Shown here one piece after another: positions 1 through 64,000 of a DNA stretch of 64,000 bases (positions are counted from its first letter, which is position 1; each line of letters begins with the position of its first letter). The position numbers were made by a program, and so were the translations under genes. Source of the DNA: a virus; the IMG/VR virus record IMGVR_UViG_3300037342_000011, positions 7,466 to 71,465 of that record; one strand, given 5' to 3'. The notes under the pieces were generated by a model. It had not been told where the DNA came from. It made no database searches and saw nothing but the letters and a program-made list of their open reading frames with translations.

Positions 1-132
1 TTGTCGCTTTGGTCGGCCCGCATGAAGGCAAGCAAAAGAACAAAACTTATATTTATTTAGTCGCCATCCAGGAACATAAGAAACCTTGCCACACCACTCA
101 CATGCTTTTTCTGATCCAGTTTTTGCCGGCAT
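1..132 (-). CDS. N-terminus of probable HNH-type homing endonuclease (Zn-finger repeat); runs off window
   Basis: ATG at 132 with GGAG SD; MPAKTGSEKACEWCGKVSYVPGWRLNKYKFCSFACL has the CxxCG...FCSxxC motif of phage HNH N-termini; directly after capsid gene. Confidence 0.6.
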   Translation of the reverse strand, partial: MPAKTGSEKACEWCGKVSYVPGWRLNKYKFCSFACLHAGRPKRQ

Positions 133-133
133 C

Positions 134-190
134 GGGAGTGCTCCATCTGAGAAATTACCTCAGTATAAAGCACTCCCACCATGTTTGCAA
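134..190 (-). promoter_or_regulatory. Sigma70-like promoter embedded in an RBS-sequestering hairpin
   Basis: TTGCAA(190-185)-N17-TATACT(167-162); stem GGGAGTGCT(177-169)/AGCACTCCC(142-134) plus CTGAG/CTCAG overlaps the GGAG SD. Confidence 0.65.
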
Positions 191-192
191 TA

Positions 193-1266
193 CTATACGC
201 CGACCATTTGACTTATGCAGAATGGTTGCCGAAGCACGGCCCCCCAGCTTCCACCCGTCTGTTTCTGCTTGTAGCTCGAAGACGCGGGGATCAGTTTGTG
301 AGCCCGCATTTTCTCGTTGAACGCGCAGAAGCCAACCTTTTGACCTTCGATGGTCTCGGCGATCAACTGCACGGTGTTGCCGGCGGCAACGCCTTGCGAG
401 TTGGAGGTCGAGAGTACGCCATACTGCGGAACCTGCTCGATGCGGAGATTCGAGAAGTTCTTCTTGAGCAAGTCCTCAACGTTGACCGCGAACGAGTTGG
501 TGGCCAGCATCGCCGCCGCCGAAGCGGGGGACAAAGCAAGCACCATCTTGTCGGTGGTCTCGACGTTACCGATGACCTGCGACACCAACTGCGTGTAGAG
601 AGCTTTGATGTCGTTGAAAATCTCGTTCGCCGTGGCGTTAGCCCACCCGGTACCACCGGCAGCTTTCGTCGCGGGCGTCAAAGCCGCAGTCAGGTTCGGG
701 TCGTTCAGCAAGCCGTAGTTCTGCAAGCCAAGAACCCCGTACAGATAGGTGAGGTTCATAAACTTGTTGTGAACGGTCGCCGAGGATGCCTGAAGCTCAG
801 ACACCCAATTGATGCGCGCCAGCCCGGCCCGCTCCAGTTCCAGCTCGCCGTATTCGAGCATGGTTTGGAACAGGTAAGATTGACGCTGCGGGAAGTTGGT
901 GTTGACCCCGGCGTTGCCGTTCTCGGCATAGTCGCCGTAGCTCGACACTTCGCCCGTAGCTTCTGCGGTGATGAACATTGCAGTCTGGTCAACCCAGGTA
1001 CCCTTGCGTTCCTCACCGATGATGACTGCCGCCTTGTTAGGGGCGAACAGGATTTTGTACACCTGCGGGTCGATGAACGTCGTCAACATCGCCGGCACGC
1101 CAGCGTTGGCTGTGGTGGTCAAAGTTGGCAGCGCGTCCATCGCCATCGCGGCGTTGTAACGGAACTCGTCCGGAAGGTAGCAAGCGGCCTCAGGGTAATA
1201 CACCCCCTTGGCCTCAAGCGATGCCTTGTGCGCCCGGAAGGCAGAAAGTGCGTCTTGTCGGTTCAT
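193..1266 (-). CDS. Major capsid protein (DUF2184-like)
   Basis: 357 aa, AAGGAG RBS, AMDA processing-type motif, YGLLNDPNL motif, position after protease/scaffold/decoration genes. Confidence 0.9.
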   Translation of the reverse strand: MNRQDALSAFRAHKASLEAKGVYYPEAACYLPDEFRYNAAMAMDALPTLTTTANAGVPAMLTTFIDPQVYKILFAPNKAAVIIGEERKGTWVDQTAMFITAEATGEVSSYGDYAENGNAGVNTNFPQRQSYLFQTMLEYGELELERAGLARINWVSELQASSATVHNKFMNLTYLYGVLGLQNYGLLNDPNLTAALTPATKAAGGTGWANATANEIFNDIKALYTQLVSQVIGNVETTDKMVLALSPASAAAMLATNSFAVNVEDLLKKNFSNLRIEQVPQYGVLSTSNSQGVAAGNTVQLIAETIEGQKVGFCAFNEKMRAHKLIPASSSYKQKQTGGSWGAVLRQPFCISQMVGV

Positions 1267-1278
1267 GGTTCTTTCTCC

Positions 1279-2217
1279 TTAACCGAGAACTGTTGAGGAA
1301 ATCTTGACGACTTCCCCGGCGAGCCCAGTGGAACGAGCGTACCACTTGGTGGCGACGACCGAGCTGCCCACGATAGTCGCGGACGACACTGCCGTATTTG
1401 GGTTAGTAACCATCGTGCCCGACGTAGCGCCGCCGGTGATGGTGTCGGTGATAACCGTACCAGCGACGACGCCGGTGCCGGTGAGCACCATGCCAACGGT
1501 GAACGGGCCGCCAGTGACGGTGCCGAACGTAATGACGCCGTACAAGCCGCCGATCGTGGTGCCTGCCGCGACGCTTTGTTCGCCGGTATCCAGCAAGTAA
1601 GTGCCGACGCCGTTCGCCGTACCAGTGAGCTGTTTGACGACAGTGCCGACCGCGTTGCTGTTAAGGATGGCCCCCTTGTAGATGGAGCCAGCCGAGATTG
1701 AAGCAACGGTCAGAACATTGCCCGCTACACCGCCAACCAAGGTGAGCGTAGTGCTTACGATAGCCGAGGTAGCGCCCGAAGCGCCGCCAGCGATAGTGCC
1801 GGCAGCAGCGAAGGACACCGCCCCAGTGGCAATGTTAGCGAACGCTTGCATTCCGTACTGGGCTTGCGTGGCACCAGCGTTGACGGCGAAGAAGTCACCA
1901 ACGGTCTCGATAGTGACCGGGAAACCCGCCGGAACCAATAGGCTTGCGTTCTGAAGGTAAACTTGGATCAAGCCTTGCTGCTCGTTGTGAACGAAACCAG
2001 CAACCGGGCCTGAACCAAAGTTGTTAGCGATAGACGGCGTGCCGTCACTGTCGGGCGGGTAAGTGACCCAAGCGAAGTTACCGACGGTCAGCCCCAAGGA
2101 GCCAGCCACCAAGCCGCCAGGGCCGGCAATAAAGCTATTGCGCGGGTTGTGCGCCGCGAAAGCACCAGCCACGCCGATTGCGGGCTGGGTGTTTATCTGG
2201 GAGGGGAAGTCACCCAT
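1279..2217 (-). CDS. Capsid decoration/cement protein with inserted Gly/Thr-rich beta modules
   Basis: 312 aa, AGGAG RBS, between scaffold and capsid; PAIGVAGAFAAHNP N-terminus; G/T/V-rich insert. Confidence 0.75.
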   Translation of the reverse strand: MGDFPSQINTQPAIGVAGAFAAHNPRNSFIAGPGGLVAGSLGLTVGNFAWVTYPPDSDGTPSIANNFGSGPVAGFVHNEQQGLIQVYLQNASLLVPAGFPVTIETVGDFFAVNAGATQAQYGMQAFANIATGAVSFAAAGTIAGGASGATSAIVSTTLTLVGGVAGNVLTVASISAGSIYKGAILNSNAVGTVVKQLTGTANGVGTYLLDTGEQSVAAGTTIGGLYGVITFGTVTGGPFTVGMVLTGTGVVAGTVITDTITGGATSGTMVTNPNTAVSSATIVGSSVVATKWYARSTGLAGEVVKISSTVLG

Positions 2218-2229
2218 GTTTTTATCTCC

Positions 2230-3105
2230 TTAACCTTGGATGCCGATGCGGGAAGCATCTGGATACATCTTGGCAAATGAGTCGGCACCCGCCGCATCAA
2301 ACGCAAGAGGTTGTTTGCCCCGAACCTTGTCGGGGGTGTCTTGGTGCTTGAGCACCGTCTTGAGAGCCGCGAGCGGGAGGTCCTTGAGTTCGTCCTCCGC
2401 CACGCCGAGGGTCTTGAGCGCAGAAACGTAAACGCCCTCGGCGCTGTCGAACGCCACCGCCAGCTTGCCGACGTAAGGCTGAACGGCCTCGCGGGCTTCG
2501 CTGATTGCGTTCATGCGGTCGATGGTGTCTTTGACCGCCTTGTCGGTGGCCGTTTTGGAATCGGCGGCGAGCTTCTTAAGAGCCGCGTCCATAGCGCCTT
2601 TGGTCATCGGTTTCTTCTCCGGGTCTTCGTCCACGCCCTTGCCCTTAGCTTCGCGGGCAGCGGCTTCCTCAGGGGTTTCGTCTTCGCCTTCGCCGGCACA
2701 CATGGCGTCCCACGCCTTCATGTCCTCGGCGGACAGCTTGGACTTGAGGAAATCCATCTTCTTGGTTTCCGCTTCGTCCATGGTCTGCTTCTTGAGTTCC
2801 TCGGCAGACATCGGCAGGCCGCTATTCGGGTCGGCGTCCGCGCCTTCCTCCATCGGCATATCGGCCATGGCGTCCATTTGCTTGCCGATGTCGGCGAGCG
2901 TGGCGTCTTTGGCGAGCTTGCCATCGAGAGCCTTTGTAATCGCGGCTGCGATCTTTGGAATCTCGGTCTTGGCGTTCTTGCTCGACAAACCCTTGAGATG
3001 TTCGGGCAGGTCGATCTTCGCATCGGTAGCGAGCTTCGGCAGCAGGTAGACAGCAAGGCCCCCCGCCATAAAGGACGCTCGCCGTGAGAGCACAGGCTTG
3101 GTCAT
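2230..3105 (-). CDS. Head scaffolding protein (C-terminal half of usual DUF2213 protein)
   Basis: 291 aa, acidic/helical, AMDA and AFDSAEGVY motifs; own AAGGAG RBS; same frame as upstream protease. Confidence 0.75.
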   Translation of the reverse strand: MTKPVLSRRASFMAGGLAVYLLPKLATDAKIDLPEHLKGLSSKNAKTEIPKIAAAITKALDGKLAKDATLADIGKQMDAMADMPMEEGADADPNSGLPMSAEELKKQTMDEAETKKMDFLKSKLSAEDMKAWDAMCAGEGEDETPEEAAAREAKGKGVDEDPEKKPMTKGAMDAALKKLAADSKTATDKAVKDTIDRMNAISEAREAVQPYVGKLAVAFDSAEGVYVSALKTLGVAEDELKDLPLAALKTVLKHQDTPDKVRGKQPLAFDAAGADSFAKMYPDASRIGIQG

Positions 3106-3108
3106 AGG

Positions 3109-3822
3109 CTAGTTCTCCTTCGGTTGAAACAAATCGTTCAGTGTAGGTTCCCTGGAAAATAGATTGATCATTTTGGGAAGCGCAGCGTCGCCCACATGCA
3201 CATCGGCCCCGGCCCTGCCCTCCTCCACCAGGGCCACGTGGTTGCCGACGATGTCACGCATAACGCCGTCATACTTGATGCCGCCGTAAGTGCCGGGGGT
3301 CATGTCGGCGCGGTAGCGATAGGCGCTCGATAGTTCGCGCTTCTTGTTCTTCTCAACCTTGTTGATGTCCTTACCGGACCACAACGCCATCGAGTTGTTG
3401 AGATACGGTTCCTGAAACTCGGCGTCCGTGCCAGTCGAGCCGATGACAAATTCCTGCGGGTATTTATCGGCGGTGACCGAGATGTGCTGGCTTAGTACCG
3501 GCAAATTATTGAACGTGTGGGCGGCTTTTTTGAGTTCCTCGGGGTCGCGGAGCATTTGATACATCGTGTCGTCGTCGAGCGGCTTCCAGCTTGAGTCGCC
3601 CTCCATGACGCCGTTAATCTCTTTGCCAAGATAACCGCACACGTTGCTTTTTGAAATTGGCGTCGTGCTGACGTGGAGATGACCGTCAACCGACTTTGTG
3701 CGGACCGACTCAAAGTCAAACGCCATGCCGGAGCGCGACTTCTTGAGCGCATCGTACACGTTGGCCTCGATGCGCTGGACGTTATCGGGCGCGCGGTCGA
3801 AGGCTAGGTTGTGTGCAGTCAT
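3109..3822 (-). CDS. Prohead protease domain (DUF2213)
   Basis: RELSSAY...YDGVMRDIVGNHVALVEEGRAG signature. Confidence 0.9.
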   Translation of the reverse strand: MTAHNLAFDRAPDNVQRIEANVYDALKKSRSGMAFDFESVRTKSVDGHLHVSTTPISKSNVCGYLGKEINGVMEGDSSWKPLDDDTMYQMLRDPEELKKAAHTFNNLPVLSQHISVTADKYPQEFVIGSTGTDAEFQEPYLNNSMALWSGKDINKVEKNKKRELSSAYRYRADMTPGTYGGIKYDGVMRDIVGNHVALVEEGRAGADVHVGDAALPKMINLFSREPTLNDLFQPKEN

Positions 3823-3921
3823 ATCTCTTTCAATCCATATGGTTGATTAGGGCAACAAACAGACCAGTCAGCACCAAAGCAATCATAACTTGCCAAACTA
3901 GAAACCTTGGCGTCGGGTCTC

Positions 3922-4155
3922 TCAGCACTTGCCGTGGGGTTCCACACCGCTGAGTATAAACATGGCGTGGCTAACGCTGGCTAACAGCGACTCAACACGA
4001 CCCTCAGGCAACTCGCCTTTGGTGAACTGCTCAATTTCCTCGTCGGTCGCCCCAATCGAGCCAGGCGACACGCGAAACGAGCCACTCGGATTAAAATTGA
4101 TGCAGATATGGTTCAAGGCGCGGTCGCCGGTTCGGTACCAAATTCGCTCTTCCAC
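3922..4155 (-). CDS. Hypothetical protein
   Basis: 77-aa ORF co-oriented with operon. Confidence 0.55.
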   Translation of the reverse strand: MEERIWYRTGDRALNHICINFNPSGSFRVSPGSIGATDEEIEQFTKGELPEGRVESLLASVSHAMFILSGVEPHGKC

Positions 4156-4354
4156 GGCTCAACCTTGAGCAGCATAGCGTTGGTGAACAAGTCGGCTCAT
4201 TGCAGTTACGCCGATCAAAGGGTAACCGATGCGATGGGGGTAAACGCAGCCGGACAAGAGCCATCGCTTGAAGCGGGTTTGCCTGGACGCAACACGGCGA
4301 GGTTCCGGGAGTACACCAGACATCACGGCCATCGCTTGAAGCGTTGCTGGCGGG

Positions 4355-4696
4355 TCATGCCGTTTCTATTCCATCGTCCAAAATTGCGTCAACCAACTTG
4401 TCTTTGACAATAACATCCATCAACCGGCTAATTAGCCTTGCCGTGTTGGTATTGCGCTTGATGGATTCAACCACCAAATACTGTCGAGCTTCCGCGCTGC
4501 CTAACAAACCGCGCCTGGCTTCAATTTGCCTGATGGCGTGCCCGCGTGGCTGGCGACTTGGCAACCCAATGTGTTTGGCGCGCTGACTAATATAGGCGTC
4601 GGAGCAGCCCCACTTGGTCGCCAATACCCGCAGCGGATCGTCGCTTGGCCAGAACGCCCTTAGCTCAGACTCTTTGACCGCTGACCACATAGTCAT
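4355..4696 (-). CDS. HTH DNA-binding protein
   Basis: W...ELRAFW...LATKWGCSDAYISQRAKHIGL HTH-like motif; ATGA overlap. Confidence 0.6.
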   Translation of the reverse strand: MTMWSAVKESELRAFWPSDDPLRVLATKWGCSDAYISQRAKHIGLPSRQPRGHAIRQIEARRGLLGSAEARQYLVVESIKRNTNTARLISRLMDVIVKDKLVDAILDDGIETA

Positions 4697-5064
4697 GCGG
4701 CTACCTGCATTGATCGCAGCGGTTCAAAACGATAACCACGGCCCCATTCGGTAATTACGCGAAAGCCAAGGTCGTTTATTTTTGACCGCTTGTAACTTAA
4801 CGTGGCAGCCCAACTATCCCATTCCGGGCCACCTGATTCCAAATCCCCGTATATCAAATCCATCAATTCTGTTTTAGTAATCAAACGAGGCGAAGCACAC
4901 ATTAACATCGCAATGCCGGTAAAAGCTGGCGTGCCGTGACCACAATTTGTCATCGGGTCACGAATGTACAGTCTGCCATTTCGCCAAATAGTTCTGCTGC
5001 CAAAATTTATAAGCACGTCGCCATGGTTGGTGGCAACGTGTCGCGTGGCAACAATAACGCTCAC
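4693..5064 (-). CDS. Winged-helix (OmpR C-terminal-like) protein
   Basis: ITKTELMDLIYG...RSKI...ITEWGRGYRF motif. Confidence 0.7.
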   Translation of the reverse strand: MSVIVATRHVATNHGDVLINFGSRTIWRNGRLYIRDPMTNCGHGTPAFTGIAMLMCASPRLITKTELMDLIYGDLESGGPEWDSWAATLSYKRSKINDLGFRVITEWGRGYRFEPLRSMQVAA

Positions 5065-5360
5065 GCCGCTTCCTTCTTTTCAACGGGTAGTTCAGGCACA
5101 GGCGCGTCACGCAAAGCATTTTCAAACGCCTTACGACAATCGTTGCGCACCGCGACTACGATATCAGCCTCGCCACCGTAAATACTGGCGATAACTTTGC
5201 CGAAGGCGCGGCACAACGCGACCAGCAAGACATTGGCCGGTACTTGGCCCAGCATTCCGATAGTACCGCGCACGGCGAACATCATGAGATTCGTTAGATA
5301 ACCGTCGATCACCTGTTCAGGCGTTGGTTTCTTGACTTCGTCTGCCGGGGTTTGGTCCAT
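5061..5360 (-). CDS. Hypothetical protein
   Basis: ORF from MDQTPADE, translationally coupled to next gene. Confidence 0.6.
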   Translation of the reverse strand: MDQTPADEVKKPTPEQVIDGYLTNLMMFAVRGTIGMLGQVPANVLLVALCRAFGKVIASIYGGEADIVVAVRNDCRKAFENALRDAPVPELPVEKKEAA

Positions 5361-5368
5361 TTCAATCC

Positions 5369-5620
5369 CTACTTGATCGGGTTCCAAAAGATCGTGCCGT
5401 ACTCTAGTGCTTCAATTTCGTGCGGCGAATGGGGCTCTAGATCGTACACGCTGCCAGGGCCAAGAATTAGCGGGTCATCCCCCATGACGGTCAATTTTAC
5501 TTTGCCGGCCAGCACAAAGATCATATGCGCGTTTATCTCGTCGTGGTCGTGCATCGGCAAACCTTCACCTTTATCGCAGGTGAATAGGGTGCCTTGCACC
5601 TTCCCTTTGTTGATTTGCAT
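5369..5620 (-). CDS. Small cupin-fold protein
   Basis: GLPMHDH...HMIFVLAGKV...PHEIEALE cupin motifs. Confidence 0.75.
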   Translation of the reverse strand: MQINKGKVQGTLFTCDKGEGLPMHDHDEINAHMIFVLAGKVKLTVMGDDPLILGPGSVYDLEPHSPHEIEALEYGTIFWNPIK

Positions 5621-5621
5621 A

Positions 5622-5852
5622 CTACGCAATCTTATTGGCCTTCTTGCCGGGCACCAGCGGGGGCGGCGGCACATAAGCGGCTACTGAGGGGATCGTACCC
5701 GCTACGACCATGGCCCGAATGGCGAGCGACAGCGGCGCTTCGTCCGCCGGGTTATAGGTGAAGTCGAACGTCTCGCCGTTAACCGTCACGTTGAAGTCAA
5801 TCAGCGTATTCGTCGGTTCGACGTACTTGGAAGTATTCAAAGTCACGCTCAT
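5622..5852 (-). CDS. Probable fiber chaperone / small hypothetical protein
   Basis: Follows fiber gene; ends VAAYVPPPP as in tail-fiber assembly proteins. Confidence 0.55.
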   Translation of the reverse strand: MSVTLNTSKYVEPTNTLIDFNVTVNGETFDFTYNPADEAPLSLAIRAMVVAGTIPSVAAYVPPPPLVPGKKANKIA

Positions 5853-7381
5853 GCTGTCCTTACCCATCCGCCATATGCAGTTAAAACTTGGCTACAGCAA
5901 TTTACTGCAGCAAATTGAGTTTTGCCACTTACGTTTTTCCAAGTCCCGCTCTGAGTTACGCCCCCGATGCCGACCCCGTTATCCCCAATCCTGAGATTGC
6001 TGCCAGCCGTGGTAGAGCCGTCAGCTACATGAGTTGTTGAAGTGTATCCCATGTTTGCAATAAATGACCCCACCGCAAAGCTGCTGCTTGTCGGTATTGG
6101 TTGACCTGCTACGCTCGCCACGGCTGTTGCGACGTAAGCCGTCGTAGCCAGTCTAGTTGAATTGTTACCAGCACTTTGGGTCGGCGCGGTTGGGTTTCCA
6201 GACAGTGCCGGAGAAGCCAACGGTGCGTAAGTCGAGGCCGCCGTCGCGGATGCAAGATAAGTTGAGGCCGCTGTTGCGGACGTTAAATAAGTCGAAGCTG
6301 CCGCCGCCGTGGTTAGGTACGTGCCGTCAACGTAAGCTGTCGTCGCCAGTTTCGTTGAATTGTCCGCTGCCGTTTGCGTCGGCGCGGTTGGCGCGCCAGT
6401 CAATGCGGGTGAAGCCAAAGGCGCGCGGCTTGTATCGGTCGGGTGAACGTGATCGCCGCGAGCGTACCGCAGCGACGTGCCAACCGCTGCGGTACCGTCT
6501 ATGAGCGGGGTGGCGCTTGAGGCTTGGCCTATAACGAAGCCGGTCGTCGCCAGCGTAGTGTTTGATGTGTCCGCCGTTTGCGTTGGGGCGAGCGGAGCGC
6601 CAGTGAACGTCGGCGAGGCCAGCATCGCATAACCGGCCAAGCTCGGCGTTGGCGGCACAACCCAACCGCCGCCCGCGCCGAGAACTTTATTTGAAGCCGC
6701 GTCGCCCGCAGCCGGGGCGGGCACCCCGCCTAACGTTCCGCCGCTACCACTATCACCTGCAAACGCATTGATTAGCGTCGTGAGCGCGGTTTGGGTAATC
6801 GCTGTCGGCGCGGCGCTGCTGCCGGTGTTATTTGCAACTACCGTGTACGCCGCTTGAACCGCTAGGCTCGATAGCGGAACGTTCGTTGGCGTTATCGCCG
6901 GGGCCGGAACCCGTTGCCAAACCGTGCCGGAGAATACGGCCCAATCCCCCACCGACCAAGAGCTGATGCCGTTGAGCGTCGTCGTACCTGCAACGTTGAC
7001 GACGTAGAAGTAAGTGGCAACGCCAACGCTGCTCGTTAGCGTCGGCGTATTAGTGCTGGCGTTCCAAACGCCTTGATACGTTAAGCCGCCGAGAACCGAC
7101 GAGGGCAACTGCCCGGTGGGGATGTGCCCGGTGTTGTCAAGCGTAGCTAACCCGTTGGCCGCACCGCCAAGGCGATCAACGTATTGCGTCGTAGCCAACG
7201 TAGTGTTGTCAGTGGACAAAGGCTGCGTCGGCGCGGTTGGCAAGCCAACGAACGCCGGGGAGTTGAGCGGGGCCGCGCCGCTCGTAGCAGCGGCGGCGGT
7301 GGCCGCCTCGTTAGCCGCGACAAGGCATTGCGACAATATGGTGGCGCATTGCGCGACGATTAAGTTGGCTTGATCGGTCAA
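5849..7381 (-). CDS. Fiber-like virion protein with tail-fiber repeats
   Basis: 510 aa; four copies of (A)PLASPALTGxPTAPTQxxxDNSTxLATTAYV; YQGVWNASTNTPTL module. Confidence 0.75.
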   Translation of the reverse strand: MTDQANLIVAQCATILSQCLVAANEAATAAAATSGAAPLNSPAFVGLPTAPTQPLSTDNTTLATTQYVDRLGGAANGLATLDNTGHIPTGQLPSSVLGGLTYQGVWNASTNTPTLTSSVGVATYFYVVNVAGTTTLNGISSWSVGDWAVFSGTVWQRVPAPAITPTNVPLSSLAVQAAYTVVANNTGSSAAPTAITQTALTTLINAFAGDSGSGGTLGGVPAPAAGDAASNKVLGAGGGWVVPPTPSLAGYAMLASPTFTGAPLAPTQTADTSNTTLATTGFVIGQASSATPLIDGTAAVGTSLRYARGDHVHPTDTSRAPLASPALTGAPTAPTQTAADNSTKLATTAYVDGTYLTTAAAASTYLTSATAASTYLASATAASTYAPLASPALSGNPTAPTQSAGNNSTRLATTAYVATAVASVAGQPIPTSSSFAVGSFIANMGYTSTTHVADGSTTAGSNLRIGDNGVGIGGVTQSGTWKNVSGKTQFAAVNCCSQVLTAYGGWVRTA

Positions 7382-7920
7382 GGGGCTGGCTCTTTAATAC
7401 GAGAATTTTGGCGAACGTTATCGCCGTATAATTCACGTTTGCGTTGTTCTCTTAGCCGAGACGCTTTCCGCATTTTTCTAATAGTAGACATTTTGAACGG
7501 TTTTCTTGGCACACCGAGTTTCTTTTTACTCAAATTGGCTTTATGTTCTTTAGAAAACTTCATCCCAATGCGCGCCAGGCTTAATTTTTTCCGTGATTCT
7601 TTTGTCCCCAAAATACCGAGAGGTCGCACAAAACCACTAAAACCTTCTCCCCCGTCCGTCTTGTTGGTCAGCTCTACCCCAGCATCACGCCAGAAACGGA
7701 TACGTTCACACTCTAATTTCAAAGATTGCGTTTCGGTTAGCCCGCTTTTAACCAAGCGAACTTCGACGCACATGCCCATGCGACACAGCTTCTGAACAAT
7801 GTTATTATAGTGAGAATTGCGTTTGAATTTGTAAGCTCGGCGCTTCTTTCCCTTACCGACCCAAAAGCAAACATCCTTGTCGGGTCTCCAGTGTTCATAG
7901 ACATAAAATATATTTTTCAC
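7378..7920 (-). CDS. GIY-YIG-like homing endonuclease with NUMOD3 repeats
   Basis: FYVYEHWRPD...FWVGKG...R; LTNKTDGGEG; FSKEHKANLS; AT-rich; GTG start overlaps upstream stop. Confidence 0.8.
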   Translation of the reverse strand: MKNIFYVYEHWRPDKDVCFWVGKGKKRRAYKFKRNSHYNNIVQKLCRMGMCVEVRLVKSGLTETQSLKLECERIRFWRDAGVELTNKTDGGEGFSGFVRPLGILGTKESRKKLSLARIGMKFSKEHKANLSKKKLGVPRKPFKMSTIRKMRKASRLREQRKRELYGDNVRQNSRIKEPAP

Positions 7921-8810
7921 TGGAAGCCTGCTACGACTGGACGTGAAACACATTTGCAGTTTACTAATTCGCCGGGCTGAATCCATTTTTGTTCAGTAAC
8001 GTCCCACGCTCCTTTAGCTACATCGAAGAGTTTTCCATTAAGTGCAACGTGGGATGGCCTGGGCGTTTCGCCACCATGGGAATGCATCCACACAGCTTGG
8101 GTTATCCCACACTCAATTCGTCTTGCTCTTGTAAACGCGCTCTGAGCTTTATTATTTTGATCGCGGGCGATCAATTCAGCGCGGCGTCGTGTAATGCCAT
8201 ATCGCTGTTCAAGCTCATTAGTAAGACCTTTTATATCTCTGCCGGACTGGATGCTACGCTGAACCATACCTTCAACATCACCAAGATATTGAGAACCAAT
8301 ACTTTTAATCAACGCGACATTTTGGTTCACCGTGGCGTCGAATATGTCGTTCATCACCGGTGTCATTTGAAACTTGACGCTAAAGCCGCTGTCCTTGAGT
8401 ATTTTCTTTAGCGACGCCGTGGAACGTTCCTCAACCGCGCGGGCGAAATAGTCGGCCAGCTTGCCGGCAGCGTCGTCAAAGCGGGATTGCCACCGCTTCG
8501 CTAGGCGCGAGACGGCAACCCTTAAAGCGTCGGCGGGGGTGGCGTCTTGGGCTTCAGCAATACGCGGCTCGTTCGCCTTGAACTTGGCCTTGATCCAGTA
8601 GCCCACTGATTTGTGCATCTCGTCGATCAACGCGAGCAACTCCCGGCGGTACGCCGCCTCGATGCCCAAATTGGGGCGCGTGGCTTTGAGGGTCTTTTTG
8701 GCGCGCAAAACAGGCGCACCGTACGAGCGCATATCGGCGGCGTAGGGCCGTAGAAAACGGTCGGGCGAGGTGCGGTCAAACCGAATTAGCCCGGTTGCAG
8801 GATCAAGCAT
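7917..8810 (-). CDS. Minor head protein (SPP1 gp7/MuF family)
   Basis: RAELIARDQNNK...W...RPSHVALNGK...PGELVNCKC motif. Confidence 0.9.
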   Translation of the reverse strand: MLDPATGLIRFDRTSPDRFLRPYAADMRSYGAPVLRAKKTLKATRPNLGIEAAYRRELLALIDEMHKSVGYWIKAKFKANEPRIAEAQDATPADALRVAVSRLAKRWQSRFDDAAGKLADYFARAVEERSTASLKKILKDSGFSVKFQMTPVMNDIFDATVNQNVALIKSIGSQYLGDVEGMVQRSIQSGRDIKGLTNELEQRYGITRRRAELIARDQNNKAQSAFTRARRIECGITQAVWMHSHGGETPRPSHVALNGKLFDVAKGAWDVTEQKWIQPGELVNCKCVSRPVVAGFQ

Positions 8811-8822
8811 CGACGGCTTTAA

Positions 8823-9125
8823 CTAAGCAGCCGAGGTGTTAGCTACCATCGCCGCGCTATCCGCCGCCGTATTAGCGGTAATCTGTGTAGCCAACGCGGT
8901 AAGCGCCGCAGCGGTCGTGGTATCGGTAGACGTGCTGCCAATGGCCGCAAGTTGGGCAACGATGCCTTGGATGTAAGTGGTAAGCGATGCAGTAACCGTA
9001 GTCTGGGCCGCGACCGAGTCGGTAAGGGTAGCCAGCGCCGCTGCAATGTCTGCCTGTGTAGCCATAATAATCTCCTGGTTTTTGAGGATGAGGTCTAGCT
9101 TGTGGTGTAGTTCATGTAAGGTCAC
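8823..9125 (-). CDS. Ala/Thr-rich coiled-coil protein (second start MATQ at 9065 with AGGAG RBS)
   Basis: 100 aa; internal CAGGAG-N6-ATG. Confidence 0.7.
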   Translation of the reverse strand: MTLHELHHKLDLILKNQEIIMATQADIAAALATLTDSVAAQTTVTASLTTYIQGIVAQLAAIGSTSTDTTTAAALTALATQITANTAADSAAMVANTSAA

Positions 9126-9207
9126 TTAGGCGCGGCCTGAGACTTAGGGGCAGGCGGCCTGGGAGTAGTTGGCACGGTGCTTATGAGTTTGCCGCCTTTG
9201 CTAACAC

Positions 9208-9375
9208 TCATTCTGCCGCCTTTGGTTTATCTTTCCCAGCCAACCACTCTGCTCCGATTGAGTTCCACTCGTTAGGGAACGCCTCGGCAGCGAGCATTTC
9301 CTTCACCCGCGCTGCGCCAAGTTCCTCGAACCTCGCGTGGGCCGCCTCTTTGCGTTGTTCGTGGGATGTGGTCAT
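9208..9375 (-). CDS. Hypothetical 55-aa protein
   Basis: MTTSHEQRKEAAHARFEELG...; ATGA overlaps at both ends. Confidence 0.55.
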   Translation of the reverse strand: MTTSHEQRKEAAHARFEELGAARVKEMLAAEAFPNEWNSIGAEWLAGKDKPKAAE

Positions 9376-11066
9376 TCCGCCGCCTCTCTAAATTCTGCTT
9401 CAGGATTGCCACCCAAGCCGCCACCTTGACCGAAGCCGATGCCCTTCGGCATCTCCGGCTCGGGTTGCTCGGGCATTACAGTCAAGTCGAGCGATGCGTG
9501 GGGGCTGTCTTCATCCATCGCCACGCGCTCACGAACCTCGTCGGGGCCTAGCGCACCTATTTCAACCAGCACCGCGTCGGTGTCGGCGTCGATCTTGCGC
9601 ACCTCCGCCTCGCCCTTTTCGTCAAGCGACCACAAATTGACCCAATCGTAACTCAAATCTTCGTCCACCGCGCCCCAAAGGTTGATCTGGGCAAAGGCAA
9701 ATATGCGGTCGAGATTCGGCCCGAGAACTTTAGGCTGCGTGGCGTGGATGCTGTCGTAGTAGGTGCGGATGGAGCCTTCCGACGAAGCGTTCAACCCGTG
9801 AGCGTCGATGCCTAGCAACTTGACGGTCGGTGTCTTAGCCACGCTGCACATCTGCTCTTGAGACTGGGCTTGCAGCGCATCGAGACCGGCCAGTGACGCT
9901 GATACGTTTTTGAATTCTTCGGTTTCTTTATCTGTGAGAAAGAGACCTTTATTGTCTCTCATATTATTAAAGACTTCAATTCTTCGAAATAATCCGTCAC
10001 CGCCAGGCGTTAATGTCTCAGCAAGATTTGAACTAAGCTGCCAAACTGTAAACGAGTGAACTAAGTCTGAAACAGATTGGCGAGTGCGAAGCCAATTTGA
10101 AACATACGGTTTTGCCATCTGGCTCATTGACAAGCCGCCGAACGAGTACGCGGGCTTGAGCATGTCGGGTACTTTGCGCCCGATAAATGTCAAGAACCGG
10201 CTTGCGTGGACTTCCTTGCCCATGGCGAACCAGCGCTGCGGATTATACCAATCGGGTGCAAGGGGATCGTTTGATCCATACGCCGCAGGATAACTCCAGA
10301 CGGCCTCGACAGCCTGTATTCTTTTAAGGCTGCCCTTCTTAACCTTGGCCAGCGTAATCTCGTTGGTCGGTGACCCATCGCCGACCGGGGTAAGCAGCTC
10401 ATCCGGGTCGTCCAACGAATCGTCGAAATCCAGAAACAGATGTGAACGCCCCATGTAGCCATCGTATTCAACCGAATGGCAAAGCAACTCCATTACATTG
10501 AGCCGTTTGAACTCCGCTTCGAGTTCTTGAATACGCTCAGCCTTGTTTCCTTTCGAACCCTTGGCCTTTATTTTAATTCCTTTACGCGTCATTTCCGTAG
10601 CGCCAGTCTCGGAAATGACTCGATATTCCGGTCGCTGCGCAAGTTCAGCGAGGTAGGGATATCCTAAAAAAGCCTGTCCTTCAGCAAAGGCACCATATGC
10701 GCCGTAACCCCCGTAACCGCCATTTGCCAGCCAACCGCCCGCAAATACAATTTGTTGATCGAGCGCGATTGCGGCAGCCTTGGCCGAACGCTTGATATTT
10801 TCATCGTTGGCTAACGTATAATCTTTGCGACTTTCTGGGATAACGCCAGGCATGGGCTGGGCTGCCTGATAGATACGTTCCGACAAATCTCGAATACGCG
10901 CCCTTGATTGTCGCGAGAGAGCCAAGACGTCGTCGGAAATGTTTAAGGTCTTTTTGGTTGCAGTTTCCGACGCCTTCTTGGGTGCAGACACGCTGCGTTT
11001 AACTTTGCTACGCTTTAACCGCGCTTCAAGTTCCTTGACCCGCTTTTTTAATTTATTGCGTTTCAA
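9372..11066 (-). CDS. Portal protein (DUF1073 family)
   Basis: FLGYPYLAELAQRPEYR, VHASR, LKPAYSFGGLSMSQ, GLNASSEG motifs; start uncertain. Confidence 0.9.
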   Translation of the reverse strand: MKRNKLKKRVKELEARLKRSKVKRSVSAPKKASETATKKTLNISDDVLALSRQSRARIRDLSERIYQAAQPMPGVIPESRKDYTLANDENIKRSAKAAAIALDQQIVFAGGWLANGGYGGYGAYGAFAEGQAFLGYPYLAELAQRPEYRVISETGATEMTRKGIKIKAKGSKGNKAERIQELEAEFKRLNVMELLCHSVEYDGYMGRSHLFLDFDDSLDDPDELLTPVGDGSPTNEITLAKVKKGSLKRIQAVEAVWSYPAAYGSNDPLAPDWYNPQRWFAMGKEVHASRFLTFIGRKVPDMLKPAYSFGGLSMSQMAKPYVSNWLRTRQSVSDLVHSFTVWQLSSNLAETLTPGGDGLFRRIEVFNNMRDNKGLFLTDKETEEFKNVSASLAGLDALQAQSQEQMCSVAKTPTVKLLGIDAHGLNASSEGSIRTYYDSIHATQPKVLGPNLDRIFAFAQINLWGAVDEDLSYDWVNLWSLDEKGEAEVRKIDADTDAVLVEIGALGPDEVRERVAMDEDSPHASLDLTVMPEQPEPEMPKGIGFGQGGGLGGNPEAEFREAAE

Positions 11067-11730
11067 GGTGTTTCGCTTTCATTCGTCTAATTACCCACGC
11101 GGCTCGCAATTTAGCTTTAGTTTCTTCTGACGCTATTCTAATCGGCATTGTACCCAAACGACGTTTTTCCGCCCACACTTCTTTATAAATGTTACTTATT
11201 CTAAATTTTTCTTCTAATGATCTTTCTGGTCTATCCTTTGCCGCCTTTGTTATCGATGCGTTTCGTGAGGCTACGTGTTCGGGGGATTGTTTTGTGCCTT
11301 TTTTAGATTTTCCTATATTAGCACACGTTTCAGCAGTTCTCTTTTGCCCCGTATTAGATTTGCTTAAAGCCGCTTTCCATTCTGGGGTTCTTATCGCGCG
11401 ACTTGATATTTTTCCAAGTTTGTTTCGTGTTTCCTGTGAATGAGTAAATCCGCTGTTATTTTCAGCAACCGTCATAATGTTATAAATCGGCTTAAGAACA
11501 CCAATTGCCATCGCTTCGTACATCAGCACACAATCTTCGGAACAAACCAACAATTTTGAAAAAATAAATTGTCCTTTGTATTTTTTCCAAGCGTTCTGAA
11601 GCTTGGGATTAGAATGAATACCCTTGTTTAAATGATACCGATGTCTTTTCCATCGCGTATTAAAATTGTACGCGCTCCCAACGTACCGTCCACCAGACGG
11701 CGTCGTAATTGTGTAAACACCGCAATTCAT
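11053..11730 (-). CDS. GIY-YIG homing endonuclease
   Basis: CGVYTI...YVGSA...RWKRH...HSNPKLQNAWKKY; NUMOD3 HSQETRNK; between terminase and portal. Confidence 0.85.
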   Translation of the reverse strand: MNCGVYTITTPSGGRYVGSAYNFNTRWKRHRYHLNKGIHSNPKLQNAWKKYKGQFIFSKLLVCSEDCVLMYEAMAIGVLKPIYNIMTVAENNSGFTHSQETRNKLGKISSRAIRTPEWKAALSKSNTGQKRTAETCANIGKSKKGTKQSPEHVASRNASITKAAKDRPERSLEEKFRISNIYKEVWAEKRRLGTMPIRIASEETKAKLRAAWVIRRMKAKHLETQ

Positions 11731-13043
11731 CGTTGTGCCGACCACCGCATAACTTCGTCAGAAAACACCAAAGGCTTCCGAGCGTGCGAACTGTGCATCA
11801 CAGCTAAAGCTAACGAACACACGCAATCGTCGTGGAAGCCTTCAGGGGCCGAGTATCTCACGCCAGTCCTCGTGTATTCATATTCAAAGTCCTCAAGCTC
11901 GCTTCGAATAACCCCGTCAGGGAACTTGATCGTCGATTGCTGGATAGCGACCGCCAGGCCTTCCATCAGCTTCTGCTTGGACGGGGAGGAGAAGTTGTAC
12001 CCCTCGAACTTTGACCCAAGGTTCTTTTGTAGCATCTCCAATATCGGGTCGCCGACGCCCGTGCTGTCCACTAACGCAGCGACCCGACCTGTCGTGGTCG
12101 CTATTCTGTTCATCGTCGCGTCCCAAGGCAGCTGGAACCGCTCGTGCCTGCACACCCGGCCCGCGTCGTCGAGCGCGGTGCCAACCGTCCAGTCAACGTG
12201 CTTGGCGAGGTCCCACCCCCAAACCCTCGGAGCGGCGCTTGACATCGGCGCGATACACTGAGCGATCGCCTTAAGCCCGAACGGGTTGCCACCGTCGTCG
12301 CTGGGTTCGGCGAGATACAGTTCGCGAAACACCTGCTCAGGCAAATCGCGTTTAGCTTCTTGAATCTCGGCGTCAGCGAGCACTCCAGCGGCAACCGCAT
12401 CGCTCGCCAATATCTTGAAATACGCCATACCCGCTTCGCCGTGTTCGGCCTTGCGAGCGAGAGCGTAAAACCAATTCTTGCGGCCTTTGACGTTTCCGAT
12501 AAAACGACAAGGTCCGCGCGTAGCGGTAAGTGTAGAACGTATAGCGTGCCAGCTTTCCTCACGCATACGAGAGGCTTCGTCGATCACGGCGGCATAAACG
12601 TCTTCGCCGTAAAGATTGTCCGGCTTCTCGGCGGACTTGAACCAAATGATCGCGCCGCTAACGACGACCTTTAATATCAGGTCACCTTCATTTGCGTCAA
12701 ACGTACCAACGGGGTACGCGCGCTTCATACGGGTGAAAGCTATTTCGGCTTGTTTGTAGACCGGGGCAACCCACCAAAAGTTATTGCCGTCTTTCGCAAA
12801 CAACGCTTGTTCGAACAACCAAGCAATACACCCAACCGTCTTGCCAGTTTTAGTAGCGGCCTCAATAAAAGAAAACCGAGCAATGGCCCCGGAAGAATCG
12901 CGCGGATAAAATATCGCGTGTTCTTGCTTTGGATAAAGCAAAGGCCGCGTGTAGTTTATATGGACGACCTCAGCATAGTCAGCTCTCGCTGCGCTGGAGG
13001 GTGACGACGTTTCCGTCGGTCCGGTATGTTCGTTCGGTGTCAT
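11727..13043 (-). CDS. terL: Terminase large subunit
   Basis: Walker A TKTGKT, Walker B VIDEAS, nuclease GWDLAK, VDSTGVGD, HDDCVCSLALA. Confidence 0.93.
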   Translation of the reverse strand: MTPNEHTGPTETSSPSSAARADYAEVVHINYTRPLLYPKQEHAIFYPRDSSGAIARFSFIEAATKTGKTVGCIAWLFEQALFAKDGNNFWWVAPVYKQAEIAFTRMKRAYPVGTFDANEGDLILKVVVSGAIIWFKSAEKPDNLYGEDVYAAVIDEASRMREESWHAIRSTLTATRGPCRFIGNVKGRKNWFYALARKAEHGEAGMAYFKILASDAVAAGVLADAEIQEAKRDLPEQVFRELYLAEPSDDGGNPFGLKAIAQCIAPMSSAAPRVWGWDLAKHVDWTVGTALDDAGRVCRHERFQLPWDATMNRIATTTGRVAALVDSTGVGDPILEMLQKNLGSKFEGYNFSSPSKQKLMEGLAVAIQQSTIKFPDGVIRSELEDFEYEYTRTGVRYSAPEGFHDDCVCSLALAVMHSSHARKPLVFSDEVMRWSAQR

Positions 13044-13476
13044 CAGCTGCCGGGGCCAAGGTCATTTTAATTTCAGTGTGGACAGAAGTTTTTTGAATGC
13101 TGATAGCTTGAAGTCGTGCGTTAGTGTACGGGGCCATGTCAACACCGCAATTTTGAAGTCGATCTCGAACCGCAATATAAGTTGCGTGCGTTTTATTAAA
13201 TTCCGCCAACGCTGCGGTCAGCTCATTAGATTTATCGCCTGGGATTAATTTAATGCGGGCGAGCTGTTCATCAACCAGAGAGCCAAGTTCGTTTGCTTTG
13301 CCTTTCCAAAATACCGCATTGTCGAGCATAAGCGACAAACCATCAAGCCCTTGCCGACAAAGTTCGTTTGCAAGACTACGCGTTAGTTTTGTAGCGGCAC
13401 CCGGCTTGCGGCCTTGGCCACGCTTCCCTGGCGGGCGCGGACTCGGAACGAGTTGGTTTGGCAAATCATCTGGCAT
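12979..13476 (-). CDS. Terminase small subunit (putative)
   Basis: GRKPG N-terminal motif; APY...RLQAI; directly upstream of terL. Confidence 0.7.
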   Translation of the reverse strand: MPDDLPNQLVPSPRPPGKRGQGRKPGAATKLTRSLANELCRQGLDGLSLMLDNAVFWKGKANELGSLVDEQLARIKLIPGDKSNELTAALAEFNKTHATYIAVRDRLQNCGVDMAPYTNARLQAISIQKTSVHTEIKMTLAPAADDTERTYRTDGNVVTLQRSES

Positions 13477-13606
13477 TGATTAAATTCAGCCTAACTCCTT
13501 AGGTTTGCTTACCCACGCTTCGCCAACGGCCCCGTTTTGCGGGAGCTACACGAGGTCTTAGCTATTAGGGCCTAAGCCTCCAATGCCTCGCCACGACCGG
13601 CGAATA

Positions 13607-14122
13607 TCAACCAGCCAACAAATCCGCAACAGCTACGTTTACTTTGCCTAACGTGCGCAGCGAAACAACCGCGCGCTCGTTTTTCAAAACCTCTTCCACC
13701 AAACCCGAAAAGCCATAAAACTGGCCAGACGCGATCCTCACGCCTTCGCCGGCCACAAACTTCGGCTTCGGCGGCGGGGTAAAAACCCCGTCCGCGTCGC
13801 AGCGCGATTTGATTTCTTGAATTGTGGTATGGGGAATAGTGGAAACTTTTTCGTCGTTTTGGATAAGACAGTGAATGTGAGTGGTATTTGAAATGCGATT
13901 AATTATTTCATTCATCTCAAACCAAGCGTGGGCAAGCAGAACAAAAATATAATTTGGAAAAAGCGGATCTAGCCGCGCAACGCGCTTACCGCGATGTCTA
14001 ACGCGGCGTTTGATCCTGGGAAAGAAAAACTCAAAACCATCATCCCGCAAACCCTTGGCCGCGCGCAATTCACCCTGCGGCGATGTGACAGCAACAGCCC
14101 AGTTAGATTGGGTTGATGGCAA
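13607..14122 (-). CDS. NusG/RfaH-family transcription antiterminator
   Basis: WAVAVT...PLFPNYIFV NGN domain; KOW FVAGEGVRIASGQFYGFSGLV; TTG start with GAGG SD. Confidence 0.85.
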   Translation of the reverse strand: MPSTQSNWAVAVTSPQGELRAAKGLRDDGFEFFFPRIKRRVRHRGKRVARLDPLFPNYIFVLLAHAWFEMNEIINRISNTTHIHCLIQNDEKVSTIPHTTIQEIKSRCDADGVFTPPPKPKFVAGEGVRIASGQFYGFSGLVEEVLKNERAVVSLRTLGKVNVAVADLLAG

Positions 14123-14239
14123 GCTTGTGGCCCTCAGTTGGGTACTAATTCGACCGTAGCTTTTGCAACTACGGCAATTTGCGGGAACTTGCAAGCGGTA
14201 TTTTGGGGGCCTACCGCTAGGGGTAGGGGGTACCGAAAA

Positions 14240-14530
14240 ACCGGTCTAGGCAGTCTAGGAGTGTTTCTATATACACAAAAGGTAAAATGGTTGTTACCTA
14301 AACCGCTAGACCGTTATATTAGTATATATATTATATAATAGAAACACAGACTTACGCCGAATTTTAAGGCAAAAACGGTCTAGGAGTCGCCAGTCCTAGA
14401 CCGACCGATTTTTACTAGACCGAGCCCTAAAATCCGAAAAAAGGCAAAAATTTGGGCCACGCTAGGCACTTTTCGACGGTCTAGGGTTGACCGACTCCTA
14501 TTTGGCATTTTAGCAGCATTACTATATATA
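14240..14530. other. Putative replication origin (iterons + AT-rich tract)
   Basis: About 7-8 copies of CGGTCTAG(G) in both orientations; AT-only tract 14314-14340 flanked by IR GTGTTTCTAT/ATAGAAACAC; downstream of primase. Confidence 0.6.
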
Positions 14531-14644
14531 GGGGGGTAGGGTGCTGTTGGTTTTTCAAAAAGGATCGTCGTTTGTTTATAATTATTCCAAAAGGCGACCT
14601 TGAAAATCAGATTGTTTGGCCACTTTGCCTGCCATCTCATTGAC

Positions 14645-16927
14645 CTAACGCTTCGGCACCGAATACCAATAAGACGGCGTTCCACCGGCAGCCGGTGTTG
14701 TTTTTTCAATTTTTAAGGTGCCGCCCTCGGCCATTTGGGCAATCACATCGGCCAATTCGCGGGTCTTATATTTGTACTTCAAAGCCTGCAACACGTCCGC
14801 CCGCTTAACCCGCCCGGTGCCATTGCCACGCTTTTGTATAACCCTGCGCACGGCATTGGCCATGGCCTGGGTCTCGCTATCGGAAATATAGAGCCCAGCC
14901 GATTCAGCCAATGTATTGCTAGACCATTGGGCAAAATCGCGCGCCCAAGTCATTACGTCGGCTTCAATGCAATCCGTGCCCAGCCCTATTGTGACAATGG
15001 TGGCCAGCCGTAAAGCGTTCTCAGCCGTGCGGGCTAGGAATGATTCTACCTCATCGTCCTTGTCGCCACGGTCTTGAAGTTCCTCTACAAAATCCCGGCG
15101 AATCTTTTCAGCGTCAGGGCTAATGTCTAATAGGTGAAACGCCGGTGAAACTACCGACATTTTATTAAATGAACCGCCCAGATGGTCGTAAATTTCCCGA
15201 AGCTGGTCTATGATTGGTTTGGGCACGTTGGTTGCGTCAAGAAGAGGGGGCTGCTCCTTGGGCCGCTTGGCGGTTTCAATAATTAGAAACCGGTTGAGCA
15301 CACCGTTGATAATGTCCGCACCCTCCAAGCTTTCGTAGAACTCGCGAGGCGTTGACGCGCCATAAATTGACATGGCCGGGCTATGAACCAATACCGAGGG
15401 GCTTTGAGCCCATTCCGGCGTTGACATGGATGTAAACGACGCGCCCCAAGCCGTGCGAAGCATGCCGGAAATTGCGCCTTCAAACCCCGATGCCCGTTTG
15501 GAATTGGTGCGCTTTAGGAAGCTGCCAAACTCGTCCATGGCGCAAACCGATAACGGCTCGCGCTTTAGAAAATTGATAACCGATGGCATTGATATAAATT
15601 GGCTTGGCCCTACGTGTTTCTGCATATTGGCAGCGGTCAAGATGGTAGATATTTGTGTAAGTGGATGGTTCTTGCCAGCGCCGGTAGGCGCGAGCGCAAC
15701 CACGTAAAGGTGGGTACCGCAGCGGTTAGGACCGCCTAGGTGCCTACCGGCAGCCGTGCCTACAATAGTCAGAGCGGCACCGAGGGAAAGGGCGGGTTGT
15801 GGGTAAAGCGCAGTATCAGTAATCCATCGGGAAATGAGACCAACAAGCCCCGGCGGATTTAGGAGGTTAGTGGGGAACTCCTTTAAGATCGGGAAAGGGG
15901 ATACAAGCTCCGGTAATGACGGTTCTGGAAGTTCAACGACGCTAGGTAAAGGACGCGCTAGGAGTTGTTCAGTTAATTGCTCCCCTAACACAATACGCTC
16001 AGGGGCGTAATTATCGCGCCAATTAGGATCGGCTTCTTGAGCAAGATAGAAAAGCGTACCAGCCCCAATTTTGGTAGGCGGCGACTTAAAATAATGTTGC
16101 CATCGTTCTTTAGTGCCACCATGATATTTATTCGACTTACGCGCCCAAGTGTCAAAAGCTTCAAAGCCAGCTTCGCTACCGCCTGTCGCGCGCCAACAAG
16201 CCATTCCTATGTTATTATATTCTTTTTGTGTTTTCCCTGGTGGTTTTTGATCATGTATGTCGTCGTTTGGGATTGCGGCTAGAGCGGCAGCGACCATTGC
16301 AGGGTCGGCTTCCGCATCAACTTCAAATCCATTTATATGTTTAGCTACTCTTTGTTGGGCAGCCAAATCGAATAACCAATCTGGTGCTTGTACTACCGGA
16401 AAAGAATTGAGCCACTTGTAGACGCCTTTGCCGGGGCGAACGGACGGAGGGGCTATAACCATGCCTCCTTCGCCAAGCACGTCTATGCCGGGGGCAACGA
16501 GAGATGTTGAGTTGTAGATTGTTTTACCTTCAGGCATTTCCCAAAAGTAATGAATTGAACCTGACGGGCTTTCGCCTTGAAGGGTATCGGGCAAAGGTCC
16601 GTGTTCGGCTTCTAGCCGTCTTAGATTGGCAATGCCGTCTACTTTATGCCCCTCAAGCGTGTCCGCCTCACTAACCCATATTTTAGACCCAAGTCCGGTA
16701 GCAATACCAATGTTGGCGTTTGGGAATTGATTAAAGTAGTCCTTTATCTCTTTGGGGTCAGATGTAGAGCCCCAGCGATTGCCGTTGGTTTTGCCGCCCG
16801 ACACGCACGACATTTTTTCGCCAGGGGGCGCAGGAAATACAAACCAACCCTTGCGCGCGTAGTCCAATGCTATTTCGAGCATAGATCGCTTTTGGGGTTT
16901 GTGCCAGGGACGCTTGTGATCGGTCAT
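14645..16927 (-). CDS. Bifunctional primase-polymerase + PriCT-2 + DUF3987-type helicase-like domain
   Basis: ALDYARKGWFVFP, ANIGIATG, SPSGSIHYF, GMVIAPPS; IGAGTLFYLA; APTGAGKN, MDEFG, GVLNRFL. Confidence 0.88.
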   Translation of the reverse strand: MTDHKRPWHKPQKRSMLEIALDYARKGWFVFPAPPGEKMSCVSGGKTNGNRWGSTSDPKEIKDYFNQFPNANIGIATGLGSKIWVSEADTLEGHKVDGIANLRRLEAEHGPLPDTLQGESPSGSIHYFWEMPEGKTIYNSTSLVAPGIDVLGEGGMVIAPPSVRPGKGVYKWLNSFPVVQAPDWLFDLAAQQRVAKHINGFEVDAEADPAMVAAALAAIPNDDIHDQKPPGKTQKEYNNIGMACWRATGGSEAGFEAFDTWARKSNKYHGGTKERWQHYFKSPPTKIGAGTLFYLAQEADPNWRDNYAPERIVLGEQLTEQLLARPLPSVVELPEPSLPELVSPFPILKEFPTNLLNPPGLVGLISRWITDTALYPQPALSLGAALTIVGTAAGRHLGGPNRCGTHLYVVALAPTGAGKNHPLTQISTILTAANMQKHVGPSQFISMPSVINFLKREPLSVCAMDEFGSFLKRTNSKRASGFEGAISGMLRTAWGASFTSMSTPEWAQSPSVLVHSPAMSIYGASTPREFYESLEGADIINGVLNRFLIIETAKRPKEQPPLLDATNVPKPIIDQLREIYDHLGGSFNKMSVVSPAFHLLDISPDAEKIRRDFVEELQDRGDKDDEVESFLARTAENALRLATIVTIGLGTDCIEADVMTWARDFAQWSSNTLAESAGLYISDSETQAMANAVRRVIQKRGNGTGRVKRADVLQALKYKYKTRELADVIAQMAEGGTLKIEKTTPAAGGTPSYWYSVPKR

Positions 16928-17736
16928 TAAGGTGCACCGCTTTGCTCTTTTTTGGTGCCATAAGTTTCTTCTACTTTTTGAAGAAATAGTTTCCAAGCAT
17001 CTTTAGCCGATGGCGCAACAACACCACGTCCTGGTAACCATCTATCTTTAATTGGTAGGCATAAGCGATCTATAAAATAAAATTGTTTTTGTAGTTCTTC
17101 ATTTTTAAAAGCAACAAACACTACTTTTTTATGATAGACAAATGCTGCACTAATCTCTGCTACTGTACCGATAGTATTTTTGCTGTCTATCCAAGCAAAT
17201 AAAACTTCGCTATTACTAACCTCTCTTAAACAGTTTGAAGGAAGTGCGGGATATGCGTCAAAGCCGTGCCCAAACATAATAGTTGGACCACCATATTTAA
17301 ATTCAAAATTGTTATATTTGTCTATTTTGCGTCCGATTATATTTACCTTATGATAGTCCCCAAAAATGTCTGGTGAAATTTGTTTTCTCCAGTCGTTCAT
17401 TGAATATAAGTTTCCCTGAATTTGACTTTCAGATCTTTTGTTATCTTTAAAAATAGCGCCTGCCATATAAACGTGAAGCTTTACCAAGGCAGGATCAAAA
17501 TGTGACTTACCGTGCGTAAAGCTATGGCACGCATCGCAAAGATGAATTAAATCTTCGAGCGGTTCGTTATAGAGCCTTACATAAGTTTTGTGATGGACCG
17601 CTTGACCTTCATTGACGTAGCATCGTTCGCAGGTACCGCCGGAACGTTTGTGAACTGCTTCTTTTTTAAGACCCCATTCGCGAGAACAATAGTAGGCTTG
17701 ACGCTTTTCGTTGGCGGCTGATCGTTGGGTGCTCAT
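16927..17736 (-). CDS. HNH domain fused to nucleoside 2-deoxyribosyltransferase-like domain
   Basis: CERC...VHHKTY...LIHLCDACH; C-terminal VYMAGAIF...SEVLFAWID...GTVAEISAA; AT-rich. Confidence 0.7.
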   Translation of the reverse strand: MSTQRSAANEKRQAYYCSREWGLKKEAVHKRSGGTCERCYVNEGQAVHHKTYVRLYNEPLEDLIHLCDACHSFTHGKSHFDPALVKLHVYMAGAIFKDNKRSESQIQGNLYSMNDWRKQISPDIFGDYHKVNIIGRKIDKYNNFEFKYGGPTIMFGHGFDAYPALPSNCLREVSNSEVLFAWIDSKNTIGTVAEISAAFVYHKKVVFVAFKNEELQKQFYFIDRLCLPIKDRWLPGRGVVAPSAKDAWKLFLQKVEETYGTKKEQSGAP

Positions 17737-17898
17737 CTGATTTGCCCTCCACAGGCTGGTTATAGATAGCGAGCGTTGCTCGGGTAATCCCCTAGTGGAG
17801 ATAGGGAAAACCTACGGGTATAAATACCCAAAAGGCTGTCCCCGGCGACACGCGCGGGCGTAACCCTAGCTAGGGCTAAGGTAATAGGCTAGGGGTGG

Positions 17899-18072
17899 TT
17901 AGTCCGGTACGGGGGTTAGTTGGGTCATCGCTGGCCGTTCAAGGGTGGCAAACGCCCCCTGCAACCGCTCCCTTAGGATGGGGCTGTCGGTAACTTCGTT
18001 GGTGAGGTAGGCCACCACATGGCCGTCGAGCAGAATTTGTTCGTTGTCGCGTAGGGTGAGGCGGGGCTGCAT
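17899..18072 (-). CDS. Hypothetical 57-aa protein
   Basis: MQPRLTLRDNEQILLDG...; TAATG overlap. Confidence 0.5.
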   Translation of the reverse strand: MQPRLTLRDNEQILLDGHVVAYLTNEVTDSPILRERLQGAFATLERPAMTQLTPVPD

Positions 18073-18308
18073 TAGAAACCCCCAGCAAAATGATAAACCA
18101 CCAGCGCCACGGCCACGGCAATAAGCACGCCGACAAATATCCTGACGCCAGTAGGGGGCGATGGGGTTGTTATAGGGATATTGGCGAAAGCAGCGCGGCG
18201 GACCTCTTCGGAGGCAGGACGATGCGGGGCAAACGCGTTTGAATGGGCGGCTAGCGGCGCATGAACAGTAGTGCGTTTGGTAGCTTTGCGTTTCGGGGAT
18301 TTGGTCAT
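18072..18308 (-). CDS. Small membrane protein
   Basis: AAGGA RBS; C-terminal hydrophobic helix. Confidence 0.6.
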   Translation of the reverse strand: MTKSPKRKATKRTTVHAPLAAHSNAFAPHRPASEEVRRAAFANIPITTPSPPTGVRIFVGVLIAVAVALVVYHFAGGF

Positions 18309-18330
18309 GTTGGGTCCTTTTGGGTTTGAG

Positions 18331-18618
18331 TTATTTGATTGTGACGGGTACCGGGTCGCTAATTGTTTCTCTTGTGAGGATTTCTTGCAAGATTGCCATG
18401 CCGGTGTTGGTTTTCTTTTCTACTACTGGTCTAAATTTATAACTCCACCATCCAAGTTTGCCACCATTCGGCAATTCCACAAGCGTAATGCCGGGGATGT
18501 TCATACCTTGAGTAAGGCGATCTATGGTATATATTTGACCAACAATCGGAACCGACAGGTGCGGATAGACAAAGGCTGAAATGCACACCACCTTCTGCCC
18601 TACATAAAACCCGCTCAT
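18331..18618 (-). CDS. Hypothetical protein (SH3-like)
   Basis: FYVGQKVVCI...GQIYTI...FRPVVEKKT. Confidence 0.7.
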   Translation of the reverse strand: MSGFYVGQKVVCISAFVYPHLSVPIVGQIYTIDRLTQGMNIPGITLVELPNGGKLGWWSYKFRPVVEKKTNTGMAILQEILTRETISDPVPVTIK

Positions 18619-18866
18619 CGGAAGTGCTCCTTCAATTTGAGTTTCATTTCGTTAAGTGTTTCTTCTCTACGTTCAGCTTCCGCACAAGCCGCATCAGCCG
18701 CGTCCGATTCATCCTCTTGCTCTTGGAAATAAATTTCTCTGCACCGTTCACAGTAGCAGCTATCCCAACCGCCTTTGATTGGATGGCGCGGGTCGGGAAT
18801 ATAACAATCGCCGTCGAAGTCGGTATCGACTGGCTGGTCACATTTGCAGCAGATGTCTATGCTCAT
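18615..18866 (-). CDS. Cys-rich hypothetical protein
   Basis: CCKC...CERC; ATGA overlaps. Confidence 0.6.
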   Translation of the reverse strand: MSIDICCKCDQPVDTDFDGDCYIPDPRHPIKGGWDSCYCERCREIYFQEQEDESDAADAACAEAERREETLNEMKLKLKEHFR

Positions 18867-19225
18867 CTTAAAACCCTTTCCCACAAAATAAACTCCCATT
18901 CATTTGGTAATTTGCAGTTTGGTGGGGCGTTCAAAAACATAGGTGCGATTTCGTGGTCCTTATACCCGGCCAGCCCACAGCCGATTCGGGTTATATTAAA
19001 TTCAAGCTCTGGGTTAATAGTCGCGTATGTAATAAAGTCGGCCACATAGTCCCCGATCATGTCGAGCGGCAACACTTCAAGCTTCCGCCCCTTGGTAGGT
19101 ATTGCATAGGCATTGCCGGTAGGACCAACGCCAACGCCATATACTGCACCATAGTCATTCCGCGCGCATAGTGCCGCGCCCCTGCCGTGGCGGCCAGCTA
19201 AATTTGAACCGAATACAAAGATCAT
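18863..19225 (-). CDS. Conserved phage protein (macrodomain-like, IFVFGSN family)
   Basis: IFVFGSNLAGRHGRGAA...YAIPTK...TRIGCGLAG. Confidence 0.8.
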   Translation of the reverse strand: MIFVFGSNLAGRHGRGAALCARNDYGAVYGVGVGPTGNAYAIPTKGRKLEVLPLDMIGDYVADFITYATINPELEFNITRIGCGLAGYKDHEIAPMFLNAPPNCKLPNEWEFILWERVLR

Positions 19226-19440
19226 TCGGCAGCCTCCCGTGCTTTATTAAGATTTCTTATACGTTTCTCAATTATTTGAGGAATTCGTGATTTTGAACAA
19301 CCGAGCCTAGAAGCAATCTTGCTATAAACTTTACTGTCCAAACGCATCAGCCATGCGTGTTCGTAACGCGCTTCATTATAGACGCTAACTCCGCGCCAGT
19401 GGTGTTTACGCCATTCATCTTCTAGAGGATTGTCCGTCAC
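19222..19440 (-). CDS. Small HTH protein
   Basis: YSKIASRLGCSKSRIPQI sigma-R4-like HTH. Confidence 0.6.
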   Translation of the reverse strand: MTDNPLEDEWRKHHWRGVSVYNEARYEHAWLMRLDSKVYSKIASRLGCSKSRIPQIIEKRIRNLNKAREAAE

Positions 19441-21041
19441 CCCACCTTCTCCTCTACCCGTTCAAATCTTCGCGCCACCACCCTAAAATACTTGCCGTCA
19501 GGCTCCACCTGTATTTGCTTGGCCTCTTTTATTTCCCCGCGCCGCTTCAAAGCCTCGTCAACCGTTGCGGGGATAGCCCCTTGGCCTACCCGCTTCCACC
19601 AATGTTCGGCCCGTTGCCGCATAAGCCCGTGGTGCTGGAAGCCGAGCCACTCACGATGGGTTGTAAAACCACAGTGGTACTCCGCCCTAAGCGACGGCGG
19701 GCTGCCTTGTTTTTCGTGTCTATAGTAAAGCACGCGGTCAACGTCTACCCAAACCGCTTTGCCTTTGGAGAGGATTGACGTAGTCGCGTCTGCCAACGCT
19801 TCGTGCTTGTGGAGTTCGTCGCGTTCTGGCCAAAGGAAGCCGCAGTCCGGACATTCCCTTGCGGCTAACGCTACTAGCGAATGGCACTTAGGACATTCTT
19901 TGGCCAATGGTTCGGCCTTTTCGTCTTTTTCTTTACCGCTTGATTTTGCCGTTATCATATCAATAGGACCGTGAGTTTTTACAAGTCCTGCAAAATCAAG
20001 AATCAATGCGTTTTCTTTGCCTGGCGCTTTCCGCAACGCTCTTCCAGCTTGCTGAAGATAAAGTCCGGCGCTGGCCGTTGGCCTAAGTAATGCCACCAAG
20101 TCTACGGCTGGCACGTTGAAGCCAGTCGCAACTACATTCACGGACGTTAAACATCTTATATGGCCCTGACGAAACGATTGGATGATTCGATCACGTTCGT
20201 TCTTTGGGGTTTCGCCAGTCACCATCTCGCAACTAAAACCTAACGCACGGATGGCGTCTCGTACATGTTCGGCGTGTTTTACGCCGGCACAAAACGCGAG
20301 CCAACTTTTTCTGTTCTGACCGTATTCAGCAATTTCCTTCACGGCGGTCCGCACGAGCCAATCTTTATCGACTGCTATTTCGAGTTGGCCGGGGATATAT
20401 TCGCCACCTCGTTTGCCAACTCCGCTAACATCTAAAACAGTCGTGGTGGCTTTGGAAACAAGCGGGCAGAGGTAGCCTTGATCAATCAGATCAGAAACGT
20501 TCGCTTCATAGACAATTTTATCAAACAATCTGTCCTTGCCACGGTCAAGCCTCCCGCTATCCATACGCCAAGGGCTGGCCGAAAGCCCAACCATTCGCAT
20601 GTCTGGTGTTTCTTCTTTGAGTGCGGTTATGAATTTTCCATAAGTCGTTTGATTGTTTTTTGAGACAAGATGAACTTCATCAATCAAAAGAATATCAAAG
20701 CCGCCAATCAGCCTTGTTTTATTCCATACTGATTGTATCCCGGCGATTAGAATTTGTGTGCGCGTATCGCGCTTTGAAAGTCCTGCGCTAAAAAGACCAG
20801 CCGGAGCGTTTGGCCACAGTTTTATTAGTTCTTGATAGTTCTGAAGCAAGAGTTCACGAATGTGACTGACAACACAAATGCGCAACGTGGGATATTGACC
20901 TATTATTTCTTGACAAATCGCGGCAAGCACCAAACTTTTCCCAGCCCCAGTCGGAAGAACGATCAAACCGTGACCACCACCGCCATTCCAATAGGCGCGG
21001 AGGGCGTCGATGCTGGCGCGTTGATAATTTCTAAGTTGCAT
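19437..21041 (-). CDS. Superfamily 2 DEAD/H helicase (RadD/YejH-like) with Zn ribbon
   Basis: LRNYQ, PTGAGKS, DEVH, SAS, TGFNVP, QQAGRALR, CPKC...CPDC. Confidence 0.92.
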   Translation of the reverse strand: MQLRNYQRASIDALRAYWNGGGGHGLIVLPTGAGKSLVLAAICQEIIGQYPTLRICVVSHIRELLLQNYQELIKLWPNAPAGLFSAGLSKRDTRTQILIAGIQSVWNKTRLIGGFDILLIDEVHLVSKNNQTTYGKFITALKEETPDMRMVGLSASPWRMDSGRLDRGKDRLFDKIVYEANVSDLIDQGYLCPLVSKATTTVLDVSGVGKRGGEYIPGQLEIAVDKDWLVRTAVKEIAEYGQNRKSWLAFCAGVKHAEHVRDAIRALGFSCEMVTGETPKNERDRIIQSFRQGHIRCLTSVNVVATGFNVPAVDLVALLRPTASAGLYLQQAGRALRKAPGKENALILDFAGLVKTHGPIDMITAKSSGKEKDEKAEPLAKECPKCHSLVALAARECPDCGFLWPERDELHKHEALADATTSILSKGKAVWVDVDRVLYYRHEKQGSPPSLRAEYHCGFTTHREWLGFQHHGLMRQRAEHWWKRVGQGAIPATVDEALKRRGEIKEAKQIQVEPDGKYFRVVARRFERVEEKVG

Positions 21042-21666
21042 GTTTAAGCCGCCACTTAGAAATAATTTCTTCAAAGGATTTTCCCTTTCTAATCAAAAAT
21101 CCAATATATACTTTTGAGTAGGCCACTTCTGGGTGCTGTGTCATAAATGCAAACAACCCATCTTTATTATATTTATCTGCTTTGTTCTTTTGCTGCTCTG
21201 AAGATGTGGCCCATCTACAATTTGATGGTTCGTAATTTCCATCGTTATTAATGCGGTCTAGTGTTTTACCTAGCGGCCTTTCGCCCATGTCTCGTAAAAA
21301 ATTAGGAAATTCTTGCCAAGCATCGCAAACGGTTATTTCGCGCTTAACGTAATGCTCAAAGTTTGTACCGCTTTTAGCGGCGCACCTATGTTTCATGGCG
21401 CTCCATGAGGTCCATGTTGGCGATTGATTTCCTCGCCCAGCCCGGTTGTGTCCATGGACAGTGTTGCGCGCTATGGCTTTTGCTCTATTTACTTCTCTAA
21501 TAAGGCAACCGCATGAACGAGTGCGTCGAAGACCTGATGTTGAAACTACTGTTTTATTTCCGCAGTCACAAACGCACAACCATTGTTTTTTACGTTTTTT
21601 GGTTGGAGCGACAGCAACAACTGTCAAGCGTCCTATTTTTTGATTAAGTAAATTTACAATTTTCAT
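21031..21666 (-). CDS. HNH homing endonuclease
   Basis: GRLTV...CVCDCG...SCGC...WSAMKHRC...TLDRINNDGNYEPSNCRWAT. Confidence 0.85.
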   Translation of the reverse strand: MKIVNLLNQKIGRLTVVAVAPTKKRKKQWLCVCDCGNKTVVSTSGLRRTRSCGCLIREVNRAKAIARNTVHGHNRAGRGNQSPTWTSWSAMKHRCAAKSGTNFEHYVKREITVCDAWQEFPNFLRDMGERPLGKTLDRINNDGNYEPSNCRWATSSEQQKNKADKYNKDGLFAFMTQHPEVAYSKVYIGFLIRKGKSFEEIISKWRLKHAT

Positions 21667-21815
21667 CTTCTTTGCCCCTCCATGGGCTGTTGATGCGCGC
21701 CGAGTAATTTCCAATGGAGTGGGAAAACGGGGATCAAGCCGCTGTCCTCGGCGCGCAGTTAGTATAGCTTGCGTTTGCATTTAGGCAAGTGCTTTGCTTT
21801 TATAGACGCTATTGT

Positions 21816-21962
21816 CTACTTTGGTCTCCTCTCAGCTTCCCCACAAAAATAACACTCATCATCCTCCGGCTCATTCCAAGCGTTGCATTCAACGCAGCGC
21901 CACATATCCTGTTTGTTTCTAGGAACAGGCGGGGCGGATGTTGGGTCGCGGCTAAGGGGCAT
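21816..21962 (-). CDS. Small Zn-ribbon protein (RanBP2-like)
   Basis: WRCVECNAWN...CYFCG. Confidence 0.5.
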   Translation of the reverse strand: MPLSRDPTSAPPVPRNKQDMWRCVECNAWNEPEDDECYFCGEAERRPK

Positions 21963-21967
21963 TGTGG

Positions 21968-22150
21968 TTATCCTTCAGGGATTATCAGTACGCGGTTAAT
22001 TGTTGGATCGCCGCAGATATTCATTTGCAGTTGGATTAAAGCGCCGTCCTCGGCGTCCTCAATTTGTTTAATTTGTTCCGCCGACAAGCGGTCCCGGTAA
22101 GCATCAGTTGCTTCCGAACGCTCGTGCGGCTCAATCCAAATAGCAATCAC
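21968..22150 (-). CDS. Hypothetical protein
   Basis: GTG start with GGGGAG SD. Confidence 0.5.
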   Translation of the reverse strand: MIAIWIEPHERSEATDAYRDRLSAEQIKQIEDAEDGALIQLQMNICGDPTINRVLIIPEG

Positions 22151-22229
22151 GGCCTGCGCTCCCCCATCAAAACCGCTACTAGCAACAGTACTAACAAAGC
22201 GCCGGCAAACACGGCAGCAAACGCTACAA

Positions 22230-23186
22230 TCATATGCCTTCTCCCGCCCCATCCACCCACTCCGTTCCATCTTTCATCTTATACTTAACCCAACGCTCTT
22301 TTTCGTTGGCGTCAATTTGTTCTCCGTTAACGAGACTCGGCAAAAATAAATGCTTACCGCAGCCCTTCTGTTGCTCGTCATAACTCAATTCCCGGTCAAA
22401 CAGCGTACACCTAACCGTTGCCCCCGACTCCAAGCTTGCCGAAATGCAAGTGCGGCAATTTCTTCTAGCCCATTCGCCTTCATGGCAAACCCCCCTAGAA
22501 GGGCACCATGAGCAGGGGAAGGCAGCTTTTGCCGTAGGGTCCTCGAACAACTTAGGCGGCGCCGCGTCTTGCTTGACGATATATTCCACCTTGGCTTCGG
22601 CTCTAAGGCAAAACGCCGCGTCATACTCCACTCTCTCACAATAAAGTTCATCGGTGTTTTTGTTGACCGCAACATAAAGCGCCCTAGTCAAGTTTTCGGC
22701 GTGCATATACATTTGGCATTGGGCGTAGTGGTCGGGCTTGCTGGCTTGCAGTTTTTTCTTCAAAAGGTCTTTGAAACTTTTGTCATTGTGGCTTTTACAT
22801 TCAACCACATGCACCGCAACAGGAGCCTCGGGAATGTTGGTTGCGCGACCGTCTAATTTGCCGCGCAACCATCCATCCGCCAGCGAGACGCGAAACTGCT
22901 TGCCGGTAGCCGGGTCTAGGCGTTCAACAACTATGCCTGCTCTTTCCAAATCGTTTAATAGCCGGTCCTCTTCAATGTTGCCGGTATCAAAGCGGCGCTG
23001 TTTTTGGCCGGTGATAAATTCGGGAGGGTTGGCCCATCTAAGAGTGTACCAAGTTTTCCGATCACAGGGTTCGGCTACCAGCGACACGGGGATGCCGCGT
23101 GAGTCTGAATGGGATTTGGTATTGGATTCGTAGCCTTCCCAAATAGCTAGGACGGTATGGGAAATAGGTTCTGGAAGTTCGGGCAT
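22230..23186 (-). CDS. Cas4-like PD-(D/E)XK exonuclease
   Basis: PCDRKTWY, GKLDG, VECKS, HYAQCQMYM, CSWCPSRGVC. Confidence 0.88.
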   Translation of the reverse strand: MPELPEPISHTVLAIWEGYESNTKSHSDSRGIPVSLVAEPCDRKTWYTLRWANPPEFITGQKQRRFDTGNIEEDRLLNDLERAGIVVERLDPATGKQFRVSLADGWLRGKLDGRATNIPEAPVAVHVVECKSHNDKSFKDLLKKKLQASKPDHYAQCQMYMHAENLTRALYVAVNKNTDELYCERVEYDAAFCLRAEAKVEYIVKQDAAPPKLFEDPTAKAAFPCSWCPSRGVCHEGEWARRNCRTCISASLESGATVRCTLFDRELSYDEQQKGCGKHLFLPSLVNGEQIDANEKERWVKYKMKDGTEWVDGAGEGI

Positions 23187-23187
23187 T

Positions 23188-23508
23188 TTAATCCTTCAAA
23201 GCGTTGTCACAAGCCAAATCATAGCCGTCGCCGTCAATCCAATCTTGCGCCCATTGCCAAACTTGATCCTTCGTTGGGTCTAGCCCATCGCCGTCGATTA
23301 GCTTGGCGTCCAGTGCCTCTACCTCTGCCGGTTCTGCTGGCCAGCCTGGATCACCGTTGCGCTGATACATGACCGCTGGTGAACCTTTTGTAAAATCATA
23401 TTCAATTCGAACCGTTGGGTAAGCCACCTCAAATTCATCATCCGGCAGGCCCATGCCAGCCGGTTTGAACTTGACCTCAATCTCGGCGTCGATTGTGTGC
23501 CTGCTCAT
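23188..23508 (-). CDS. Acidic hypothetical protein
   Basis: ACACAGGAG RBS then MSRHTIDAE...GDPGWPAEPAEVE. Confidence 0.7.
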   Translation of the reverse strand: MSRHTIDAEIEVKFKPAGMGLPDDEFEVAYPTVRIEYDFTKGSPAVMYQRNGDPGWPAEPAEVEALDAKLIDGDGLDPTKDQVWQWAQDWIDGDGYDLACDNALKD

Positions 23509-23629
23509 TACTGGCTCCTGTGTAAATTCAAATCCCCCGGTTCGATCTGGGGCTGGGGGGCAGCAGTAAATCGAACCGGGGGCATCCAAGCGCGGCGCGG
23601 GGCGACGGCAAAGCCGCTTCGCGTCGTGC

Positions 23630-24196
23630 TTAGAAAGGAATCTCGTCGTCCATTTCTTGTTGCGTTTTGGCAGCAGCCTTCGGCTGGTTCCAAGGCTTTG
23701 CGCCCGTAGCTGGCCGCCCTTGGGCAGCCGACGGCCCCCTAGCGGCAGGCGCGGCTTGCCTGGAGGCAGCGTTGCCCGCAGCGGGGGCCGTCTTGGCACC
23801 TACCGCGTACCGCACCGTATTTTGCGGGCCGTATTGGCCGGTCTTGTCTTGGCGGATGCCTACCTTGACGGACAGCGGTTTGAAGTGAAGTTCGTCGGTG
23901 TCACGAAGCTGAGCGATACCGATTTGCAAACACAAATCGGCCAACGCACGTTGAGCAATTTGCTGAGCTTGCGGGTTATCATTTCGCACGTTGAGACGAT
24001 CCCAAAGCCGGCGGTTGGCGTATTCACCGTCGATGATTTCCAAGGTCAGAACGAGCATTTGTCCTGAGCCAGACTTGGTGTCCTCAATTTTGCTTTCGAT
24101 GATTTGAACGTTGTAGACGCCGACCGGGATAGGTTCGAAGCTACGCTCGTCCTCGGGCACGTCTGAGGGTGCAAAGGTTTCTGGAAGTGCTACCAT
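23630..24196 (-). CDS. ssDNA-binding protein (DUF669 family)
   Basis: FEPIPVGVY...GEYANRRLWDRLN; acidic DDEIPF tail. Confidence 0.85.
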   Translation of the reverse strand: MVALPETFAPSDVPEDERSFEPIPVGVYNVQIIESKIEDTKSGSGQMLVLTLEIIDGEYANRRLWDRLNVRNDNPQAQQIAQRALADLCLQIGIAQLRDTDELHFKPLSVKVGIRQDKTGQYGPQNTVRYAVGAKTAPAAGNAASRQAAPAARGPSAAQGRPATGAKPWNQPKAAAKTQQEMDDEIPF

Positions 24197-24223
24197 AGGG
24201 ATATTCCTTTTGAGGGAAGAGGG

Positions 24224-25051
24224 TTAAGCGGCTTTGGTTTTTGCAGCGGTCTTGGTTGGTTCCGGCTTGGCTTCTTCAACAGCTTTGCCAAGCAAATACG
24301 GCGCAAGAGCTTCGTAGCCTTTACCGCGCTCGTATAGAATCTTTTCCGGCAAATCGTAACGGTTGCCTGCCGCGTAAGCTGGGCGCGAACTTGTATTCAT
24401 CCAAACATTGCGACCGCCATCGGCACGCGCCCTGCTTTTGCTAAAACCCTGTTCCTCGGTCTTGATAGTAACATCAGGCTTTAACAAAATAATTGCATCG
24501 CTTTCGCGCTTTAGATAGTCACGCGCCTTTTCGTGTAAATCAATTTCGTAGCGGCTGTACGCGACGGTTTCCGGATCGTCGAACCGTTCGATCTTGGAAT
24601 GGGCGATCAAGATTACACCCATGCCCCTATCGCGGCGGAGGGCCATGATGCCTTCCATAAATTCTTGCCAGACAATAAGCGCGTACTGATATCCTTTTCC
24701 GTAGCCAAAGTCTTCTATCCTGTTTTTCTTGACGCCCTTGTCGTCGCCGCGCTGGCCGGTCTCGGCCCAGATTAAAGGCTGTAACGCGGTTACGCTATCG
24801 ACCACCACGTTTTGAAATTTATGTTCTTCTTGATAAAGCGCGGTAATTGCGTCCATCACCTCGGCGTAGCTTTGCAACTTGCCAAAGCTATCGAACTTGA
24901 GCTTGCCAGCGCCTTCTTCGGTTTGCAGAAAAACCGCGTTTGGAAATTCGGCGGCTAACGTGGTCTTACCGCCCTTTTCAGGGCCGTAAATTAGCAAGCG
25001 CGGTGGCTCTATAACCCCGGCCTTGCGTAGTGACTTCATCGATATAGCCAT
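24224..25051 (-). CDS. AAA_24/Sak4-like ATPase recombinase
   Basis: LIYGPEKGGKTT, VVDSVT, GYGKGY, ILIAHS. Confidence 0.88.
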   Translation of the reverse strand: MAISMKSLRKAGVIEPPRLLIYGPEKGGKTTLAAEFPNAVFLQTEEGAGKLKFDSFGKLQSYAEVMDAITALYQEEHKFQNVVVDSVTALQPLIWAETGQRGDDKGVKKNRIEDFGYGKGYQYALIVWQEFMEGIMALRRDRGMGVILIAHSKIERFDDPETVAYSRYEIDLHEKARDYLKRESDAIILLKPDVTIKTEEQGFSKSRARADGGRNVWMNTSSRPAYAAGNRYDLPEKILYERGKGYEALAPYLLGKAVEEAKPEPTKTAAKTKAA

Positions 25052-25128
25052 TTAACTCTCCTTTGATGGACTGCCCCTGTGTGAATGAGGAAAGGAAGGA
25101 ATAGGGGTCAGGAGAACCATCGTACCGG

Positions 25129-25374
25129 CTATGCCGGCGTTCCAACCTCACTTGTAACTGTTTGAATTTTTGCATTGATACCAAGCGAGCGCAAAGCTTT
25201 TTTAATTTTCTGCGCTTCGGCTTTGGTTTCACACTCCCATCCTATATCGCGCTGATCGCTATCGAGCCATTGGCCGGAAAAGTCGGTTGGCCTTCCGGCA
25301 ACTTTCTCAGCGGGCGCATCAAGTTGAAACTTGCCGTCGTTTTGGTAGCTGGCGTGAACGTCAAAGCGTTTCAT
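25129..25374 (-). CDS. Hypothetical protein
   Basis: 81 aa, ATGA overlap. Confidence 0.6.
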   Translation of the reverse strand: MKRFDVHASYQNDGKFQLDAPAEKVAGRPTDFSGQWLDSDQRDIGWECETKAEAQKIKKALRSLGINAKIQTVTSEVGTPA

Positions 25375-25763
25375 AACAACCCCTTCGTGCTAATATGTAT
25401 ATTCGGCCTAAACACTTCTAAATCAATCAACAAACTAATTGCCGCCTCAAGCCCAAACGCCACTAAATAAATGCCACCAGCACGCTCCAAATCTTCTTTG
25501 AACTGGTGCTGCGCCTTCGACATAGCCCCTATCTCGGTCTTCAATTCCAATCCAATAAACTGTCCCGCTTTGATGAACATCAGGTCAGCCGCTCCGGTCC
25601 GCACGCCTTGCTGCTTTAGCCGCTGGCCGGTTTTGGCGGAACGTTGTTCGCCATTGGGGCAGGCGAACCAACAGATATTGGGTTTGGCGTAGGAGTTGAG
25701 AAGCTTTGCAATGTGGGTTTGCAAAGTAGCTTCAGACATTTTTGCTTTGCGTTTGGTAGGCAT
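25371..25763 (-). CDS. VRR-NUC domain nuclease
   Basis: EATLQ...PNG...GVRTGAADL...LELK...Q. Confidence 0.85.
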   Translation of the reverse strand: MPTKRKAKMSEATLQTHIAKLLNSYAKPNICWFACPNGEQRSAKTGQRLKQQGVRTGAADLMFIKAGQFIGLELKTEIGAMSKAQHQFKEDLERAGGIYLVAFGLEAAISLLIDLEVFRPNIHISTKGLL

Positions 25764-26140
25764 CAGGCTATCTCTTCAAACCAAACGCTTTCGCTGTAGT
25801 AGCCATTCGACGAACCGAACCAGCGAATGTCCACGCTGCCATTGATCGTTCGCAGCTTGTAGAACGTCCAAGTTTGGCTCTCGGGCTGATATTCGTGCTT
25901 GAAGCCTTCCGGCTCTTTGTCGCTGACGGCTTCCTCGGCCAGCAAGATAGGCGTGCCGATTAGGTCCGCGAGGTCGCCAATCACGTCCTCGACGGCAACG
26001 CTCTCGCAGCAATCTTGATGGTGCAGCATGACAAACTTTTTGCCGTCATCGCATTCAATCTCAACGCGCTCTTTGTCGTCACTGACCTTGATGCTCTTGA
26101 GCGTCTTACCTTGAAGGTCTGAAAATTTAATGTTTGACAT
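25763..26140 (-). CDS. Conserved phage hypothetical protein
   Basis: HHQDCCESV...TWTFYKLRT...RWFGSSNGYYSE; own promoter and ACACAGGAG RBS. Confidence 0.8.
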   Translation of the reverse strand: MSNIKFSDLQGKTLKSIKVSDDKERVEIECDDGKKFVMLHHQDCCESVAVEDVIGDLADLIGTPILLAEEAVSDKEPEGFKHEYQPESQTWTFYKLRTINGSVDIRWFGSSNGYYSESVWFEEIA

Positions 26141-26162
26141 AGTAGCTCCTGTGTCTGCCCAA

Positions 26163-26192
26163 AGCCTAGCTTATTTTTACCGCCCAACGCAA
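26163..26192 (-). promoter_or_regulatory. Sigma70-like promoter
   Basis: TTGCGT-N18-TAGGCT followed by ACACAGGAG RBS. Confidence 0.5.
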
Positions 26193-26235
26193 GACGCTAC
26201 TAATAGCGGTTCGTGGGTTTGGAGGCCCTAGACCT

Positions 26236-26577
26236 TTAACCAGCACCCCACCCCATATCGGTTAGCATTTCCTTCAATATAGCTTTAGCTCCTATGCACG
26301 AAACCAAAGCTTGGTGCGTGTAAGCCGACGCGCCGAACTGATAAGCTTGCACGGCTTTGTAGTAACAAGCTTCAGCCGCACCAACAGCCAACAAAACGTC
26401 AACGTTCTTTCTCACAGACGCAAGAATAGCCGCCCTCACCTCCGGATCAACTTCGCCAGCCGCGTCTCTCGGTATGTTCCTAGACAACGCTTCTAAATCC
26501 AGAACCACAAAACGCAGCTTAGGCTTCGGCTTTTCCTCTTGGGCCAATGGCCCATTCCAAAAAAGCCCTTCACTCAT
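26236..26577 (-). CDS. Hypothetical protein
   Basis: ORF from MSEGLFW, directly after clamp gene. Confidence 0.55.
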   Translation of the reverse strand: MSEGLFWNGPLAQEEKPKPKLRFVVLDLEALSRNIPRDAAGEVDPEVRAAILASVRKNVDVLLAVGAAEACYYKAVQAYQFGASAYTHQALVSCIGAKAILKEMLTDMGWGAG

Positions 26578-26579
26578 TT

Positions 26580-27545
26580 TTATTTCCGCCCAACTACATA
26601 CCCGGCTAATAGCTTGCCACGAAACGGCACTGGTGCTGGCCACATTTTAGGGCTCCAGGAGTCCGCCACCATCAAAGCTGGTGCAAGAAACCTAGCGCCC
26701 CAGGTCGAACAGCCGCCTTCCGGCGTTTCGCATTTGCTTTCGCTTTCAATTTCAGCTTTGCCAAACTTGCTTTCAATTCGATCAGCATAAATCATAATTG
26801 TGTCTTCGGCTAGTTCAGCAATTTCCTTGAACGCGGTTCTAAAATCTTCTGTTATTTCTTGGGTTGGTTTTTCGTCAAAAGCACTGCGCACCAAGGCAGC
26901 GGCCTTTTCAGGGAACTGCCCGATTACAAGCTGCGAACGCATCCAGGCTTTATTGAACCACTTGAACGCAACATAGTTGTCAGTCCATGCCCAGTGAGTT
27001 AGTCCTTCTTCTCGACCTAAAAGAAAATCGACGGCCCAAGGCGGCAGTAACGCCATGATTTCGCCTAGTTCGTCACATTTTGCGCCGGCAATCGCCACGT
27101 TATTTGTGGCATAGGCAAAGCCGTTTTCCAGCGCAATACATTGTGAAGCTTGCCGCGAGGGGTCGTCGGAAACAAAGGCGCGAAGTTGTTTTAATAGCGG
27201 GAGCAATTCAGTCGGTATTTTTTTCCACTTGGCTTCGTCAACGCCGGGATGCGACCAATCAGTGAGCGGCAGGGTTTGAATTGTACCTGATAGGCGTCCC
27301 GACTTTAATTTTATGTTACCTTCCCCCGCACTGATTGTCGGGTTATCGGGCATTCTTTTCAGAACCTTTTCAAATTCCACGCCCGGAACCAGGAAGCCGT
27401 CGTTGCCAAAACGCCAAGGATAGGACGCTGTAATGTTTCCGTCCGTGGCACTAATCATACCATCGGCCACGCGATAGTAGGTCATCGACGCGCCAATGTC
27501 CTTGGTAGCCAAGGCGGCGTTTAGCCATGTGATCGTGGTTTTCAT
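26580..27545 (-). CDS. DNA polymerase beta-clamp-like protein
   Basis: 321 aa; repeated ATDG/ATN and FP motifs spaced as in DnaN-fold phage proteins. Confidence 0.65.
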   Translation of the reverse strand: MKTTITWLNAALATKDIGASMTYYRVADGMISATDGNITASYPWRFGNDGFLVPGVEFEKVLKRMPDNPTISAGEGNIKLKSGRLSGTIQTLPLTDWSHPGVDEAKWKKIPTELLPLLKQLRAFVSDDPSRQASQCIALENGFAYATNNVAIAGAKCDELGEIMALLPPWAVDFLLGREEGLTHWAWTDNYVAFKWFNKAWMRSQLVIGQFPEKAAALVRSAFDEKPTQEITEDFRTAFKEIAELAEDTIMIYADRIESKFGKAEIESESKCETPEGGCSTWGARFLAPALMVADSWSPKMWPAPVPFRGKLLAGYVVGRK

Positions 27546-27546
27546 T

Positions 27547-28533
27547 TTAGGTAAGCTCCTGTGTTTCGTAAACGTTCAGCTTGATTTCGTCTGTTCGCTT
27601 GTCTACGTCGTCTATGTTTCTTATGGCTTGCTTGAAGTAGCTCGTTTTCAATTCCATGCCAAGCGCGCGACGACCATTGCGTAACGCGCTATAAACCTCG
27701 GAGCCAACGCCCATGAACGGCGTCAATATAGTCTCTCCTGGGTTACTCCATAAGGTAACGCACCGTTCAATCACGTCTAGCTGCAATGGATGGACGTGCT
27801 TTTCGTCGTCCTGATCCTTGGATTGTTTGAACGGCAGAACATTTTCAATCCGAACATCGTCCCAAAAGGCGCTGGCGTATTGTCGCCAGATCCAATGAGA
27901 ATACCTATTTTCAATTTGATTGCCGGTATAGCCTCGAAATTTCAGCAACTCGTTTGGGATCTGCCGCGAACCTGCATACCGGTCTAATCCTGTCGGGTGC
28001 GCGATTGGAATTTGATTTTCACCCTTGCGGCGAAAAACCAAAAGATAGTCAGCCGAAGCAACGCTGCAACGCGAACTATCGTCCACGATACTTTTATGAG
28101 CTAGATTTTTTGCCATCGTGCGATTGCGAACGGCAAGCGGTTCTTTCCAGACTACGTACCGAGCAATATACCGAAATCCTTCTTTTTCATGTAGCCGTAT
28201 AATGTCGCCGGGAAAATCGATTAAGTGGTCCGTCCCGGAATTGCCGCTAGGCACGTCCATACAATGAACGGCAGTCATGCGCCCTGGTAGCGTGAGACGA
28301 AATATCTGTTGAATTACAAAAGAATAGTGATCGAAAAACTGATTGTAATTTATGCAGTTCGACAAATCGCGGTCGTTACTGGAATAATTGTAAAGTGCGC
28401 CGCCAGACGTGGCGAACGGCGGACTGTAAATTGACATGTGAACCGACTCGTCAGGCAATGACTGCATGACTTCAATACAATCCCCATTATAGATTGCGTA
28501 CTTGTCGGATATTTTTTGACTGATTACAGCCAT
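27547..28533 (-). CDS. DNA N4-C/N6-A methyltransferase
   Basis: GDC...SPPF motif IV; HPLQ...TPFMGVGSE motif I. Confidence 0.9.
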   Translation of the reverse strand: MAVISQKISDKYAIYNGDCIEVMQSLPDESVHMSIYSPPFATSGGALYNYSSNDRDLSNCINYNQFFDHYSFVIQQIFRLTLPGRMTAVHCMDVPSGNSGTDHLIDFPGDIIRLHEKEGFRYIARYVVWKEPLAVRNRTMAKNLAHKSIVDDSSRCSVASADYLLVFRRKGENQIPIAHPTGLDRYAGSRQIPNELLKFRGYTGNQIENRYSHWIWRQYASAFWDDVRIENVLPFKQSKDQDDEKHVHPLQLDVIERCVTLWSNPGETILTPFMGVGSEVYSALRNGRRALGMELKTSYFKQAIRNIDDVDKRTDEIKLNVYETQELT

Positions 28534-29921
28534 GATGGCACCTCTTCGATCTGATTGAATTGCGTGTTTCGTTCTATTTTTAGCGCATCGTTCATGTGTT
28601 TAGTTAGGTTCGAAAAGGCATTTTCTGCGGCTACAGACTTACGTTGCAGGTTTTGCAGAATAGCCTTTCCGCCTTCAGACGCAATCATGTCTGATACCAC
28701 TTTATTCTTTTGGCCAAACCGCCAGCACCTCCTGACGGCTTGATAGTATTGTTCAAAGCTGTGCGACGGGAAAGAGGTCATGTGCGAACAGTGTTGAAAG
28801 TTCAGCCCCCACGCACCTATTTTTGGTTTTGTTATCAGCACTCGTAGTTGTCCGCTTGTAAAGGCTATAAACTTTTCTTCTTTTTCCTCGTCGCTGTCTT
28901 TGCCGCTTATCTGTTGCGAACCGCTGACAAGCTTTGAAAGAATGTCGCCCTCGTCATTTAGGTGACACCACATTAATGCTGGTTTTTTAGTGCCGCTTAC
29001 TAGGCTGGCAGCTAGTTCGCACCTCTGATCGAGCGACCTGCGCCCTTCCTGGCGCTGTTCCTTTAGCCCGATTGCCGGAACAGCAAACAAGGTGCCGGGC
29101 AGCGGTTCTTCTTGTTTGATAAAATGGTTCTGTTCAATTAGTTTTGGCAAAATAAACTTTTTATCTTCAAAGCCCAAATCTGACGGCTTGCGACAAGCGC
29201 GCGCCCAAGACGACACCCATCGCCAAAAGTTCAATTCGGCATGACCTTTGAACCGCCACTTTGCGTCCTCGTCTAACTGAGCAAAGTTTTTGCCGTGATG
29301 CCTAAACGACATCGGGCGTATTGTGTTTTGGTTGTTTTTGAAAAACCTAGTAAGCATATCGGTGTACCCAAGCTCTCCTAAGGCTTCCGATGATGTGCCA
29401 AATTCGATATAATCGTTTGGCGCAGCGGTTGCTGTGCAAAGCAGCCGGTACGGAATCTTTTTCATAAATTCCGTTATTTCTTTCCGCCTAGTCCCGTCAA
29501 AAGATTTTAGAATGCTGCTCTCATCGCAGACACAGCCAGCAAAGTCGTCTGGATTGAAGTAGTGTAGCCGTTCATAGTTTGTAATGTTTATTCCAGTTTC
29601 GACGTAACCGTTGTTTGTGCGTATCGCCTGAATGTCAAATTTGTTGGCTTCCTCTAGCGTCTGATAGGACACAGAAAGCGGAGTCAAAATAAGAACAGGT
29701 TTATTAGTTTTTCGAACGATGTTCTCGGCCCACACAAGTTGCATGGGGGTTTTACCAAGTCCGCAATCGGCAAAAATTGCTGCGCGGCCCTTGCGCACCG
29801 ACCAATCAACAAGTGACTTTTGAAAGTCGAAAAGAAAATCAGGCAGCCACAGCGGTTCAAACCCCGATTGGTTATCGAGCTGCATTTTACGAGAAATAAA
29901 TTCGTTGTAGTTATTTTGCAT
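28524..29921 (-). CDS. SNF2-like helicase
   Basis: DCGLGKT, CDESSILK, TATAAPND, GLNFQ, QAVRRCWRFGQ. Confidence 0.9.
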   Translation of the reverse strand: MQNNYNEFISRKMQLDNQSGFEPLWLPDFLFDFQKSLVDWSVRKGRAAIFADCGLGKTPMQLVWAENIVRKTNKPVLILTPLSVSYQTLEEANKFDIQAIRTNNGYVETGINITNYERLHYFNPDDFAGCVCDESSILKSFDGTRRKEITEFMKKIPYRLLCTATAAPNDYIEFGTSSEALGELGYTDMLTRFFKNNQNTIRPMSFRHHGKNFAQLDEDAKWRFKGHAELNFWRWVSSWARACRKPSDLGFEDKKFILPKLIEQNHFIKQEEPLPGTLFAVPAIGLKEQRQEGRRSLDQRCELAASLVSGTKKPALMWCHLNDEGDILSKLVSGSQQISGKDSDEEKEEKFIAFTSGQLRVLITKPKIGAWGLNFQHCSHMTSFPSHSFEQYYQAVRRCWRFGQKNKVVSDMIASEGGKAILQNLQRKSVAAENAFSNLTKHMNDALKIERNTQFNQIEEVPSWL

Positions 29922-30339
29922 TTTTAACCCTGTTAGCTTTTATTTTTGAAGGCACCATAAAATTTAAGTCTGAGTTAGAGACAAGATAATAAGCGGCGCG
30001 ATCTAGGTTTTCCGGGTCGTCGCCAAACTTCCCCAAACCCATGTTGCATGAATTGCACAACAATCCACGAATTTTACCAGTAGCGTGACAATGATCTACA
30101 TAAAAATGATTGCCGTTGCCTCCCGGTTTTCTGGTGCGACAAATTGCGCAAGCGCCGTCTTGTTCAAACATCAAAGCTTCGTAATCTTTGAACCCAATTC
30201 CAAAAGACAAATAAAGGCGTTCTTCACGTCGTTTGTATTTGCTACGACCTCGCGCCGCCGATTTACATTGTTCTCTATGTGCCGGATCAGAGGCATATTT
30301 TGCACGTCTGTTGGCGTTCCACTGATCTCTGTTGTTCAT
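29911..30339 (-). CDS. Endonuclease VII-type HNH endonuclease
   Basis: QDGACAIC...VDHCHATGKIRGLLCNSCN.GLG. Confidence 0.88.
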   Translation of the reverse strand: MNNRDQWNANRRAKYASDPAHREQCKSAARGRSKYKRREERLYLSFGIGFKDYEALMFEQDGACAICRTRKPGGNGNHFYVDHCHATGKIRGLLCNSCNMGLGKFGDDPENLDRAAYYLVSNSDLNFMVPSKIKANRVKNAK

Positions 30340-30349
30340 TTTTTCAATC

Positions 30350-30490
30350 TCAAAACGTAACGCAGGAAGTTAAAACACCAGCTGCAAGCCAGTAGATTGA
30401 TCGGCGCCAGTCTTGTTGGAATGCGTAGACAACGCCAGCCCCAACATCGAGAACAATAAGAACGACTGGAAACACCTTTGAATAATTCAC
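30350..30490 (-). CDS. 46-aa two-TM membrane protein
   Basis: MNYSKVFPVVLIVLDVGAGVVYAFQQDWRRSIYWLAAGVLTSCVTF; GTGA overlap. Confidence 0.65.
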   Translation of the reverse strand: MNYSKVFPVVLIVLDVGAGVVYAFQQDWRRSIYWLAAGVLTSCVTF

Positions 30491-31197
30491 CAATCGTTCT
30501 CAGAATTTGGAGCGGCCCCGACGGGTTGCACGTCGCTCGCGCCTCTTGGAAGAGGTTCGTCCAATGGACGGGCCGCGTTAGGTTTAGGGAAGGGCAGTAT
30601 TTCCCACTTATACCGTCGGCATAAAGGTTTTAGGTTTCGACGCAACGGCTTAACATAGAGATATTTCGGGAGTGCCTCAACAATTGACCACTTAGGAAAC
30701 AACGCCAGTATTTTTTCTGCCTTGTGTGTACCATAACTGGCATTAATACTGCGCGCGTGTAGAAACGCCCCGCTTTCAGTCTTATAGCCAGCAACTTTGT
30801 CACCCGGTACGCCTTTCTCGCCGCAATAGTAAAATCCAGACGCTTGATAGATACCGCCGTGGTGATTCTCAGCGCTATCCGCGTAACTTACGCAAACTGC
30901 ATAAGGCGTATTAGCTCGTAGCCATCGCAGCGACCAGCAAACAAACTTAGAAAGTGGCTCTTTGTAAGAAGGCAACCGCACTAACCGGGTTAGCTCAATT
31001 GCCCCGTCCGTCAGATATTTATTGACTGGGTTGCTGTAAATAGCCACAGCTAGAGGCTCCCCATAGTCGCCAAACAATCCACCTTCAGCCCTTGCGGCAA
31101 AGATACATGAGCAAGAGCCAGGCATTCTGCCGGAGTAGTGATGGTCACGGATTAGTGGCCACACTTCCTCTGGTTGTGCTGAACAGAATGAGATCAC
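30487..31197 (-). CDS. Mom-like adenine-modification protein (GNAT fold)
   Basis: HHYSG...ELTRLV...VSYAD...HHGGIYQASGF. Confidence 0.8.
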   Translation of the reverse strand: MISFCSAQPEEVWPLIRDHHYSGRMPGSCSCIFAARAEGGLFGDYGEPLAVAIYSNPVNKYLTDGAIELTRLVRLPSYKEPLSKFVCWSLRWLRANTPYAVCVSYADSAENHHGGIYQASGFYYCGEKGVPGDKVAGYKTESGAFLHARSINASYGTHKAEKILALFPKWSIVEALPKYLYVKPLRRNLKPLCRRYKWEILPFPKPNAARPLDEPLPRGASDVQPVGAAPNSENDW

Positions 31198-32114
31198 TTG
31201 ACGAAATAACGAGTAGGCTTGCCTTTTTCCTTTAGTTTCTTAACCTTCAGGCCGCAAACCTTGGCTTGCTGCATCACGCCGACCGCTTTCCATCCGGTCG
31301 CTCTCAGAATGTCCTCCTTGGTGCAACCAGATGCGCGCTGCAAAAGCTTGGCCACGATTTCGGTCTTTGAACCGGATTTGATTTTGCCGGCGACTTTAGC
31401 TTTCTTGGTGGCTTTGACTTTCTTACCCCTCACCTTCGCCTTACTTGCCTTCTTACTCTTCTTGACCATTCCGGCCTCCTCTGCTTGCCCGGCGTTGGGT
31501 TGATCGCCCGTTGCTGGTGCCGCGTCAGCAGAGGCTTCTTCGCTAGCTAATTGGGCCGTCGCAGCGGTAACAACCTCCGCAGCGGCTGTCCATTCCTTTA
31601 TCGTTGCTCCAGTAGTGTCTTTCACCTCAACCCGCACCACGCGGGTAACGCCACCGCGTTTGACCGCGTGAGTAATTTGAGCATCGATTTGTTCAGGTGT
31701 AGCATCGGCCTTAACCGAAGTAACGCCGCGAGCGACAATCTCGCCCTTGGCATTAAACGGCGTAATAGCTAGGCGGTCCATATTGTTTTTCTCCTGTGTT
31801 GGTGGGTAACGGAAACCTTTGTTTTCATCGTCGATGTACCTACCCTTGATCCAATCCCAACGCAAGCCGAAGTAGTCAATTTTTTGGAGTTTCTTTTTGT
31901 TGAGTTGGTTTTGCATACGGGCAATGCGTTGCGCGGTGGCTTCTTTCTTTTGTTGGGCTCTGAGTTGGAGTTCGGCCTCGAGGCGCGGGTCTTGATAGGT
32001 GTGGAATTTAGGCGGATTGGCGTCCCACCAAGCTTGGCGTTCGGCTTTAGTTTTGAACAGCTGAACCGGGAAGCCATCTTCAATCATCAAAAGTTGGTGA
32101 GGGAGATATTGCAT
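31194..32114 (-). CDS. Multi-start protein ending in Lys-rich linker + DUF3489-like winged helix
   Basis: GSKTEIVAKLLQRASGCT..I..ATGW; in-frame internal starts at 31781 and 31469, each with a strong SD. Confidence 0.7.
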   Translation of the reverse strand: MQYLPHQLLMIEDGFPVQLFKTKAERQAWWDANPPKFHTYQDPRLEAELQLRAQQKKEATAQRIARMQNQLNKKKLQKIDYFGLRWDWIKGRYIDDENKGFRYPPTQEKNNMDRLAITPFNAKGEIVARGVTSVKADATPEQIDAQITHAVKRGGVTRVVRVEVKDTTGATIKEWTAAAEVVTAATAQLASEEASADAAPATGDQPNAGQAEEAGMVKKSKKASKAKVRGKKVKATKKAKVAGKIKSGSKTEIVAKLLQRASGCTKEDILRATGWKAVGVMQQAKVCGLKVKKLKEKGKPTRYFVK

Positions 32115-32118
32115 TTTA

Positions 32119-32388
32119 TTAGCCTTCTACCGTATCAAACGTAACCGTCGTGCAAGTAAGCGGGCGGTTAGGCTCGCCGTCTTGGCGTATGGGATGCTTT
32201 GGAGAGACTTTTTTCCAGAACTCCAACGCACTTTCTAGACCATCAAACTTCATCGCCTGTTTGGGGCTAACCGTAAACGTGCCGTGCCCTTGACCATTGT
32301 AAGCGTCGTGGTCAAAAGTTTCGAGATATTGCCCGGCAATGGGGCAATGATACCCTGCGGCGAAGCCAATGACGCGAATAACAATCAT
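32119..32388 (-). CDS. Hypothetical protein
   Basis: 89 aa; RQDGEPNRPLT. Confidence 0.65.
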   Translation of the reverse strand: MIVIRVIGFAAGYHCPIAGQYLETFDHDAYNGQGHGTFTVSPKQAMKFDGLESALEFWKKVSPKHPIRQDGEPNRPLTCTTVTFDTVEG

Positions 32389-32516
32389 CTTGTCACCCGT
32401 TCTGCAAAGCAGGTTTGTTTAATGCAACGTGTTTCCTTGTGGCTGGCCGTAAAGAGAATGAAGATTAGGGAAGCGACAAGAGCCACAATGCCCAACTTGT
32501 TTAATTCGGGGGTCAT
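32385..32516 (-). CDS. Small membrane protein
   Basis: 43 aa, hydrophobic, ATGA overlaps. Confidence 0.45.
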   Translation of the reverse strand: MTPELNKLGIVALVASLIFILFTASHKETRCIKQTCFAERVTR

Positions 32517-32746
32517 TGGGTTGGGCCTTGAGGAAAATAGAGTTGCCCCTGCTTTCGAACCTTGCCGATTGATTCCAGCGCAGACATGACGCCTTCGAAT
32601 TGGCGAAGGTTCAAAACGCCCATAAGCAAAGCGTACAAATGGCCAGCCGGTAAGCCGTCGGGGCTTAGTGCGATGGTTTCAACAATGCAATCGCAAATTT
32701 GTTTCAAAGTTTCGGCCTGCTTGGGGGTCATGGGGTTAGGTGTCAT
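32513..32746 (-). CDS. Winged-helix-like hypothetical protein
   Basis: GAGGA SD; GLPAGHLYALLMG. Confidence 0.6.
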   Translation of the reverse strand: MTPNPMTPKQAETLKQICDCIVETIALSPDGLPAGHLYALLMGVLNLRQFEGVMSALESIGKVRKQGQLYFPQGPTQ

Positions 32747-32919
32747 AGCGTCCTCGCCGTGACTTTTCGATCCTCGGTAATAACAACCCATTCCCCGGTT
32801 TTGTTATCGACGCCGACTACAAGCTTATTGAGCTTGCAAAAATCAAGAAGCAAGTCGGCGTCTTTTTCGTTAGGGTAACCAAGCTTGGCGGCAAGTGCCT
32901 TAGCTGCTTGTTTGGTCAT
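32743..32919 (-). CDS. Hypothetical protein
   Basis: 58 aa, coupled to next gene. Confidence 0.5.
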   Translation of the reverse strand: MTKQAAKALAAKLGYPNEKDADLLLDFCKLNKLVVGVDNKTGEWVVITEDRKVTARTL

Positions 32920-33048
32920 CGGATCACCACTGCACAAAATTGATGTAGTAAGCGACCAAAAACAAAGTGCCGGCGACGAGGGCTAGGGCGACGACCGCGT
33001 GGCAAAGAAAGTTAGCGAGGGGGTTTAGCATTTTAGGGCTCCTGTGAT

Positions 33049-33246
33049 TTAGTCGTTGTACCAGTTTTGTTGCGCTTCCTTGCGCGCGTCGTATAGCTTG
33101 CGCAGCAAAGAACATTCCGCGCCTTGGCCTTCTTTTGTGTAGCGCACGTCACCAGCGTTCTTGCCAAACAGCTTGGTCAATTGGACTGACCAAGCCTTAT
33201 CGGTGGCGAGTGCTTTGCGGTGAATTTCAGTGCCGAGTTTAGGCAT
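33049..33246 (-). CDS. First gene of leftward early operon, hypothetical
   Basis: CACAGGAGG RBS, promoter upstream. Confidence 0.7.
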   Translation of the reverse strand: MPKLGTEIHRKALATDKAWSVQLTKLFGKNAGDVRYTKEGQGAECSLLRKLYDARKEAQQNWYND

Positions 33247-33272
33247 TTAAACATCCTCCTGTGAACAAGAAC

Positions 33273-33301
33273 AATCTACTCTAAACCATCAAAAGAAGCA
33301 A
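33273..33301 (-). promoter_or_regulatory. Leftward early promoter
   Basis: TTGCTT-N17-TAGATT. Confidence 0.6.
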
Positions 33302-33468
33302 GCCCAAATATATCCTTATAAACAGCCCCTTTTGCGGCCCCGACCGGGCTTTCGTCAAAACTGAAGCCACAGGAGGAGGGCTAGGAATCGCGGGAGCGAC
33401 TACAACCGACCTTCTTAGGCCCCTGGTTAGGGGGCCAACCGCGTTTTGAACCGCAAGGGTTTAATACC

Positions 33469-33497
33469 TTGCGTTGCCTACAAAGGCAAATTATAAT
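33469..33497 (+). promoter_or_regulatory. Rightward early promoter with palindromic operator
   Basis: TTGCGT-N17-TATAAT; TTGCCT-ACAA-AGGCAA inverted repeat in the spacer. Confidence 0.7.
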
Positions 33498-33523
33498 TAC
33501 CGGCTACACAGGAGCTATCTATC

Positions 33524-33919
33524 TTGCAATTAACTTTGCCCATGTCTTACAAACTCCTCGTCTGCGGTGGTCGTGACTTTTCGGACCAAATCCTGCTTTT
33601 CAAAACTCTCGACTCTTTGCCACGCCCGATCCTTGTGATCGAAGGCGGCCAGCGCAAGTTTGATCCAATTTTGAAACGCACTATTGGCGGCGCTGATTTT
33701 TGGGCAATGTGTTGGGCGCAAGCTAGAGGAATTGAATACGTGACCGAAAATGCAGAGTGGCGCAGGTTAGGCCGCGCGGCAGGTGCTGCTAGGAATGCTT
33801 TAATGTTGAAAAAGTATAAGCCGAATTTGGTCGTGGCTTTTCCGGGCGGACGCGGGACGGCAAACATGGTACGACTGGCCACGGAAGCGGGGGTTAGGGT
33901 TATGATGGTGGAAGTATGA
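33524..33919 (+). CDS. SLOG/YspA-like (DUF2493) protein
   Basis: LLVCGGRDF...GAD...AEW...GRAAG.ARN..ML...AFPGGRGTANM. Confidence 0.85.
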   Translation: MQLTLPMSYKLLVCGGRDFSDQILLFKTLDSLPRPILVIEGGQRKFDPILKRTIGGADFWAMCWAQARGIEYVTENAEWRRLGRAAGAARNALMLKKYKPNLVVAFPGGRGTANMVRLATEAGVRVMMVEV

Positions 33920-34356
33920 GTACGGTTCATCCTGCTTTTGATATTGAAACTGCAATGTGGTTTGCCGACGAACTTGAGGCGCCGACTCTCCGCGCCTTGA
34001 AGCGTCTCCTGCCCCCGCGCACTAAAATCAAGGGTTATTACCCGAACGGCTATCTAAGAACTTTCGCCTATTCAAACGACGTATTGCGCAAGCATTTTGC
34101 CACGACGCTTCTAACTAGCGGGTTTAGAATTGCCGCGCCTAAGCGAACGGAGCCGGACGTTCCCAAGAAAAGAATTAGAGCGCCTACTAAGCCAACCAGC
34201 AACCCCGATACGTGGCAAGGGTGGACCGACGCAAATTTGGCTTTGTTGAAAGAATTATATTTGAAAGGTCTAACCTCCACGCCGATAAGCAGAAAACTTG
34301 GCTGTACGCGCAATACGGTTATTGCGAAGATACATAGAATGGGATGGCGAGCATGA
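33916..34356 (+). CDS. Protein with C-terminal GcrA-like HTH
   Basis: WTDANLALLKELYLKGLTSTPISRKLGCTRNTVIAKIHRMG. Confidence 0.75.
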   Translation: MSTVHPAFDIETAMWFADELEAPTLRALKRLLPPRTKIKGYYPNGYLRTFAYSNDVLRKHFATTLLTSGFRIAAPKRTEPDVPKKRIRAPTKPTSNPDTWQGWTDANLALLKELYLKGLTSTPISRKLGCTRNTVIAKIHRMGWRA

Positions 34357-34658
34357 CCCGCCAGCACCTCCCCAACCGTCGCTATGCTCGCACCTTGAAC
34401 TTCGAGGCTGACGGACAGCGCTATGTTGCTACGGTTAGCTTCTTTGATGATTCAAGGTTGGCTGAACTCTTTATTAATTCAAGTGGGAAGCTAGGCTCAA
34501 CCGCCGATGTGAACGCCGCGGACGGCGCGTTGGCTGTTTCTTTAGCCCTTCAATACGGATGTCCGGCAGAGACGCTTCAAAAAGGAATGAAGCGAAATGC
34601 AGACGGCGTGGCTCAAGGGCCGTTGGGGGCGGCGTTAGATGCGGTATTAAAGGGTTGA
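34353..34658 (+). CDS. Stand-alone TSCPD-like (class II RNR C-terminal) protein
   Basis: RQHLPNRR...AELFI...AVSLALQYGCP. Confidence 0.8.
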   Translation: MTRQHLPNRRYARTLNFEADGQRYVATVSFFDDSRLAELFINSSGKLGSTADVNAADGALAVSLALQYGCPAETLQKGMKRNADGVAQGPLGAALDAVLKG

Positions 34659-34683
34659 TTTTTACGCGGGGATTAAGTAGGCT
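34655..34683 (+). promoter_or_regulatory. Sigma70-like promoter
   Basis: TTGATT-N17-TAGGCT followed by ACACAGGAG RBS. Confidence 0.55.
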
Positions 34684-34710
34684 TTCAAATACACACAGGA
34701 GAGTACAGAA

Positions 34711-34879
34711 ATGAAAAAATATCAATTCCTCTGCATCAACGGCGACTACGTTACCGTACAAGCCGACTCAGAGGACAAGGCTAGGCACTTTGCCAATGGT
34801 TGAAAGATGGGGCAACCCAAGCGGCATCTATGGCGGCTGGTACAAGGGGTTAGGTTTGAATTTGGTGAGGTCATGGTAG
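34711..34879 (+). pseudogene. Small gene apparently broken by a 1-nt insertion near 34795
   Basis: Strong RBS, 30 codons then TGA; removing one A gives a continuous ...ARHFAMVERWGNPSGIYGGWYKGLGL... Confidence 0.35.
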
Positions 34880-35106
34880 CCTCCCGCGACCCCGACGCTG
34901 CCGAACGTTTCAAGTGGCGCTACGACAAGGCTGTATCAGACTTCGCCAACGGGGGGTCCGAGGCGGTGTTTCGTGCCAGCTTATTCTGTCTAGGCTACAG
35001 GGGCCAAATGCTCGATCTTGAAGTGCAGCATCAGTATACCTTTGGCATTAGGACGGTATTGAAAAGAAGCGAGTATAAAGGTGGTTTGCCGGATAGGGTG
35101 TGGTGA
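34873..35106 (+). CDS. Hypothetical protein
   Basis: GGTGAGG SD; 77 aa. Confidence 0.55.
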   Translation: MVASRDPDAAERFKWRYDKAVSDFANGGSEAVFRASLFCLGYRGQMLDLEVQHQYTFGIRTVLKRSEYKGGLPDRVW

Positions 35107-35148
35107 TTTTGTTCCTTTAACACTGCGAAATAGTAAGGAAGGCGTAAG

Positions 35149-35295
35149 ATGACTGACGCAGAGAAACTAGAAAAGGCTTCCGCTGCCCTGGAAGGGCTTT
35201 ACGCGATGGTCGCGCAAAACCCGGCAATCAAAGCCGACGAGCGGTTCGTAACGGCTGGCGTGGTGTCGGATGAACTCAAGAACGCACAGTCATAA
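35149..35295 (+). CDS. Hypothetical 48-aa protein
   Basis: AAGGAAGG SD. Confidence 0.5.
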   Translation: MTDAEKLEKASAALEGLYAMVAQNPAIKADERFVTAGVVSDELKNAQS

Positions 35296-35361
35296 TAAGA
35301 GAATGACAATGACACTCAGGCAGATGCAGGTTTTCTGCTTTCTACAAGCTAAGGGACGAAC

Positions 35362-35577
35362 ATGACCGCAGAAATTGATACGATGACAAGTTCCAATTTG
35401 GTATTTAATTGGGGAATTATCTTCGACAGCGGCACATATTATGTTGATGAGCGCCTTGGCGGCGACACAACTTATCGCAGGTGGGGACCGTTGCCGTCGA
35501 AGGAATTGGCGTGCGCTCTTATCGAGGAACGGAAAAAGTGGGTGCGAGAATCGATCAATATGCGCTTGTCCTCTTAG
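35362..35577 (+). CDS. Hypothetical protein
   Basis: AGGGA SD; 71 aa. Confidence 0.55.
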   Translation: MTAEIDTMTSSNLVFNWGIIFDSGTYYVDERLGGDTTYRRWGPLPSKELACALIEERKKWVRESINMRLSS

Positions 35578-35600
35578 GATTGCGCAGTAACAACGGAACA

Positions 35601-36056
35601 ATGACAATGCGCTGGTTTGAGAGACTTTCAGCAAAGCGACCGCCAGATTTTATTATCGGCGGGGCGGAAAATCCATACATGCTTCGCTGGTGGGTCATCC
35701 CGCGCAATCGGCTGTTCAATATCTACCTGCACCGCTTCCTGCGTAGCGACGACGACCGCGCACTGCATGACCATCCTTGGCTTAATATGAGCTACCTGCT
35801 CGATGGCACCTACACCGAGCATACAATCGAGGCAGGAGGGGTCCATAAATCGCGTGTCGCCGCTCCTGGCTCGCTCAAATTCCGTCGAGCCAAACAGGCG
35901 CACCGCGTAGAGCTTCATAGCGGGCCGTGCTGGTCGCTGTTCGTCACCGGGCCAGTCATTCGTGAATGGGGTTTCCACTGCACCGCAGGCTGGCGGCACT
36001 GGAAGCTATTTACATCAGATCGTGACAAGGGCGCGGTCGGACGAGGATGCGAGTAG
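35601..36056 (+). CDS. Cupin-like protein
   Basis: IYLHRFLRSDDDRALHDHPW...G.Y.E...HRVEL...REWGF. Confidence 0.8.
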   Translation: MTMRWFERLSAKRPPDFIIGGAENPYMLRWWVIPRNRLFNIYLHRFLRSDDDRALHDHPWLNMSYLLDGTYTEHTIEAGGVHKSRVAAPGSLKFRRAKQAHRVELHSGPCWSLFVTGPVIREWGFHCTAGWRHWKLFTSDRDKGAVGRGCE

Positions 36057-36096
36057 TTCAACAAAGTTTTGTAACGGGACAAGACAGGACAAGACG

Positions 36097-36321
36097 ATGG
36101 CAAAAAATCTATACCCACCAATGTCGCAGACCATGCGAGGCGAGAAACGCGCCGGCCGTAATTTCTATTGGCGATGGCCGTCTGATGATCAGTCGTGGTT
36201 CGCCTGGGCGTTCCAGAACTACGGATCAAAATGGATCGTATGGCGAGTTGGCCCGTTCAACTATCGAGTCGAGGTTGCCGCGCCCGGTGAGTGCGGCGGC
36301 TATATCTGGCATCGTCATTGA
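36097..36321 (+). CDS. Trp-rich hypothetical protein
   Basis: AGGA SD; 74 aa. Confidence 0.55.
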   Translation: MAKNLYPPMSQTMRGEKRAGRNFYWRWPSDDQSWFAWAFQNYGSKWIVWRVGPFNYRVEVAAPGECGGYIWHRH

Positions 36322-36327
36322 TACGGA

Positions 36328-36582
36328 ATGATCGACATGCAGAAATCGTACTGGCAATCAATGGTGTGTGATGGACCTCGTAGCCACGAGGCAATCAAAA
36401 GCTGGCTATCTCCTATGTGCGCCGACATGACGCCATTGAAGGCGGAAATCCTATGCGACATTGCGACTGACAAAGAGAAAAAGTTGCGAGTTTTGATGCA
36501 GGACAAGGATGGGAAGAAGTTATTGGCAACGCGCACCTTTGGCAGGAAGTTTTCCATCACGCTTAAGCCTGCCAATGTTTGA
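36328..36582 (+). CDS. Hypothetical protein
   Basis: 84 aa co-oriented ORF. Confidence 0.5.
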   Translation: MIDMQKSYWQSMVCDGPRSHEAIKSWLSPMCADMTPLKAEILCDIATDKEKKLRVLMQDKDGKKLLATRTFGRKFSITLKPANV

Positions 36583-36616
36583 GCCTTCATAAGCCAAGAC
36601 CGACAGGAGTTCTAAA

Positions 36617-36802
36617 ATGGCTACCAAGATATTTTGCGACCAATGTGGGACCGAAGGTGCATCTAGCTATTCGGTAGAATTTCGCGGCAACTTGGGAAAC
36701 AAGGAACAGCGAGATTTTAGCTTTCAGGCGTGCAACTCGTGTTGGGAGCGAGCCTCCACGGCTATCAAGGCAATCGTGCCTGCCGTTGCCATTAATGATT
36801 GA
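36617..36802 (+). CDS. Small Zn-binding protein
   Basis: ACAGGAG RBS; CDQCG...CNSC. Confidence 0.65.
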   Translation: MATKIFCDQCGTEGASSYSVEFRGNLGNKEQRDFSFQACNSCWERASTAIKAIVPAVAIND

Positions 36803-36823
36803 TAAGCGGCGGCTCCTCTACAT

Positions 36824-37015
36824 TCAACGGCGACGACCATCGTCGCCAATTCGTTTGATGATGCCAGCGCGCAAAAGGTCGTCCAGTTGCCGCGACAAAA
36901 GATATTCGCAGACATCGTTTTTGGTCGCGCCGTAGCCTAGCCCGACGAGGCTTTCCAATTCCTCCATTCGAGCCGTGCCAGCGTGGAGTTCAATTTTGTT
37001 GAACTGATAATTCAT
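36824..37015 (-). CDS. Ribbon-helix-helix-like small protein
   Basis: AGAGGAG SD; LESLVGLGYGATKNDVCEYLL. Confidence 0.6.
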   Translation of the reverse strand: MNYQFNKIELHAGTARMEELESLVGLGYGATKNDVCEYLLSRQLDDLLRAGIIKRIGDDGRRR

Positions 37016-37031
37016 GTCGGCTCCTCTTCCT

Positions 37032-37841
37032 TCAAGCCGCTGCGGCGAATAGCGCCGGTTCGGCTGCATCAAAAATCACAGCAACGCGATTGCTCACCTT
37101 GTTGAACGGCGGCATGTCAAGCACCTTCATATCCATCCGCATGACCGGGCCGGTCGGCCGGTGTTTCTCAGGAATGCGCGCCAGCTCTTCAGCGCTGAGT
37201 TCCCGTTCGGTCACGTCGCGGCGAATGAATGACCCGCGCCGGAACGAGGCCGGGAAGGATTCAAAGTCAATGCCGAGGTCGGCCAGCATGGCGAGCATCG
37301 CCTTCTGGTCTTGGCCGAACAGCGCCTTGTGTGAAAACTTACTCTGCGCGACCATGCTGATGGCGTTCTTCCTCGCGTCCATCGCGCGCCAGAGGAAGGC
37401 ATTGGCCGCCTCGTCCTTAGACGGAAGCTGGAACACCCGGCAGTCGAAGTGAGGCAGACGGCCGGCGAACTCGGCCGGGATCACGGTCGCGAACTTTGCA
37501 GCCGCCATAGACGCCAGCACGCTCACCATCTTCTGTACCTTGCCAGAGAAGATCACGTCGGACTCCGGCTTGTCGGCCAGCCACACAAGGCTGATCTCGT
37601 CAGACTGCGTGTAGCCCATCCGAGCGTCTGTCTTGTGGGCGAGATACTTGGTCGTCTCCACCATCGCCGCCGTCATCCTGGCGTCAAACGGACGTTCCAT
37701 GCCGCGCGTGAACGCCGAGAAGGCGCGCCCGTCAATCCTGGCGTATATCGGCAGCATTGGATCGAGCTTACGCGCCGTCTCGACGGCTTCGTAAGCCTTC
37801 ATCCGCGCGCCGAACTCGTCAGTGTCTTTCAGGCGGCTCAC
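37032..37841 (-). CDS. Thg1-like protein (tRNA-His guanylyltransferase / 3'-5' polymerase family)
   Basis: RMKAYE, ARIDGRAFSAFT, YTQSDEISL, FDCRVF, WRAMDARKN; GAGGAG SD before GTG 37841. Confidence 0.92.
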   Translation of the reverse strand: MSRLKDTDEFGARMKAYEAVETARKLDPMLPIYARIDGRAFSAFTRGMERPFDARMTAAMVETTKYLAHKTDARMGYTQSDEISLVWLADKPESDVIFSGKVQKMVSVLASMAAAKFATVIPAEFAGRLPHFDCRVFQLPSKDEAANAFLWRAMDARKNAISMVAQSKFSHKALFGQDQKAMLAMLADLGIDFESFPASFRRGSFIRRDVTERELSAEELARIPEKHRPTGPVMRMDMKVLDMPPFNKVSNRVAVIFDAAEPALFAAAA

Positions 37842-37851
37842 GCTGCGCTCC

Positions 37852-38382
37852 TCAAGTGACAACGGGTTCAAGGATAAAGCAGGCAATGTGGCGTCCGGTC
37901 CCTTTGCCTTGGGATCCATCCTCGGTCGCGTGCCAGCGCACGTCACCAAGATTGCGGACCTTCGTGCCGATGGCCGACAAAATCATAAGCACCCACTTAT
38001 CGACCGGATAGACCAGCACGACGCGCTTGCCTTTTTGCTGCTCGATGATCGCTTTGCGCACCCAAGCAGTCGGTCCTTTTTTCTTGCCTTGGTGGATTAT
38101 GGATCCGAAGGGCGGGTTGACGTAGCTCGACTTTCCCCACTCGCAGGTCAGGCCGTCGAATCCGGGCGGCAGCGGGTGCGGGCAAGGATCGAAGTCAAAA
38201 TGAAACTCAGCGTCGAGCGCGGCATAGAGCGCGGGCGGCGTGATCCAGTAGTGCTTCCCATCGTCGCCGTTGCCGACATGAAACTTATTCTCGGCTGGCG
38301 CGAGTTGCGATTGATGGCGCGGCGGATCCACTTCCCGCCCGTCGCCGTACAAATCGCCGTAAGTGCCACCACGCGCAACCAT
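37852..38382 (-). CDS. Phage DNA N6-adenine methyltransferase (Dam, T1/HP1-type)
   Basis: WITPP...EFHFDFDPC...DGL..EW...YVNPPF. Confidence 0.8.
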   Translation of the reverse strand: MVARGGTYGDLYGDGREVDPPRHQSQLAPAENKFHVGNGDDGKHYWITPPALYAALDAEFHFDFDPCPHPLPPGFDGLTCEWGKSSYVNPPFGSIIHQGKKKGPTAWVRKAIIEQQKGKRVVLVYPVDKWVLMILSAIGTKVRNLGDVRWHATEDGSQGKGTGRHIACFILEPVVT

Positions 38383-38394
38383 TCCAAATCGCTC

Positions 38395-38571
38395 CTATTT
38401 CGCCATTATGTGTAAGTGAACGGTGCTGAGAAACCGACCAAGGACATTAAGCGCCAGTTTCTTTAATTCGTAGTCGCTTGTCTCATGGGCAATTTCTAGC
38501 AGCCGGAATTGCTCATGGAGCGTGAGTTTATCCGGCGCTGGTTCAATGTAGCCCGCAATCATTGCAGACAT
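38395..38571 (-). CDS. Hypothetical 58-aa cassette gene
   Basis: TAGGAGGAG SD; ends AAATAGGAGCGA. Confidence 0.6.
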   Translation of the reverse strand: MSAMIAGYIEPAPDKLTLHEQFRLLEIAHETSDYELKKLALNVLGRFLSTVHLHIMAK

Positions 38572-38583
38572 GCCAAACTCCTC

Positions 38584-38853
38584 CTAATCCTTTACGTTGC
38601 ATTCACGACCAGCAGCGCGAAGCTCGGCGCACATCTGCTGCTCAAGTTTAGTTTCCCACCCGCCATATTCATCTTTATTGACGACGCACCGCGCCAGAAC
38701 TTTGTGCCTAGCCGAAACCGCGTCAGCGGCCCACTTGCAAGAGTCAAACGTCTGATAGCCGCCGATCTTAAGCCAGTCGCTATCAGCGCAGCTGACCTTA
38801 TTCCCGGCGTAGGTCGAAACTGGCAGACACATCAAAACCGCTAAGACGTACAT
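38584..38853 (-). CDS. Secreted Cys-rich protein
   Basis: AAGGAG SD; hydrophobic N-terminus; 6 Cys. Confidence 0.6.
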   Translation of the reverse strand: MYVLAVLMCLPVSTYAGNKVSCADSDWLKIGGYQTFDSCKWAADAVSARHKVLARCVVNKDEYGGWETKLEQQMCAELRAAGRECNVKD

Positions 38854-38905
38854 TTTCGGCTCCTTTGTTGTTAGCCCCCGCCCGCTTTCGAGAGCGGGGG
38901 CGCTT

Positions 38906-38993
38906 GTCATGCAAGACGAGATTCGAACTCGTTATCTAAGGCGCGTCTTGCGACGTTGGCCCACGCTGTACCCGCCAAGCTCCATTGCATGAC
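38906..38993 (-). ncRNA. tRNA-like RNA lacking a normal anticodon loop
   Basis: 9-bp closing stem GTCATGCAA/TTGCATGAC; T-arm ACGAG-TTCGAAT-CTCGT; D-arm GCT-TGGCGGGTAC-AGC; anticodon arm capped by CGTC-GCAA-GACG. Confidence 0.55.
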
Positions 38994-39006
38994 TTAACTC
39001 CTGTTC

Positions 39007-39219
39007 CTACAGACCGCGAGCGCGGTCAATGATCCTGTCGGCCCAAGCCGTAGCCGGAACCGATTTGCTTTCCGTCGCCTCGTTCCATGCCGCGTCAACT
39101 ATGCGCCGCAAGAAAACTTGCTCCCGGCACTCGCTCAAAGCGTAGCGATGAGCGCATGGCACAGGCGGCTTGTCGTCGGGGTGACAAGTGCATGGTCGAG
39201 ATTTATCTGTCCCTGCCAC
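39007..39219 (-). CDS. Cys/His-rich hypothetical protein
   Basis: TAGGAG SD; CTCHPDD...C...C. Confidence 0.65.
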   Translation of the reverse strand: MAGTDKSRPCTCHPDDKPPVPCAHRYALSECREQVFLRRIVDAAWNEATESKSVPATAWADRIIDRARGL

Positions 39220-39420
39220 GGTCGCTCCTATTTCACGTTGTCTGATTGACGGACAACTTCCATCGCCAGCATTAGATCGGCGGCTAGTTCCTCCGCCTCC
39301 CTGCCGCGTTGCTGGACTTCCTCGTAATGACTAGCCAAGTTTTTCTTTGCGACCGCCGAAAAGATCACGGCATGTTTGGCAAGCCTGTCGAACAAAGTAT
39401 CAGCCACGAAATTCTCCTAA
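39219..39420. repeat. 202-bp perfect direct repeat, copy 1
   Basis: Identical to 40289-40490 by direct comparison. Confidence 0.97.
39228..39407 (-). CDS. 59-aa helical protein (duplicated cassette, copy 1)
   Basis: TAGGAG-N6-GTG; MADTLFDRLAKHAVIF...QSDNVK. Confidence 0.65.
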   Translation of the reverse strand: MADTLFDRLAKHAVIFSAVAKKNLASHYEEVQQRGREAEELAADLMLAMEVVRQSDNVK

Positions 39421-39632
39421 TTATCGTTGAAGTCGTCGCACACAACCCAACCCTTATTCGGATTGTCGTGCGGCTTGATTGCGCCAGCAGCGATCATTTC
39501 ATCTAATTCCGCATCACGGTAGCGACCCGCCTCATAGGCAGCCCGCGCGCCCTCATACATGAAGCCGCCGCGCGTGGGTGCCATGCGGCGCATGTAATCG
39601 AGTTGGACCTTTGCCTTTTTGGATAGCACCAA
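39417..39632 (-). CDS. Hypothetical cassette gene
   Basis: AGAGGAG SD; ends TAGGAG. Confidence 0.6.
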   Translation of the reverse strand: MVLSKKAKVQLDYMRRMAPTRGGFMYEGARAAYEAGRYRDAELDEMIAAGAIKPHDNPNKGWVVCDDFNDN

Positions 39633-39647
39633 AATTCTCCTCTATAT

Positions 39648-39896
39648 TCAAGCCGAGCCAGCAGACTTGCCGCTGACCTCGGCGATTGCCTGACGATTGC
39701 CAAGCTCGACATTCTTGGCGACGACTTCCATCGCCTCACTTGGCGTCACGGCGCGCTGGTCTTGCAGCGCAACCAACTTGCCGAGCATGTTTGCCGCGAC
39801 CGCCAGCAATTCAAGCGATGACAGTTTCGGGGCGTGCTTGTTCACCAGCGCGCAAAGGTCTTGGTAGGCGACTTCATGCTCGGGGCGCGATCTCAT
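39648..39896 (-). CDS. Hypothetical protein
   Basis: ELLAVAANMLGKLVALQDQR; ATGA overlap. Confidence 0.65.
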   Translation of the reverse strand: MRSRPEHEVAYQDLCALVNKHAPKLSSLELLAVAANMLGKLVALQDQRAVTPSEAMEVVAKNVELGNRQAIAEVSGKSAGSA

Positions 39897-40288
39897 GTTC
39901 CAACCTTCTCGTTGCTTCCGTCCCATACGAACTCGCCGTCCGCACCTACCGAAAAGTGTGTGCCGCAGCCGCAGCAGAATGTCCCGCTGTAGAAATGAGG
40001 ATCACGCGCGTAAGTCTCGGCAAGCGATTGGCCCATTGTCGTCAGCGTTCCGCATTTCGTGTGAACGTAACTGCGGCGCACTGGACGCACGAAGCCTTTG
40101 GCGCGTTCCTCCTTCGCCAGCACCACATAGCCCTCTTGCTGGCCGTTCTCTTTCAGGCGGCGATGCTCCGGGTAAACTTGCGTATCATCCGTCAGCGTCG
40201 TGCGCGGCGCTGGCGAGCATTGGCACTTATAGCGGTCAAGGCCGCACGTCTCGCAGCGCCAATCATCGATGCCAAACCGCTTATTCAT
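39893..40288 (-). CDS. Conserved Zn-binding hypothetical protein
   Basis: GFVRPVRRSYVH..CG...AETYARDP.FY..TFCCGC. Confidence 0.75.
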   Translation of the reverse strand: MNKRFGIDDWRCETCGLDRYKCQCSPAPRTTLTDDTQVYPEHRRLKENGQQEGYVVLAKEERAKGFVRPVRRSYVHTKCGTLTTMGQSLAETYARDPHFYSGTFCCGCGTHFSVGADGEFVWDGSNEKVGT

Positions 40289-40490
40289 CGGTCGCTCCTA
40301 TTTCACGTTGTCTGATTGACGGACAACTTCCATCGCCAGCATTAGATCGGCGGCTAGTTCCTCCGCCTCCCTGCCGCGTTGCTGGACTTCCTCGTAATGA
40401 CTAGCCAAGTTTTTCTTTGCGACCGCCGAAAAGATCACGGCATGTTTGGCAAGCCTGTCGAACAAAGTATCAGCCACGAAATTCTCCTAA
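40289..40490. repeat. 202-bp perfect direct repeat, copy 2
   Basis: Identical to 39219-39420. Confidence 0.97.
40298..40477 (-). CDS. 59-aa helical protein (duplicated cassette, copy 2)
   Basis: Identical to 39228-39407. Confidence 0.65.
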   Translation of the reverse strand: MADTLFDRLAKHAVIFSAVAKKNLASHYEEVQQRGREAEELAADLMLAMEVVRQSDNVK

Positions 40491-41359
40491 GTTGTTTTCC
40501 GGCGTTTCAGACCGGATATGTATTTGGTGATCTCAGGCGCTAGAGTAAACCATTCGCCAGAAAGACGCAGCTTGGCGAACTTCTTATGCAGAACCTTCTC
40601 GCGCATCCTGCCGCCATCCGTGATCGCGAGCATTTCCATCTTTGCGTGATTTGCCGTTCGCATGTCGGCCATCCGCTTATGCGGCGAGTGGCTGTGACCG
40701 ATCTTAACGGTGTTGCCGTTGCGGATAAAATAGACGTACTGCTTCCGCTGCCGGAATGGCTTTTGCTTCCCGATCTTGGCAACCTCAGAAGGGTCTAGCG
40801 CCGGTTTTTCAGGGATGCCGAAGGTGCCGTATAGGTAGGTCTTGCTAACCCGGATACCGAGGGCGTGGATGGCCGCAATGGCTTCTGTGCGGGTCTGATA
40901 GCGGCGGCTCGTCCAAATCCGCTCCACGGCCTCTTTCTGCTCCTTGGTAAGCTCCCTAGAGGGGCGTCCTGACTTGGAGCGCCCGGCCTGACCGCGCCCG
41001 CTGTTGGCGATCATTTCAGTGGCCCGAATTACGGCCTTGGTGAATCCGGCTTGACCGGATTGCAAGCCAGAACTGCGTTCGCGAACTATGCCGCCAGCAG
41101 CCTTGATGGCCTCGATCCTTTCGGCCAGTGAGCGACGGCGCTTGGCGGGCTTGCCGAGAACCGGGGCCAGCAAAAACAACTCGTCCACTTGAACGATGCT
41201 GCGACGATCACGGCGCACGGAAGTAATCACGGCGTCGATGATCGCGCCGCTTTTGTCCTCAACATATATCTCGCCGTCGCTTAGGCGTTCCATCTGCCCT
41301 GCTGCCGCAAAGTGCGGGTGTGGGTTGACATAGCTGCGAATGTCTAGGTTTTCTGTCAT
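40487..41359 (-). CDS. Degenerate serine-resolvase-fold + HTH + T5orf172/GIY-YIG-like domain fusion
   Basis: Y...Q...IYVEDKSG...IVQVDELFLLA...IKAAGGIVRE...GRP..LTKEQ...VSKTYLY; C-terminal YVYFI...VKIGHS...R...E..LH..F...GEWF. Confidence 0.65.
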   Translation of the reverse strand: MTENLDIRSYVNPHPHFAAAGQMERLSDGEIYVEDKSGAIIDAVITSVRRDRRSIVQVDELFLLAPVLGKPAKRRRSLAERIEAIKAAGGIVRERSSGLQSGQAGFTKAVIRATEMIANSGRGQAGRSKSGRPSRELTKEQKEAVERIWTSRRYQTRTEAIAAIHALGIRVSKTYLYGTFGIPEKPALDPSEVAKIGKQKPFRQRKQYVYFIRNGNTVKIGHSHSPHKRMADMRTANHAKMEMLAITDGGRMREKVLHKKFAKLRLSGEWFTLAPEITKYISGLKRRKTT

Positions 41360-41416
41360 TTCCGGAAATAGCATACACACTTACTTGACAGCTTGTCAAG
41401 GCTGTGCTTATATGAT
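41358..41416. promoter_or_regulatory. Overlapping divergent promoters with palindromes
   Basis: CTTGACA-GCT-TGTCAAG gives TTGACA on both strands; minus -10 TATGCT; palindrome ATTTCCGGAAAT at 41358-41369. Confidence 0.6.
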
Positions 41417-41435
41417 GGCAACAGGGAGAGACATC

Positions 41436-41630
41436 ATGACCACCTACAGCGAACGGTTCGACGGAGCTACCGCCAAGAATGGGGACCGCTGCAACGGTTT
41501 TATCACCGAGGAAGATGGGCGCAGTTTCTACCATTACGGTGAGGGGTCGTCGGAGTACCAATCGGCAGAAATGCCGTGTATCCGCGTGGATATAACGAAC
41601 GCCACCCACTACCACGTAGTCGTCGGCTAG
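41436..41630 (+). CDS. Hypothetical protein
   Basis: AGGGAG SD; 64 aa. Confidence 0.6.
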   Translation: MTTYSERFDGATAKNGDRCNGFITEEDGRSFYHYGEGSSEYQSAEMPCIRVDITNATHYHVVVG

Positions 41631-41641
41631 GGACAAAAACG

Positions 41642-41812
41642 ATGCCAAGCGCCTTCGACGGATACCCACCCGACAAACCGATCATGGTGAAGTGCCGCGA
41701 TTGCCGTGGGTCTGGAAATGGGCCTTCGGCTAAGACGCGGGAAGGCGATATGTGCGACTACGAATGCCCGACCTGTAAAGGTGCGGGTCAAGTTTCATCC
41801 GACGAACAATAA
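41642..41812 (+). CDS. DnaJ-type Zn-finger mini-protein
   Basis: CRDCRGSG...CPTCKGAG. Confidence 0.6.
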   Translation: MPSAFDGYPPDKPIMVKCRDCRGSGNGPSAKTREGDMCDYECPTCKGAGQVSSDEQ

Positions 41813-41821
41813 AGGCCCAAA

Positions 41822-41995
41822 ATGCCGCACCCCATTAAGAAAATATACAAGCCGGGATCGACTGGAGCCAACCGCAAGAAAACCGGGATCACTCTCACGC
41901 AGATCAAACGCAACCTAAAAGCCGGGATGGTGAGCCGCCAGTTTTACTACTCGAACGGCGAGCTTGGCTGTCGCGCGCTCAACCTGTCAAAATAG
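41822..41995 (+). CDS. Basic 57-aa protein
   Basis: AAGG SD; co-oriented. Confidence 0.45.
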   Translation: MPHPIKKIYKPGSTGANRKKTGITLTQIKRNLKAGMVSRQFYYSNGELGCRALNLSK

Positions 41996-42102
41996 GCCGC
42001 AGCCATGTCACACGTCGAAGGTCCAGACTTTGAACGAAGCATCGAAGCCGGTCAGATATTGCGCGCCCTTTCCGGGGTACGATTCGGAAAGGGAGAACAA
42101 CC

Positions 42103-42669
42103 GTGCATTTTTCAATCGACACCATCATTGGACTCATCGCGTTGGGAATTGGCCTAATGGCACTCCCCACCATTTTTCAAATGTTCTACGGGCGTCCCAA
42201 ACTCATGTTTGAGGCTGATGATTTTACGGGGCCAGACGGAAGAATCTTGGTTTTGGCAATCAAGAACCAGCCAATAAAGAGCCGTTTTCTTCGCCTTATA
42301 GGCGTTGAACGTGAAGCCGGGGACGTAATCGCCTTCTTTGATATTCAGGAACTAGGCACGGGAAGAATCCTAACGCGATCAGTTACTGGCCTTCTGAATT
42401 GTGCGCCTCTACGGACGATGGGACTGCAAGCCCGCGCACTGCCTAACTTTACCGTTGGATTGACAGTCATCAGTACCCGCGAAGGCAGCGCACAAATCGT
42501 TGATGCTCGACCTGAAAAAGTTATGCCTATCGAACCAGGTCACTACGTCGCTCGTATTGCCATCGTGCGAGGTCAAAATACTTACCGAATTGATCAGGCT
42601 TTTAGAGTGGCAAATGCGGACCACGAGACTATTTGGGATCAGAGAAATGTGGTTAGCATCCTTCAATAG
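42103..42669 (+). CDS. Membrane-anchored hypothetical protein (IS passenger-like)
   Basis: AGGGAG SD; N-terminal TM helix; converges on transposase. Confidence 0.7.
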   Translation: MHFSIDTIIGLIALGIGLMALPTIFQMFYGRPKLMFEADDFTGPDGRILVLAIKNQPIKSRFLRLIGVEREAGDVIAFFDIQELGTGRILTRSVTGLLNCAPLRTMGLQARALPNFTVGLTVISTREGSAQIVDARPEKVMPIEPGHYVARIAIVRGQNTYRIDQAFRVANADHETIWDQRNVVSILQ

Positions 42670-43549
42670 CCGTTCCGAAAATGTCGTCGTTGAAGCGGTT
42701 GTTATATTTGAACTGGCATTCCGCGATGTAGAGCGGCAGGTACTTTTCGCTGACCTTGTGATACGAGCCGACAATCGACCGTTTGAAGATCGACCAGAAG
42801 CCCTCAATCGTTTGAGTATGAACCGCGCCGCAAACGTATTGCTTGGCACTGTGTTTGACGTAACCGTGCGGGTATTCGCCAAGGCCCTTGTAGGCAACCT
42901 GTTCGTCGGTCGCCAGCAAGCTAACCTTGGTCGATACGGTTTCGCGCACGAAGCGTTGCATATCGACAGCCGACAGGGTGCCAAGTACGCGGGTAACGAC
43001 GCTGCCCTTGCGCTCCACCGCACCGATGATCGCCGTCTTGAGGTGCAAGCCGTGTTTGTGGTCATGACCGCGTTTGGATTTGTGCTTGTTGTAGCCTTTG
43101 CCGCCGATAAAAGTTTCGTCCACCTCGACAATGCCCATCAGCTTGCGAAATTCTTTGTCCTGCAAAGCCGTGCGTATGCGGTGGCAGACATACCAAGCCG
43201 TCTTGTAGCTGCCGAAGCCCATGTGACGCTGAATTTGCATGGCGCTGATACCCTTCTTTGCGCCGAGCATCAGGTGAATGACCTTGAACCAGTCTTTCAG
43301 GTCCACTTTGGTGTTTTCAAAGATGGTGCCGACAAGGTGCGAGAAGCGATAAGCGCCGCCCTCACGGCAATCGGAGCATTCCCACTTAAATTTCATGGTC
43401 TGGAGCGGATAGACGTTGGTAGAGCCGCAGCGCGGGCAATGAACGCCCTTCGGCCAGCGGTTCGCTACCAGATAGTTGTCGCAAGCTTCCTCGTTCGGGA
43501 AAAGCTTGTCGAATTGGGGTGCCGTCAACTGATTGGTTTTCTTAGTCAT
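42653..43549 (-). mobile_element. IS1595-family (ISXO2-like) DDE transposase
   Basis: Zn ribbon CPRCG...CSDC, GTIFE, HTH, VEVDETFIGG, TDE, HTQTIEGFWS; GAGG SD before ATG 43549. Confidence 0.93.
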
Positions 43550-43573
43550 TTTCGCCTCTTTGATTGTGAGGCA

Positions 43574-43618
43574 AGAATAGCATGAAAAATCCAATCCGTC
43601 AAGTGGGGGGTAATCGCC
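43574..43618 (-). mobile_element. IS1595 left end with built-in promoter
   Basis: GGCGATTACCCCCCACTTGAC terminus; TTGACG-N17-TATTCT upstream of transposase. Confidence 0.65.
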
Positions 43619-44124
43619 ACAATTGACTTGCGGCTGTTGCCAGCCGCCGGATGTGTAGGAGCCTGGATTTGTTCCCGCTCCCGTGACGACGATGGTAGTC
43701 CCCGTCGTGCCGGATGCCGTCGCCGCGTTGTTGAAATTATACGCATTAAAGGTTGATGTGACCGATGCAGCAACGGAAGTCGTTGCGTTGTTGGTGACGT
43801 AAACTCCCGCTCCGCCGGTGGTTCCGGAAGTCTGGCTCACGATATTCGTATTAGCCGGTATTCCGGTTCCGGAGACGGCTGCGCCGATGGCGATGAAGCC
43901 GGTAACCGCTGACGTTGTGAGGTTGGTGCCGCTCCCTGTTGCGGTGAACGTCGCGGTAGAGGCCGTCGATGCTATCCCAAGTATCGATACGGTTTGTCCG
44001 ACGCCGTAGTTGTGCGCCACGTCCGTCGTGTAAGTGATCGTGCCCCCGTCAGCGTCAATGACCCGAATGCTGGAACGCCAGCCGCGATCATTAAAGCGGC
44101 AATAAGGACAAAGATGCGTTTCAT
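43619..44124 (-). pseudogene. Relic virion-protein gene, frameshifted and truncated by IS
   Basis: Signal-peptide start MKRIFVLIAALM is out of frame with TITYTTDVAHNYGVGQTVSI...; contains module close to one in the sheath. Confidence 0.6.
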
Positions 44125-44157
44125 GGGTCCAATCTACCTATAGTATGGTTAAAGGGA

Positions 44158-44460
44158 TTATAATACAATTTTACTACTAGCGCAAGTAAAGCCCCAAAAG
44201 GGTAGTGGGTCAGGTGCAAATAAGGCAAAAAATGCATATTTGCTGGGGTTCAAGCAGGATATTACGGCAAAACAAAAGTAGACCACGCAGATGGCGATGA
44301 TGGCCCATAGTACGATGTTGATCACCTGTATGATAACGCCGCCAGCAGCCCCAAGCTGCCCTGCCACGAATGGCAAGAGAATCTTGAGGATGGCGACAAC
44401 CGCGCAGATGACAATGAACCAGACGAACAGTTGTTCAATCCAGCCTAGTGAGAAGCACAT
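44158..44460 (-). CDS. Two-TM membrane protein
   Basis: AAGGA SD; highly hydrophobic. Confidence 0.75.
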   Translation of the reverse strand: MCFSLGWIEQLFVWFIVICAVVAILKILLPFVAGQLGAAGGVIIQVINIVLWAIIAICVVYFCFAVISCLNPSKYAFFALFAPDPLPFWGFTCASSKIVL

Positions 44461-44661
44461 GGGAAGTTCCTTTCCCTTTGTACCCCCGAATTAAAGATGG
44501 CATTCCACAGAGGACCATTCTGGCGCCGTCACCTGCTGCCAGTAAAGCCGCCGATGGCATCAAATTGGCCTACCTACATCATAGGGGTGGCGATGATCGT
44601 TTTGGCAAGTTCTGCAGCAGGGCTGATCGTGTCCCTGCTGCCGTTTGTATGGCCTAGGTGA

Positions 44662-45279
44662 TCACCGACTGGCTTGGTATTTAGCCACGCTGGCATACAA
44701 ATTTGGCGCTTTGTTGTAAGTGCCACGCAGGGCCTCAACGTGTCCACAGTCCTGATGGCTGAATGCGCAACCGCTGTACAGCCCATCTCGTTTTATGAGA
44801 CCGTCGGAGTGATACATGAATGACGAAGTTCTCCCCCAACCAGTCTGGTCTATGTCGCAGGCCGCGCCAATGCCGTGGTTACTGCCAGGAACATGACCCC
44901 TGGCAAAACAAGTGATGAATTTTGGCCTGTGCCCTTCCGCGACAAGGTCGGCTATGAGCGCCTGAAACTTTGCCGCATAGGCGGCGTGAACTGTGATGTC
45001 GATACCGGCAGCCGTCGTTACCACCACGCAACCTTGGCACATGCCACGAGATGCAGTGTGGCGATGTTGGTTTGCCGATCCCTTCTCTCGCCGACTTGAA
45101 CTTATAGTCTGTGACGCAGTAGTTTCATAAGCAGGCCGCGCCGCAACGTCGTAAGTTTGCCCAGCGTTAACATGAGCCACCGCTATCTTGTGATGGTGGT
45201 GTCGATGATGAGCTTCCGCCGCGTTGTTGATTAAGAGAGCCGCTGCTATGGCGACTGCTGTTCGGATAAACTTATTCAT
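44662..45279 (-). CDS. Secreted M15-like Zn peptidase (cell-wall hydrolase candidate)
   Basis: Signal peptide, His tract, SNHGIGAACD...GHVE ligand pattern. Confidence 0.65.
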   Translation of the reverse strand: MNKFIRTAVAIAAALLINNAAEAHHRHHHHKIAVAHVNAGQTYDVAARPAYETTASQTISSSRREKGSANQHRHTASRGMCQGCVVVTTAAGIDITVHAAYAAKFQALIADLVAEGHRPKFITCFARGHVPGSNHGIGAACDIDQTGWGRTSSFMYHSDGLIKRDGLYSGCAFSHQDCGHVEALRGTYNKAPNLYASVAKYQASR

Positions 45280-45397
45280 TGGCTTGCCCCTCCTTTGAGG
45301 CGGTGTCTTTGAATCGTTTGCCGGATGGCAGTGACGTAGTGCGCTTTCCTCCTATGGTTGTTGGGGAACGTTTTTATATGTTATCTTTTAATAAAGG

Positions 45398-45748
45398 TCA
45401 ACCGCCCGCCCCTGCGATGAAACACCGTATTGTCGTTGTACCGTCTTCGCCAGTCATCGGCCAAACTACAGCTTGGCCAAATTTATTAGGAACGGTCACT
45501 AAAGCGTCGTTGGGCACGTCTATCCACTTGCCGTCAAGGTGAACCCGATAATGGCCGTCCTTCGAGTCCCAATCTACGTCCTCAACGGTCTTGCCGTCGG
45601 CAACCGAGCAGCACAACCCCTTCTCGCTCTTGAGACTATTGAACCAAGGCTTGAGAGGGTCGGCAGCGTGTTGGCCGTCAAGGTCGCGGGCTTGCGCTGA
45701 GAAGGCGAGCGTGGCTAGAGCGACCAGAGCACTAAGCGTTCTTCGCAT
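45398..45748 (-). CDS. Secreted Cys-containing protein
   Basis: Signal peptide; WFNSL...CCSVADG...IRCF. Confidence 0.7.
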   Translation of the reverse strand: MRRTLSALVALATLAFSAQARDLDGQHAADPLKPWFNSLKSEKGLCCSVADGKTVEDVDWDSKDGHYRVHLDGKWIDVPNDALVTVPNKFGQAVVWPMTGEDGTTTIRCFIAGAGG

Positions 45749-46142
45749 CAATCTTATGTTCCATGCGCTGAAGGTCTGTGCGAATTTCAGCTCTGAGCGC
45801 GGCCATACTTTCAACGACTTGCTTGATGGCTTCTCCAAAGCTGTCTCGCCGCACATAGTTGTTGGCTGCGTTAAGTTCGATGTCGGCAATTTTTTGTTTG
45901 AGAGCCATTATGGTTTCGCCAAAATCGTGCGTTGTCTTGTAAAGTTCGTGGCGAACAGTAACAAATTCGCTCCAGACCTTAGAAAATTCTTTGTTTCGCT
46001 CGGCTTCTTTGTCACTGATTAAAGTCACAACTTCGGTTTTGATATCACCGATCAGCTGCGTCATTCGTATGCTACCGGCTATGAACGCAAGTACAAGCAC
46101 AACAGTGTTAGTGCCGAACGCAATCCATAATTCTTCGCTCAC
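45732..46142 (-). CDS. Membrane-anchored coiled-coil protein (lysis region)
   Basis: N-terminal TM; YVRRDSF...IRTDLQRMEHKID. Confidence 0.7.
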   Translation of the reverse strand: MSEELWIAFGTNTVVLVLAFIAGSIRMTQLIGDIKTEVVTLISDKEAERNKEFSKVWSEFVTVRHELYKTTHDFGETIMALKQKIADIELNAANNYVRRDSFGEAIKQVVESMAALRAEIRTDLQRMEHKIDAKNA

Positions 46143-46405
46143 TGGTCACCTGACAATTGAATTTTGAGATGGTCTTCTAGTTTCTTGATGTGCCTTTCCA
46201 GCCTTCCTATTTCCTTATCAACTTGAAAGTGAAAAGCGGGCATCACCGGGTAGATATAGTCGTTCCACGTCGTCACCGCCGTCGGTATGCCGATAAACAC
46301 GCCGAACAATGCGCCGATAAAAGTTATCTTCGCGGACAGCGACATGCGCCAAAATGTGTCCAATAAGTTGCGGTGGACCGGAACCTTCGGCGGCTTCTTA
46401 GCCAT
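46139..46405 (-). CDS. Small membrane protein
   Basis: One TM helix, coupled genes. Confidence 0.6.
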   Translation of the reverse strand: MAKKPPKVPVHRNLLDTFWRMSLSAKITFIGALFGVFIGIPTAVTTWNDYIYPVMPAFHFQVDKEIGRLERHIKKLEDHLKIQLSGDQ

Positions 46406-46646
46406 GGTCAGCGTACTCGCTTGGAGTGCTTTGAACTGGCGGGGCCGGAGTCAGTTCAACTTTTAGTAACGCGACAAAATCGTCCAGAAGCCCGTTGGTG
46501 TTGAGCTTGGGGTCCTGAACCTTCAGCCACGGGCTAAGAGCGGCCATCAAACTCGGCAGCGGCGACGGCTCGGCGCTCGGCGGAAAGGCCACGCCGAAGT
46601 CGTCTTTGTGTTTCTCGGCAAACTCTATCAAGGCAAAGTAGTTCAT
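46398..46646 (-). CDS. Hypothetical protein
   Basis: GAGGG SD; ATGA overlap. Confidence 0.6.
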   Translation of the reverse strand: MNYFALIEFAEKHKDDFGVAFPPSAEPSPLPSLMAALSPWLKVQDPKLNTNGLLDDFVALLKVELTPAPPVQSTPSEYADHG

Positions 46647-46924
46647 GAGTTGCCCTCGTTCTGCGTTGTGCGGTCCATCCACGCATTAGTCTCTTCCTGC
46701 GTCATCGGCCTGGACTTGCTGATGATGTAGGCTAGAAGAGCTATAACCGCGCCCGCCCCAGGGAAGAACATATTGGCGATGTCTTCCAGTATCGTTAAAG
46801 CAGTTGGCTCTAAATCCGCGACAACTTGCTCGGCACTCATGCCCCCTATGATGCGGTCCACCACAACGGGGCCAAGAATAACCCTGGCCCCGTCTTCGTG
46901 GATGTTTCCTACTAAGTAGGGCAT
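46643..46924 (-). CDS. Hypothetical membrane-associated protein
   Basis: 93 aa; PGAGAVIALLAYII. Confidence 0.6.
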   Translation of the reverse strand: MPYLVGNIHEDGARVILGPVVVDRIIGGMSAEQVVADLEPTALTILEDIANMFFPGAGAVIALLAYIISKSRPMTQEETNAWMDRTTQNEGNS

Positions 46925-47260
46925 TTATTTGTGGTACTTGGACGCTGCCAAGAAGTGACCGGTGATCGTCACGCCGTTGACGGTAGGAAGAACGCCGCGC
47001 AACCGAGCCGACTTGTTGGATGCGATGACTGCCGTACATACCTGGTTTGCAAGCGTGCCTACCGAGGTGATCGTTCCATTGGCGTTGAGCAACGCAGCCA
47101 CCACCTGGGCGTCCGGCACGAAGTTACAAGCTGCAATGACCGCCGCCGTGACTTGCTGGGCCGTCGGAACCGTCAATGACGGCAACACGATGCCCGAGCC
47201 AGAACAAGCCGCCAGCGCGAGTGCCGCACCGGCCAGCAGCATCATTTTAATCTTCCGCAT
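46925..47260 (-). CDS. Lipoprotein (possible spanin component)
   Basis: Lipobox LAAC after hydrophobic signal; GGAG SD. Confidence 0.7.
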   Translation of the reverse strand: MRKIKMMLLAGAALALAACSGSGIVLPSLTVPTAQQVTAAVIAACNFVPDAQVVAALLNANGTITSVGTLANQVCTAVIASNKSARLRGVLPTVNGVTITGHFLAASKYHK

Positions 47261-47278
47261 AATTTATTCTCCCTCGTG

Positions 47279-49042
47279 TTAAGCGGTCAACGCCGCCACG
47301 TCACTCCGAAGTTGATCCGCGCTGAAGCCCTCTGGAGTGAGGGAGTTCCTCAACGTCTCAAGACTGATGTAAGCGATTGCTTCGTCGCAATTCGCCGTAT
47401 AATACTCCGGGGTCATGGCGTGGAGTCTACCCCACGTTACAACGATGAAATTCCCGGCGCTGTTGCGCCCAACGCACGGAACATAATGCCCCCCGTCGGT
47501 GCCGACGCCGAGGGTGACTGTCCAAGGCTTACCCGCGTTGAATTGGTCCTCCGCGTCGCTCGGTAAGCGCAGCCCCACGCCCGCAGCCCCCGTTAGGTAG
47601 GCCGCGAGCGCGAGCTGGCCTACGTCGCCAGGGAGGAGCGCAACGTAGCTGTCAATTAGATGTCGTCGCCCCAAGGCGTCCAGCACGCCGGTCTTTTGGC
47701 GATAACTAGCGGCCACCTGCATATCGGTTCCTTGGTCGCTAGTCGGGTCCGACGGGGAAAAGCCTGTGCAAGCAGCGTAATCTGAGAGCACCGACGATAC
47801 ATCGAACAGTACTCGGTTCGCTGCCTCGTGGTTGAACACCATACTCTCGTGAGCAGCGCCCGCCCAAACGCAGTTATGGACAATAATTCCGTTTGCTATA
47901 TACCATCTAGAATCAGTAGAAAGGTCATATACGTGGGTTCCAAGATACCTTTGAACGTTGATGTCAACTATGCAATCGGTCTCTACGAGGCCGGGGAAAG
48001 CATTGAAGAAATTGGAAGGAAGTTGGGGGTCAGTGGAATGACCATAGATAGACGGATGCGAAGTGCTGGCTACAATACGCGAAGGAGCAGCGCCAGTTAC
48101 GGACAAATCCATCGAGATAGACGATATGGGGATGTCAGTGCCGCAATCAAAATGTACGTTGATGGGGCTACTCTTTCTGATTCCCATCAAGCCTTTGCCA
48201 TACCAAGAAGGCATTTGGAAAAAGCTATTATTGCGGCTGGAGAAACTTTGCGCACTCAGGCTCAATCTCTTGGTTTGCGGTATGCCCACATGACTGTAAG
48301 CGAGCGACGGTCTGTAACCGCCTATGCCAATATCGCCAAGCGAGGGCGCAAGGCTTCTGAAAAATCCTTGCATAAACGCGCATGTACGATGGAAAGGACT
48401 CTTCAGCTGGCGAGTAGGGCTGATCTTTTGTTTTGCATGTGGATGGCGCAAAGAGGCATCAAGTTCACTCCTCAAAAAGCTGTCGGCCCGTACAACATCG
48501 ACTGTGCTATTGATGAACTTCTCGTCGCCGTGGAGATCAACGGCGATTGGCATTATTTTCCTGGTAAAACCGACACTGAGAGAAAGAGACGAGAATATGT
48601 CATCAACGCTGGTTGGCACATTATCGATATTAACATTGCATCCAGAGGGGTTGGAAAAAAGTGGAAGTGGCTTCGACCCGCAAGTGCCGACAAGGTAGTC
48701 ATCATGCTTGAGGAATTTCGCTCGGATAAAACCGCGCTTAGTAAGCACAGCGTGATTGGGGGTGACGGTGAGCCGCTTTCCTGAAGCAGTTTTTATTTCA
48801 ACCACCGGCCCATTGTAGGATGCTCGATAAGCGCCAGTGATATTTGACGCGCTTACGTTTGTTCCTTCGACAAGACAACATCCATATTTGTCGTTTGCCA
48901 ACATCCCCCAATCCTCGCCGACCGCGTAATGGCCGAACTCGGGCGGGGGCACCGGCAACGCGGGGGCGTTGAAATACGCGCCGAATTTAAGGCTGACCGC
49001 ATCTGGTCGAGCGGGGGCCTTTCCGAGTTTGAAGCGGTTCAT
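47279..49042 (-). CDS. Papain-like cysteine peptidase interrupted by an intein
   Basis: Spliced product about 252 aa: NDKYGC|CVWAG, DQGT, GGHYVPCVG, VTWG. Confidence 0.85.
   Translation of the reverse strand: MNRFKLGKAPARPDAVSLKFGAYFNAPALPVPPPEFGHYAVGEDWGMLANDKYGCCLVEGTNVSASNITGAYRASYNGPVVEIKTASGKRLTVTPNHAVLTKRGFIRAKFLKHDDYLVGTCGSKPLPLFSNPSGCNVNIDNVPTSVDDIFSSLSLSVGFTRKIMPIAVDLHGDEKFINSTVDVVRADSFLRSELDASLRHPHAKQKISPTRQLKSPFHRTCAFMQGFFRSLAPSLGDIGIGGYRPSLAYSHVGIPQTKRLSLSAQSFSSRNNSFFQMPSWYGKGLMGIRKSSPINVHFDCGTDIPISSISMDLSVTGAAPSRIVASTSHPSIYGHSTDPQLPSNFFNAFPGLVETDCIVDINVQRYLGTHVYDLSTDSRWYIANGIIVHNCVWAGAAHESMVFNHEAANRVLFDVSSVLSDYAACTGFSPSDPTSDQGTDMQVAASYRQKTGVLDALGRRHLIDSYVALLPGDVGQLALAAYLTGAAGVGLRLPSDAEDQFNAGKPWTVTLGVGTDGGHYVPCVGRNSAGNFIVVTWGRLHAMTPEYYTANCDEAIAYISLETLRNSLTPEGFSADQLRSDVAALTA
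47873..48877 (-). mobile_element. Class 1 intein (335 aa)
   Basis: Block A CLVEGTNV, block B LTVTPNHAVLT, block F HVYDLST...YIANGI, block G VHN followed by Cys+1. Confidence 0.93.
47933..48784 (+). CDS. Antisense-encoded homing endonuclease: 2 HTH repeats + DUF559/Vsr-like nuclease
   Basis: AGAAAGGT SD-N7-GTG; LYEAGESIEEIGRKLGVS HTH; Q..VGPYNIDCAI..LLVAVEINGDWH...GWHII. Confidence 0.85.
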   Translation: MGSKIPLNVDVNYAIGLYEAGESIEEIGRKLGVSGMTIDRRMRSAGYNTRRSSASYGQIHRDRRYGDVSAAIKMYVDGATLSDSHQAFAIPRRHLEKAIIAAGETLRTQAQSLGLRYAHMTVSERRSVTAYANIAKRGRKASEKSLHKRACTMERTLQLASRADLLFCMWMAQRGIKFTPQKAVGPYNIDCAIDELLVAVEINGDWHYFPGKTDTERKRREYVINAGWHIIDINIASRGVGKKWKWLRPASADKVVIMLEEFRSDKTALSKHSVIGGDGEPLS

Positions 49043-49281
49043 TTTGGTACTGCGGTAGCGATGACCGGGGTGGTCGCCCCCGGCACAGTCACCATGGAGT
49101 TCTCAGGAACCTTCGCCATGTTCCAATGGTCGTAGGTGCCGTAGCCTAGCACGATTGCATCGGCAATATCAGAGGCGAAGGCTGGCAGCGTGTTGCTGTC
49201 GGCGTGAAACTTCGCCGCGAGTGGCGTGAGCACCATCAGCAGAACCTTGATAATGAGGGACTTAATTTCGTCTTGGTTCAC
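49039..49281 (-). CDS. Holin-like small membrane protein
   Basis: GGGAG SD; two hydrophobic segments; follows endolysin. Confidence 0.6.
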   Translation of the reverse strand: MNQDEIKSLIIKVLLMVLTPLAAKFHADSNTLPAFASDIADAIVLGYGTYDHWNMAKVPENSMVTVPGATTPVIATAVPK

Positions 49282-49296
49282 AGCAAGTCTCCCTGG

Positions 49297-49950
49297 TTAC
49301 AGTTTAGATTCGATTTCGCTAAGAAGCGACGGTGACGCTGGGGCGGCTTGAGCGGGGGGTGCTCCGCTCCACTCCGCCGCGAGGTTGGGGCCGGAATAGA
49401 GGTTCAAGTCCAAATTGCCGGCGGTCCCCGGCAACCGCCCGGTCTCGCTGTACTGCCACAGCCAAGGCGTCACCCAGCTTGCTTGTGCGTGGGGGGTCGG
49501 GCCGTACTGCGGCAGCCACAAACGGTGCGAGCCTAAGAAAGCGTCGGCGTGCGTTCCAAGTATGTCTTTCACCCGGTTGCCGGAGTACAGTACGAGCTTC
49601 CGGCCAAGTTTCAAATCGGCAATCTTGAGGAACTGAATGGCTTGGTCGATAGACATGTTGCTTGCCGGGTTGTCCTCAAAATCCAACGCCATAAGTGTGG
49701 AGGCGTCTGGGTTGGCGTGGCTAAAGAACTCGTCAACCTGGGCTTGAACGTCCTGGCCGGTGTTGAACGTGTAAGCCCCCCACAGCAAGCCTGCCGCGAG
49801 CGCGGCTTGGCGTCGCTCCGCATACGCGGGGTCGGCTATGTTTGCCCCTTGGGTTGCTTTATGAATGACGCCGAGAACCCCGGCGGCTTTCAAAGCCGCA
49901 AAGTCGGTGATTGTATCGCCGTGGTAGATGTCGATTACGTTTGGAGTCAC
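49297..49950 (-). CDS. Endolysin, GH25 muramidase
   Basis: VIDIYH, IHKATQG, WGAY.F, ALDFE, WLWQYS, LDLN. Confidence 0.92.
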   Translation of the reverse strand: MTPNVIDIYHGDTITDFAALKAAGVLGVIHKATQGANIADPAYAERRQAALAAGLLWGAYTFNTGQDVQAQVDEFFSHANPDASTLMALDFEDNPASNMSIDQAIQFLKIADLKLGRKLVLYSGNRVKDILGTHADAFLGSHRLWLPQYGPTPHAQASWVTPWLWQYSETGRLPGTAGNLDLNLYSGPNLAAEWSGAPPAQAAPASPSLLSEIESKL

Positions 49951-49963
49951 TGTATATTCCCTG

Positions 49964-50428
49964 TTATTGAAGACCCGTGCAGTTGTAATCCACTAGATTG
50001 CTGGATGTGGCGGTTTGGGTGAGCGTGATGGCCGTTGTGCTGACCGTATAATTCGTTGATGTCAACCCGGTTTGCCACTTAACAATGCAAACGGGTTTGC
50101 TGGTGTAAGCGACCGGGAAAGTAATAACGCACCCCGTGGGTGAGCCGGTGCCCATCGTCACTTCGCCAACTTGCCCGTTTCCGATAACGCTCGGGCTAGT
50201 TCCACAGGATGTCAGCGTAGGGGGTGCGCCGCTGAAACGAAGCAGCCCTTGCATCACGTCGCCCGCCTTGTTGACGGGGGTGTAGCCGAGGGCGTTTTGC
50301 TTGGCGTTGAAACAAGCGGTCCACTGTCCAGGCGTCAGCACGAGCCCCAAATAAAACGATGGGCACGTCACCTGCGCGCAAGCGATAGACGGCATAAGGA
50401 AAAACAAAAGTGCGAGAATTTTCTTCAT
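49964..50428 (-). CDS. Signal-peptide-bearing beta-rich protein
   Basis: MKKILALLFF signal; LGYTPVNKAGD motif. Confidence 0.7.
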   Translation of the reverse strand: MKKILALLFFLMPSIACAQVTCPSFYLGLVLTPGQWTACFNAKQNALGYTPVNKAGDVMQGLLRFSGAPPTLTSCGTSPSVIGNGQVGEVTMGTGSPTGCVITFPVAYTSKPVCIVKWQTGLTSTNYTVSTTAITLTQTATSSNLVDYNCTGLQ

Positions 50429-50435
50429 GTTTCCC

Positions 50436-51743
50436 TCAATACACGATTACGTATTGGACGTAGATGTTAACCGGCCTCGTTTCGGCCCCGGACGACCCTG
50501 AGATGTTTGCCGTACCTGAAAGAGTTCCCCAAACATTGAATGGAAGAGTATACGGGCCAGAAACATAGACACCCGCCAATAAAGAAACTGGGTCAAAACC
50601 TGAGTCGCCCCCCAAAGCTAAAGGCGACGGATTTAGTAGAGTTGGGTATGGTGCAGGGTTTGTTGGGTTCCCAACCATCGGATTGTTGAGAACGAAAGCA
50701 ACGCCCGTCATTGTAATTGGTCCAGCCTCGCCTAGCTGGTTGGTACCGACGTGGTCTCCGGTTGTGCCGTCGCCTCGATTTGTGCGCGTACTGGCGTTGG
50801 GGTCGAGCCCGCGCCCGTGATCCCACCCGCGCAAAACCTCGCCGCGATAGTCCGGTAGCGTGAACGTAGTCACCCCGTCGCCACCGTAGCCGTTGCTTAT
50901 CGCGTTGAACAAATTTGGGTACGAAGCGATAAGTTGAAGTGACCCGTCGCACTCTAGCGTGCCGGTGAATGGGATGCCATTCGGCTTGGGGTTGATGATG
51001 ACCATGCCTGATTGAAGACCGCTTGAAGGCGTTGATAGCGGGCCTGGGCTGGTAATTTGGAAATATGTACCGTCGCTGTACCCCTCGACGATTTGCCCCG
51101 CGCGACTAATTTGCCCCACGCTAAGGGGGTTGCCGTTGCTATTGATCATTGTCAGAGCAGAGAAACCGTTAATGGCAATCGTCGGATTGTTGATTGTGTT
51201 GGCGTGGTTAGCCACAAATCTAATCGGGGACCCTTTGATCGACGCGAGTGATGCTGGGGCCGGGGAAAGCGTAATCACAACCGCGTTAGCCGCGCCGCTA
51301 TCATAAGCGAAATTGCCGCCTTGTATTTGGATGAGCGCGTCGGGGAACATCGTCCACCCCGAACCGCCCGCGTCGGGGTTCGTAGCGTTGTTGTCCGCCG
51401 TTGAATACCAATAGTGGCCTGCCGTTGCCGATTTGAGCAAAGCGCCGTTTTGGTACCCGCCCACTGTCGTTGAGAACGCCACGTCGTACCCGACGAGAGC
51501 GCCGCCGGCAGCGACCCACTGGAGCCACGCTGTAATTTGAAACAGCGCCCCGTTCATATCAGCGCCCCACGGCGGGTTACCACCGCTCGCCTCGGGCTCG
51601 AAAGTTGTAGCGGGGAAACCAGTCGATAGCGAGGCCCTGCCGGCAGACGAGGTTGTAAGCGGCACGGGCGTCGTGATAAATCCCGTTGTCGCTTGATACG
51701 CGAACGGTTGCTCGAATTTGGTCGGGATCGAGGAGGATAGCAT
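50436..51743 (-). CDS. Tail fiber protein with collar domain
   Basis: RASLSTGFP...DMNG; CDGS...YPNLFNAI...YG.DG.TTFTLPDYRG..LRGWD.GRG.D; ETRP.N. Confidence 0.88.
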   Translation of the reverse strand: MLSSSIPTKFEQPFAYQATTGFITTPVPLTTSSAGRASLSTGFPATTFEPEASGGNPPWGADMNGALFQITAWLQWVAAGGALVGYDVAFSTTVGGYQNGALLKSATAGHYWYSTADNNATNPDAGGSGWTMFPDALIQIQGGNFAYDSGAANAVVITLSPAPASLASIKGSPIRFVANHANTINNPTIAINGFSALTMINSNGNPLSVGQISRAGQIVEGYSDGTYFQITSPGPLSTPSSGLQSGMVIINPKPNGIPFTGTLECDGSLQLIASYPNLFNAISNGYGGDGVTTFTLPDYRGEVLRGWDHGRGLDPNASTRTNRGDGTTGDHVGTNQLGEAGPITMTGVAFVLNNPMVGNPTNPAPYPTLLNPSPLALGGDSGFDPVSLLAGVYVSGPYTLPFNVWGTLSGTANISGSSGAETRPVNIYVQYVIVY

Positions 51744-51748
51744 GTTGG

Positions 51749-52429
51749 TTAGCTTCCTGGGTAGACGACTGAGAATGAAACGCCGGTCGGGGTCGGCATA
51801 ACTCCGGACTGCGTTAAAATGGACAACTCGACTGGGTTAGGAACAAAATTGAACGTGTACGTCATAGTCATGTTGCCGCCGTCGGTGCAGTAAGCCTGCC
51901 CCCCCGATTGGCCGAACAACAAAGTCAGCAAGCGGTTGATCGACGGTATTGAACCGTCGCAGATATTGCTGAAGGCTTTCGCTAGAATTAAAGTACGGAA
52001 ACCATCGTCGGTTAAAATGTAATTTTCGGTTAGTTTCTCGCCAGAATACCAGGGTGATTGATTAAACGGGTCGTAATCAAGATCGCCGCCCTCTTCCCAC
52101 CCTAAATACTTAGGCCCGGCACCGATATGCAGCACGCGATTGACCGCCACGATTGTGCCCCAGCAATCTAGGCCATAGCCTTGGGCGGTGTTAACGTTCC
52201 ACATCAAATCGTAGAATTGGTCGAGGTTTGCAGTCTGGTCAACGTATTGAAAGAAGTTTCCAATCAGCGTCGTCAACCGAGGCGAGTTTGCGTACTGACT
52301 AATGACGGTCTGCCACCAATCATAAGGTGGTATGGACCCAATCTGGCTAACGCCGATGGTAAACTCGCCGATGGCGTTCGAGCCGGGCGCAGGCCCCGGC
52401 GGGTACGGGCTGTACTCTTGAGAACTCAC
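51749..52429 (-). CDS. Baseplate wedge protein (DUF2612)
   Basis: TVISQYANSP...WNVNTAQGYGLD.WG.IV. Confidence 0.88.
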   Translation of the reverse strand: MSSQEYSPYPPGPAPGSNAIGEFTIGVSQIGSIPPYDWWQTVISQYANSPRLTTLIGNFFQYVDQTANLDQFYDLMWNVNTAQGYGLDCWGTIVAVNRVLHIGAGPKYLGWEEGGDLDYDPFNQSPWYSGEKLTENYILTDDGFRTLILAKAFSNICDGSIPSINRLLTLLFGQSGGQAYCTDGGNMTMTYTFNFVPNPVELSILTQSGVMPTPTGVSFSVVYPGS

Positions 52430-53835
52430 GTCAATGTCACCACGATGTTAGCCGGGTCTAAGTTTGGCGATTGGTTGATTTGGGCGGTTATGTCGTTTTG
52501 ACCGGCGAGAATACCGTAGATCACTTCGGACGCTACCGTTTGACTGTTGTTGACGACCCAGTTTGGACTTGTACCGCTGGCGATGACGGTGCCGGGGAGA
52601 ATAGTGCCGCTCGCGTCCACGAGTGTTTGGCCAATCGCGAACGTCCCAGTTGTTCCACCCGACTCAGTGAACGCGGTACCCGATATTGACCCAGCAGCGC
52701 AGTGTGCCGTTGAATTATTTTGGCACCCAATTTGAATAGATATAATTTGAACCCACGAACCAAGCGCGGCGACCGGCGCGTAAAAGCGCGAAGCGAACAA
52801 CTCAGCGCCGATACGCGCACGAGGGCCACCATCTTCACCCGCGAAAGCGGCAACGATTGCGTTTTGAATGAGTGTGGTCGCAGTTGACGGCACTTGGGAA
52901 TTGTTGGCGATGTTGACTGCGAAGATAACCGCTAGCGGATTTGGCGTTTGGTATTTGATTGTGTAGCTCGGCTGCGGCATCTCGTAGTTCGTGTCGTAAA
53001 CGGTTACCGACGTACCCCCGGTCATAGCGCAGCCTGGCGCTTTCTTTGTAAAAATAGCATTGGCGATATTTGTAGACGTACCCCCAACGACGCACACATA
53101 AAGCGAATTAGCCGCGAGCGTCACGCCGCCTACCGTGACCGGGGAACCTGTCGGGTTTTCTGTAACGTAAGCGTCGAGAACGCCGGGAACGCCGAGCACC
53201 GCGCCGTAAACTGAAGACAACGCTCCAAGTGAATTGCCCGCTACAGAAGCGAAACGCCGCGCCTCAAATTGCTGCGGCGTTTCTACGTCCTGGCCGATAA
53301 CCCCGTCAGCTGGGTTAGTGATCGAATCCCAACCGAGAATGGACTGATAAATAGTCGTTAAGCTGTTGGCTACGCAAGGTATCGCGCCCGGAACGTTACA
53401 CGTGAACGTAGCGGTGCACGTTCCACCTGCGCCGATAACGCCGGGGGTTGTACAGGTATAGAGATTCCCGTCCGTTGCTTGTGCGAGAGCCCCCGCGACG
53501 ATGTCTACGCCGGGCAGACCTGAACACGTCGCCAAAACTACGGTAGGAAGCGCAGGGTTACGCTCAATGAAATAAATATAGCCGATGCCGTCTTGCCACC
53601 GCCCAACCGAATAAGCCGGGTTGAACTGGTTCGTCATATAGAGGAAAGTGTCGTTCACGTTGCCGATTATGCCGGCTTGTGAAGAGGCGAGCTGACCTTG
53701 TGGTGTATTAACAGCGGGGTTTAAGTTGCCGCCGAAGGCTTGATTGATGTCGGTGGTCACCCCCGCAAGAATAGCCTCTTCCTGGGGTACAATGAACCCG
53801 AGCGGACCAAAAGTTGGGGTAGGAACTGAAGTCAT
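52426..53835 (-). CDS. Baseplate J-like protein
   Basis: TPQGQLA...GRWQDGIG...G.D.ET...FEARR...KKAPGC. Confidence 0.88.
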   Translation of the reverse strand: MTSVPTPTFGPLGFIVPQEEAILAGVTTDINQAFGGNLNPAVNTPQGQLASSQAGIIGNVNDTFLYMTNQFNPAYSVGRWQDGIGYIYFIERNPALPTVVLATCSGLPGVDIVAGALAQATDGNLYTCTTPGVIGAGGTCTATFTCNVPGAIPCVANSLTTIYQSILGWDSITNPADGVIGQDVETPQQFEARRFASVAGNSLGALSSVYGAVLGVPGVLDAYVTENPTGSPVTVGGVTLAANSLYVCVVGGTSTNIANAIFTKKAPGCAMTGGTSVTVYDTNYEMPQPSYTIKYQTPNPLAVIFAVNIANNSQVPSTATTLIQNAIVAAFAGEDGGPRARIGAELFASRFYAPVAALGSWVQIISIQIGCQNNSTAHCAAGSISGTAFTESGGTTGTFAIGQTLVDASGTILPGTVIASGTSPNWVVNNSQTVASEVIYGILAGQNDITAQINQSPNLDPANIVVTLT

Positions 53836-54186
53836 TTAGAACCCCGCCGTCATTATCTTGCCGCTTGCGTTCGTCACTTGGACTTGCCCTGTGACGGTGC
53901 GGTGGGTGAAGGACGATATAAAACAAGCCGCCGCCACGACGTCCGGCACGGTCATCGCGGCAGAAATTATGTAAGACTTGATCAACGACAACGGGGGCGC
54001 TTGGCCTAAGATGTTGGCCCAATAAGGTACGCCGAGCGTCGTGTCGTAGTAGCACTCGCCTTGAAACGTTCGTACCGCGCTCGCCGCGTCTTGCGCCAGG
54101 GAATACGGCTCTGACGCCATGGCGATGTTAGCCGCGCCGTCGATCAGCAAATCCCACTGAACTGTATCGAGAAGGAGTGTGTTCAT
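53836..54186 (-). CDS. Baseplate gp25-like sheath initiator
   Basis: WDL..D...AQDAASAVRTFQGECYYDT.LGVPY. Confidence 0.8.
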   Translation of the reverse strand: MNTLLLDTVQWDLLIDGAANIAMASEPYSLAQDAASAVRTFQGECYYDTTLGVPYWANILGQAPPLSLIKSYIISAAMTVPDVVAAACFISSFTHRTVTGQVQVTNASGKIMTAGF

Positions 54187-54824
54187 AAGATTGCAAACAC
54201 CGTTCCTGACGTACCGGCTGCGGTTTGGACGCCCGCCCCACCAAGACCGCCGAGGTCAACGCGCCCGCTTTGGAGTGTGATAGTTGTGCCGCTTACGGTC
54301 AAAGTGATCTTCCCTGCCTTAACTGTGATTAGGGTCGTCCCGTTATCTGGGCTAAAGACTAGAGTGCCATCATCCTGGAATTGAATATAGCTGGTCGGCG
54401 TCGCACCCAGAAAACAAGGGAAAAACAACCCATCCGCCATATCGTGACGGCGAAAGCTGCCAGCATTTGATTGCTTCTTGTTTTTCTTGACCGAGGAAAT
54501 ATCACGGTCCGCAAAGACCGCCACGCCGATGTCGCCAACTTTAGGGTCAAGAATAATCGCCTTGTTGCCGCCTTGATAACGGAAATAAGGAATGTTGTTG
54601 ATCGCGGTGTGCTTGTGCGCGTTTCCGTAGGAATCTTGCATGTTGACGAGAGGCAGCAAGCTAACCGAGCCGACCGCCGCTACCGCCCCCGTTGTCGTAA
54701 CCGATTGAACCGAAGCAAGCGTAGCCTTCGACATGCGGCTTAGCATTTCCTCGATCATATAATTTTGAGCGTGGAAATCAGAAGTTTGCGAATCAAGAAA
54801 TCGTTGACCTGGATGATCGGTCAT
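54183..54824 (-). CDS. Baseplate spike protein
   Basis: IPYFRYQGG...DPKVGDIG..VFADRDIS...RRHDMADG. Confidence 0.85.
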   Translation of the reverse strand: MTDHPGQRFLDSQTSDFHAQNYMIEEMLSRMSKATLASVQSVTTTGAVAAVGSVSLLPLVNMQDSYGNAHKHTAINNIPYFRYQGGNKAIILDPKVGDIGVAVFADRDISSVKKNKKQSNAGSFRRHDMADGLFFPCFLGATPTSYIQFQDDGTLVFSPDNGTTLITVKAGKITLTVSGTTITLQSGRVDLGGLGGAGVQTAAGTSGTVFAIL

Positions 54825-55702
54825 TGGGTACCTCCGCCCCCCGGTGCGGCAAAGTTAGGTGTGCAGTAAAGAATGGCAAACCACGACCCGTGTGGCATCA
54901 GCGCATCTAGCTCAAGGTCCGCTCTTTGAATGTGCCAAGACCCATTGGCCTGAGTAATATCACTCTTTATCATTACGTTAGAGCCGAACGGAATAGCGCG
55001 GCTAAACAAAGAACGAACAATCAACGCGCCGGGGGTAGCCATCGGGTAACCAACCATCCCCGTCTCCTTGGAAATAACTGGTATGCCGGAGCTAACTTGA
55101 CGGCTACCGCCTTGGGGCCACATTGCGCAAACGCCGTTTTCTAATATCCAACTCACCCGCGCGCTCTTGGCGAGTTGCTGCATTTGGCTAAAAGCAGGCC
55201 CCCACAGATACGGGCTGTCAAGTACTGCCGTGACCCCATTGTTCTCAGGCGTGGCCCCCATTTTTTTAGAAACAACAACGTGAGCATCAGATACCTTAGT
55301 CGCCCCGGTAAACGAACTGGGCTCAACGGGATTGACCGCTGGCCACGAACCACCGTTGCAATCGACGCGAAACGAAACTTCCGGCGCGGCTTGCATGTCA
55401 GGCCATGCTTGAATAATAGTCCCGGTATAAACCACCGACATACCGTTTGTAGCGTCGCCAGCTTCGATTTTGATTTGGTTGTTCCCAATCGACAGAGGAA
55501 ACCCCGGAACAAATGTCAAAGCGTTCATGTGAGCGAGCGACATACCAAAGATGTTCACATGCGCTTCATTCACCTGCGCCCCTGCAACAGAAATACGAGC
55601 GATAACACGGTGGCCTGATATTACGAGATTGGACGCCTCGGAACTCGCCCCCGTCCCCGACATCGAGAACGTAACCGTCACGAGCCTTTCAACGAATGAC
55701 AT
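54821..55702 (-). CDS. Baseplate hub protein
   Basis: IFGMS...IEAGD...GTII.A.PD...TGMVGYP; position. Confidence 0.8.
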   Translation of the reverse strand: MSFVERLVTVTFSMSGTGASSEASNLVISGHRVIARISVAGAQVNEAHVNIFGMSLAHMNALTFVPGFPLSIGNNQIKIEAGDATNGMSVVYTGTIIQAWPDMQAAPEVSFRVDCNGGSWPAVNPVEPSSFTGATKVSDAHVVVSKKMGATPENNGVTAVLDSPYLWGPAFSQMQQLAKSARVSWILENGVCAMWPQGGSRQVSSGIPVISKETGMVGYPMATPGALIVRSLFSRAIPFGSNVMIKSDITQANGSWHIQRADLELDALMPHGSWFAILYCTPNFAAPGGGGTQ

Positions 55703-55705
55703 CGC

Positions 55706-56071
55706 CTAACCGTTAAAGCCAGCAAACGCCAACTCAGCCGCCGTCAAATAGACGAGCTGGAACTGCGACCCAAGGCCGGTGTAATCAGGGTCTTGGCCGC
55801 CGTAGCCGACCGCCAAGTTGGGCGGGGGTGTATAGTACGTGCCTTGCGTGTCGTAAAACATCAAATCACCGGAGAACCCAAGATACGCGCTCCGCACGAT
55901 ACGGTTACAGTTTTGACAAATAACCCCGCCGATGATCAGCGTAGTCCCGAGGTACAAATCAAGGAACAGGCCGTAGAACTTTTGATAAACGTTGATCTGA
56001 CAAACCTGACCCGCGAGATTTGTAGTCAAGGTTTGCGAAGGAAGCGCGACGAGCGGAACGAGCTGAGTCAT
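55706..56071 (-). CDS. Baseplate plug/small tail protein
   Basis: PSQTL...LAGQ.C.I..YQK..GLF.DL...YLGFSGDL.F.DTQG. Confidence 0.78.
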   Translation of the reverse strand: MTQLVPLVALPSQTLTTNLAGQVCQINVYQKFYGLFLDLYLGTTLIIGGVICQNCNRIVRSAYLGFSGDLMFYDTQGTYYTPPPNLAVGYGGQDPDYTGLGSQFQLVYLTAAELAFAGFNG

Positions 56072-56910
56072 GGGCCTATCCCCCCGGCGGATTCCGGTGA
56101 GTTGTAGCCGTTGATCACTGCGCCGCCCAAGGTGGTTACGGTAGGAACGTCGTTAGGCGGAGTGAATGGGTCGTAACTTGGGATGCCGTCGGTGTTATAG
56201 ATGCTCGGCGCTCCTGAATCAGAAGGTGACACGAAACCGTCGTTATTAGGAACGGCCCCTGACGTGTCTTGTGGGCTGTAATTTTCAGGGCCGCCTACCG
56301 GGGGGTAATCGGCTGCCGGTGCCCCGGCCCCCGCTGTTGCGCCGTCAGTTGGGGTTGTTCCCGCCGTCGTCGTTGACGACTCGCTAACCGTCACCCTAAC
56401 CTCAAGTAGCCACATCTCAACGGTGATAATGCCGACGCCGTTAGTTGCGGTCCGCATATAATTGTAGTGGCGGACGTTGACTGATTGATACACCTTTTCC
56501 GGGGTTACAACGTCATACAGCAGAAGTGTCTGCGATACGGCGTCAACGTTCGCCAGCAACGCGGCGCGGTTGGCCTCGCTGCCGCCAGATGCGAATTTCA
56601 CTCGTGCGTCGTAAGGGATATAAACTTTGTTGTAGCTCTCGAAGCCGCCTTCCTCAACGGGATAATCCGAAATCGCCCAATCACGCCGGTAGTCGATTGA
56701 CACGAAAGTATCGAATAGAATCACGGGCGCACCGTTTTGAAAGACGCCCCACTGACTAGAAAGAAACCCGAATAGTTCAGACGCATCGGCGGTTAGCAAA
56801 TCACCTTGCAACCCAACTGACACGTCGCCCGCGAGAGCAGGCACACCGTCGGTTCCTGGCGTAGCCCCGACCGATACCGTTATTTCCGGCAACGTGACGG
56901 TGTCGGCCAT
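56068..56910 (-). CDS. Baseplate/tube-initiator (Dit-like) protein
   Basis: ISDYPVEEGGFESYNKV...YDVVTPEKVY; follows tape measure. Confidence 0.78.
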   Translation of the reverse strand: MADTVTLPEITVSVGATPGTDGVPALAGDVSVGLQGDLLTADASELFGFLSSQWGVFQNGAPVILFDTFVSIDYRRDWAISDYPVEEGGFESYNKVYIPYDARVKFASGGSEANRAALLANVDAVSQTLLLYDVVTPEKVYQSVNVRHYNYMRTATNGVGIITVEMWLLEVRVTVSESSTTTAGTTPTDGATAGAGAPAADYPPVGGPENYSPQDTSGAVPNNDGFVSPSDSGAPSIYNTDGIPSYDPFTPPNDVPTVTTLGGAVINGYNSPESAGGIGP

Positions 56911-56911
56911 A

Positions 56912-58720
56912 TTACGAGTAGCCGTTGTCGGCGGCGACCGCCGAGAAGCGGTTGCGCATCAAGGGCTCAAGATTGCGAACAACGTGGGTAGCGTCCTGCG
57001 GGTTGTAGATGTTAATATCGCCGGTTCGCATCTCGGCGCGGCGGCTATTGTCGATGCTGGATTGCTTGCCGTTCCAGCCCGTCGCGCGGTTTAGCCATTG
57101 GCCCCAGCTTTCGGCGGGGGAAGGTGTGGAAGGGGCCGGTTCCGCGCCCTGTTTCATCCGACCATACCAAGCCTTTTGCCCTTCTCGGTCGCCTGTACGA
57201 GATTGGTGCGTGCCGGGTATTTCAAAATGCTCACCGTGAATTACAGCATTGTCGATAAACTCACCCGTCCGCAGATGTTTAGCTGCGAGCCAACTTGACG
57301 AATTGTCGATGGCTCCTTTTGTAACATCGGAACCGTTAGCCACCTTCGCTAAATTTTGCTCCAGTATCGCGCGGCGTTTGGCGTCGATTGTCCCGTTAAA
57401 ACGTCCAGCGAAATAACCAAGGTTTCCTTTACCGGCGAGCGATGTACCGCGCACCGAGGCCCGGTTCATAGCCGTTTCCATAATCGCTTGGTTAGCGAGC
57501 GTCCCTGGGGCGGAGCCCACATCATCTTCACCAAGCGACCTGCGGAAAAATTCGTCTTTCAGTGCCGGGTTTGCGTTCAATTCAGATATAAACCGAGCGC
57601 GATCCTCCTTCAAAGTGCTAAACCCCCCGCTCGGTCCACCCGCACCAGTTTCCGCCCCCGGCGCAAAAGTACCCGACGGGCTGACATGGGGTTCCCTGAT
57701 GGCGTCGATAACACCTTGGCCTGCGCCCGCCGTAGCGCCTGCGATGCCGCCCATCGCAGCACCGGCCAACATCCCTGGCACGCCGCCGGGAATGCCGAGT
57801 ACAGCGCCGATGACCGCCCCCATCGCGCCGCCCAAGATGGTCTTGACGATAATCTCAAGCGTCTTGACGAGGGCGTTGAACGCCCAATCGGTTTTGAGTA
57901 TCCAGCCAAATAGCTCGTCGAGCACTTTCAGGATATTGGTAAACGGCTTCATCAAGTTGCTAACAAGGGCTTGGCGCACACCCTCGGTGTCAGTCGTCAA
58001 CTTATTGTAAGCCGTGCTTAACTCGGTGCTGCCCCTTACTTGGTCGTCCGTCAGTGTTTTCAGCTCGGAGAAGAACTTTTGGAGGTTGCCCCGCGCTTCC
58101 ATAATCATCAAGATTTGGCTTTGCGAGATGCCAAGCTGGCCTAGAAACTCCTGCTGCTGGCCGGGGAGAAGCCCCCTAGGGTTATTGCGGACAGCTTCGG
58201 CGGCACCTTGCAGCGCAATCGTTGGGTCACGAAGGTTGTGAGCCCGCTGCAATACCGACGGGTCCATGCCGAGTTGAGCCGCCGCGACCCAAGCGGTTGG
58301 GTTGACCGAGCCGCCGGGGCCTGAATAAAGACTCTTGTATACGTTACTGAGCGTAGCGTTCATCGACGCCGGGTCAAGGTTGGCGCGTTGCGCCGCGACC
58401 CGGTACCGCTCTAGTCTCTCAGGGGCGAGCCCTAGCGTGGTCGCTAATTGCCCAACGGCCAGGTTGGCTTGGTTCGTACTGGCAATGAACGACGTAATGC
58501 CGGAAGCCGCGAGGTAGCCCGCCGTCATTTCGCCCAGCAGCTTGACGATGCTGGAGAAGCCCTCGCCCATCTCCTTTGTAGATTTGGCGACGTTCTTGCC
58601 GTGTTTGTCTACCGTTTCCTCCAGCTTCTTCATGCTGTCGGTAACGGTCTTTTGACCCGCCGTAAATTTCGATGGGTCGAGCCCAAACTCGACTACAAAT
58701 TCGTCGATGATAGTCGCCAT
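56912..58720 (-). CDS. Tape measure protein
   Basis: MATIIDEFVVEFGLD start, helical, Gly/Ala-rich segment; follows chaperones. Confidence 0.85.
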   Translation of the reverse strand: MATIIDEFVVEFGLDPSKFTAGQKTVTDSMKKLEETVDKHGKNVAKSTKEMGEGFSSIVKLLGEMTAGYLAASGITSFIASTNQANLAVGQLATTLGLAPERLERYRVAAQRANLDPASMNATLSNVYKSLYSGPGGSVNPTAWVAAAQLGMDPSVLQRAHNLRDPTIALQGAAEAVRNNPRGLLPGQQQEFLGQLGISQSQILMIMEARGNLQKFFSELKTLTDDQVRGSTELSTAYNKLTTDTEGVRQALVSNLMKPFTNILKVLDELFGWILKTDWAFNALVKTLEIIVKTILGGAMGAVIGAVLGIPGGVPGMLAGAAMGGIAGATAGAGQGVIDAIREPHVSPSGTFAPGAETGAGGPSGGFSTLKEDRARFISELNANPALKDEFFRRSLGEDDVGSAPGTLANQAIMETAMNRASVRGTSLAGKGNLGYFAGRFNGTIDAKRRAILEQNLAKVANGSDVTKGAIDNSSSWLAAKHLRTGEFIDNAVIHGEHFEIPGTHQSRTGDREGQKAWYGRMKQGAEPAPSTPSPAESWGQWLNRATGWNGKQSSIDNSRRAEMRTGDINIYNPQDATHVVRNLEPLMRNRFSAVAADNGYS

Positions 58721-58965
58721 TAGCGGTTCTTCTCGTCTGCGTGTTTGTGGGCCATGTGCTGATTGTGGCTATCGATGGAGAGAATTTCGAGCATCGCGTA
58801 AAGGTCCTCAACGGAATAAACTGTATCCAGTTCGTGCAACGTCGCAAGTTGCGACGAGACGACTATGCCGATGCTTCGGGGGATGTTTTTGTAGCTGAGG
58901 AGACCTGGGATGTTTTGGCCGAAGCTGAGGTCAACTTCTGGCGCACTTCGGCCATTGAAAAACCC
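58720..58965 (-). CDS. Tail assembly chaperone T segment, reached by -1 frameshift
   Basis: LATLHELDTVYSVEDLY..LEI motif; -1 frame opens across G GGT TTT at 58965-58959. Confidence 0.75.
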   Translation of the reverse strand, partial: GFFNGRSAPEVDLSFGQNIPGLLSYKNIPRSIGIVVSSQLATLHELDTVYSVEDLYAMLEILSIDSHNQHMAHKHADEKNR

Positions 58966-59348
58966 GTGTGCAACTCGATCACCTCCGTTCGCAGAAGCAC
59001 CCGCGTCATCACTTCCTCGATGTCTTCTTCCATCAAGGGGAATGAAATATCGGGGTGCGCCCGGTCGCGAACTATCCGGATACAAGCAAACATCTCATCG
59101 AGAAGTTCGCTTGCCTCGAAATACGGCATAGAGATGAGAGCTTGTATGGCGCGTTTGCCGATAGAGGCAAAACCGGCCATGCCTGACTCAGCGATGTTGG
59201 GGGGCAGCTCGACGCCCGCGCGGGCGATGACCTGAATAACGCGGTACGCCCAACGCTCGGCCTGGGAGGCCGGCATCTCGGTTATTTGAAAGACTTTCCC
59301 CTTGTCTCGTCCTTCGTTATCGATAGCGACTACTTTAGTTTTCTTCAT
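58863..59348 (-). CDS. Tail assembly chaperone G
   Basis: GRDKGKVFQITEMPASQAERWA...DIEEV.T...LR...LHTGF. Confidence 0.85.
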   Translation of the reverse strand: MKKTKVVAIDNEGRDKGKVFQITEMPASQAERWAYRVIQVIARAGVELPPNIAESGMAGFASIGKRAIQALISMPYFEASELLDEMFACIRIVRDRAHPDISFPLMEEDIEEVMTRVLLRTEVIELHTGFSMAEVRQKLTSASAKTSQVSSATKTSPEASA

Positions 59349-59374
59349 CCCTGATTATTCTCCCTGTTAGAAAC

Positions 59375-59806
59375 TTAGGTGCTTTCAGCGGGGCTGACCG
59401 ACTCCCACATCGTGCCGTAGCGCCGAGGGCGCAACGTCTTCGCGGCATCCGGGAACACCGGGAAGCTGGTCAAGAAGCCATTCGTGAGCGCCCACTTTGT
59501 GGCGATGCCAGGCAGAATCAAGACGCCGCTCGCTTGATAAACATCTTTTGCGAGTTGCTGGGCGGCGTACCACTGGTCGAAGTAAGAGTTGCTACCGCTG
59601 TCGGCTTGAAGCGATAGGTTCCACGGCACCGGCACGAACACGAAGCCGCCCGACAACTTGCCGTCGAGGCCCATGATCACTTCGGTAGTTGCCAGCGGGC
59701 TGGTGGTGAAGATGTCGTCGCCGCTAAAGCCTTGAAGCTGAAACGGCGCTGGGAACAACGTCGAGATTGACATTGTGAGAATGGCGTTTGCGGAAGTGAT
59801 GGACAT
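59375..59806 (-). CDS. Tail tube protein (DUF3277-like)
   Basis: ITSAN...LQGF..DD...MGLDGKLSGG...LQADS.S; follows sheath. Confidence 0.85.
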   Translation of the reverse strand: MSITSANAILTMSISTLFPAPFQLQGFSGDDIFTTSPLATTEVIMGLDGKLSGGFVFVPVPWNLSLQADSGSNSYFDQWYAAQQLAKDVYQASGVLILPGIATKWALTNGFLTSFPVFPDAAKTLRPRRYGTMWESVSPAEST

Positions 59807-59818
59807 TGGGGCGGTTCC

Positions 59819-61783
59819 TTACTGAACGAGGATTGAGGACAAATCGAGCATCTGCACATCGCCGCCGTCCATGTACCACAGTGTGCAAACCGGCGAGCCG
59901 CGCGCCTGCCTGACCTGAGCGCCGGGGTCGAGCACTTGCAAGAACCAGCCGCGATTGGACAGCGTGTTATTGATTGGCACGCCAGCGGCGTTGTTGACTT
60001 CTGCGATTTGGGCCTGGCTAAGTGTGACGCCGACCCGGATAGCCCCGAAGTTGACACCCTCGTTAATTGGGTCGAGGAAGGCCGCGTCGATTAGCGAATA
60101 GCCCGCTTGGTTGTAGGGGATAGACGGGGTGTTGATTAGCAGTTCAACGCCCGCCAACTGAAGCTGGTTGTTGAGCCAGATTTGGTTGATGTAGCTGTCC
60201 ATCCACTCAAAGTCACCCGACACCGAGCCGGGGTAAAGGAAGATGAAATTGTCGTTCGCCGTGGCGTAAGCGCCGTACAAGTTGTAACCGTTGGCGATGA
60301 GGTTATCCATCTTCGACTGGTTTGAACAAGTTGCAACCAGACCCGATTGCGAGCGGAAACACAAATCGGTACGACCGTTGAGCCGTGTGAATTGTAGCGA
60401 CGCACCGTACCCGCAAATGAAGGCAGCGTAGCTCGCCGTCACCGGGTTAGTTCCATCACCGCCGATTAAGCATGTACCGCTGATTTGCGCGGCAGCGATA
60501 AGTTGACCAAGGCTCGCGGCTGCTGGATTTTCCGTTGACGGGGACAAGTCAGTATCCCAGCAAACGTAGGCCCAGCGGTTATTTTGGCCGCCGTTCCACG
60601 CGGCGAACTCGTACTTGATTGTGTTGCCCGAACCGCCGTCCGGGTCGAAGCACGTCATAAACGTCGCCCAATCCTGGGTCACGTTCACCAAAGCGTCCAT
60701 GAACGTAACGGGGTCAGCGGCAGCCGCGCCGGGGCTAACCACTGCGCCGGTGGCGTTGGTGAGGAGCAAGTTCACCGCCAGAGACGCCGGGGGTGTTGAG
60801 GTTAGCGAAGCGCCGGTTGACGTAGTAGCGCCGCTAGTCACGTAAACACCCGCGCCGCCAGGGACGCCGGAGGTTTGGCTTACGATAGTCGTGCTGGCCG
60901 GGACGCCCGTGCCGGTGATGGTTGAGCCGACTTGAATATAGCCGGTAACGCTCGACGCCGTTAGGTTGGTGCTCGAACCCGTCCCGGTGAACGTCGCCGG
61001 GGTGACGGTGCTTAGAGCGTAGCCGATAGACTCGGTAGCGGCGCTCAAAACCGAGGTAAACACGAACGACCCGAGTTGAGCGTCGTAAGTAACCAGCGGC
61101 ACAACGCTACCGTCCATCGCCTCACCGCTACCAACCGTAGAGGCCGCGCTGAGTTGGTAGGTTGCACCGTCGGCATTTGGGGTGCCAGACAGAAGCGCGA
61201 CAATATACGAACCAGCGGTAACGTTCGTCCCGGTGACCATTTGGCCCGGTGCCCACGTTCCGGTGATTGTACCGCCGAGCGTTAGCGTTGTACCGGCGAT
61301 GGTGTTGGCCGTTGCCGTCGCTTGGACTTGCGTGAACGATGACTGGATGATTTGCGCCGCATTGGAAAAGCTCGTTGCGGTGGACAAATTGACCGAACCG
61401 GCGGTGATGTTTGCGCCGTCGATTGGAAGCGTGAGCGAACCAATAGGGATGGCTTTGAGCTGCGTCAGCGTTAAAGCGTCAATCGCCCCTGACCGCATAT
61501 AGGCCGGTACTGCGGCGGTGTTGTACTGAGTGAATTTGACAAGAGCGGGCTTGATGTAGGAGTTGTCGAAGCCGTTAAAATAAACTTCCGCTAACGCGGC
61601 TTCGGTAGAAGCCGGGCCGAAGAAATTTGCAACGTCGAGTTGATTGCCGAAGTCCTGAACGGTGCCAATTGGCACACGAGCCGACGTAGTGAGCAGCAAG
61701 CCGATGATGTCGAGTGCGCGGCCCCCGGCGGAAAGAACGGAGGGGGTGACGTTGACGACCGCTGAGGCGGGAATTGTGGACAT
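59819..61783 (-). CDS. Tail sheath protein (DUF3383) with two inserted beta modules
   Basis: IPASAVVNVTPSVL...YFNGF...NGYN.YG.Y...WMDSYINQIWLN...IPYN..GY. Confidence 0.92.
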   Translation of the reverse strand: MSTIPASAVVNVTPSVLSAGGRALDIIGLLLTTSARVPIGTVQDFGNQLDVANFFGPASTEAALAEVYFNGFDNSYIKPALVKFTQYNTAAVPAYMRSGAIDALTLTQLKAIPIGSLTLPIDGANITAGSVNLSTATSFSNAAQIIQSSFTQVQATATANTIAGTTLTLGGTITGTWAPGQMVTGTNVTAGSYIVALLSGTPNADGATYQLSAASTVGSGEAMDGSVVPLVTYDAQLGSFVFTSVLSAATESIGYALSTVTPATFTGTGSSTNLTASSVTGYIQVGSTITGTGVPASTTIVSQTSGVPGGAGVYVTSGATTSTGASLTSTPPASLAVNLLLTNATGAVVSPGAAAADPVTFMDALVNVTQDWATFMTCFDPDGGSGNTIKYEFAAWNGGQNNRWAYVCWDTDLSPSTENPAAASLGQLIAAAQISGTCLIGGDGTNPVTASYAAFICGYGASLQFTRLNGRTDLCFRSQSGLVATCSNQSKMDNLIANGYNLYGAYATANDNFIFLYPGSVSGDFEWMDSYINQIWLNNQLQLAGVELLINTPSIPYNQAGYSLIDAAFLDPINEGVNFGAIRVGVTLSQAQIAEVNNAAGVPINNTLSNRGWFLQVLDPGAQVRQARGSPVCTLWYMDGGDVQMLDLSSILVQ

Positions 61784-61795
61784 TAGGTGGTCTCC

Positions 61796-62521
61796 TTATT
61801 GAACTGGGTAGATGATATCCGCCGGAATGAGCGTTTGCTCGATCACGTCGGCAAATTCTTGCGGCACGGTGACGGTGGCGTTCACTTGAAGCGTTGCTTC
61901 CAAAACCCAACGCCATTCAATTTGGGATTGGTCGTTTAAGAAAGGAATCTGCTTTGGGTCGTCGGCGTAGAACGGCGATACGTTAGGGTTGAGCGCCTTG
62001 AAGGCGTCGTAAGCGTACTCGTCGCGCATTAAAGTTGAGATGGTCTGCGCGTTGTCGGCGCTGTTGGGACCGTGAACGTCAAGTTGAACTACGAACTTCG
62101 TCGGCTGTAGCAAGTTTTGAACACCGCACGCCATCTTTTCGCTCGACACGGTTTGCGTCGCGCTAACGACGTAAACGCCGTCACCGCCGGGAGCGCCAGA
62201 GGTCTGGCTTACGATAGTCGTCCCTGCCGATACGTTAGTGCCAAACAAAAAGTTTCCGATAGTGATTGAGCCGAACTTGATGGCGCTAACTGTCATATTG
62301 ACGCCGCTAATCGACGCGGTGAAAACGCAATCAACGTAGGTGTCTACGTTCGTCTCGATGCGCTCGCGTCTAATCGGCGTCATCATCACGAAGTCTTGAG
62401 CGGCTGGCTCAGGTACCCGGTTTATTTGAGCCAGAAAAACATCTGTGCTAGACGGTAATATGTTAATTAGAAAAGCCCGCAGCGCCGTGATGACGACGGT
62501 TTGGGTAGGGTTAGGCACCAT
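61796..62521 (-). CDS. Tail terminator/neck protein with inserted beta module
   Basis: QINRVPEP...QLDVHGP...TLMRD...P.YADDP.Q...RW; precedes sheath. Confidence 0.78.
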   Translation of the reverse strand: MVPNPTQTVVITALRAFLINILPSSTDVFLAQINRVPEPAAQDFVMMTPIRRERIETNVDTYVDCVFTASISGVNMTVSAIKFGSITIGNFLFGTNVSAGTTIVSQTSGAPGGDGVYVVSATQTVSSEKMACGVQNLLQPTKFVVQLDVHGPNSADNAQTISTLMRDEYAYDAFKALNPNVSPFYADDPKQIPFLNDQSQIEWRWVLEATLQVNATVTVPQEFADVIEQTLIPADIIYPVQ

Positions 62522-64000
62522 TAGATCACAGGCAACAACGGTGACGCGACAACGGTGAACGAAGTGTCCTGCGATGTGGCGATCACCGCGCCAATCCCTT
62601 GCCACTTATAGGTCCACGCACCAACTTGGTCGGGCTCGAACGAATAGGTATAGACCCCCGTTGATGGGTTAAGAATAGCCCCGCCCGTTATCGTTGTTAG
62701 CGAGCTATCCGGCGCTTTGATGATCAAGCTAACGACGGTCGGGACCGCCGGGGAGAAGTTCGAGTCGGTGGACTCTACGAACTGGGCGGTCAGAATAACC
62801 TCAGTGTTGACTTGGTAGGCCGAGCCCATCCGATAATTCCCCTGAACGAACGTGATGACCGCAATGGCCGCCTGATCCAGTACCGTTACCAGCCATACTG
62901 CAACATCAGACGCAACCACGTCCCCGATGATACTGGGGCCGGTGAAGGTTTGTACAATCTCGGATTGGCTTCCGGTAGCTGATAGAAACGACGCAAACCA
63001 CTCTAACTGGCCGCCAGCCGCCGACGTTACGCGGTTGATTTGGATTGTAACCTCGGTTTGCGCGATCGTATCAAACCGGGCTGCCGATAGTATTTCCGCC
63101 AAACCGACAGCGTTACCTTTAACGCTCAGTACGAATTCGCTCTCGGACAATGCGTCAAGACGAACCGACACAATGTTTTCAGCAGCAACCAGGGCGTTAG
63201 AACTGACCCCTGTTGTCACTTCATCTAACGTAGGGCGATCAGCACGGACACTTAATCCAGTTTCAGTCTGAACCAGCAAATCTGTCTGCGCATTCGCGGT
63301 GTTCTCGACCTTTATTGTAACGTCGGTTCTGAGCGCAGCGGTGGCTTCTAGTTGTGAAACGCCATCGGCGGCTACTGCGAGCAGCCCCAATTCTTCAGTT
63401 TGAACAACTGTGTCTTTGCGTACTGACGGCGTTTGTTCGCTTACGGTGGGCGAGTCGGAGCGTTGTAAGGCTGTAGATTCTACATTACCGAGCGAGTCGG
63501 TTCGCTGCGAGATAGTAGATTCTGTATTTGCGGGCGAGTCGGTTCGTTGAAGGGACACTATTTCAAGTGGCGCAGAGGCATCCGCCGTTGCAACAACCGC
63601 GTCTAGTTTCTCAATCTGCGTGGCGGTATCGCCCCGCACCGATGAACTAATCTCTTCGACAACGTTCGTATTCGATTGAAGCGCAGCGGACATCTCTAGT
63701 TGTGCGGCTGTGTTACCGCTTACCGATAGCCCCAGCTCGACGTTGGTGACCGCGTCGCGACGAACAGTGCTTCCAATTTCGGAAGCCGCCGAGATGTCTG
63801 TGCGCTGTGCTGCGAGCAATTCGACCGCAGCTAAACTATCTGTTCGAACGCCGCCGAGAACTTCAATCGCGCCGACCGCGTCGCGACGAACAGTGCTTCC
63901 AATTTCGGAAGCCGCCGAGATGTCTGTGCGCTGTGCTGCGAGCAATTCGACCGCAGCTAAACTATCTGTTCGAACGCCGCCGAGAACTTCAATCGCGCCG
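62521..64000 (-). CDS. Long 14-residue-repeat virion protein with C-terminal Ig-like domain; 5' end outside window
   Basis: Periodic xRxDxxxxxExxxx; frame open to window edge; C-terminal TGVYTY...VGAWTYKWQG. Confidence 0.75.
   Translation of the reverse strand, partial: GAIEVLGGVRTDSLAAVELLAAQRTDISAASEIGSTVRRDAVGAIEVLGGVRTDSLAAVELLAAQRTDISAASEIGSTVRRDAVTNVELGLSVSGNTAAQLEMSAALQSNTNVVEEISSSVRGDTATQIEKLDAVVATADASAPLEIVSLQRTDSPANTESTISQRTDSLGNVESTALQRSDSPTVSEQTPSVRKDTVVQTEELGLLAVAADGVSQLEATAALRTDVTIKVENTANAQTDLLVQTETGLSVRADRPTLDEVTTGVSSNALVAAENIVSVRLDALSESEFVLSVKGNAVGLAEILSAARFDTIAQTEVTIQINRVTSAAGGQLEWFASFLSATGSQSEIVQTFTGPSIIGDVVASDVAVWLVTVLDQAAIAVITFVQGNYRMGSAYQVNTEVILTAQFVESTDSNFSPAVPTVVSLIIKAPDSSLTTITGGAILNPSTGVYTYSFEPDQVGAWTYKWQGIGAVIATSQDTSFTVVASPLLPVI
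63748..64000. repeat. 126-bp perfect tandem repeat (at least 2 copies)
   Basis: 63748-63873 equals 63874-63999; 42 aa = 3 x 14-aa units. Confidence 0.95.

Follow-up and report, generated by a model that had tools for sequence, protein, structure and literature searches.

Downstream of a resolvase-like gene in this phage genome lies a run of small genes in a single orientation, whose stop codons repeatedly merge with the ribosome-binding site of the following gene. Is this an integron-like system, in which genes are added and shuffled as cassettes by recombination at a TAGGAG core, as the preliminary description proposed, or a compact operon whose junctions primarily serve translation?

Phage setting and anatomy of the array

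The window, the whole stretch of 64,000 nucleotides analysed here, is part of a 71,465-bp phage record with terminal repeats. PHROGs families were matched by 33 of the 48 large ORFs, sheath, baseplate, portal, terminase, primase and helicases among them. The genome carries general recombination genes for a Cas4-domain exonuclease (22230-23186) and a Sak4-like annealing protein (24224-25051), and neither PF00589 (tyrosine integrase) nor PF00239 (the Pfam resolvase family) found a match in it at E<=1. On the best explanation, the phage is an uncultivated, tailed one of lytic type, and the array is its early or accessory operon. Its parts, in window coordinates and in the direction of reading, are:

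41385-41399 (-): palindrome TTGACAAGCTGTCAA, overlapping the -35 hexamer
41370..41399 (-): sigma-70-like promoter TTGACA-18-TATGCT, 10/12 matches, top score in the region
40487..41359 (-): leader gene, 290 aa; ends in the TAG of TTAGGAG
40289..40490 (-): repeat copy A, 202 nt, a perfect direct repeat with a 59-codon gene (40298-40477); starts with the TTAGGAG of the leader stop and ends with TAGGAGCGACCG directly before the next ATG
39893..40288 (-): gene for a 131-aa Cys-rich protein, with relatives in 48 viral contigs
39648..39896 (-): 82-aa gene, in ATGA overlap with the 131-aa gene
39417..39632 (-): 71-aa ORFan; upstream junction TGAATATAGAGGAGAATTTTGGTG, stop in the TAG of TTAGGAG
39219..39420 (-): repeat copy B, 202 nt, with a 59-codon gene (39228-39407)
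39007..39219 (-): 70-aa ORFan; the G of its GTG start is the final base of copy B
38874..38993 (-): annotated part of a 153-nt gap, the sole long gap in the array
38906-38993 (-): tRNA-like remnant with T-arm ACGAG-TTCGAAT-CTCGT; no tRNA call at default settings
38874-38903 (-): GC-rich hairpin without a T run
38584..38853 (-): 89-aa gene; its stop is the TAG of TTAGGAGG
38395..38571 (-): 58-aa ORFan between the third copies of TTAGGAG and GAAATAGGAGCGA
37852..38382 (-): Dam-type DNA N6-adenine methyltransferase, 176 aa; terminated by the TGA of TGAGGAG
37032..37841 (-): Thg1-like tRNA-His guanylyltransferase, 269 aa
36824..37015 (-): 63-aa ORFan, the final array gene
36808..36826 (-): terminal junction TGAATGTAGAGGAGCCGCC, no gene behind it
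36617-36802 (+): convergent gene beyond the terminal junction

Eleven co-oriented ORFs thus follow the leader gene, as had been reported, although two of these supposedly unrelated genes are identical copies. The intergenic gaps measure -4 to 16 nt at 10 of the 11 junctions, too small for attC sites, and the reported lack of both attC sites and a tyrosine integrase holds. The terminal sequence, taken earlier for an orphan ribosome-binding site, is indeed followed by no gene of the array, and the convergent gene comes next; a similar end, stop-ATATAC-AGGAGCGCCGC, closes the array of the related locus L095. By eye, the N-terminus of the 89-aa gene product appears hydrophobic and resembles a signal peptide.

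The promoter and its TTGAC...GTCAA palindrome are kept upstream of the leader gene in five relatives (L095, L096, L097, L099 and L100). The -10 hexamer is separated by only 10 nt from the ATG of the leader gene, and a leaderless mRNA is therefore probable.

The junction motif

The recurrent junction forms lie where they had been noted. On the minus strand, GAAATAGGAGCGA starts at 40304, 39234 and 38401 and at no other site of the 71,465-bp genome. The starts of TTAGGAG lie at 40490, 39420 and 38587 and additionally at 29381, those of TGAAT(A/G)TAGAGGAG at 39650 and 36826. The threefold recurrence of the two main forms nevertheless shrinks, because two of the three copies of each lie within the 202-nt repeat and go back to a single duplication. 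The repeated unit (39219-39420 and 40289-40490; 100% identical over 202 nt, direct orientation) consists of one 59-codon gene plus both its junctions. No protein similarity was detectable between this gene and the 58-codon gene, and the 13-nt GAAATAGGAGCGA is common to the 3' flanks of these two non-homologous genes.

Repeated 13-mers are common in this genome: there are 228, many of them due to the terminal repeat, compared with 29-69 in 10 shuffles. Such a recurrence is by itself nothing unusual here; it is the density of TAGGAG serving as stop codon plus ribosome site that exceeds chance. Six such junctions, four of them independent, occur in 2.1 kb of the array, and all six TAGGAG between 38397 and 40489 are in-frame stops of ORFs with at least 62 open codons. 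Across 92 control phage loci, the density was 0.016 per kb per strand, roughly 100-fold below that of the arrays, with a maximum of two junctions per 2.5 kb among 184 locus-strands. The core genome is not equally rich in them: there is no functional TAGGAG junction outside the array on the same strand of this genome, and one is listed on the opposite strand, at 15860.

Stops within ribosome sites are found at structural genes too, in the form TAAGGAG (1281, 2232 and 61798). The ratio of TAGGAG to TAAGGAG plus TGAGGAG is 20:2 in arrays versus 35:29 elsewhere (Fisher p 0.002), with the control loci alone also biased toward the shorter TAGGAG (33:25). Compaction as the only driver would predict other junction types to be equally frequent in the array, and TAGGAG dominates there.

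A start codon follows 4-9 nt past the TAGGAG core at every junction, and the coding strand has 59 occurrences of AGGAG versus 26 on the other. Since every junction is a working stop and ribosome site, translation alone accounts for the existence of the motif. Translationally coupled operons are known in which the stop codon lies in or beside the Shine-Dalgarno sequence of the next gene. The array shares with them the same-strand genes, the short gaps and the AGGAG close upstream of the starts, but differs in that one junction form runs uniformly over 4-7 consecutive unrelated genes and is conserved behind a single leader-gene family in otherwise unrelated phages.

The leader protein, related loci and breakpoints

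The N-terminal ~185 aa of the leader protein comprise a serine-recombinase fold followed, in the order known from resolvases, by a helix-turn-helix part. Its first 126 residues superpose on the catalytic domain and E-helix of small serine recombinases such as Tn3 and gamma-delta resolvase and Gin/Pin (Z 10.9-14.5), best on gamma-delta resolvase (Z 14.5, rmsd 1.8 over 108 residues), and serine recombinases make up all of the top 30 structure matches. The label "resolvase-like" is thus justified by fold and not by family, as PF00239 gave no match to the protein even at E 10. By structural register, the position of the nucleophilic serine is taken by His14 (H/Y/E/N across the family), residues 10-21 contain neither Ser nor Thr, and the LDRLGR motif of PinE corresponds to LLAPVLGK in a non-significant alignment. 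The leader protein further differs from small serine recombinases by an extra C-terminal T5orf172/MUG113 domain, which matches phage proteins labelled GIY-YIG nucleases by their depositors and PHROGs "homing endonuclease" families.

Relatives of the leader gene were found in seven metagenome loci, six of them distinct (L098 equals L099), giving seven distinct loci: the window, L095, L096, L097, L098=L099, L100 and L101. The leader stop is TAGGAG in six of the seven and TGA followed by AGGAG in L101. Functional TAGGAG junctions lie downstream of the leader in L095 (2), L096 (5), L097 (6), L099 (2) and L101 (1). The same junction stands behind leader proteins only 40-50% identical, while the cargo genes of different loci gave no BLASTP match at E 1e-4. 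Five of the seven metagenome loci (four of six distinct) encode the N-terminal domain only, without the nuclease-like domain, and have the same arrays.

Three breakpoints lie flush with the core. Homology between the window and L095, which is 88% identical in nucleotides over the leader gene, stops at 40484, the final base of TTAGGAG; the 202-nt repeat starts at TTAGGAG; and a 41-nt repeat in L096 (98%) begins exactly at AGGAG, leaving a 22-codon stub. The earlier proposal of recombination at the TAGGAG core is in part supported by these ends, and not by the right end of the 202-nt repeat, which falls at a start codon, 6 nt beyond the core. The breakpoint statistics rest on these three events, as L095 is the only close relative available, and the gaps are so short, about 10 nt, that a breakpoint at the motif looks the same as one at the gene boundary.

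Competing readings of the array

We consider it moderately probable that the array is a coupled early operon, whose stop-in-ribosome-site junction doubles as microhomology by which genes are gained, lost and duplicated one at a time. A single strong host-type promoter with an operator-like palindrome would serve the whole operon, beginning with a predicted DNA-binding protein that joins a resolvase fold lacking the nucleophile serine to a GIY-YIG-like T5orf172 domain; a regulatory role for this protein appears plausible. About 11 small genes, mostly of unknown function, would follow, most of their stops falling inside or beside the AGGAG of the next gene, with TAGGAG as the most compact form. 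A ribosome terminating there would already sit at the following start, so that translation would be coupled from gene to gene; this would account for the presence of the junction and for its similarity among related phages. The purine-rich left flank, (C/G)AGAA or GAAA, would fit an extended ribosome-binding sequence. Almost all gene boundaries share the same 6-13 nt as direct repeats, a natural microhomology through which slippage or short-homology recombination could act. Genes may then be copied, deleted or exchanged as wholes while the neighbours on both sides stay intact, the 202-nt copy being one such event, and no dedicated integron-like enzyme or site would be involved. The 131-aa and 82-aa genes, which retain their own ATGA overlap within the array and in 4 of 48 loci, also argue for gene-wise turnover.

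A possible but rather doubtful extension makes the junction an active linker, in which homology at (A)AATAGGAG(C) itself moves genes. General recombination of phage or host (the Sak4-like protein, the exonuclease, RecA) would pair junctions within and between co-infecting relatives, allowing scarless insertion, deletion and reordering, and copying would keep the junctions alike. The junction density, the unrelated cargo behind a conserved leader gene, the three flush breakpoints and the shared 13-nt GAAATAGGAGCGA point this way. Junction flanks are also slightly more alike within loci than between them (permutation p 0.012); yet unrelated loci share an extended flank motif and are nearly as alike, which fits functional constraint rather than local copying. 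The core measures merely 6-13 nt, the repeat's right end lies outside it, and a relative's contig in run X5 diverges 12 nt into the 131-aa gene. For the Thg1-like, 131-aa and 455-aa neighbour genes, the nearest relatives sit in phages that are otherwise unrelated, and homology stops where the genes end, in the first two cases without the junction motif; selection for intact neighbours would give the same breakpoints.

The closest published case, of which this linker would be the translational-signal counterpart, comes from the hyperplastic regions of T4-type phages, with their promoter-early stem-loop (PeSL) cassettes (Arbiol et al., 2010; PMC2839356). In both, small phage genes that are non-essential and have no known function lie in clusters, a short regulatory motif recurs where genes meet, and relatives differ by insertions, deletions and replacements whose ends coincide with the motif. 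There, recombination between repeated regulatory cassettes and mini-circles are described, and the repeat is a promoter plus terminator, whereas here it is a translational signal of 6-13 nt with the stop inside the ribosome site, without stem-loops at the junctions, with one promoter for the whole array and no mini-circles in the contigs of four runs. In a discussion of phage mosaicism, illegitimate recombination near gene boundaries is set against short conserved boundary sequences as a route to mosaicism (PMC3029335), the latter a precedent for the linker. The present case shares with such mosaicism the nearest relatives in unrelated phages and the homology that stops at gene ends, and differs by a recognisable boundary sequence at most junctions of the array.

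A true site-specific cassette platform, with a leader protein that recognises the DNA of the junctions and either nicks or pairs it, we regard as very improbable. Leader and array do occur together in all seven distinct loci, L101 with its TGA-AGGAG stop included, and the recombinase fold and nuclease-like domain invite the idea. The silent PF00239 profile, His14 and the loci with the N-terminal domain only speak against it, as does a junction that lacks dyad symmetry and is tied to translation in both strand and frame; the conserved promoter palindrome offers the helix-turn-helix part a more obvious target. Integron arrays likewise have a conserved head gene and promoter followed by promoterless, unrelated small genes on one strand, with content varying between relatives. 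The integron-like cassette system first proposed is nonetheless not upheld, given a genome without integrase or Pfam resolvase, a leader without the nucleophile serine, a junction that is a translation signal, and neither excised circles nor deletion joints in the contigs of four runs.

RNA-level control is improbable too, though somewhat less so. T4 RegB endoribonuclease cuts GGAG in early ribosome-binding sites, and by analogy the uniform GGAG-containing junction might be recognised by a sequence-specific factor through which the early genes are shut off or tuned together. The confinement of the junction type to one operon, its persistence across divergent leader proteins and a C or G at position +6, seen in 18 of 20 junctions and not accounted for by simple anti-Shine-Dalgarno pairing, would agree with this; no candidate nuclease or repressor was identified. 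It is hardly credible that mis-assembled strain variants or chance produced the repeat and the recurring motif. In run X1, the repeat's own contig has a depth of 8.21, close to the 6.88-8.18 of its neighbours and not their sum, so depth does not confirm two copies per genome, and repeated 13-mers are common. However, all four junction contexts of the repeat are present as contig ends in X1, the independent run X3 from another study has identical pieces with breaks at the same two ends of the repeat (39248 and 39391), and the junction pattern recurs in seven independent metagenome loci (six distinct) while being rare in controls.

The coupled-operon reading remains the best one: the array would mostly reflect tight phage gene packing, and the shared junction would also mark the places at which genes have been copied and swapped.

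Gene content and genomic setting of the array

The array is a run of tightly packed minus-strand genes headed by the leader gene.

Genes of the array
36824-41359, minus strand: the whole array, twelve genes
40487-41359, minus strand: leader gene, 290 aa
behind the leader gene, minus strand, in order: genes of 59, 131, 82, 71, 59, 70, 89, 58, 176, 269 and 63 codons

Matches to Pfam or PHROGs were confined to the leader protein (MUG113/T5orf172), a Dam-type methyltransferase and a Thg1-like tRNA-His guanylyltransferase. Nine of the 12 proteins scanned, namely the twelve array products and that of the convergent neighbour with the identical 59-aa protein counted once, had no match in either collection. 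The 131-aa/82-aa gene pair forms a unit in the array, and its ATGA overlap is the same as that in four of 48 other phage loci.

The record of 71,465 bp, of which the window covers 64 kb, carries 107-nt terminal repeats, and 33 of 48 large ORFs matched phage families, with functions including tail sheath, baseplate, tape measure, portal, terminase, primase, helicases and endolysin. Recombination-type genes are represented by a Sak4-like annealing protein and a Cas4-domain exonuclease. No match at E<=1 was found in the whole genome to the Pfam resolvase family PF00239, nor, in all 71,465 bp, to the tyrosine integrase family PF00589, which was matched in 14 of 14 control genomes. The phage looks non-integrating. 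The window also holds at least three DNA-modification genes, for a DNA methyltransferase, a Mom-like modification protein and a Dam-type methyltransferase (27547-28533, 30487-31197 and 37852-38382), a PHROGs 'homing endonuclease' between terminase and portal (11053-11745) and an HNH endonuclease gene (21031-21780). A further copy of the 107-nt terminal repeat lies at 63768-63874, 126 nt ahead of the terminal copy, and ORF 62521-63945 contains a 126-nt tandem duplication (63748-64000). Because the repeat recurs 126 nt earlier, what reads as a 'direct terminal repeat' may belong to a tandem repeat or come from overlap in the assembly.

Megablast against 'phages' found nothing closely related to the region, and the 59-aa gene had no relatives in viral_contigs, in searches from which records very near the window may have been withheld. 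The 38 loci with Thg1 relatives shared no neighbour genes with the region, and the genes around the relative of the 455-aa neighbour (one locus) and around the portal relatives (five loci, 46-51% identity) were likewise not those of the region, which left all these loci out of the comparison of gene order.

A uniform junction behind a conserved leader gene

The junction motifs of the preliminary description were all recovered where it had placed them. The form GAAATAGGAGCGA starts at 40304, 39234 and 38401 and is absent from the rest of the genome; TTAGGAG starts at 40490, 39420 and 38587 and also at 29381; and TGAAT[AG]TAGAGGAG starts at 39650 and 36826. The motif is real and far from random, yet its best examples derive from one duplication that had been missed. 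A perfect 202-nt direct repeat (39219-39420 = 40289-40490, copies 1,070 nt apart) begins at the TTAGGAG ending the upstream gene and ends immediately ahead of the next gene's start codon. Since it carries one 59-codon gene along with the junction on either side, this single duplication accounts for two of the three copies of each main form. The third copies flank the 58-codon gene; the 58-aa and 59-aa proteins gave no BLASTP alignment at E<=100, and we rejected the idea that they are diverged paralogues. A recurring 13-mer alone is no more than expected by chance, and the genome contains 228 repeated 13-mers, many from the terminal repeat, vs 29-69 in ten shuffles.

All six TAGGAG within 38397-40489 are in-frame stops of ORFs with at least 62 open codons, and in all six a start codon follows 4-9 nt past the core (TAGGAG/AGGAG). 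Beyond the array, no functional TAGGAG occurs on the array's strand of the genome and one occurs on the opposite strand, at 15860; other junctions with a stop inside a ribosome-binding site are TAAGGAG at 1281, 2232 and 61798. Functional TAGGAG had a density of 0.016 per kb per strand across 92 control phage loci (1.02 Mb), with a maximum of two per 2.5-kb window over 184 locus-strands. The density of junctions in the array is beyond chance, and the refuting condition of the preliminary description, junctions just as common elsewhere, does not hold.

The leader protein has 12 homologues in a large protein collection; P0001, P0003 (on a 52-kb contig) and P0004 are 86-95% identical to it. Seven metagenome loci, six of them distinct, encode a homologue.

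Metagenome relatives of the leader gene
L095: leader protein 90% identical; two functional junctions
L096: leader protein 49% identical; five functional junctions
L097, L098=L099 (one distinct locus), L100 and L101: 40-49% identical, N-terminal domain only; six functional junctions in L097, two in L099 and one in L101

Searches of viral_contigs, with the single protein and with alignment A2, and of the 185,579 species genomes of genome_contigs returned no relative of the leader gene. The leader stop is the TAG of a TAGGAG in six of the seven distinct loci (the window and its six relatives); in L101 it is TGA, with AGGAG immediately after. The small same-strand genes behind the relatives' leader are also joined by TAGGAG, which is concentrated in L097 (all seven plus-strand occurrences inside 1.7 kb) and L096 (nine of ten inside 3.7 kb). 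The cargo genes gave no BLASTP match between loci, and L096 has only the leader and the endolysin in common with this phage. Because unrelated cargo and a recurring TAGGAG are found together behind the leader, we take the pattern of a conserved leader gene, a uniform junction and unrelated cargo to be real.

The flank of the junction is short and purine-rich (R, M and W at positions -3 to -1), with C or G at position +6 in 18 of 20 cases. The extended variants CAGAA-TAGGAG and GAAA-TAGGAG-C are nearly as frequent between unrelated loci as within a locus (permutation p 0.012), a recurrence that speaks for functional constraint more than for local copying. A bias towards TAG relative to TAA or TGA is less marked than it first seemed, since control loci also favour TAGGAG (33 vs 10 and 15). 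Read-through of TAG into a polyprotein was dropped because, by eye, the next start is in frame at five of six window junctions but at only two of five in L097, and because every junction has its own ribosome site and start. The array has the features of a translationally coupled operon, with genes on one strand, short stop-to-start distances and a ribosome-binding site before each start. We read the junction as a strong ribosome-binding site that incorporates the preceding stop and would serve coupled translation.

Both the array and that of L095 end in a similar orphan junction with no gene behind it (window 36808-36826, L095 about 1470-1495), consisting of a stop, AT(A/G)TA(C/G) and then AGGAGC(C)GCCGC. 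The orphan junction could be what is left of a lost gene downstream, or else an element conserved at array ends. In another phage, L004, whose Thg1 is 77% identical, the repeated junction GTGGAGCCGTAG(N)AATG stands on either side of the Thg1 gene (5738-5808 and 6560-6700). Stereotyped junctions with other sequences occur in other phages.

The leader protein and its promoter region

Pfam detects only a C-terminal T5orf172/MUG113 domain in the leader protein, at residues 208-277 and above the curated cut-offs (PF13455, 37 bits, cut-off 22.3; PF10544, 31.1 bits, cut-off 20). Residues 1-200 gave no PF00239 match at E<=10, searches of PDB sequences with the protein or its profile returned nothing significant, and hhalign against PinE, a serine recombinase used for comparison, gave a non-significant probability of 0.09%. 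In the predicted structure (pLDDT 79), residues 6-126 superpose on the catalytic domain and E-helix of gamma-delta resolvase (2gm5_C; VIA-align Z 14.5, rmsd 1.8 over 108 residues). The first 30 structural matches were all serine recombinases (Z 7.4-14.5), and Foldseek supports the same fold (E 1e-4). Calling the gene 'resolvase-like' is thus borne out by the fold of the model and not by any Pfam PF00239 match.

In serine recombinases the nucleophile is an invariant serine in the loop after strand 1, Ser9 of the YVRVS motif in PinE. Model residue 6 aligns to residue 2 of gamma-delta resolvase and model residue 7 to residue 2 of Gin, and by this register, which may be off by 1-2, the nucleophile position falls on His14, where the family has H, Y, E or N. 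Residues 10-21 contain no Ser or Thr, and in P0007, a member of the leader-protein family, Ser9 is replaced by Gly. The nucleophile serine therefore appears to be missing from the modelled leader protein, and for this reason we take it for a DNA-binding regulator and not an active recombinase. The N-terminal domain stands alone in five of the seven metagenome loci (four of the six distinct). On this model, the leader protein represents a family not described before, of predicted serine-recombinase fold and lacking the nucleophile serine.

Of six consensus matches, the best sigma-70-like promoter of the region by consensus, TTGACA-18-TATGCT at 41399-41370, lies directly before the leader gene; none of the remaining matches on the array's strand falls at a gene junction. 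The palindrome TTGACAAGCTGTCAA overlaps the -35 hexamer, and promoter and palindrome are kept ahead of the leader gene in five other loci. The leader ATG follows only 10 nt past the -10 hexamer, so the leader gene is probably leaderless. The promoter region at window 41360-41440 is divergent and kept in relatives, with a ribosome site and ATG on the plus strand at about 41432 that start a 64-codon gene. This divergent layout resembles a two-regulator switch. The leader protein is probably a DNA-binding regulator acting on the conserved promoter palindrome, and the position of its gene at a conserved divergent promoter with a palindrome makes it a candidate for a new type of phage regulator.

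The array's only long gap contains a tRNA-like remnant, in which a 9-bp acceptor-like stem is combined with a T-arm of canonical form, ACGAG-TTCGAAT-CTCGT, followed by a 30-nt GC-rich hairpin without a T run (together 38874-38993, minus strand). ARAGORN found no tRNA at default settings and drew a poor 86-nt tRNA-like shape only at an 80% threshold. Rfam did not call a tRNA there either; its search of 36500-41700 at E<=1 returned no family except a chance snoRNA match (E 0.48). Real tRNA-Met and tRNA-Pro genes occur in the arrays of L096 and L097, and the array with the remnant also encodes the Thg1-like tRNA enzyme. In the lake-water run X5, the highest depth (66.6) was on the bin 38763-39013, which includes the tRNA-like element.

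Gene gain and loss and the role of the junction

The proposal of an integron-like cassette system fails on both enzyme and sites. Integrons carry IntI beside the array and, between cassettes, attC sites, which are imperfect inverted repeats of tens of bases, whereas here the whole genome has no tyrosine recombinase match, the gaps at ten of 11 junctions are -4 to 16 nt, and no inverted repeat associated with a junction was among the 26 pairs found. A promoter at the head with promoterless genes behind it is integron-like, here by consensus match only. Integron cassettes excise and reorder; here, one close relative has different genes behind the same leader. The PeSL cassettes of T4-type phages place a sigma-70-like promoter and a terminator stem-loop between genes, whereas the junctions here match neither, with gaps of at most 16 nt.

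Three events have one end at the core. Besides the 202-nt repeat, the homology between L095 and the window (88% identity over 926 nt) stops at 40484, the last base of TTAGGAG, and past this breakpoint L095 has a different spacer and a different gene, whose stop is again TAGGAG. In L096, a 41-nt repeat (8871-8911 and 11870-11910, 98% identical) has the AGGAG of the junction as its first bases and extends over the initial ten codons of a 78-codon gene; its second copy gives a 22-codon stub where the array ends. Ends in a repeated motif, as expected of indels between close relatives in PeSL cassettes, come from one close comparison and two internal repeats, too few events to distinguish from selection for intact genes. 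PMC3029335 discusses both routes, one being recombination at short boundary sequences and the other illegitimate recombination with selection as the filter, and PMC2839356 describes recombination between repeated regulatory cassettes, with mini-circles, in T4-type phages.

The region is present in two runs that may be its source and in the independent run X3 from another study. In run X1, contig breaks coincide exactly with the ends of the repeat, which forms a separate 202-nt contig; run X3 yielded identical pieces, with breaks at 39248 and 39391. The depth of the X1 repeat contig (8.21) is close to that of its single-copy neighbours (6.88, 7.4 and 8.18) and not to their sum, in contigs of about 7-fold cover, and fits no genome structure consistent with the contig ends. 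Neither a deletion nor a circle joint at the repeat was found in the contigs of four runs, which drop rare variants; the joints that were listed lie inside the methyltransferase gene and involve contigs of other organisms. The holes in cover of X3, X5 and X6 are uninformative.

The most likely reading, and on balance a probable one, is an ordinary translationally coupled early operon. Its first gene would be leaderless, the stop of each gene would be built into the next ribosome-binding site, and the uniform junction would double as microhomology for gene-wise rearrangement. An active linker role of the junction is possible, but we doubt it. Recombination at or near the core, as first proposed, agrees with the three events that end there. 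Several points speak against the core having a special role: the 202-nt repeat has its right end at the start codon, 6 nt beyond the core; relatives of Thg1 and the 131-aa protein in other phages break at gene ends without the motif; and the gaps are about 10 nt, which makes 'at the motif' and 'at the gene boundary' one place. We consider it improbable that the junction is an RNA-level control site.

It is very improbable that TAGGAG(C) is a true recombination linker serviced by the leader, on a phage cassette platform that would insert, duplicate and swap single early genes scarlessly. In that joint reading, the leader would be a DNA-binding protein of resolvase fold, without its former serine and in many cases joined to a GIY-YIG-like nuclease domain. 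A dedicated leader-dependent system ranks lower still. An artefact as the source of the array pattern is the least credible account of all.

To our knowledge, no other part of phage genomes turns over as fast as the early genes of unknown function, among which are host-takeover and anti-defence functions. The linker platform, if true, would be a mechanism distinct from integrons and PeSL shuffling; if the ordinary reading holds, the array is a tidy example of tight gene packing. A junction of dual role, if true, would be a natural design for scarless operon assembly, and by both coupling translation and providing an exchange seam it would go some way to explaining the gain and loss of such genes without harm to their neighbours.

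Follow-up and report, generated by a model that had tools for sequence, protein, structure and literature searches.

A class 1 intein in a putative phage peptidase gene carries a Vsr-like endonuclease gene on the complementary strand

We analysed a 64,000-nucleotide stretch of an uncultivated phage genome (IMG/VR record IMGVR_UViG_3300037342_000011, positions 7,466 to 71,465 of that record), hereafter called the window, in whose coordinates all positions are given. On the minus strand, a host gene at 47279..49042 runs as one 587-codon ORF without an internal stop and encodes a 587-aa precursor, and homologues of the gene were found both with and without an intein. The N-extein comprises residues 1-55 (48878..49042, minus strand) and ends in ...NDKYGC; it was delimited by the intein boundary and by intein-less alleles that are uninterrupted at this place. 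The C-extein comprises residues 391-587 plus the stop (47279..47872, minus strand), begins with CVWAGAAHE at Cys391, and was recognised by this cysteine, invariant in 18/18 aligned homologues, and by a phrog_19005 match at precursor residues 389-585. The intein is inserted immediately N-terminal to a family-invariant cysteine. Intein-less alleles of the host gene, for which the first-pass annotation had suggested a search, do exist, and they are continuous across the site (...ND..GD joined directly to CVWAGAAHE). The host product is putatively a papain-like cysteine peptidase, an assignment that we treat as a lead: we take the protein to be papain-like from motif resemblance, Peptidase_C1 is found on 25% of the members of one Atlas cluster, and one phage record carries the annotation 'cysteine protease', while a Pfam search with three intein-less host alleles returned no match. 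The neighbourhood is of the lysis type, with a GH25 lysozyme gene as the immediate upstream neighbour (49297-49950).

The intein occupies 47873..48877 on the minus strand and is 335 aa long, corresponding to precursor residues 56-390 with boundaries placed by script. Pfam Intein_splicing (PF14890) matched residues 59-390 with 47.1 bits (cut-off 35.8, E 2.8e-12), and with 48.3 bits in the genome search. All landmarks of a class 1 intein were present, namely the nucleophile C1, block B TVTPNH, block F HVYDLS and block G VHN followed by the +1 Cys. Among 13 aligned intein-bearing homologues, the N-terminal Cys56 of the precursor (13/13), the block B residues T94 and H97, and H389, N390 and C391 of the stretch HVYDLS...IIVHN plus C were invariant. 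The 71,465-bp phage record contains no second intein. The GC content inside the intein was 0.47-0.51, compared with 0.58-0.65 in the flanks, and AF2 gave pLDDT values of 81-97 at intein residues 1-70 and 266-335.

The minus-strand protein had no LAGLIDADG or HNH family match in the Pfam search, and no Pfam domain was found in the host-frame intein middle. A stop-free spacer of intein residues 133-265 (48083..48481, minus strand) is predicted to be unstructured, with pLDDT <50 and a host-frame omega of ~1, and parts of residues 86-132 reached pLDDT 74-82. The first-pass annotation had described a middle of about 250 aa without either endonuclease motif; the absence of the motifs held, but the unstructured part measures ~130-200 aa. 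Likewise, its question whether the host-frame insert folds as a nuclease is answered by the low confidence at residues 133-265. Judging from the structural model, the host frame across the intein middle looks like filler. It nevertheless contains a nearly invariant motif, DFHGDE...VDVV, with G172, D173 and F176 unchanged across 13 sequences. We rejected this motif as a sign of a real host-frame domain, because it is the codon-by-codon mirror of the catalytic AVEI-G motif of a nuclease encoded on the other strand. The spacer itself lies antisense to the second helix-turn-helix (HTH) module, the helical linker and the start of the nuclease domain of that protein.

This nuclease, a putative homing endonuclease, is encoded at 47933..48784 on the plus strand by 283 codons and a stop, wholly within the intein. 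The plus frame stays open over 47786-48784; when started from the GTG at 47933, the ORF encodes 283 aa, and this product is identical to the recorded protein P0057. Alternative in-frame starts are present; the ATG at 47876 (302 aa) was rejected as the nuclease start, since homologues start at the block F His. The codons of both ORFs begin at coordinates equal to 2 mod 3, so that the two frames are in exact antisense register. Two HTH DNA-binding modules cover residues ~8-103 (47954..48241), and a Vsr/EDxHD-like nuclease domain covers residues 158-283 (48404..48781), with the catalytic-motif residues D190 at 48500-48502, E201 at 48533-48535 and H207 at 48551-48553. In the Pfam search, DUF559 matched the plus-strand protein with 23.8 bits (cut-off 20.6), MTES_1575 REase scored 29.9 bits, below its cut-off of 38.2, and several HTH families matched, all below their cut-offs; the families listed for the N-terminus were HTH, with no NUMOD among those listed. 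The AF2 model of the nuclease had a mean pLDDT of 91.3, and structure comparison found a Vsr-type nuclease fold. Foldseek alone gave weak E-values (best 2.6e-3), yet placed the right folds at the top of its ranking, and the Vsr-like fold was settled by the VIA second look and the profile search. Single-sequence search of the PDB returned no match to the nuclease, and the long helical linker together with the two HTH modules has no solved counterpart. The first-pass annotation had read a complete class 1 intein on the minus strand, a 283-codon plus-strand ORF wholly inside it in exact register, and two HTH repeats with a DUF559/Vsr-like nuclease in that ORF; all three readings are borne out, respectively, by the PF14890 match with its full set of blocks, by the coordinates, and by the DUF559 match and the fold.

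In the composite motif of such enzymes, a conserved catalytic Asp serves as metal ligand and a His as general base. Among 50 relatives, D190 was invariant and E201 and H207 were at least 90% conserved. The family profile matched 3R3P with E 5.7e-4, and in the alignment D190 and H207 fell on D196 and H213 of that construct (PMC3239194), so that the Asp and the His of EDxHD are mapped. The family is large: 1582 cluster representatives, from clusters made at 50% identity, matched the nuclease at E<=1e-3.

At both ends of the nuclease gene the same nucleotides serve both proteins. Opposite the minus-strand codons of block F (H-V-Y-D-L-S), the plus strand reads AGAAAGG...GTG, a Shine-Dalgarno (SD)-like site and the nuclease start (47918..47935). 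The His codon of block F was CAT, the antisense of ATG, in 45 of 47 distinct related loci and CAC in the other 2, and the Leu codon was CTC in 41; an SD core at -17..-5 occurred in 44/47, against 9.2% of control windows. These counts cover the loci recognised by the block F regular expression, which missed 9/30 loci in the first scan and 19/81 in the second. At the other end, codon-by-codon reading showed that block B, SGKRLTVTPNHAVLTK on the minus strand, mirrors the C-terminus of the nuclease, LSKHSVIGGDGEPLS plus the stop (48737..48784). The corresponding C-terminal motif, (V/M)-I-x-G-(D/N)-G, was present in 43/50 family members; V and M are the only residues at its first position, the restriction to be expected when a CAY His codon is read from the opposite strand. 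The present copy combines a GTG start with an AAGG core, and the family mostly has ATG with GAGG/GGAG; judged from the sequence, this difference could be a sign of lower expression or of decay that is just beginning.

A weak candidate sigma-70-like match (TGGACA-18-TACCAT) lies within the intein at 47877..47906 on the plus strand, upstream of where the nuclease starts. The promoter scan found three promoter-like sites, against 1.5 +/- 1.2 in shuffled sequences, which is not above chance, and the terminator scan was likewise not above shuffles. Since 36/41 reference ORFs of the window lie on the minus strand, transcription of the nuclease would oppose the main direction. The stretch is present in sequencing runs labelled as peat or permafrost metagenome. 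Contigs of two metatranscriptome libraries cover parts of the host gene and its neighbours; these contigs carry neither strand, ends nor level, and DNA carry-over is possible. No joint skipping the intein was seen in those run contigs, a result that is neutral on expression and on an empty allele in the samples.

The overlap takes in the whole 852-nt nuclease gene, and over ~85 codons at its two ends structured parts are encoded on both strands. Using the codon usage of the 41 reference ORFs of the window, we estimated the probability of a stop-free antisense frame at ~1.9e-4 given the nuclease amino acids, and the converse, a stop-free nuclease frame given the host frame, at ~3.9e-6. Openness alone is weak evidence, because 2/431 in-register antisense stretches in the 41 reference ORFs are at least 283 codons long. 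Conservation in relatives carries more weight.

Both frames were open, in the same register, in 17/17 intein-bearing phage loci, fetched from 18 of 117 matching records, which answers the first-pass annotation's question about stops in the plus frame of relatives. The antisense nuclease was found in 12/13 intein-seeded virus loci; conversely, among nuclease-seeded virus loci, the antisense host frame was open in 79/80 and intein N- and C-domain matches lay on the antisense strand in 78/80. One nuclease relative, L099, lies outside any intein, and a Rhizobium phage has a free-standing relative of 196 aa with tRNA genes around it. The intein-nuclease unit occurs in unrelated exteins and at differing sites (MuF at two sites, and the peptidase), and relatives were found in phages of Salmonella, Pseudomonas, Klebsiella, Vibrio and others. 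When both frames were used in tblastn, Gordonia phages were matched at the same place on opposite strands, as in Gordonia phage Vivi2 (nuclease 9316-10077, minus strand, E 3e-20; intein 9211-10161, plus strand, E 3e-15). A nuclease-strand CDS was annotated in 1/17 of the fetched intein-bearing phage records, and there only partially. With nucleases missed almost everywhere by gene callers and annotators, a long intein middle of this kind can easily be mistaken for an endonuclease domain that is degenerate or novel.

Selection was compared in the two frames by NG86 dN/dS over the same codons; the omega values are qualitative, since overlapping frames bias NG86, and the window and its relative L021 are so distant that dS between them is saturated. 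Between these two, over nuclease residues 50-250, omega was 0.11 in the nuclease frame (59% aa identity) and 1.12 in the host frame (33%). In all 15 Jersey-like pairs, the nuclease frame was under purifying selection (omega 0.06-0.41) as compared with the host frame (0.61-1.11); L017 and L018 were left out of the Jersey-like counts, here and in the next comparison, on account of too great a divergence or a different intein site. Consistently, in the exteins of six Jersey-like loci host-frame position 3 was the most variable codon position (0.42-0.48), in the intein middle it was host position 1, which equals nuclease position 3 (0.20-0.36), and the pattern reverted after the intein middle. A blastn search of the host gene against the phage collection gave no match, and a single-protein scan of viral contigs gave no near relative. 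Recent selection in this exact lineage is therefore not measurable, the nearest DNA relative having 56% nuclease identity.

Intein presence required at least four changes on a 39-row extein tree, two of them forced by well-supported branches. This was a quick tree, from which P0011, P0039 and P0041 were dropped for other insertions, and the presence/absence pattern is qualitative because the length filter excluded intein-less alleles <322 aa. The GC dip, the intein-less alleles and the patchy distribution on the tree hint at mobility. Taken together, we consider it likely that the locus holds a class 1 intein that is mobile and that its homing endonuclease is encoded separately, by a gene on the complementary strand in codon register with the intein. 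The open frames of relatives, the omega values and the folds support the corresponding proposal of the first-pass annotation, a separate antisense gene opposite a sense strand kept free of stops.

Under this proposal, the minus strand would be translated within the host precursor, and the Hint parts (intein residues ~1-70 and ~266-335) would excise the intein and ligate the exteins, with the invariant Cys at the junction. As splicing would be done by the N- and C-terminal parts, the host frame between them would need only to lack stops. The plus strand would be transcribed and yield the 283-aa protein of two HTH modules, helical linker and Vsr/EDxHD-type nuclease, which would cut the host gene of co-infecting phages where that gene has no intein; repair would then copy the whole unit in. 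Because the ribosome-binding site and start are antisense to block F and the last 16 codons are antisense to block B, the entire translation unit travels inside the intein. With its own translation signals there, the endonuclease would make the intein a self-contained mobile unit whose expression need not follow that of the host gene, and cutting would presumably be uncoupled from it. Over the 852 nt the two strands differ in constraint, protein-level selection on one against mostly a need to stay open on the other, with a double constraint at both ends.

It is also conceivable, though unlikely, that the intein is real and the antisense ORF is a relic in this phage, having driven a past invasion after which the intein became fixed, with too little time for the ORF to decay. 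The GTG and AAGG in place of the family-typical signals would fit such a course, as would the lack of a promoter above chance and of close relatives in which recent selection could be measured, and decay of this kind is predicted by the homing-cycle model in Gosselin et al. (bioRxiv 10.1101/2025.01.02.630785). However, the ORF is of full length (283 aa against a family median of 284 from the block F start), D190, E201 and H207 are intact, omega against L021 is low, model confidence is high throughout the nuclease, and intein-less alleles in the same gene family mean that targets are still available.

We regard as more improbable still that the plus-strand protein is expressed but co-opted beyond homing, as a DNA-binding regulator or as a marker-exclusion nuclease against competing phages, with the intein as its safe harbour. 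Embedding in inteins at 78/80 nuclease-seeded loci is what homing predicts and is unneeded for a general regulator, and the spread of the unit over unrelated exteins and sites and its patchy presence on the extein tree also speak against co-option, even though the HTH modules and long linker lack a solved counterpart, the nuclease fold also occurs in repair and restriction-type proteins, and L099 and the Rhizobium phage relative stand outside inteins. That the host-frame middle is instead a real, unrecognised domain, with the plus ORF a by-product of its open antisense frame, is hardly credible. The nearly invariant DFHGDE...VDVV, the intermediate pLDDT within residues 86-132 and the chance occurrence of long antisense ORFs in this genome could be cited for it; but the motif mirrors the nuclease catalytic motif, host-frame omega is ~1, residues 133-265 are predicted to be disordered and without a Pfam domain, and it is the plus-strand protein whose fold is confident, whose catalytic residues are conserved and to which 1582 clusters are homologous.

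Returning to the antisense homing endonuclease, we lean cautiously towards a broader reading of its family. The HTH-HTH-Vsr-like lineage of 1582 clusters may be essentially obligately intein-embedded and antisense. In phages of both Actinobacteria and Proteobacteria it would have evolved together with a single intein family, the two forming one two-strand unit in which block F would be codon-selected (His CAT, Leu CTC) to supply start and SD and block B would impose (V/M)IxG(D/N)G. Such a two-strand unit is not described in these terms in the accessible part of Gosselin et al. (bioRxiv 10.1101/2025.01.02.630785). If true, few conserved antisense gene overlaps known from phages would be as long (~850 nt) or as widespread. 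The published actinophage observation also extends to many phages of Gram-negative bacteria, among them cultured phages of Salmonella, Escherichia, Klebsiella and Pseudomonas that are open to direct testing.

Among known proteins, E. coli Vsr is a stand-alone T:G mismatch repair endonuclease of very-short-patch repair, without HTH modules. Its structures (PDB 1CW0, 1VSR) share 15-16% identity with the nuclease. The following comparisons draw on the accessible parts of the cited papers. I-Bth0305I, of the EDxHD family, is encoded on the sense strand in a group I intron and has NUMOD-type DNA-binding motifs (Taylor et al. 2011, PMC3239194), whereas the present nuclease has two HTH modules and lies antisense in an intein; the likeness is at profile level only (E 5.7e-4). 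In the fractured genes, a free-standing Vsr-like or GIY-YIG endonuclease gene lies between the halves of a split intein (Dassa et al. 2009, PMC2677866). These share with the present case a Vsr-like endonuclease as its own gene in intein territory, but their coding overlaps between endonuclease and intein part are short (6-69 bp, compared with 852 nt on the opposite strand here), and their host gene and intein are divided over two trans-splicing ORFs, in contrast to the uninterrupted intein frame here. Antisense LAGLIDADG endonucleases in inteins (Gorbalenya 1998; Gogarten et al. 2002, cited in bioRxiv 10.1101/2025.01.02.630785) likewise place the endonuclease ORF opposite a continuous intein frame, but the present nuclease is Vsr-like.

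The closest precedent is the report by Gosselin, Arsenault and Gogarten (bioRxiv 10.1101/2025.01.02.630785) of full inteins with an antisense VSR-like homing endonuclease in actinobacteriophages. The first-pass annotation had rightly suspected such a precedent and had overrated the novelty of an architecture that this preprint had already published. Both cases share an unsplit intein frame with the endonuclease ORF antisense to it. As far as the accessible part of the preprint goes, its host genes are DNA polymerase, minor capsid, terminase and thymidylate synthase genes, compared with a putative cysteine peptidase gene here, and the present genome differs in being that of an uncultivated phage with relatives in Salmonella, Pseudomonas, Klebsiella, Vibrio and other phages. 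In the window, moreover, the nuclease ORF overlaps intein blocks B and F, taking its C-terminus from B and its ribosome-binding site and start from F. The present locus is an additional, well-supported example of a rare published layout, and it extends the actinophage observation to a new host gene, at Cys391, the putative catalytic residue of a putative lysis-region peptidase.

The first-pass annotation had described a complete intein on the minus strand with a 283-codon ORF antisense to it in the same register, and this arrangement was borne out by the ORFs, the Pfam domain, the intein boundaries and the register. The virus record containing the window is 71,465 bp long, has direct terminal repeats and is rated complete. 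The host precursor ORF (47279-49042, minus strand, 587 aa) matched the Pfam intein splicing domain over residues 59-390 (47.1 bits; cut-off 35.8), and our script placed the 335-aa intein, the single one in the whole phage, at precursor residues 56-390 (47873-48877, minus strand), with an N-terminal Cys, block B TVTPNH, block F HVYDLS and a C-terminal VHN followed by Cys. The plus strand was free of stops over 47786-48784 and carried the nuclease ORF (47933-48784, 283 codons), which begins with GTG at 47933. In both ORFs the codons begin at coordinates congruent to 2 mod 3. Every nuclease codon therefore pairs exactly, as reverse complement, with a single intein codon, and intein residue 316-h lies opposite nuclease residue h. 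GC content was 0.47-0.51 within the intein versus 0.58-0.65 in its flanks.

The plus-strand protein matched DUF559 over the Pfam threshold, with REase_MTES_1575 and several HTH families under their cut-offs. When 1.84 billion representatives were scanned in full, 1582 clusters matched with E ≤ 1e-3, mostly 280-310 aa long and aligning end to end; an identical copy of the 283-aa sequence was already on record. The AlphaFold2 model, built on a 50-sequence alignment, reached a mean pLDDT of 91.3, and the family profile matched the structures 3HRL (1.9e-5), 3R3P (5.7e-4) and 1CW0 (6e-3), as well as the double-HTH protein 2LVS (2.3e-9). D190 and H207 aligned with D196 and H213 of the 3R3P enzyme, which the consulted part of the source paper gives as the two positions mutated for its inactivation (PMC3239194). 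Among 50 relatives, D190 was invariant and E201 and H207 were conserved in at least 90%. Sequence and model together make the plus-strand product a credible protein. The opposite reading, that the host-frame middle of the intein is itself a domain, is very unlikely. A Pfam search of the precursor found no family besides the intein splicing domain, and the AlphaFold2 intein model (22 homologues), with pLDDT of 81-97 over residues 1-70 and 88-97 over residues 270-335, fell below 50 over residues 133-265. The sole strongly conserved host-frame motif there, DLHGDEKF...VDVV, is codon by codon the mirror of the catalytic NIDCAI...VAVEINGDWH of the nuclease.

Selection was assessed from pairwise differences by codon position among six Jersey-like Salmonella and Escherichia phage loci, which carry a homologous intein and nuclease unit within a MuF-like head protein. 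At host-frame positions 1, 2 and 3, differences were 0.18, 0.11 and 0.48 in the N-extein and 0.08, 0.05 and 0.42 in the C-extein, compared with 0.36, 0.06 and 0.04 in one 30-codon window of the intein middle (from column 188 after the intein start) and 0.00, 0.02 and 0.13 in the C-terminal splicing part (window from column 288). Because the first codon position of the host frame coincides with the third of the nuclease frame, the variability pattern is flipped in the intein middle and normal again at the C-terminal splicing part. Over the same codons, NG86 dN/dS was 0.06-0.41 in the nuclease frame versus 0.61-1.11 in the host frame in 15/15 Jersey-like pairs; for the window versus L021, a locus of its own clade, nuclease residues 50-250 gave an omega of 0.11 (59% identity) against 1.12 (33% identity) in the host frame. 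All these values are to be read qualitatively because the method is built for non-overlapping genes and dS was saturated for the window and L021. The intein region of the Jersey-like loci (L002-L014) was also far less diverged than the exteins (host-frame position 3, 0.13 versus 0.42-0.48), suggesting that the intein spread recently among divergent alleles of the head protein.

The two reading frames also share signals. On the plus strand, the His codon of block F becomes the start codon of the nuclease, and the Asp-Leu-Ser codons of that block give AGAAAGG nine bases upstream of this start. The block F pattern matched 62 of 81 loci; in the 47 distinct, mutually related loci counted, the His codon was CAT (antisense ATG) in 45 and CAC in 2, the Leu codon was CTC in 41, a Shine-Dalgarno core lay at -17..-5 in 44 (9.2% of control windows), and ORFs counted from block F were 230-313 aa long. 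At the other end, block B (SGKRLTVTPNHAVLTK) is mirrored by the last 16 nuclease codons including the stop (LSKHSVIGGDGEPLS*). Of 50 family members, 43 had the resulting (V/M)IxG(D/N)G motif, which begins with V or M only, as required of a mirrored His codon. Because the loci counted are mutually related, these numbers do not stand for independent events. In the predicted structures, approximately 50 codons were confidently folded on both strands where the first HTH lies opposite the C-terminal Hint part, and approximately 35 where the nuclease C-terminus lies opposite blocks B and N4.

Tblastn matched 117 phage records with the nuclease and 124 with the precursor, from phages of Salmonella, Pseudomonas, Gordonia, Klebsiella, Escherichia, Vibrio and others. 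In 17 of the 18 matched records examined, the nuclease match was antisense to a long annotated CDS, with both frames open and an identical register; only one of the 17 had an annotation on the nuclease strand, a partial CDS. The 18th, a Rhizobium phage, encodes a free-standing 196-aa endonuclease amid tRNA genes, without the (V/M)IxG(D/N)G motif. Among precursor-seeded virus loci, 12 of 13 had the antisense nuclease and the remaining one ended at a contig edge. With one nuclease motif as sole seed, the best 80 of 214 virus loci had an open in-register antisense frame across the match in 79 cases and both intein terminal parts matched by local HMMs in 78. The other two were a locus ending at a contig edge and L099, the sole one of the 80 without an antisense intein. 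Its nuclease ORF (L099:1246-2370, plus strand, 375 open codons) stands alone directly downstream of a MuF-like gene ending ...HPNCRCCLTFKVD, with VIWGAG as a drifted form of the C-terminal mirror motif. This ORF may have become free-standing or may be what an intein left behind when it was lost. In Pseudomonas phage vB_Pae_CF74b (L010), the nuclease-strand frame was open for 676 codons, up to the first base of the locus and well past the nuclease itself, an example of the ease with which GC-rich phages keep in-register antisense frames free of stops. Of ten host proteins sampled, six were MuF-like, making the putative peptidase a minority host of the unit. Escherichia phage vB-Eco-KMB36 (L018) carries a homologous unit approximately 20 residues upstream of the Jersey-like site in the same MuF-like protein, which therefore has two insertion sites.

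In the peptidase family, 22 precursor homologues carried a same-site intein of 274-335 aa, and intein-less alleles read uninterrupted ...ND..GD|CVWAGAAHE; eight of these turned up in the DNA of virus contigs, including four whose contigs measured 68-77 kb. The shortest intein, that of P0027, has 274 aa where the others have 328-335 aa, and this copy may have lost part of its length or be decaying. On a quickly built maximum-likelihood tree of 39 exteins, its sampling biased by a length filter that left out intein-less alleles below 322 aa, intein presence required at least four changes, two forced by well-supported branches; intein-bearing P0003 was sister to intein-less P0036 (support 100). 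The intein lies directly before Cys391, which is invariant across the family, as is a GGH motif. Homologue P0011 lacks an intein at the Cys site and has a different one with an in-frame HNH_3 domain between GGHYVP and CVGRNS, adjoining the GGH motif, so two types of intein have entered the family, each at a conserved site of its own. The intein-bearing gene is directly preceded by a GH25 lysozyme gene (49297-49950, minus strand) and flanked on both sides by several small minus-strand ORFs (49039-49281 and the region 46139-47260, including 46925-47260 with a lipoprotein-like N-terminus); the neighbourhood looks like a lysis cassette, and the name papain-like peptidase is a lead only. Contigs of DNA sequencing run X3 parted from the window at 47447 and 47491, in the C-extein, leaving loose ends 40 and 66 letters long; another sample probably contains a version of the host gene from a variant strain.

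The mechanism proposed in the first-pass annotation, in which a separate antisense nuclease gene would mobilize the intein while the sense strand is kept open, is supported by the predicted fold, conservation and selection. Among the papers covered by a full-text literature search, none besides the preprint of Gosselin et al. (2025, bioRxiv) described antisense endonucleases in phage inteins, and none did so for Jersey-like phages. Judging from the consulted part of that preprint, on VSR-like endonucleases antisense within full inteins of actinobacteriophages, an antisense endonuclease within a phage intein is of a kind already known. Parts of earlier papers describe Vsr-like endonucleases adjoining split inteins (Dassa et al. 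2009, PMC2677866) and the prototype I-Bth0305I (Taylor et al. 2011, PMC3239194). Relative to these portions of the literature, our analysis adds a new extein and a range far beyond actinophages, together with frame-specific evidence of selection and a near-obligate embedding of the nuclease in inteins (78/80, best 80 of 214 loci).
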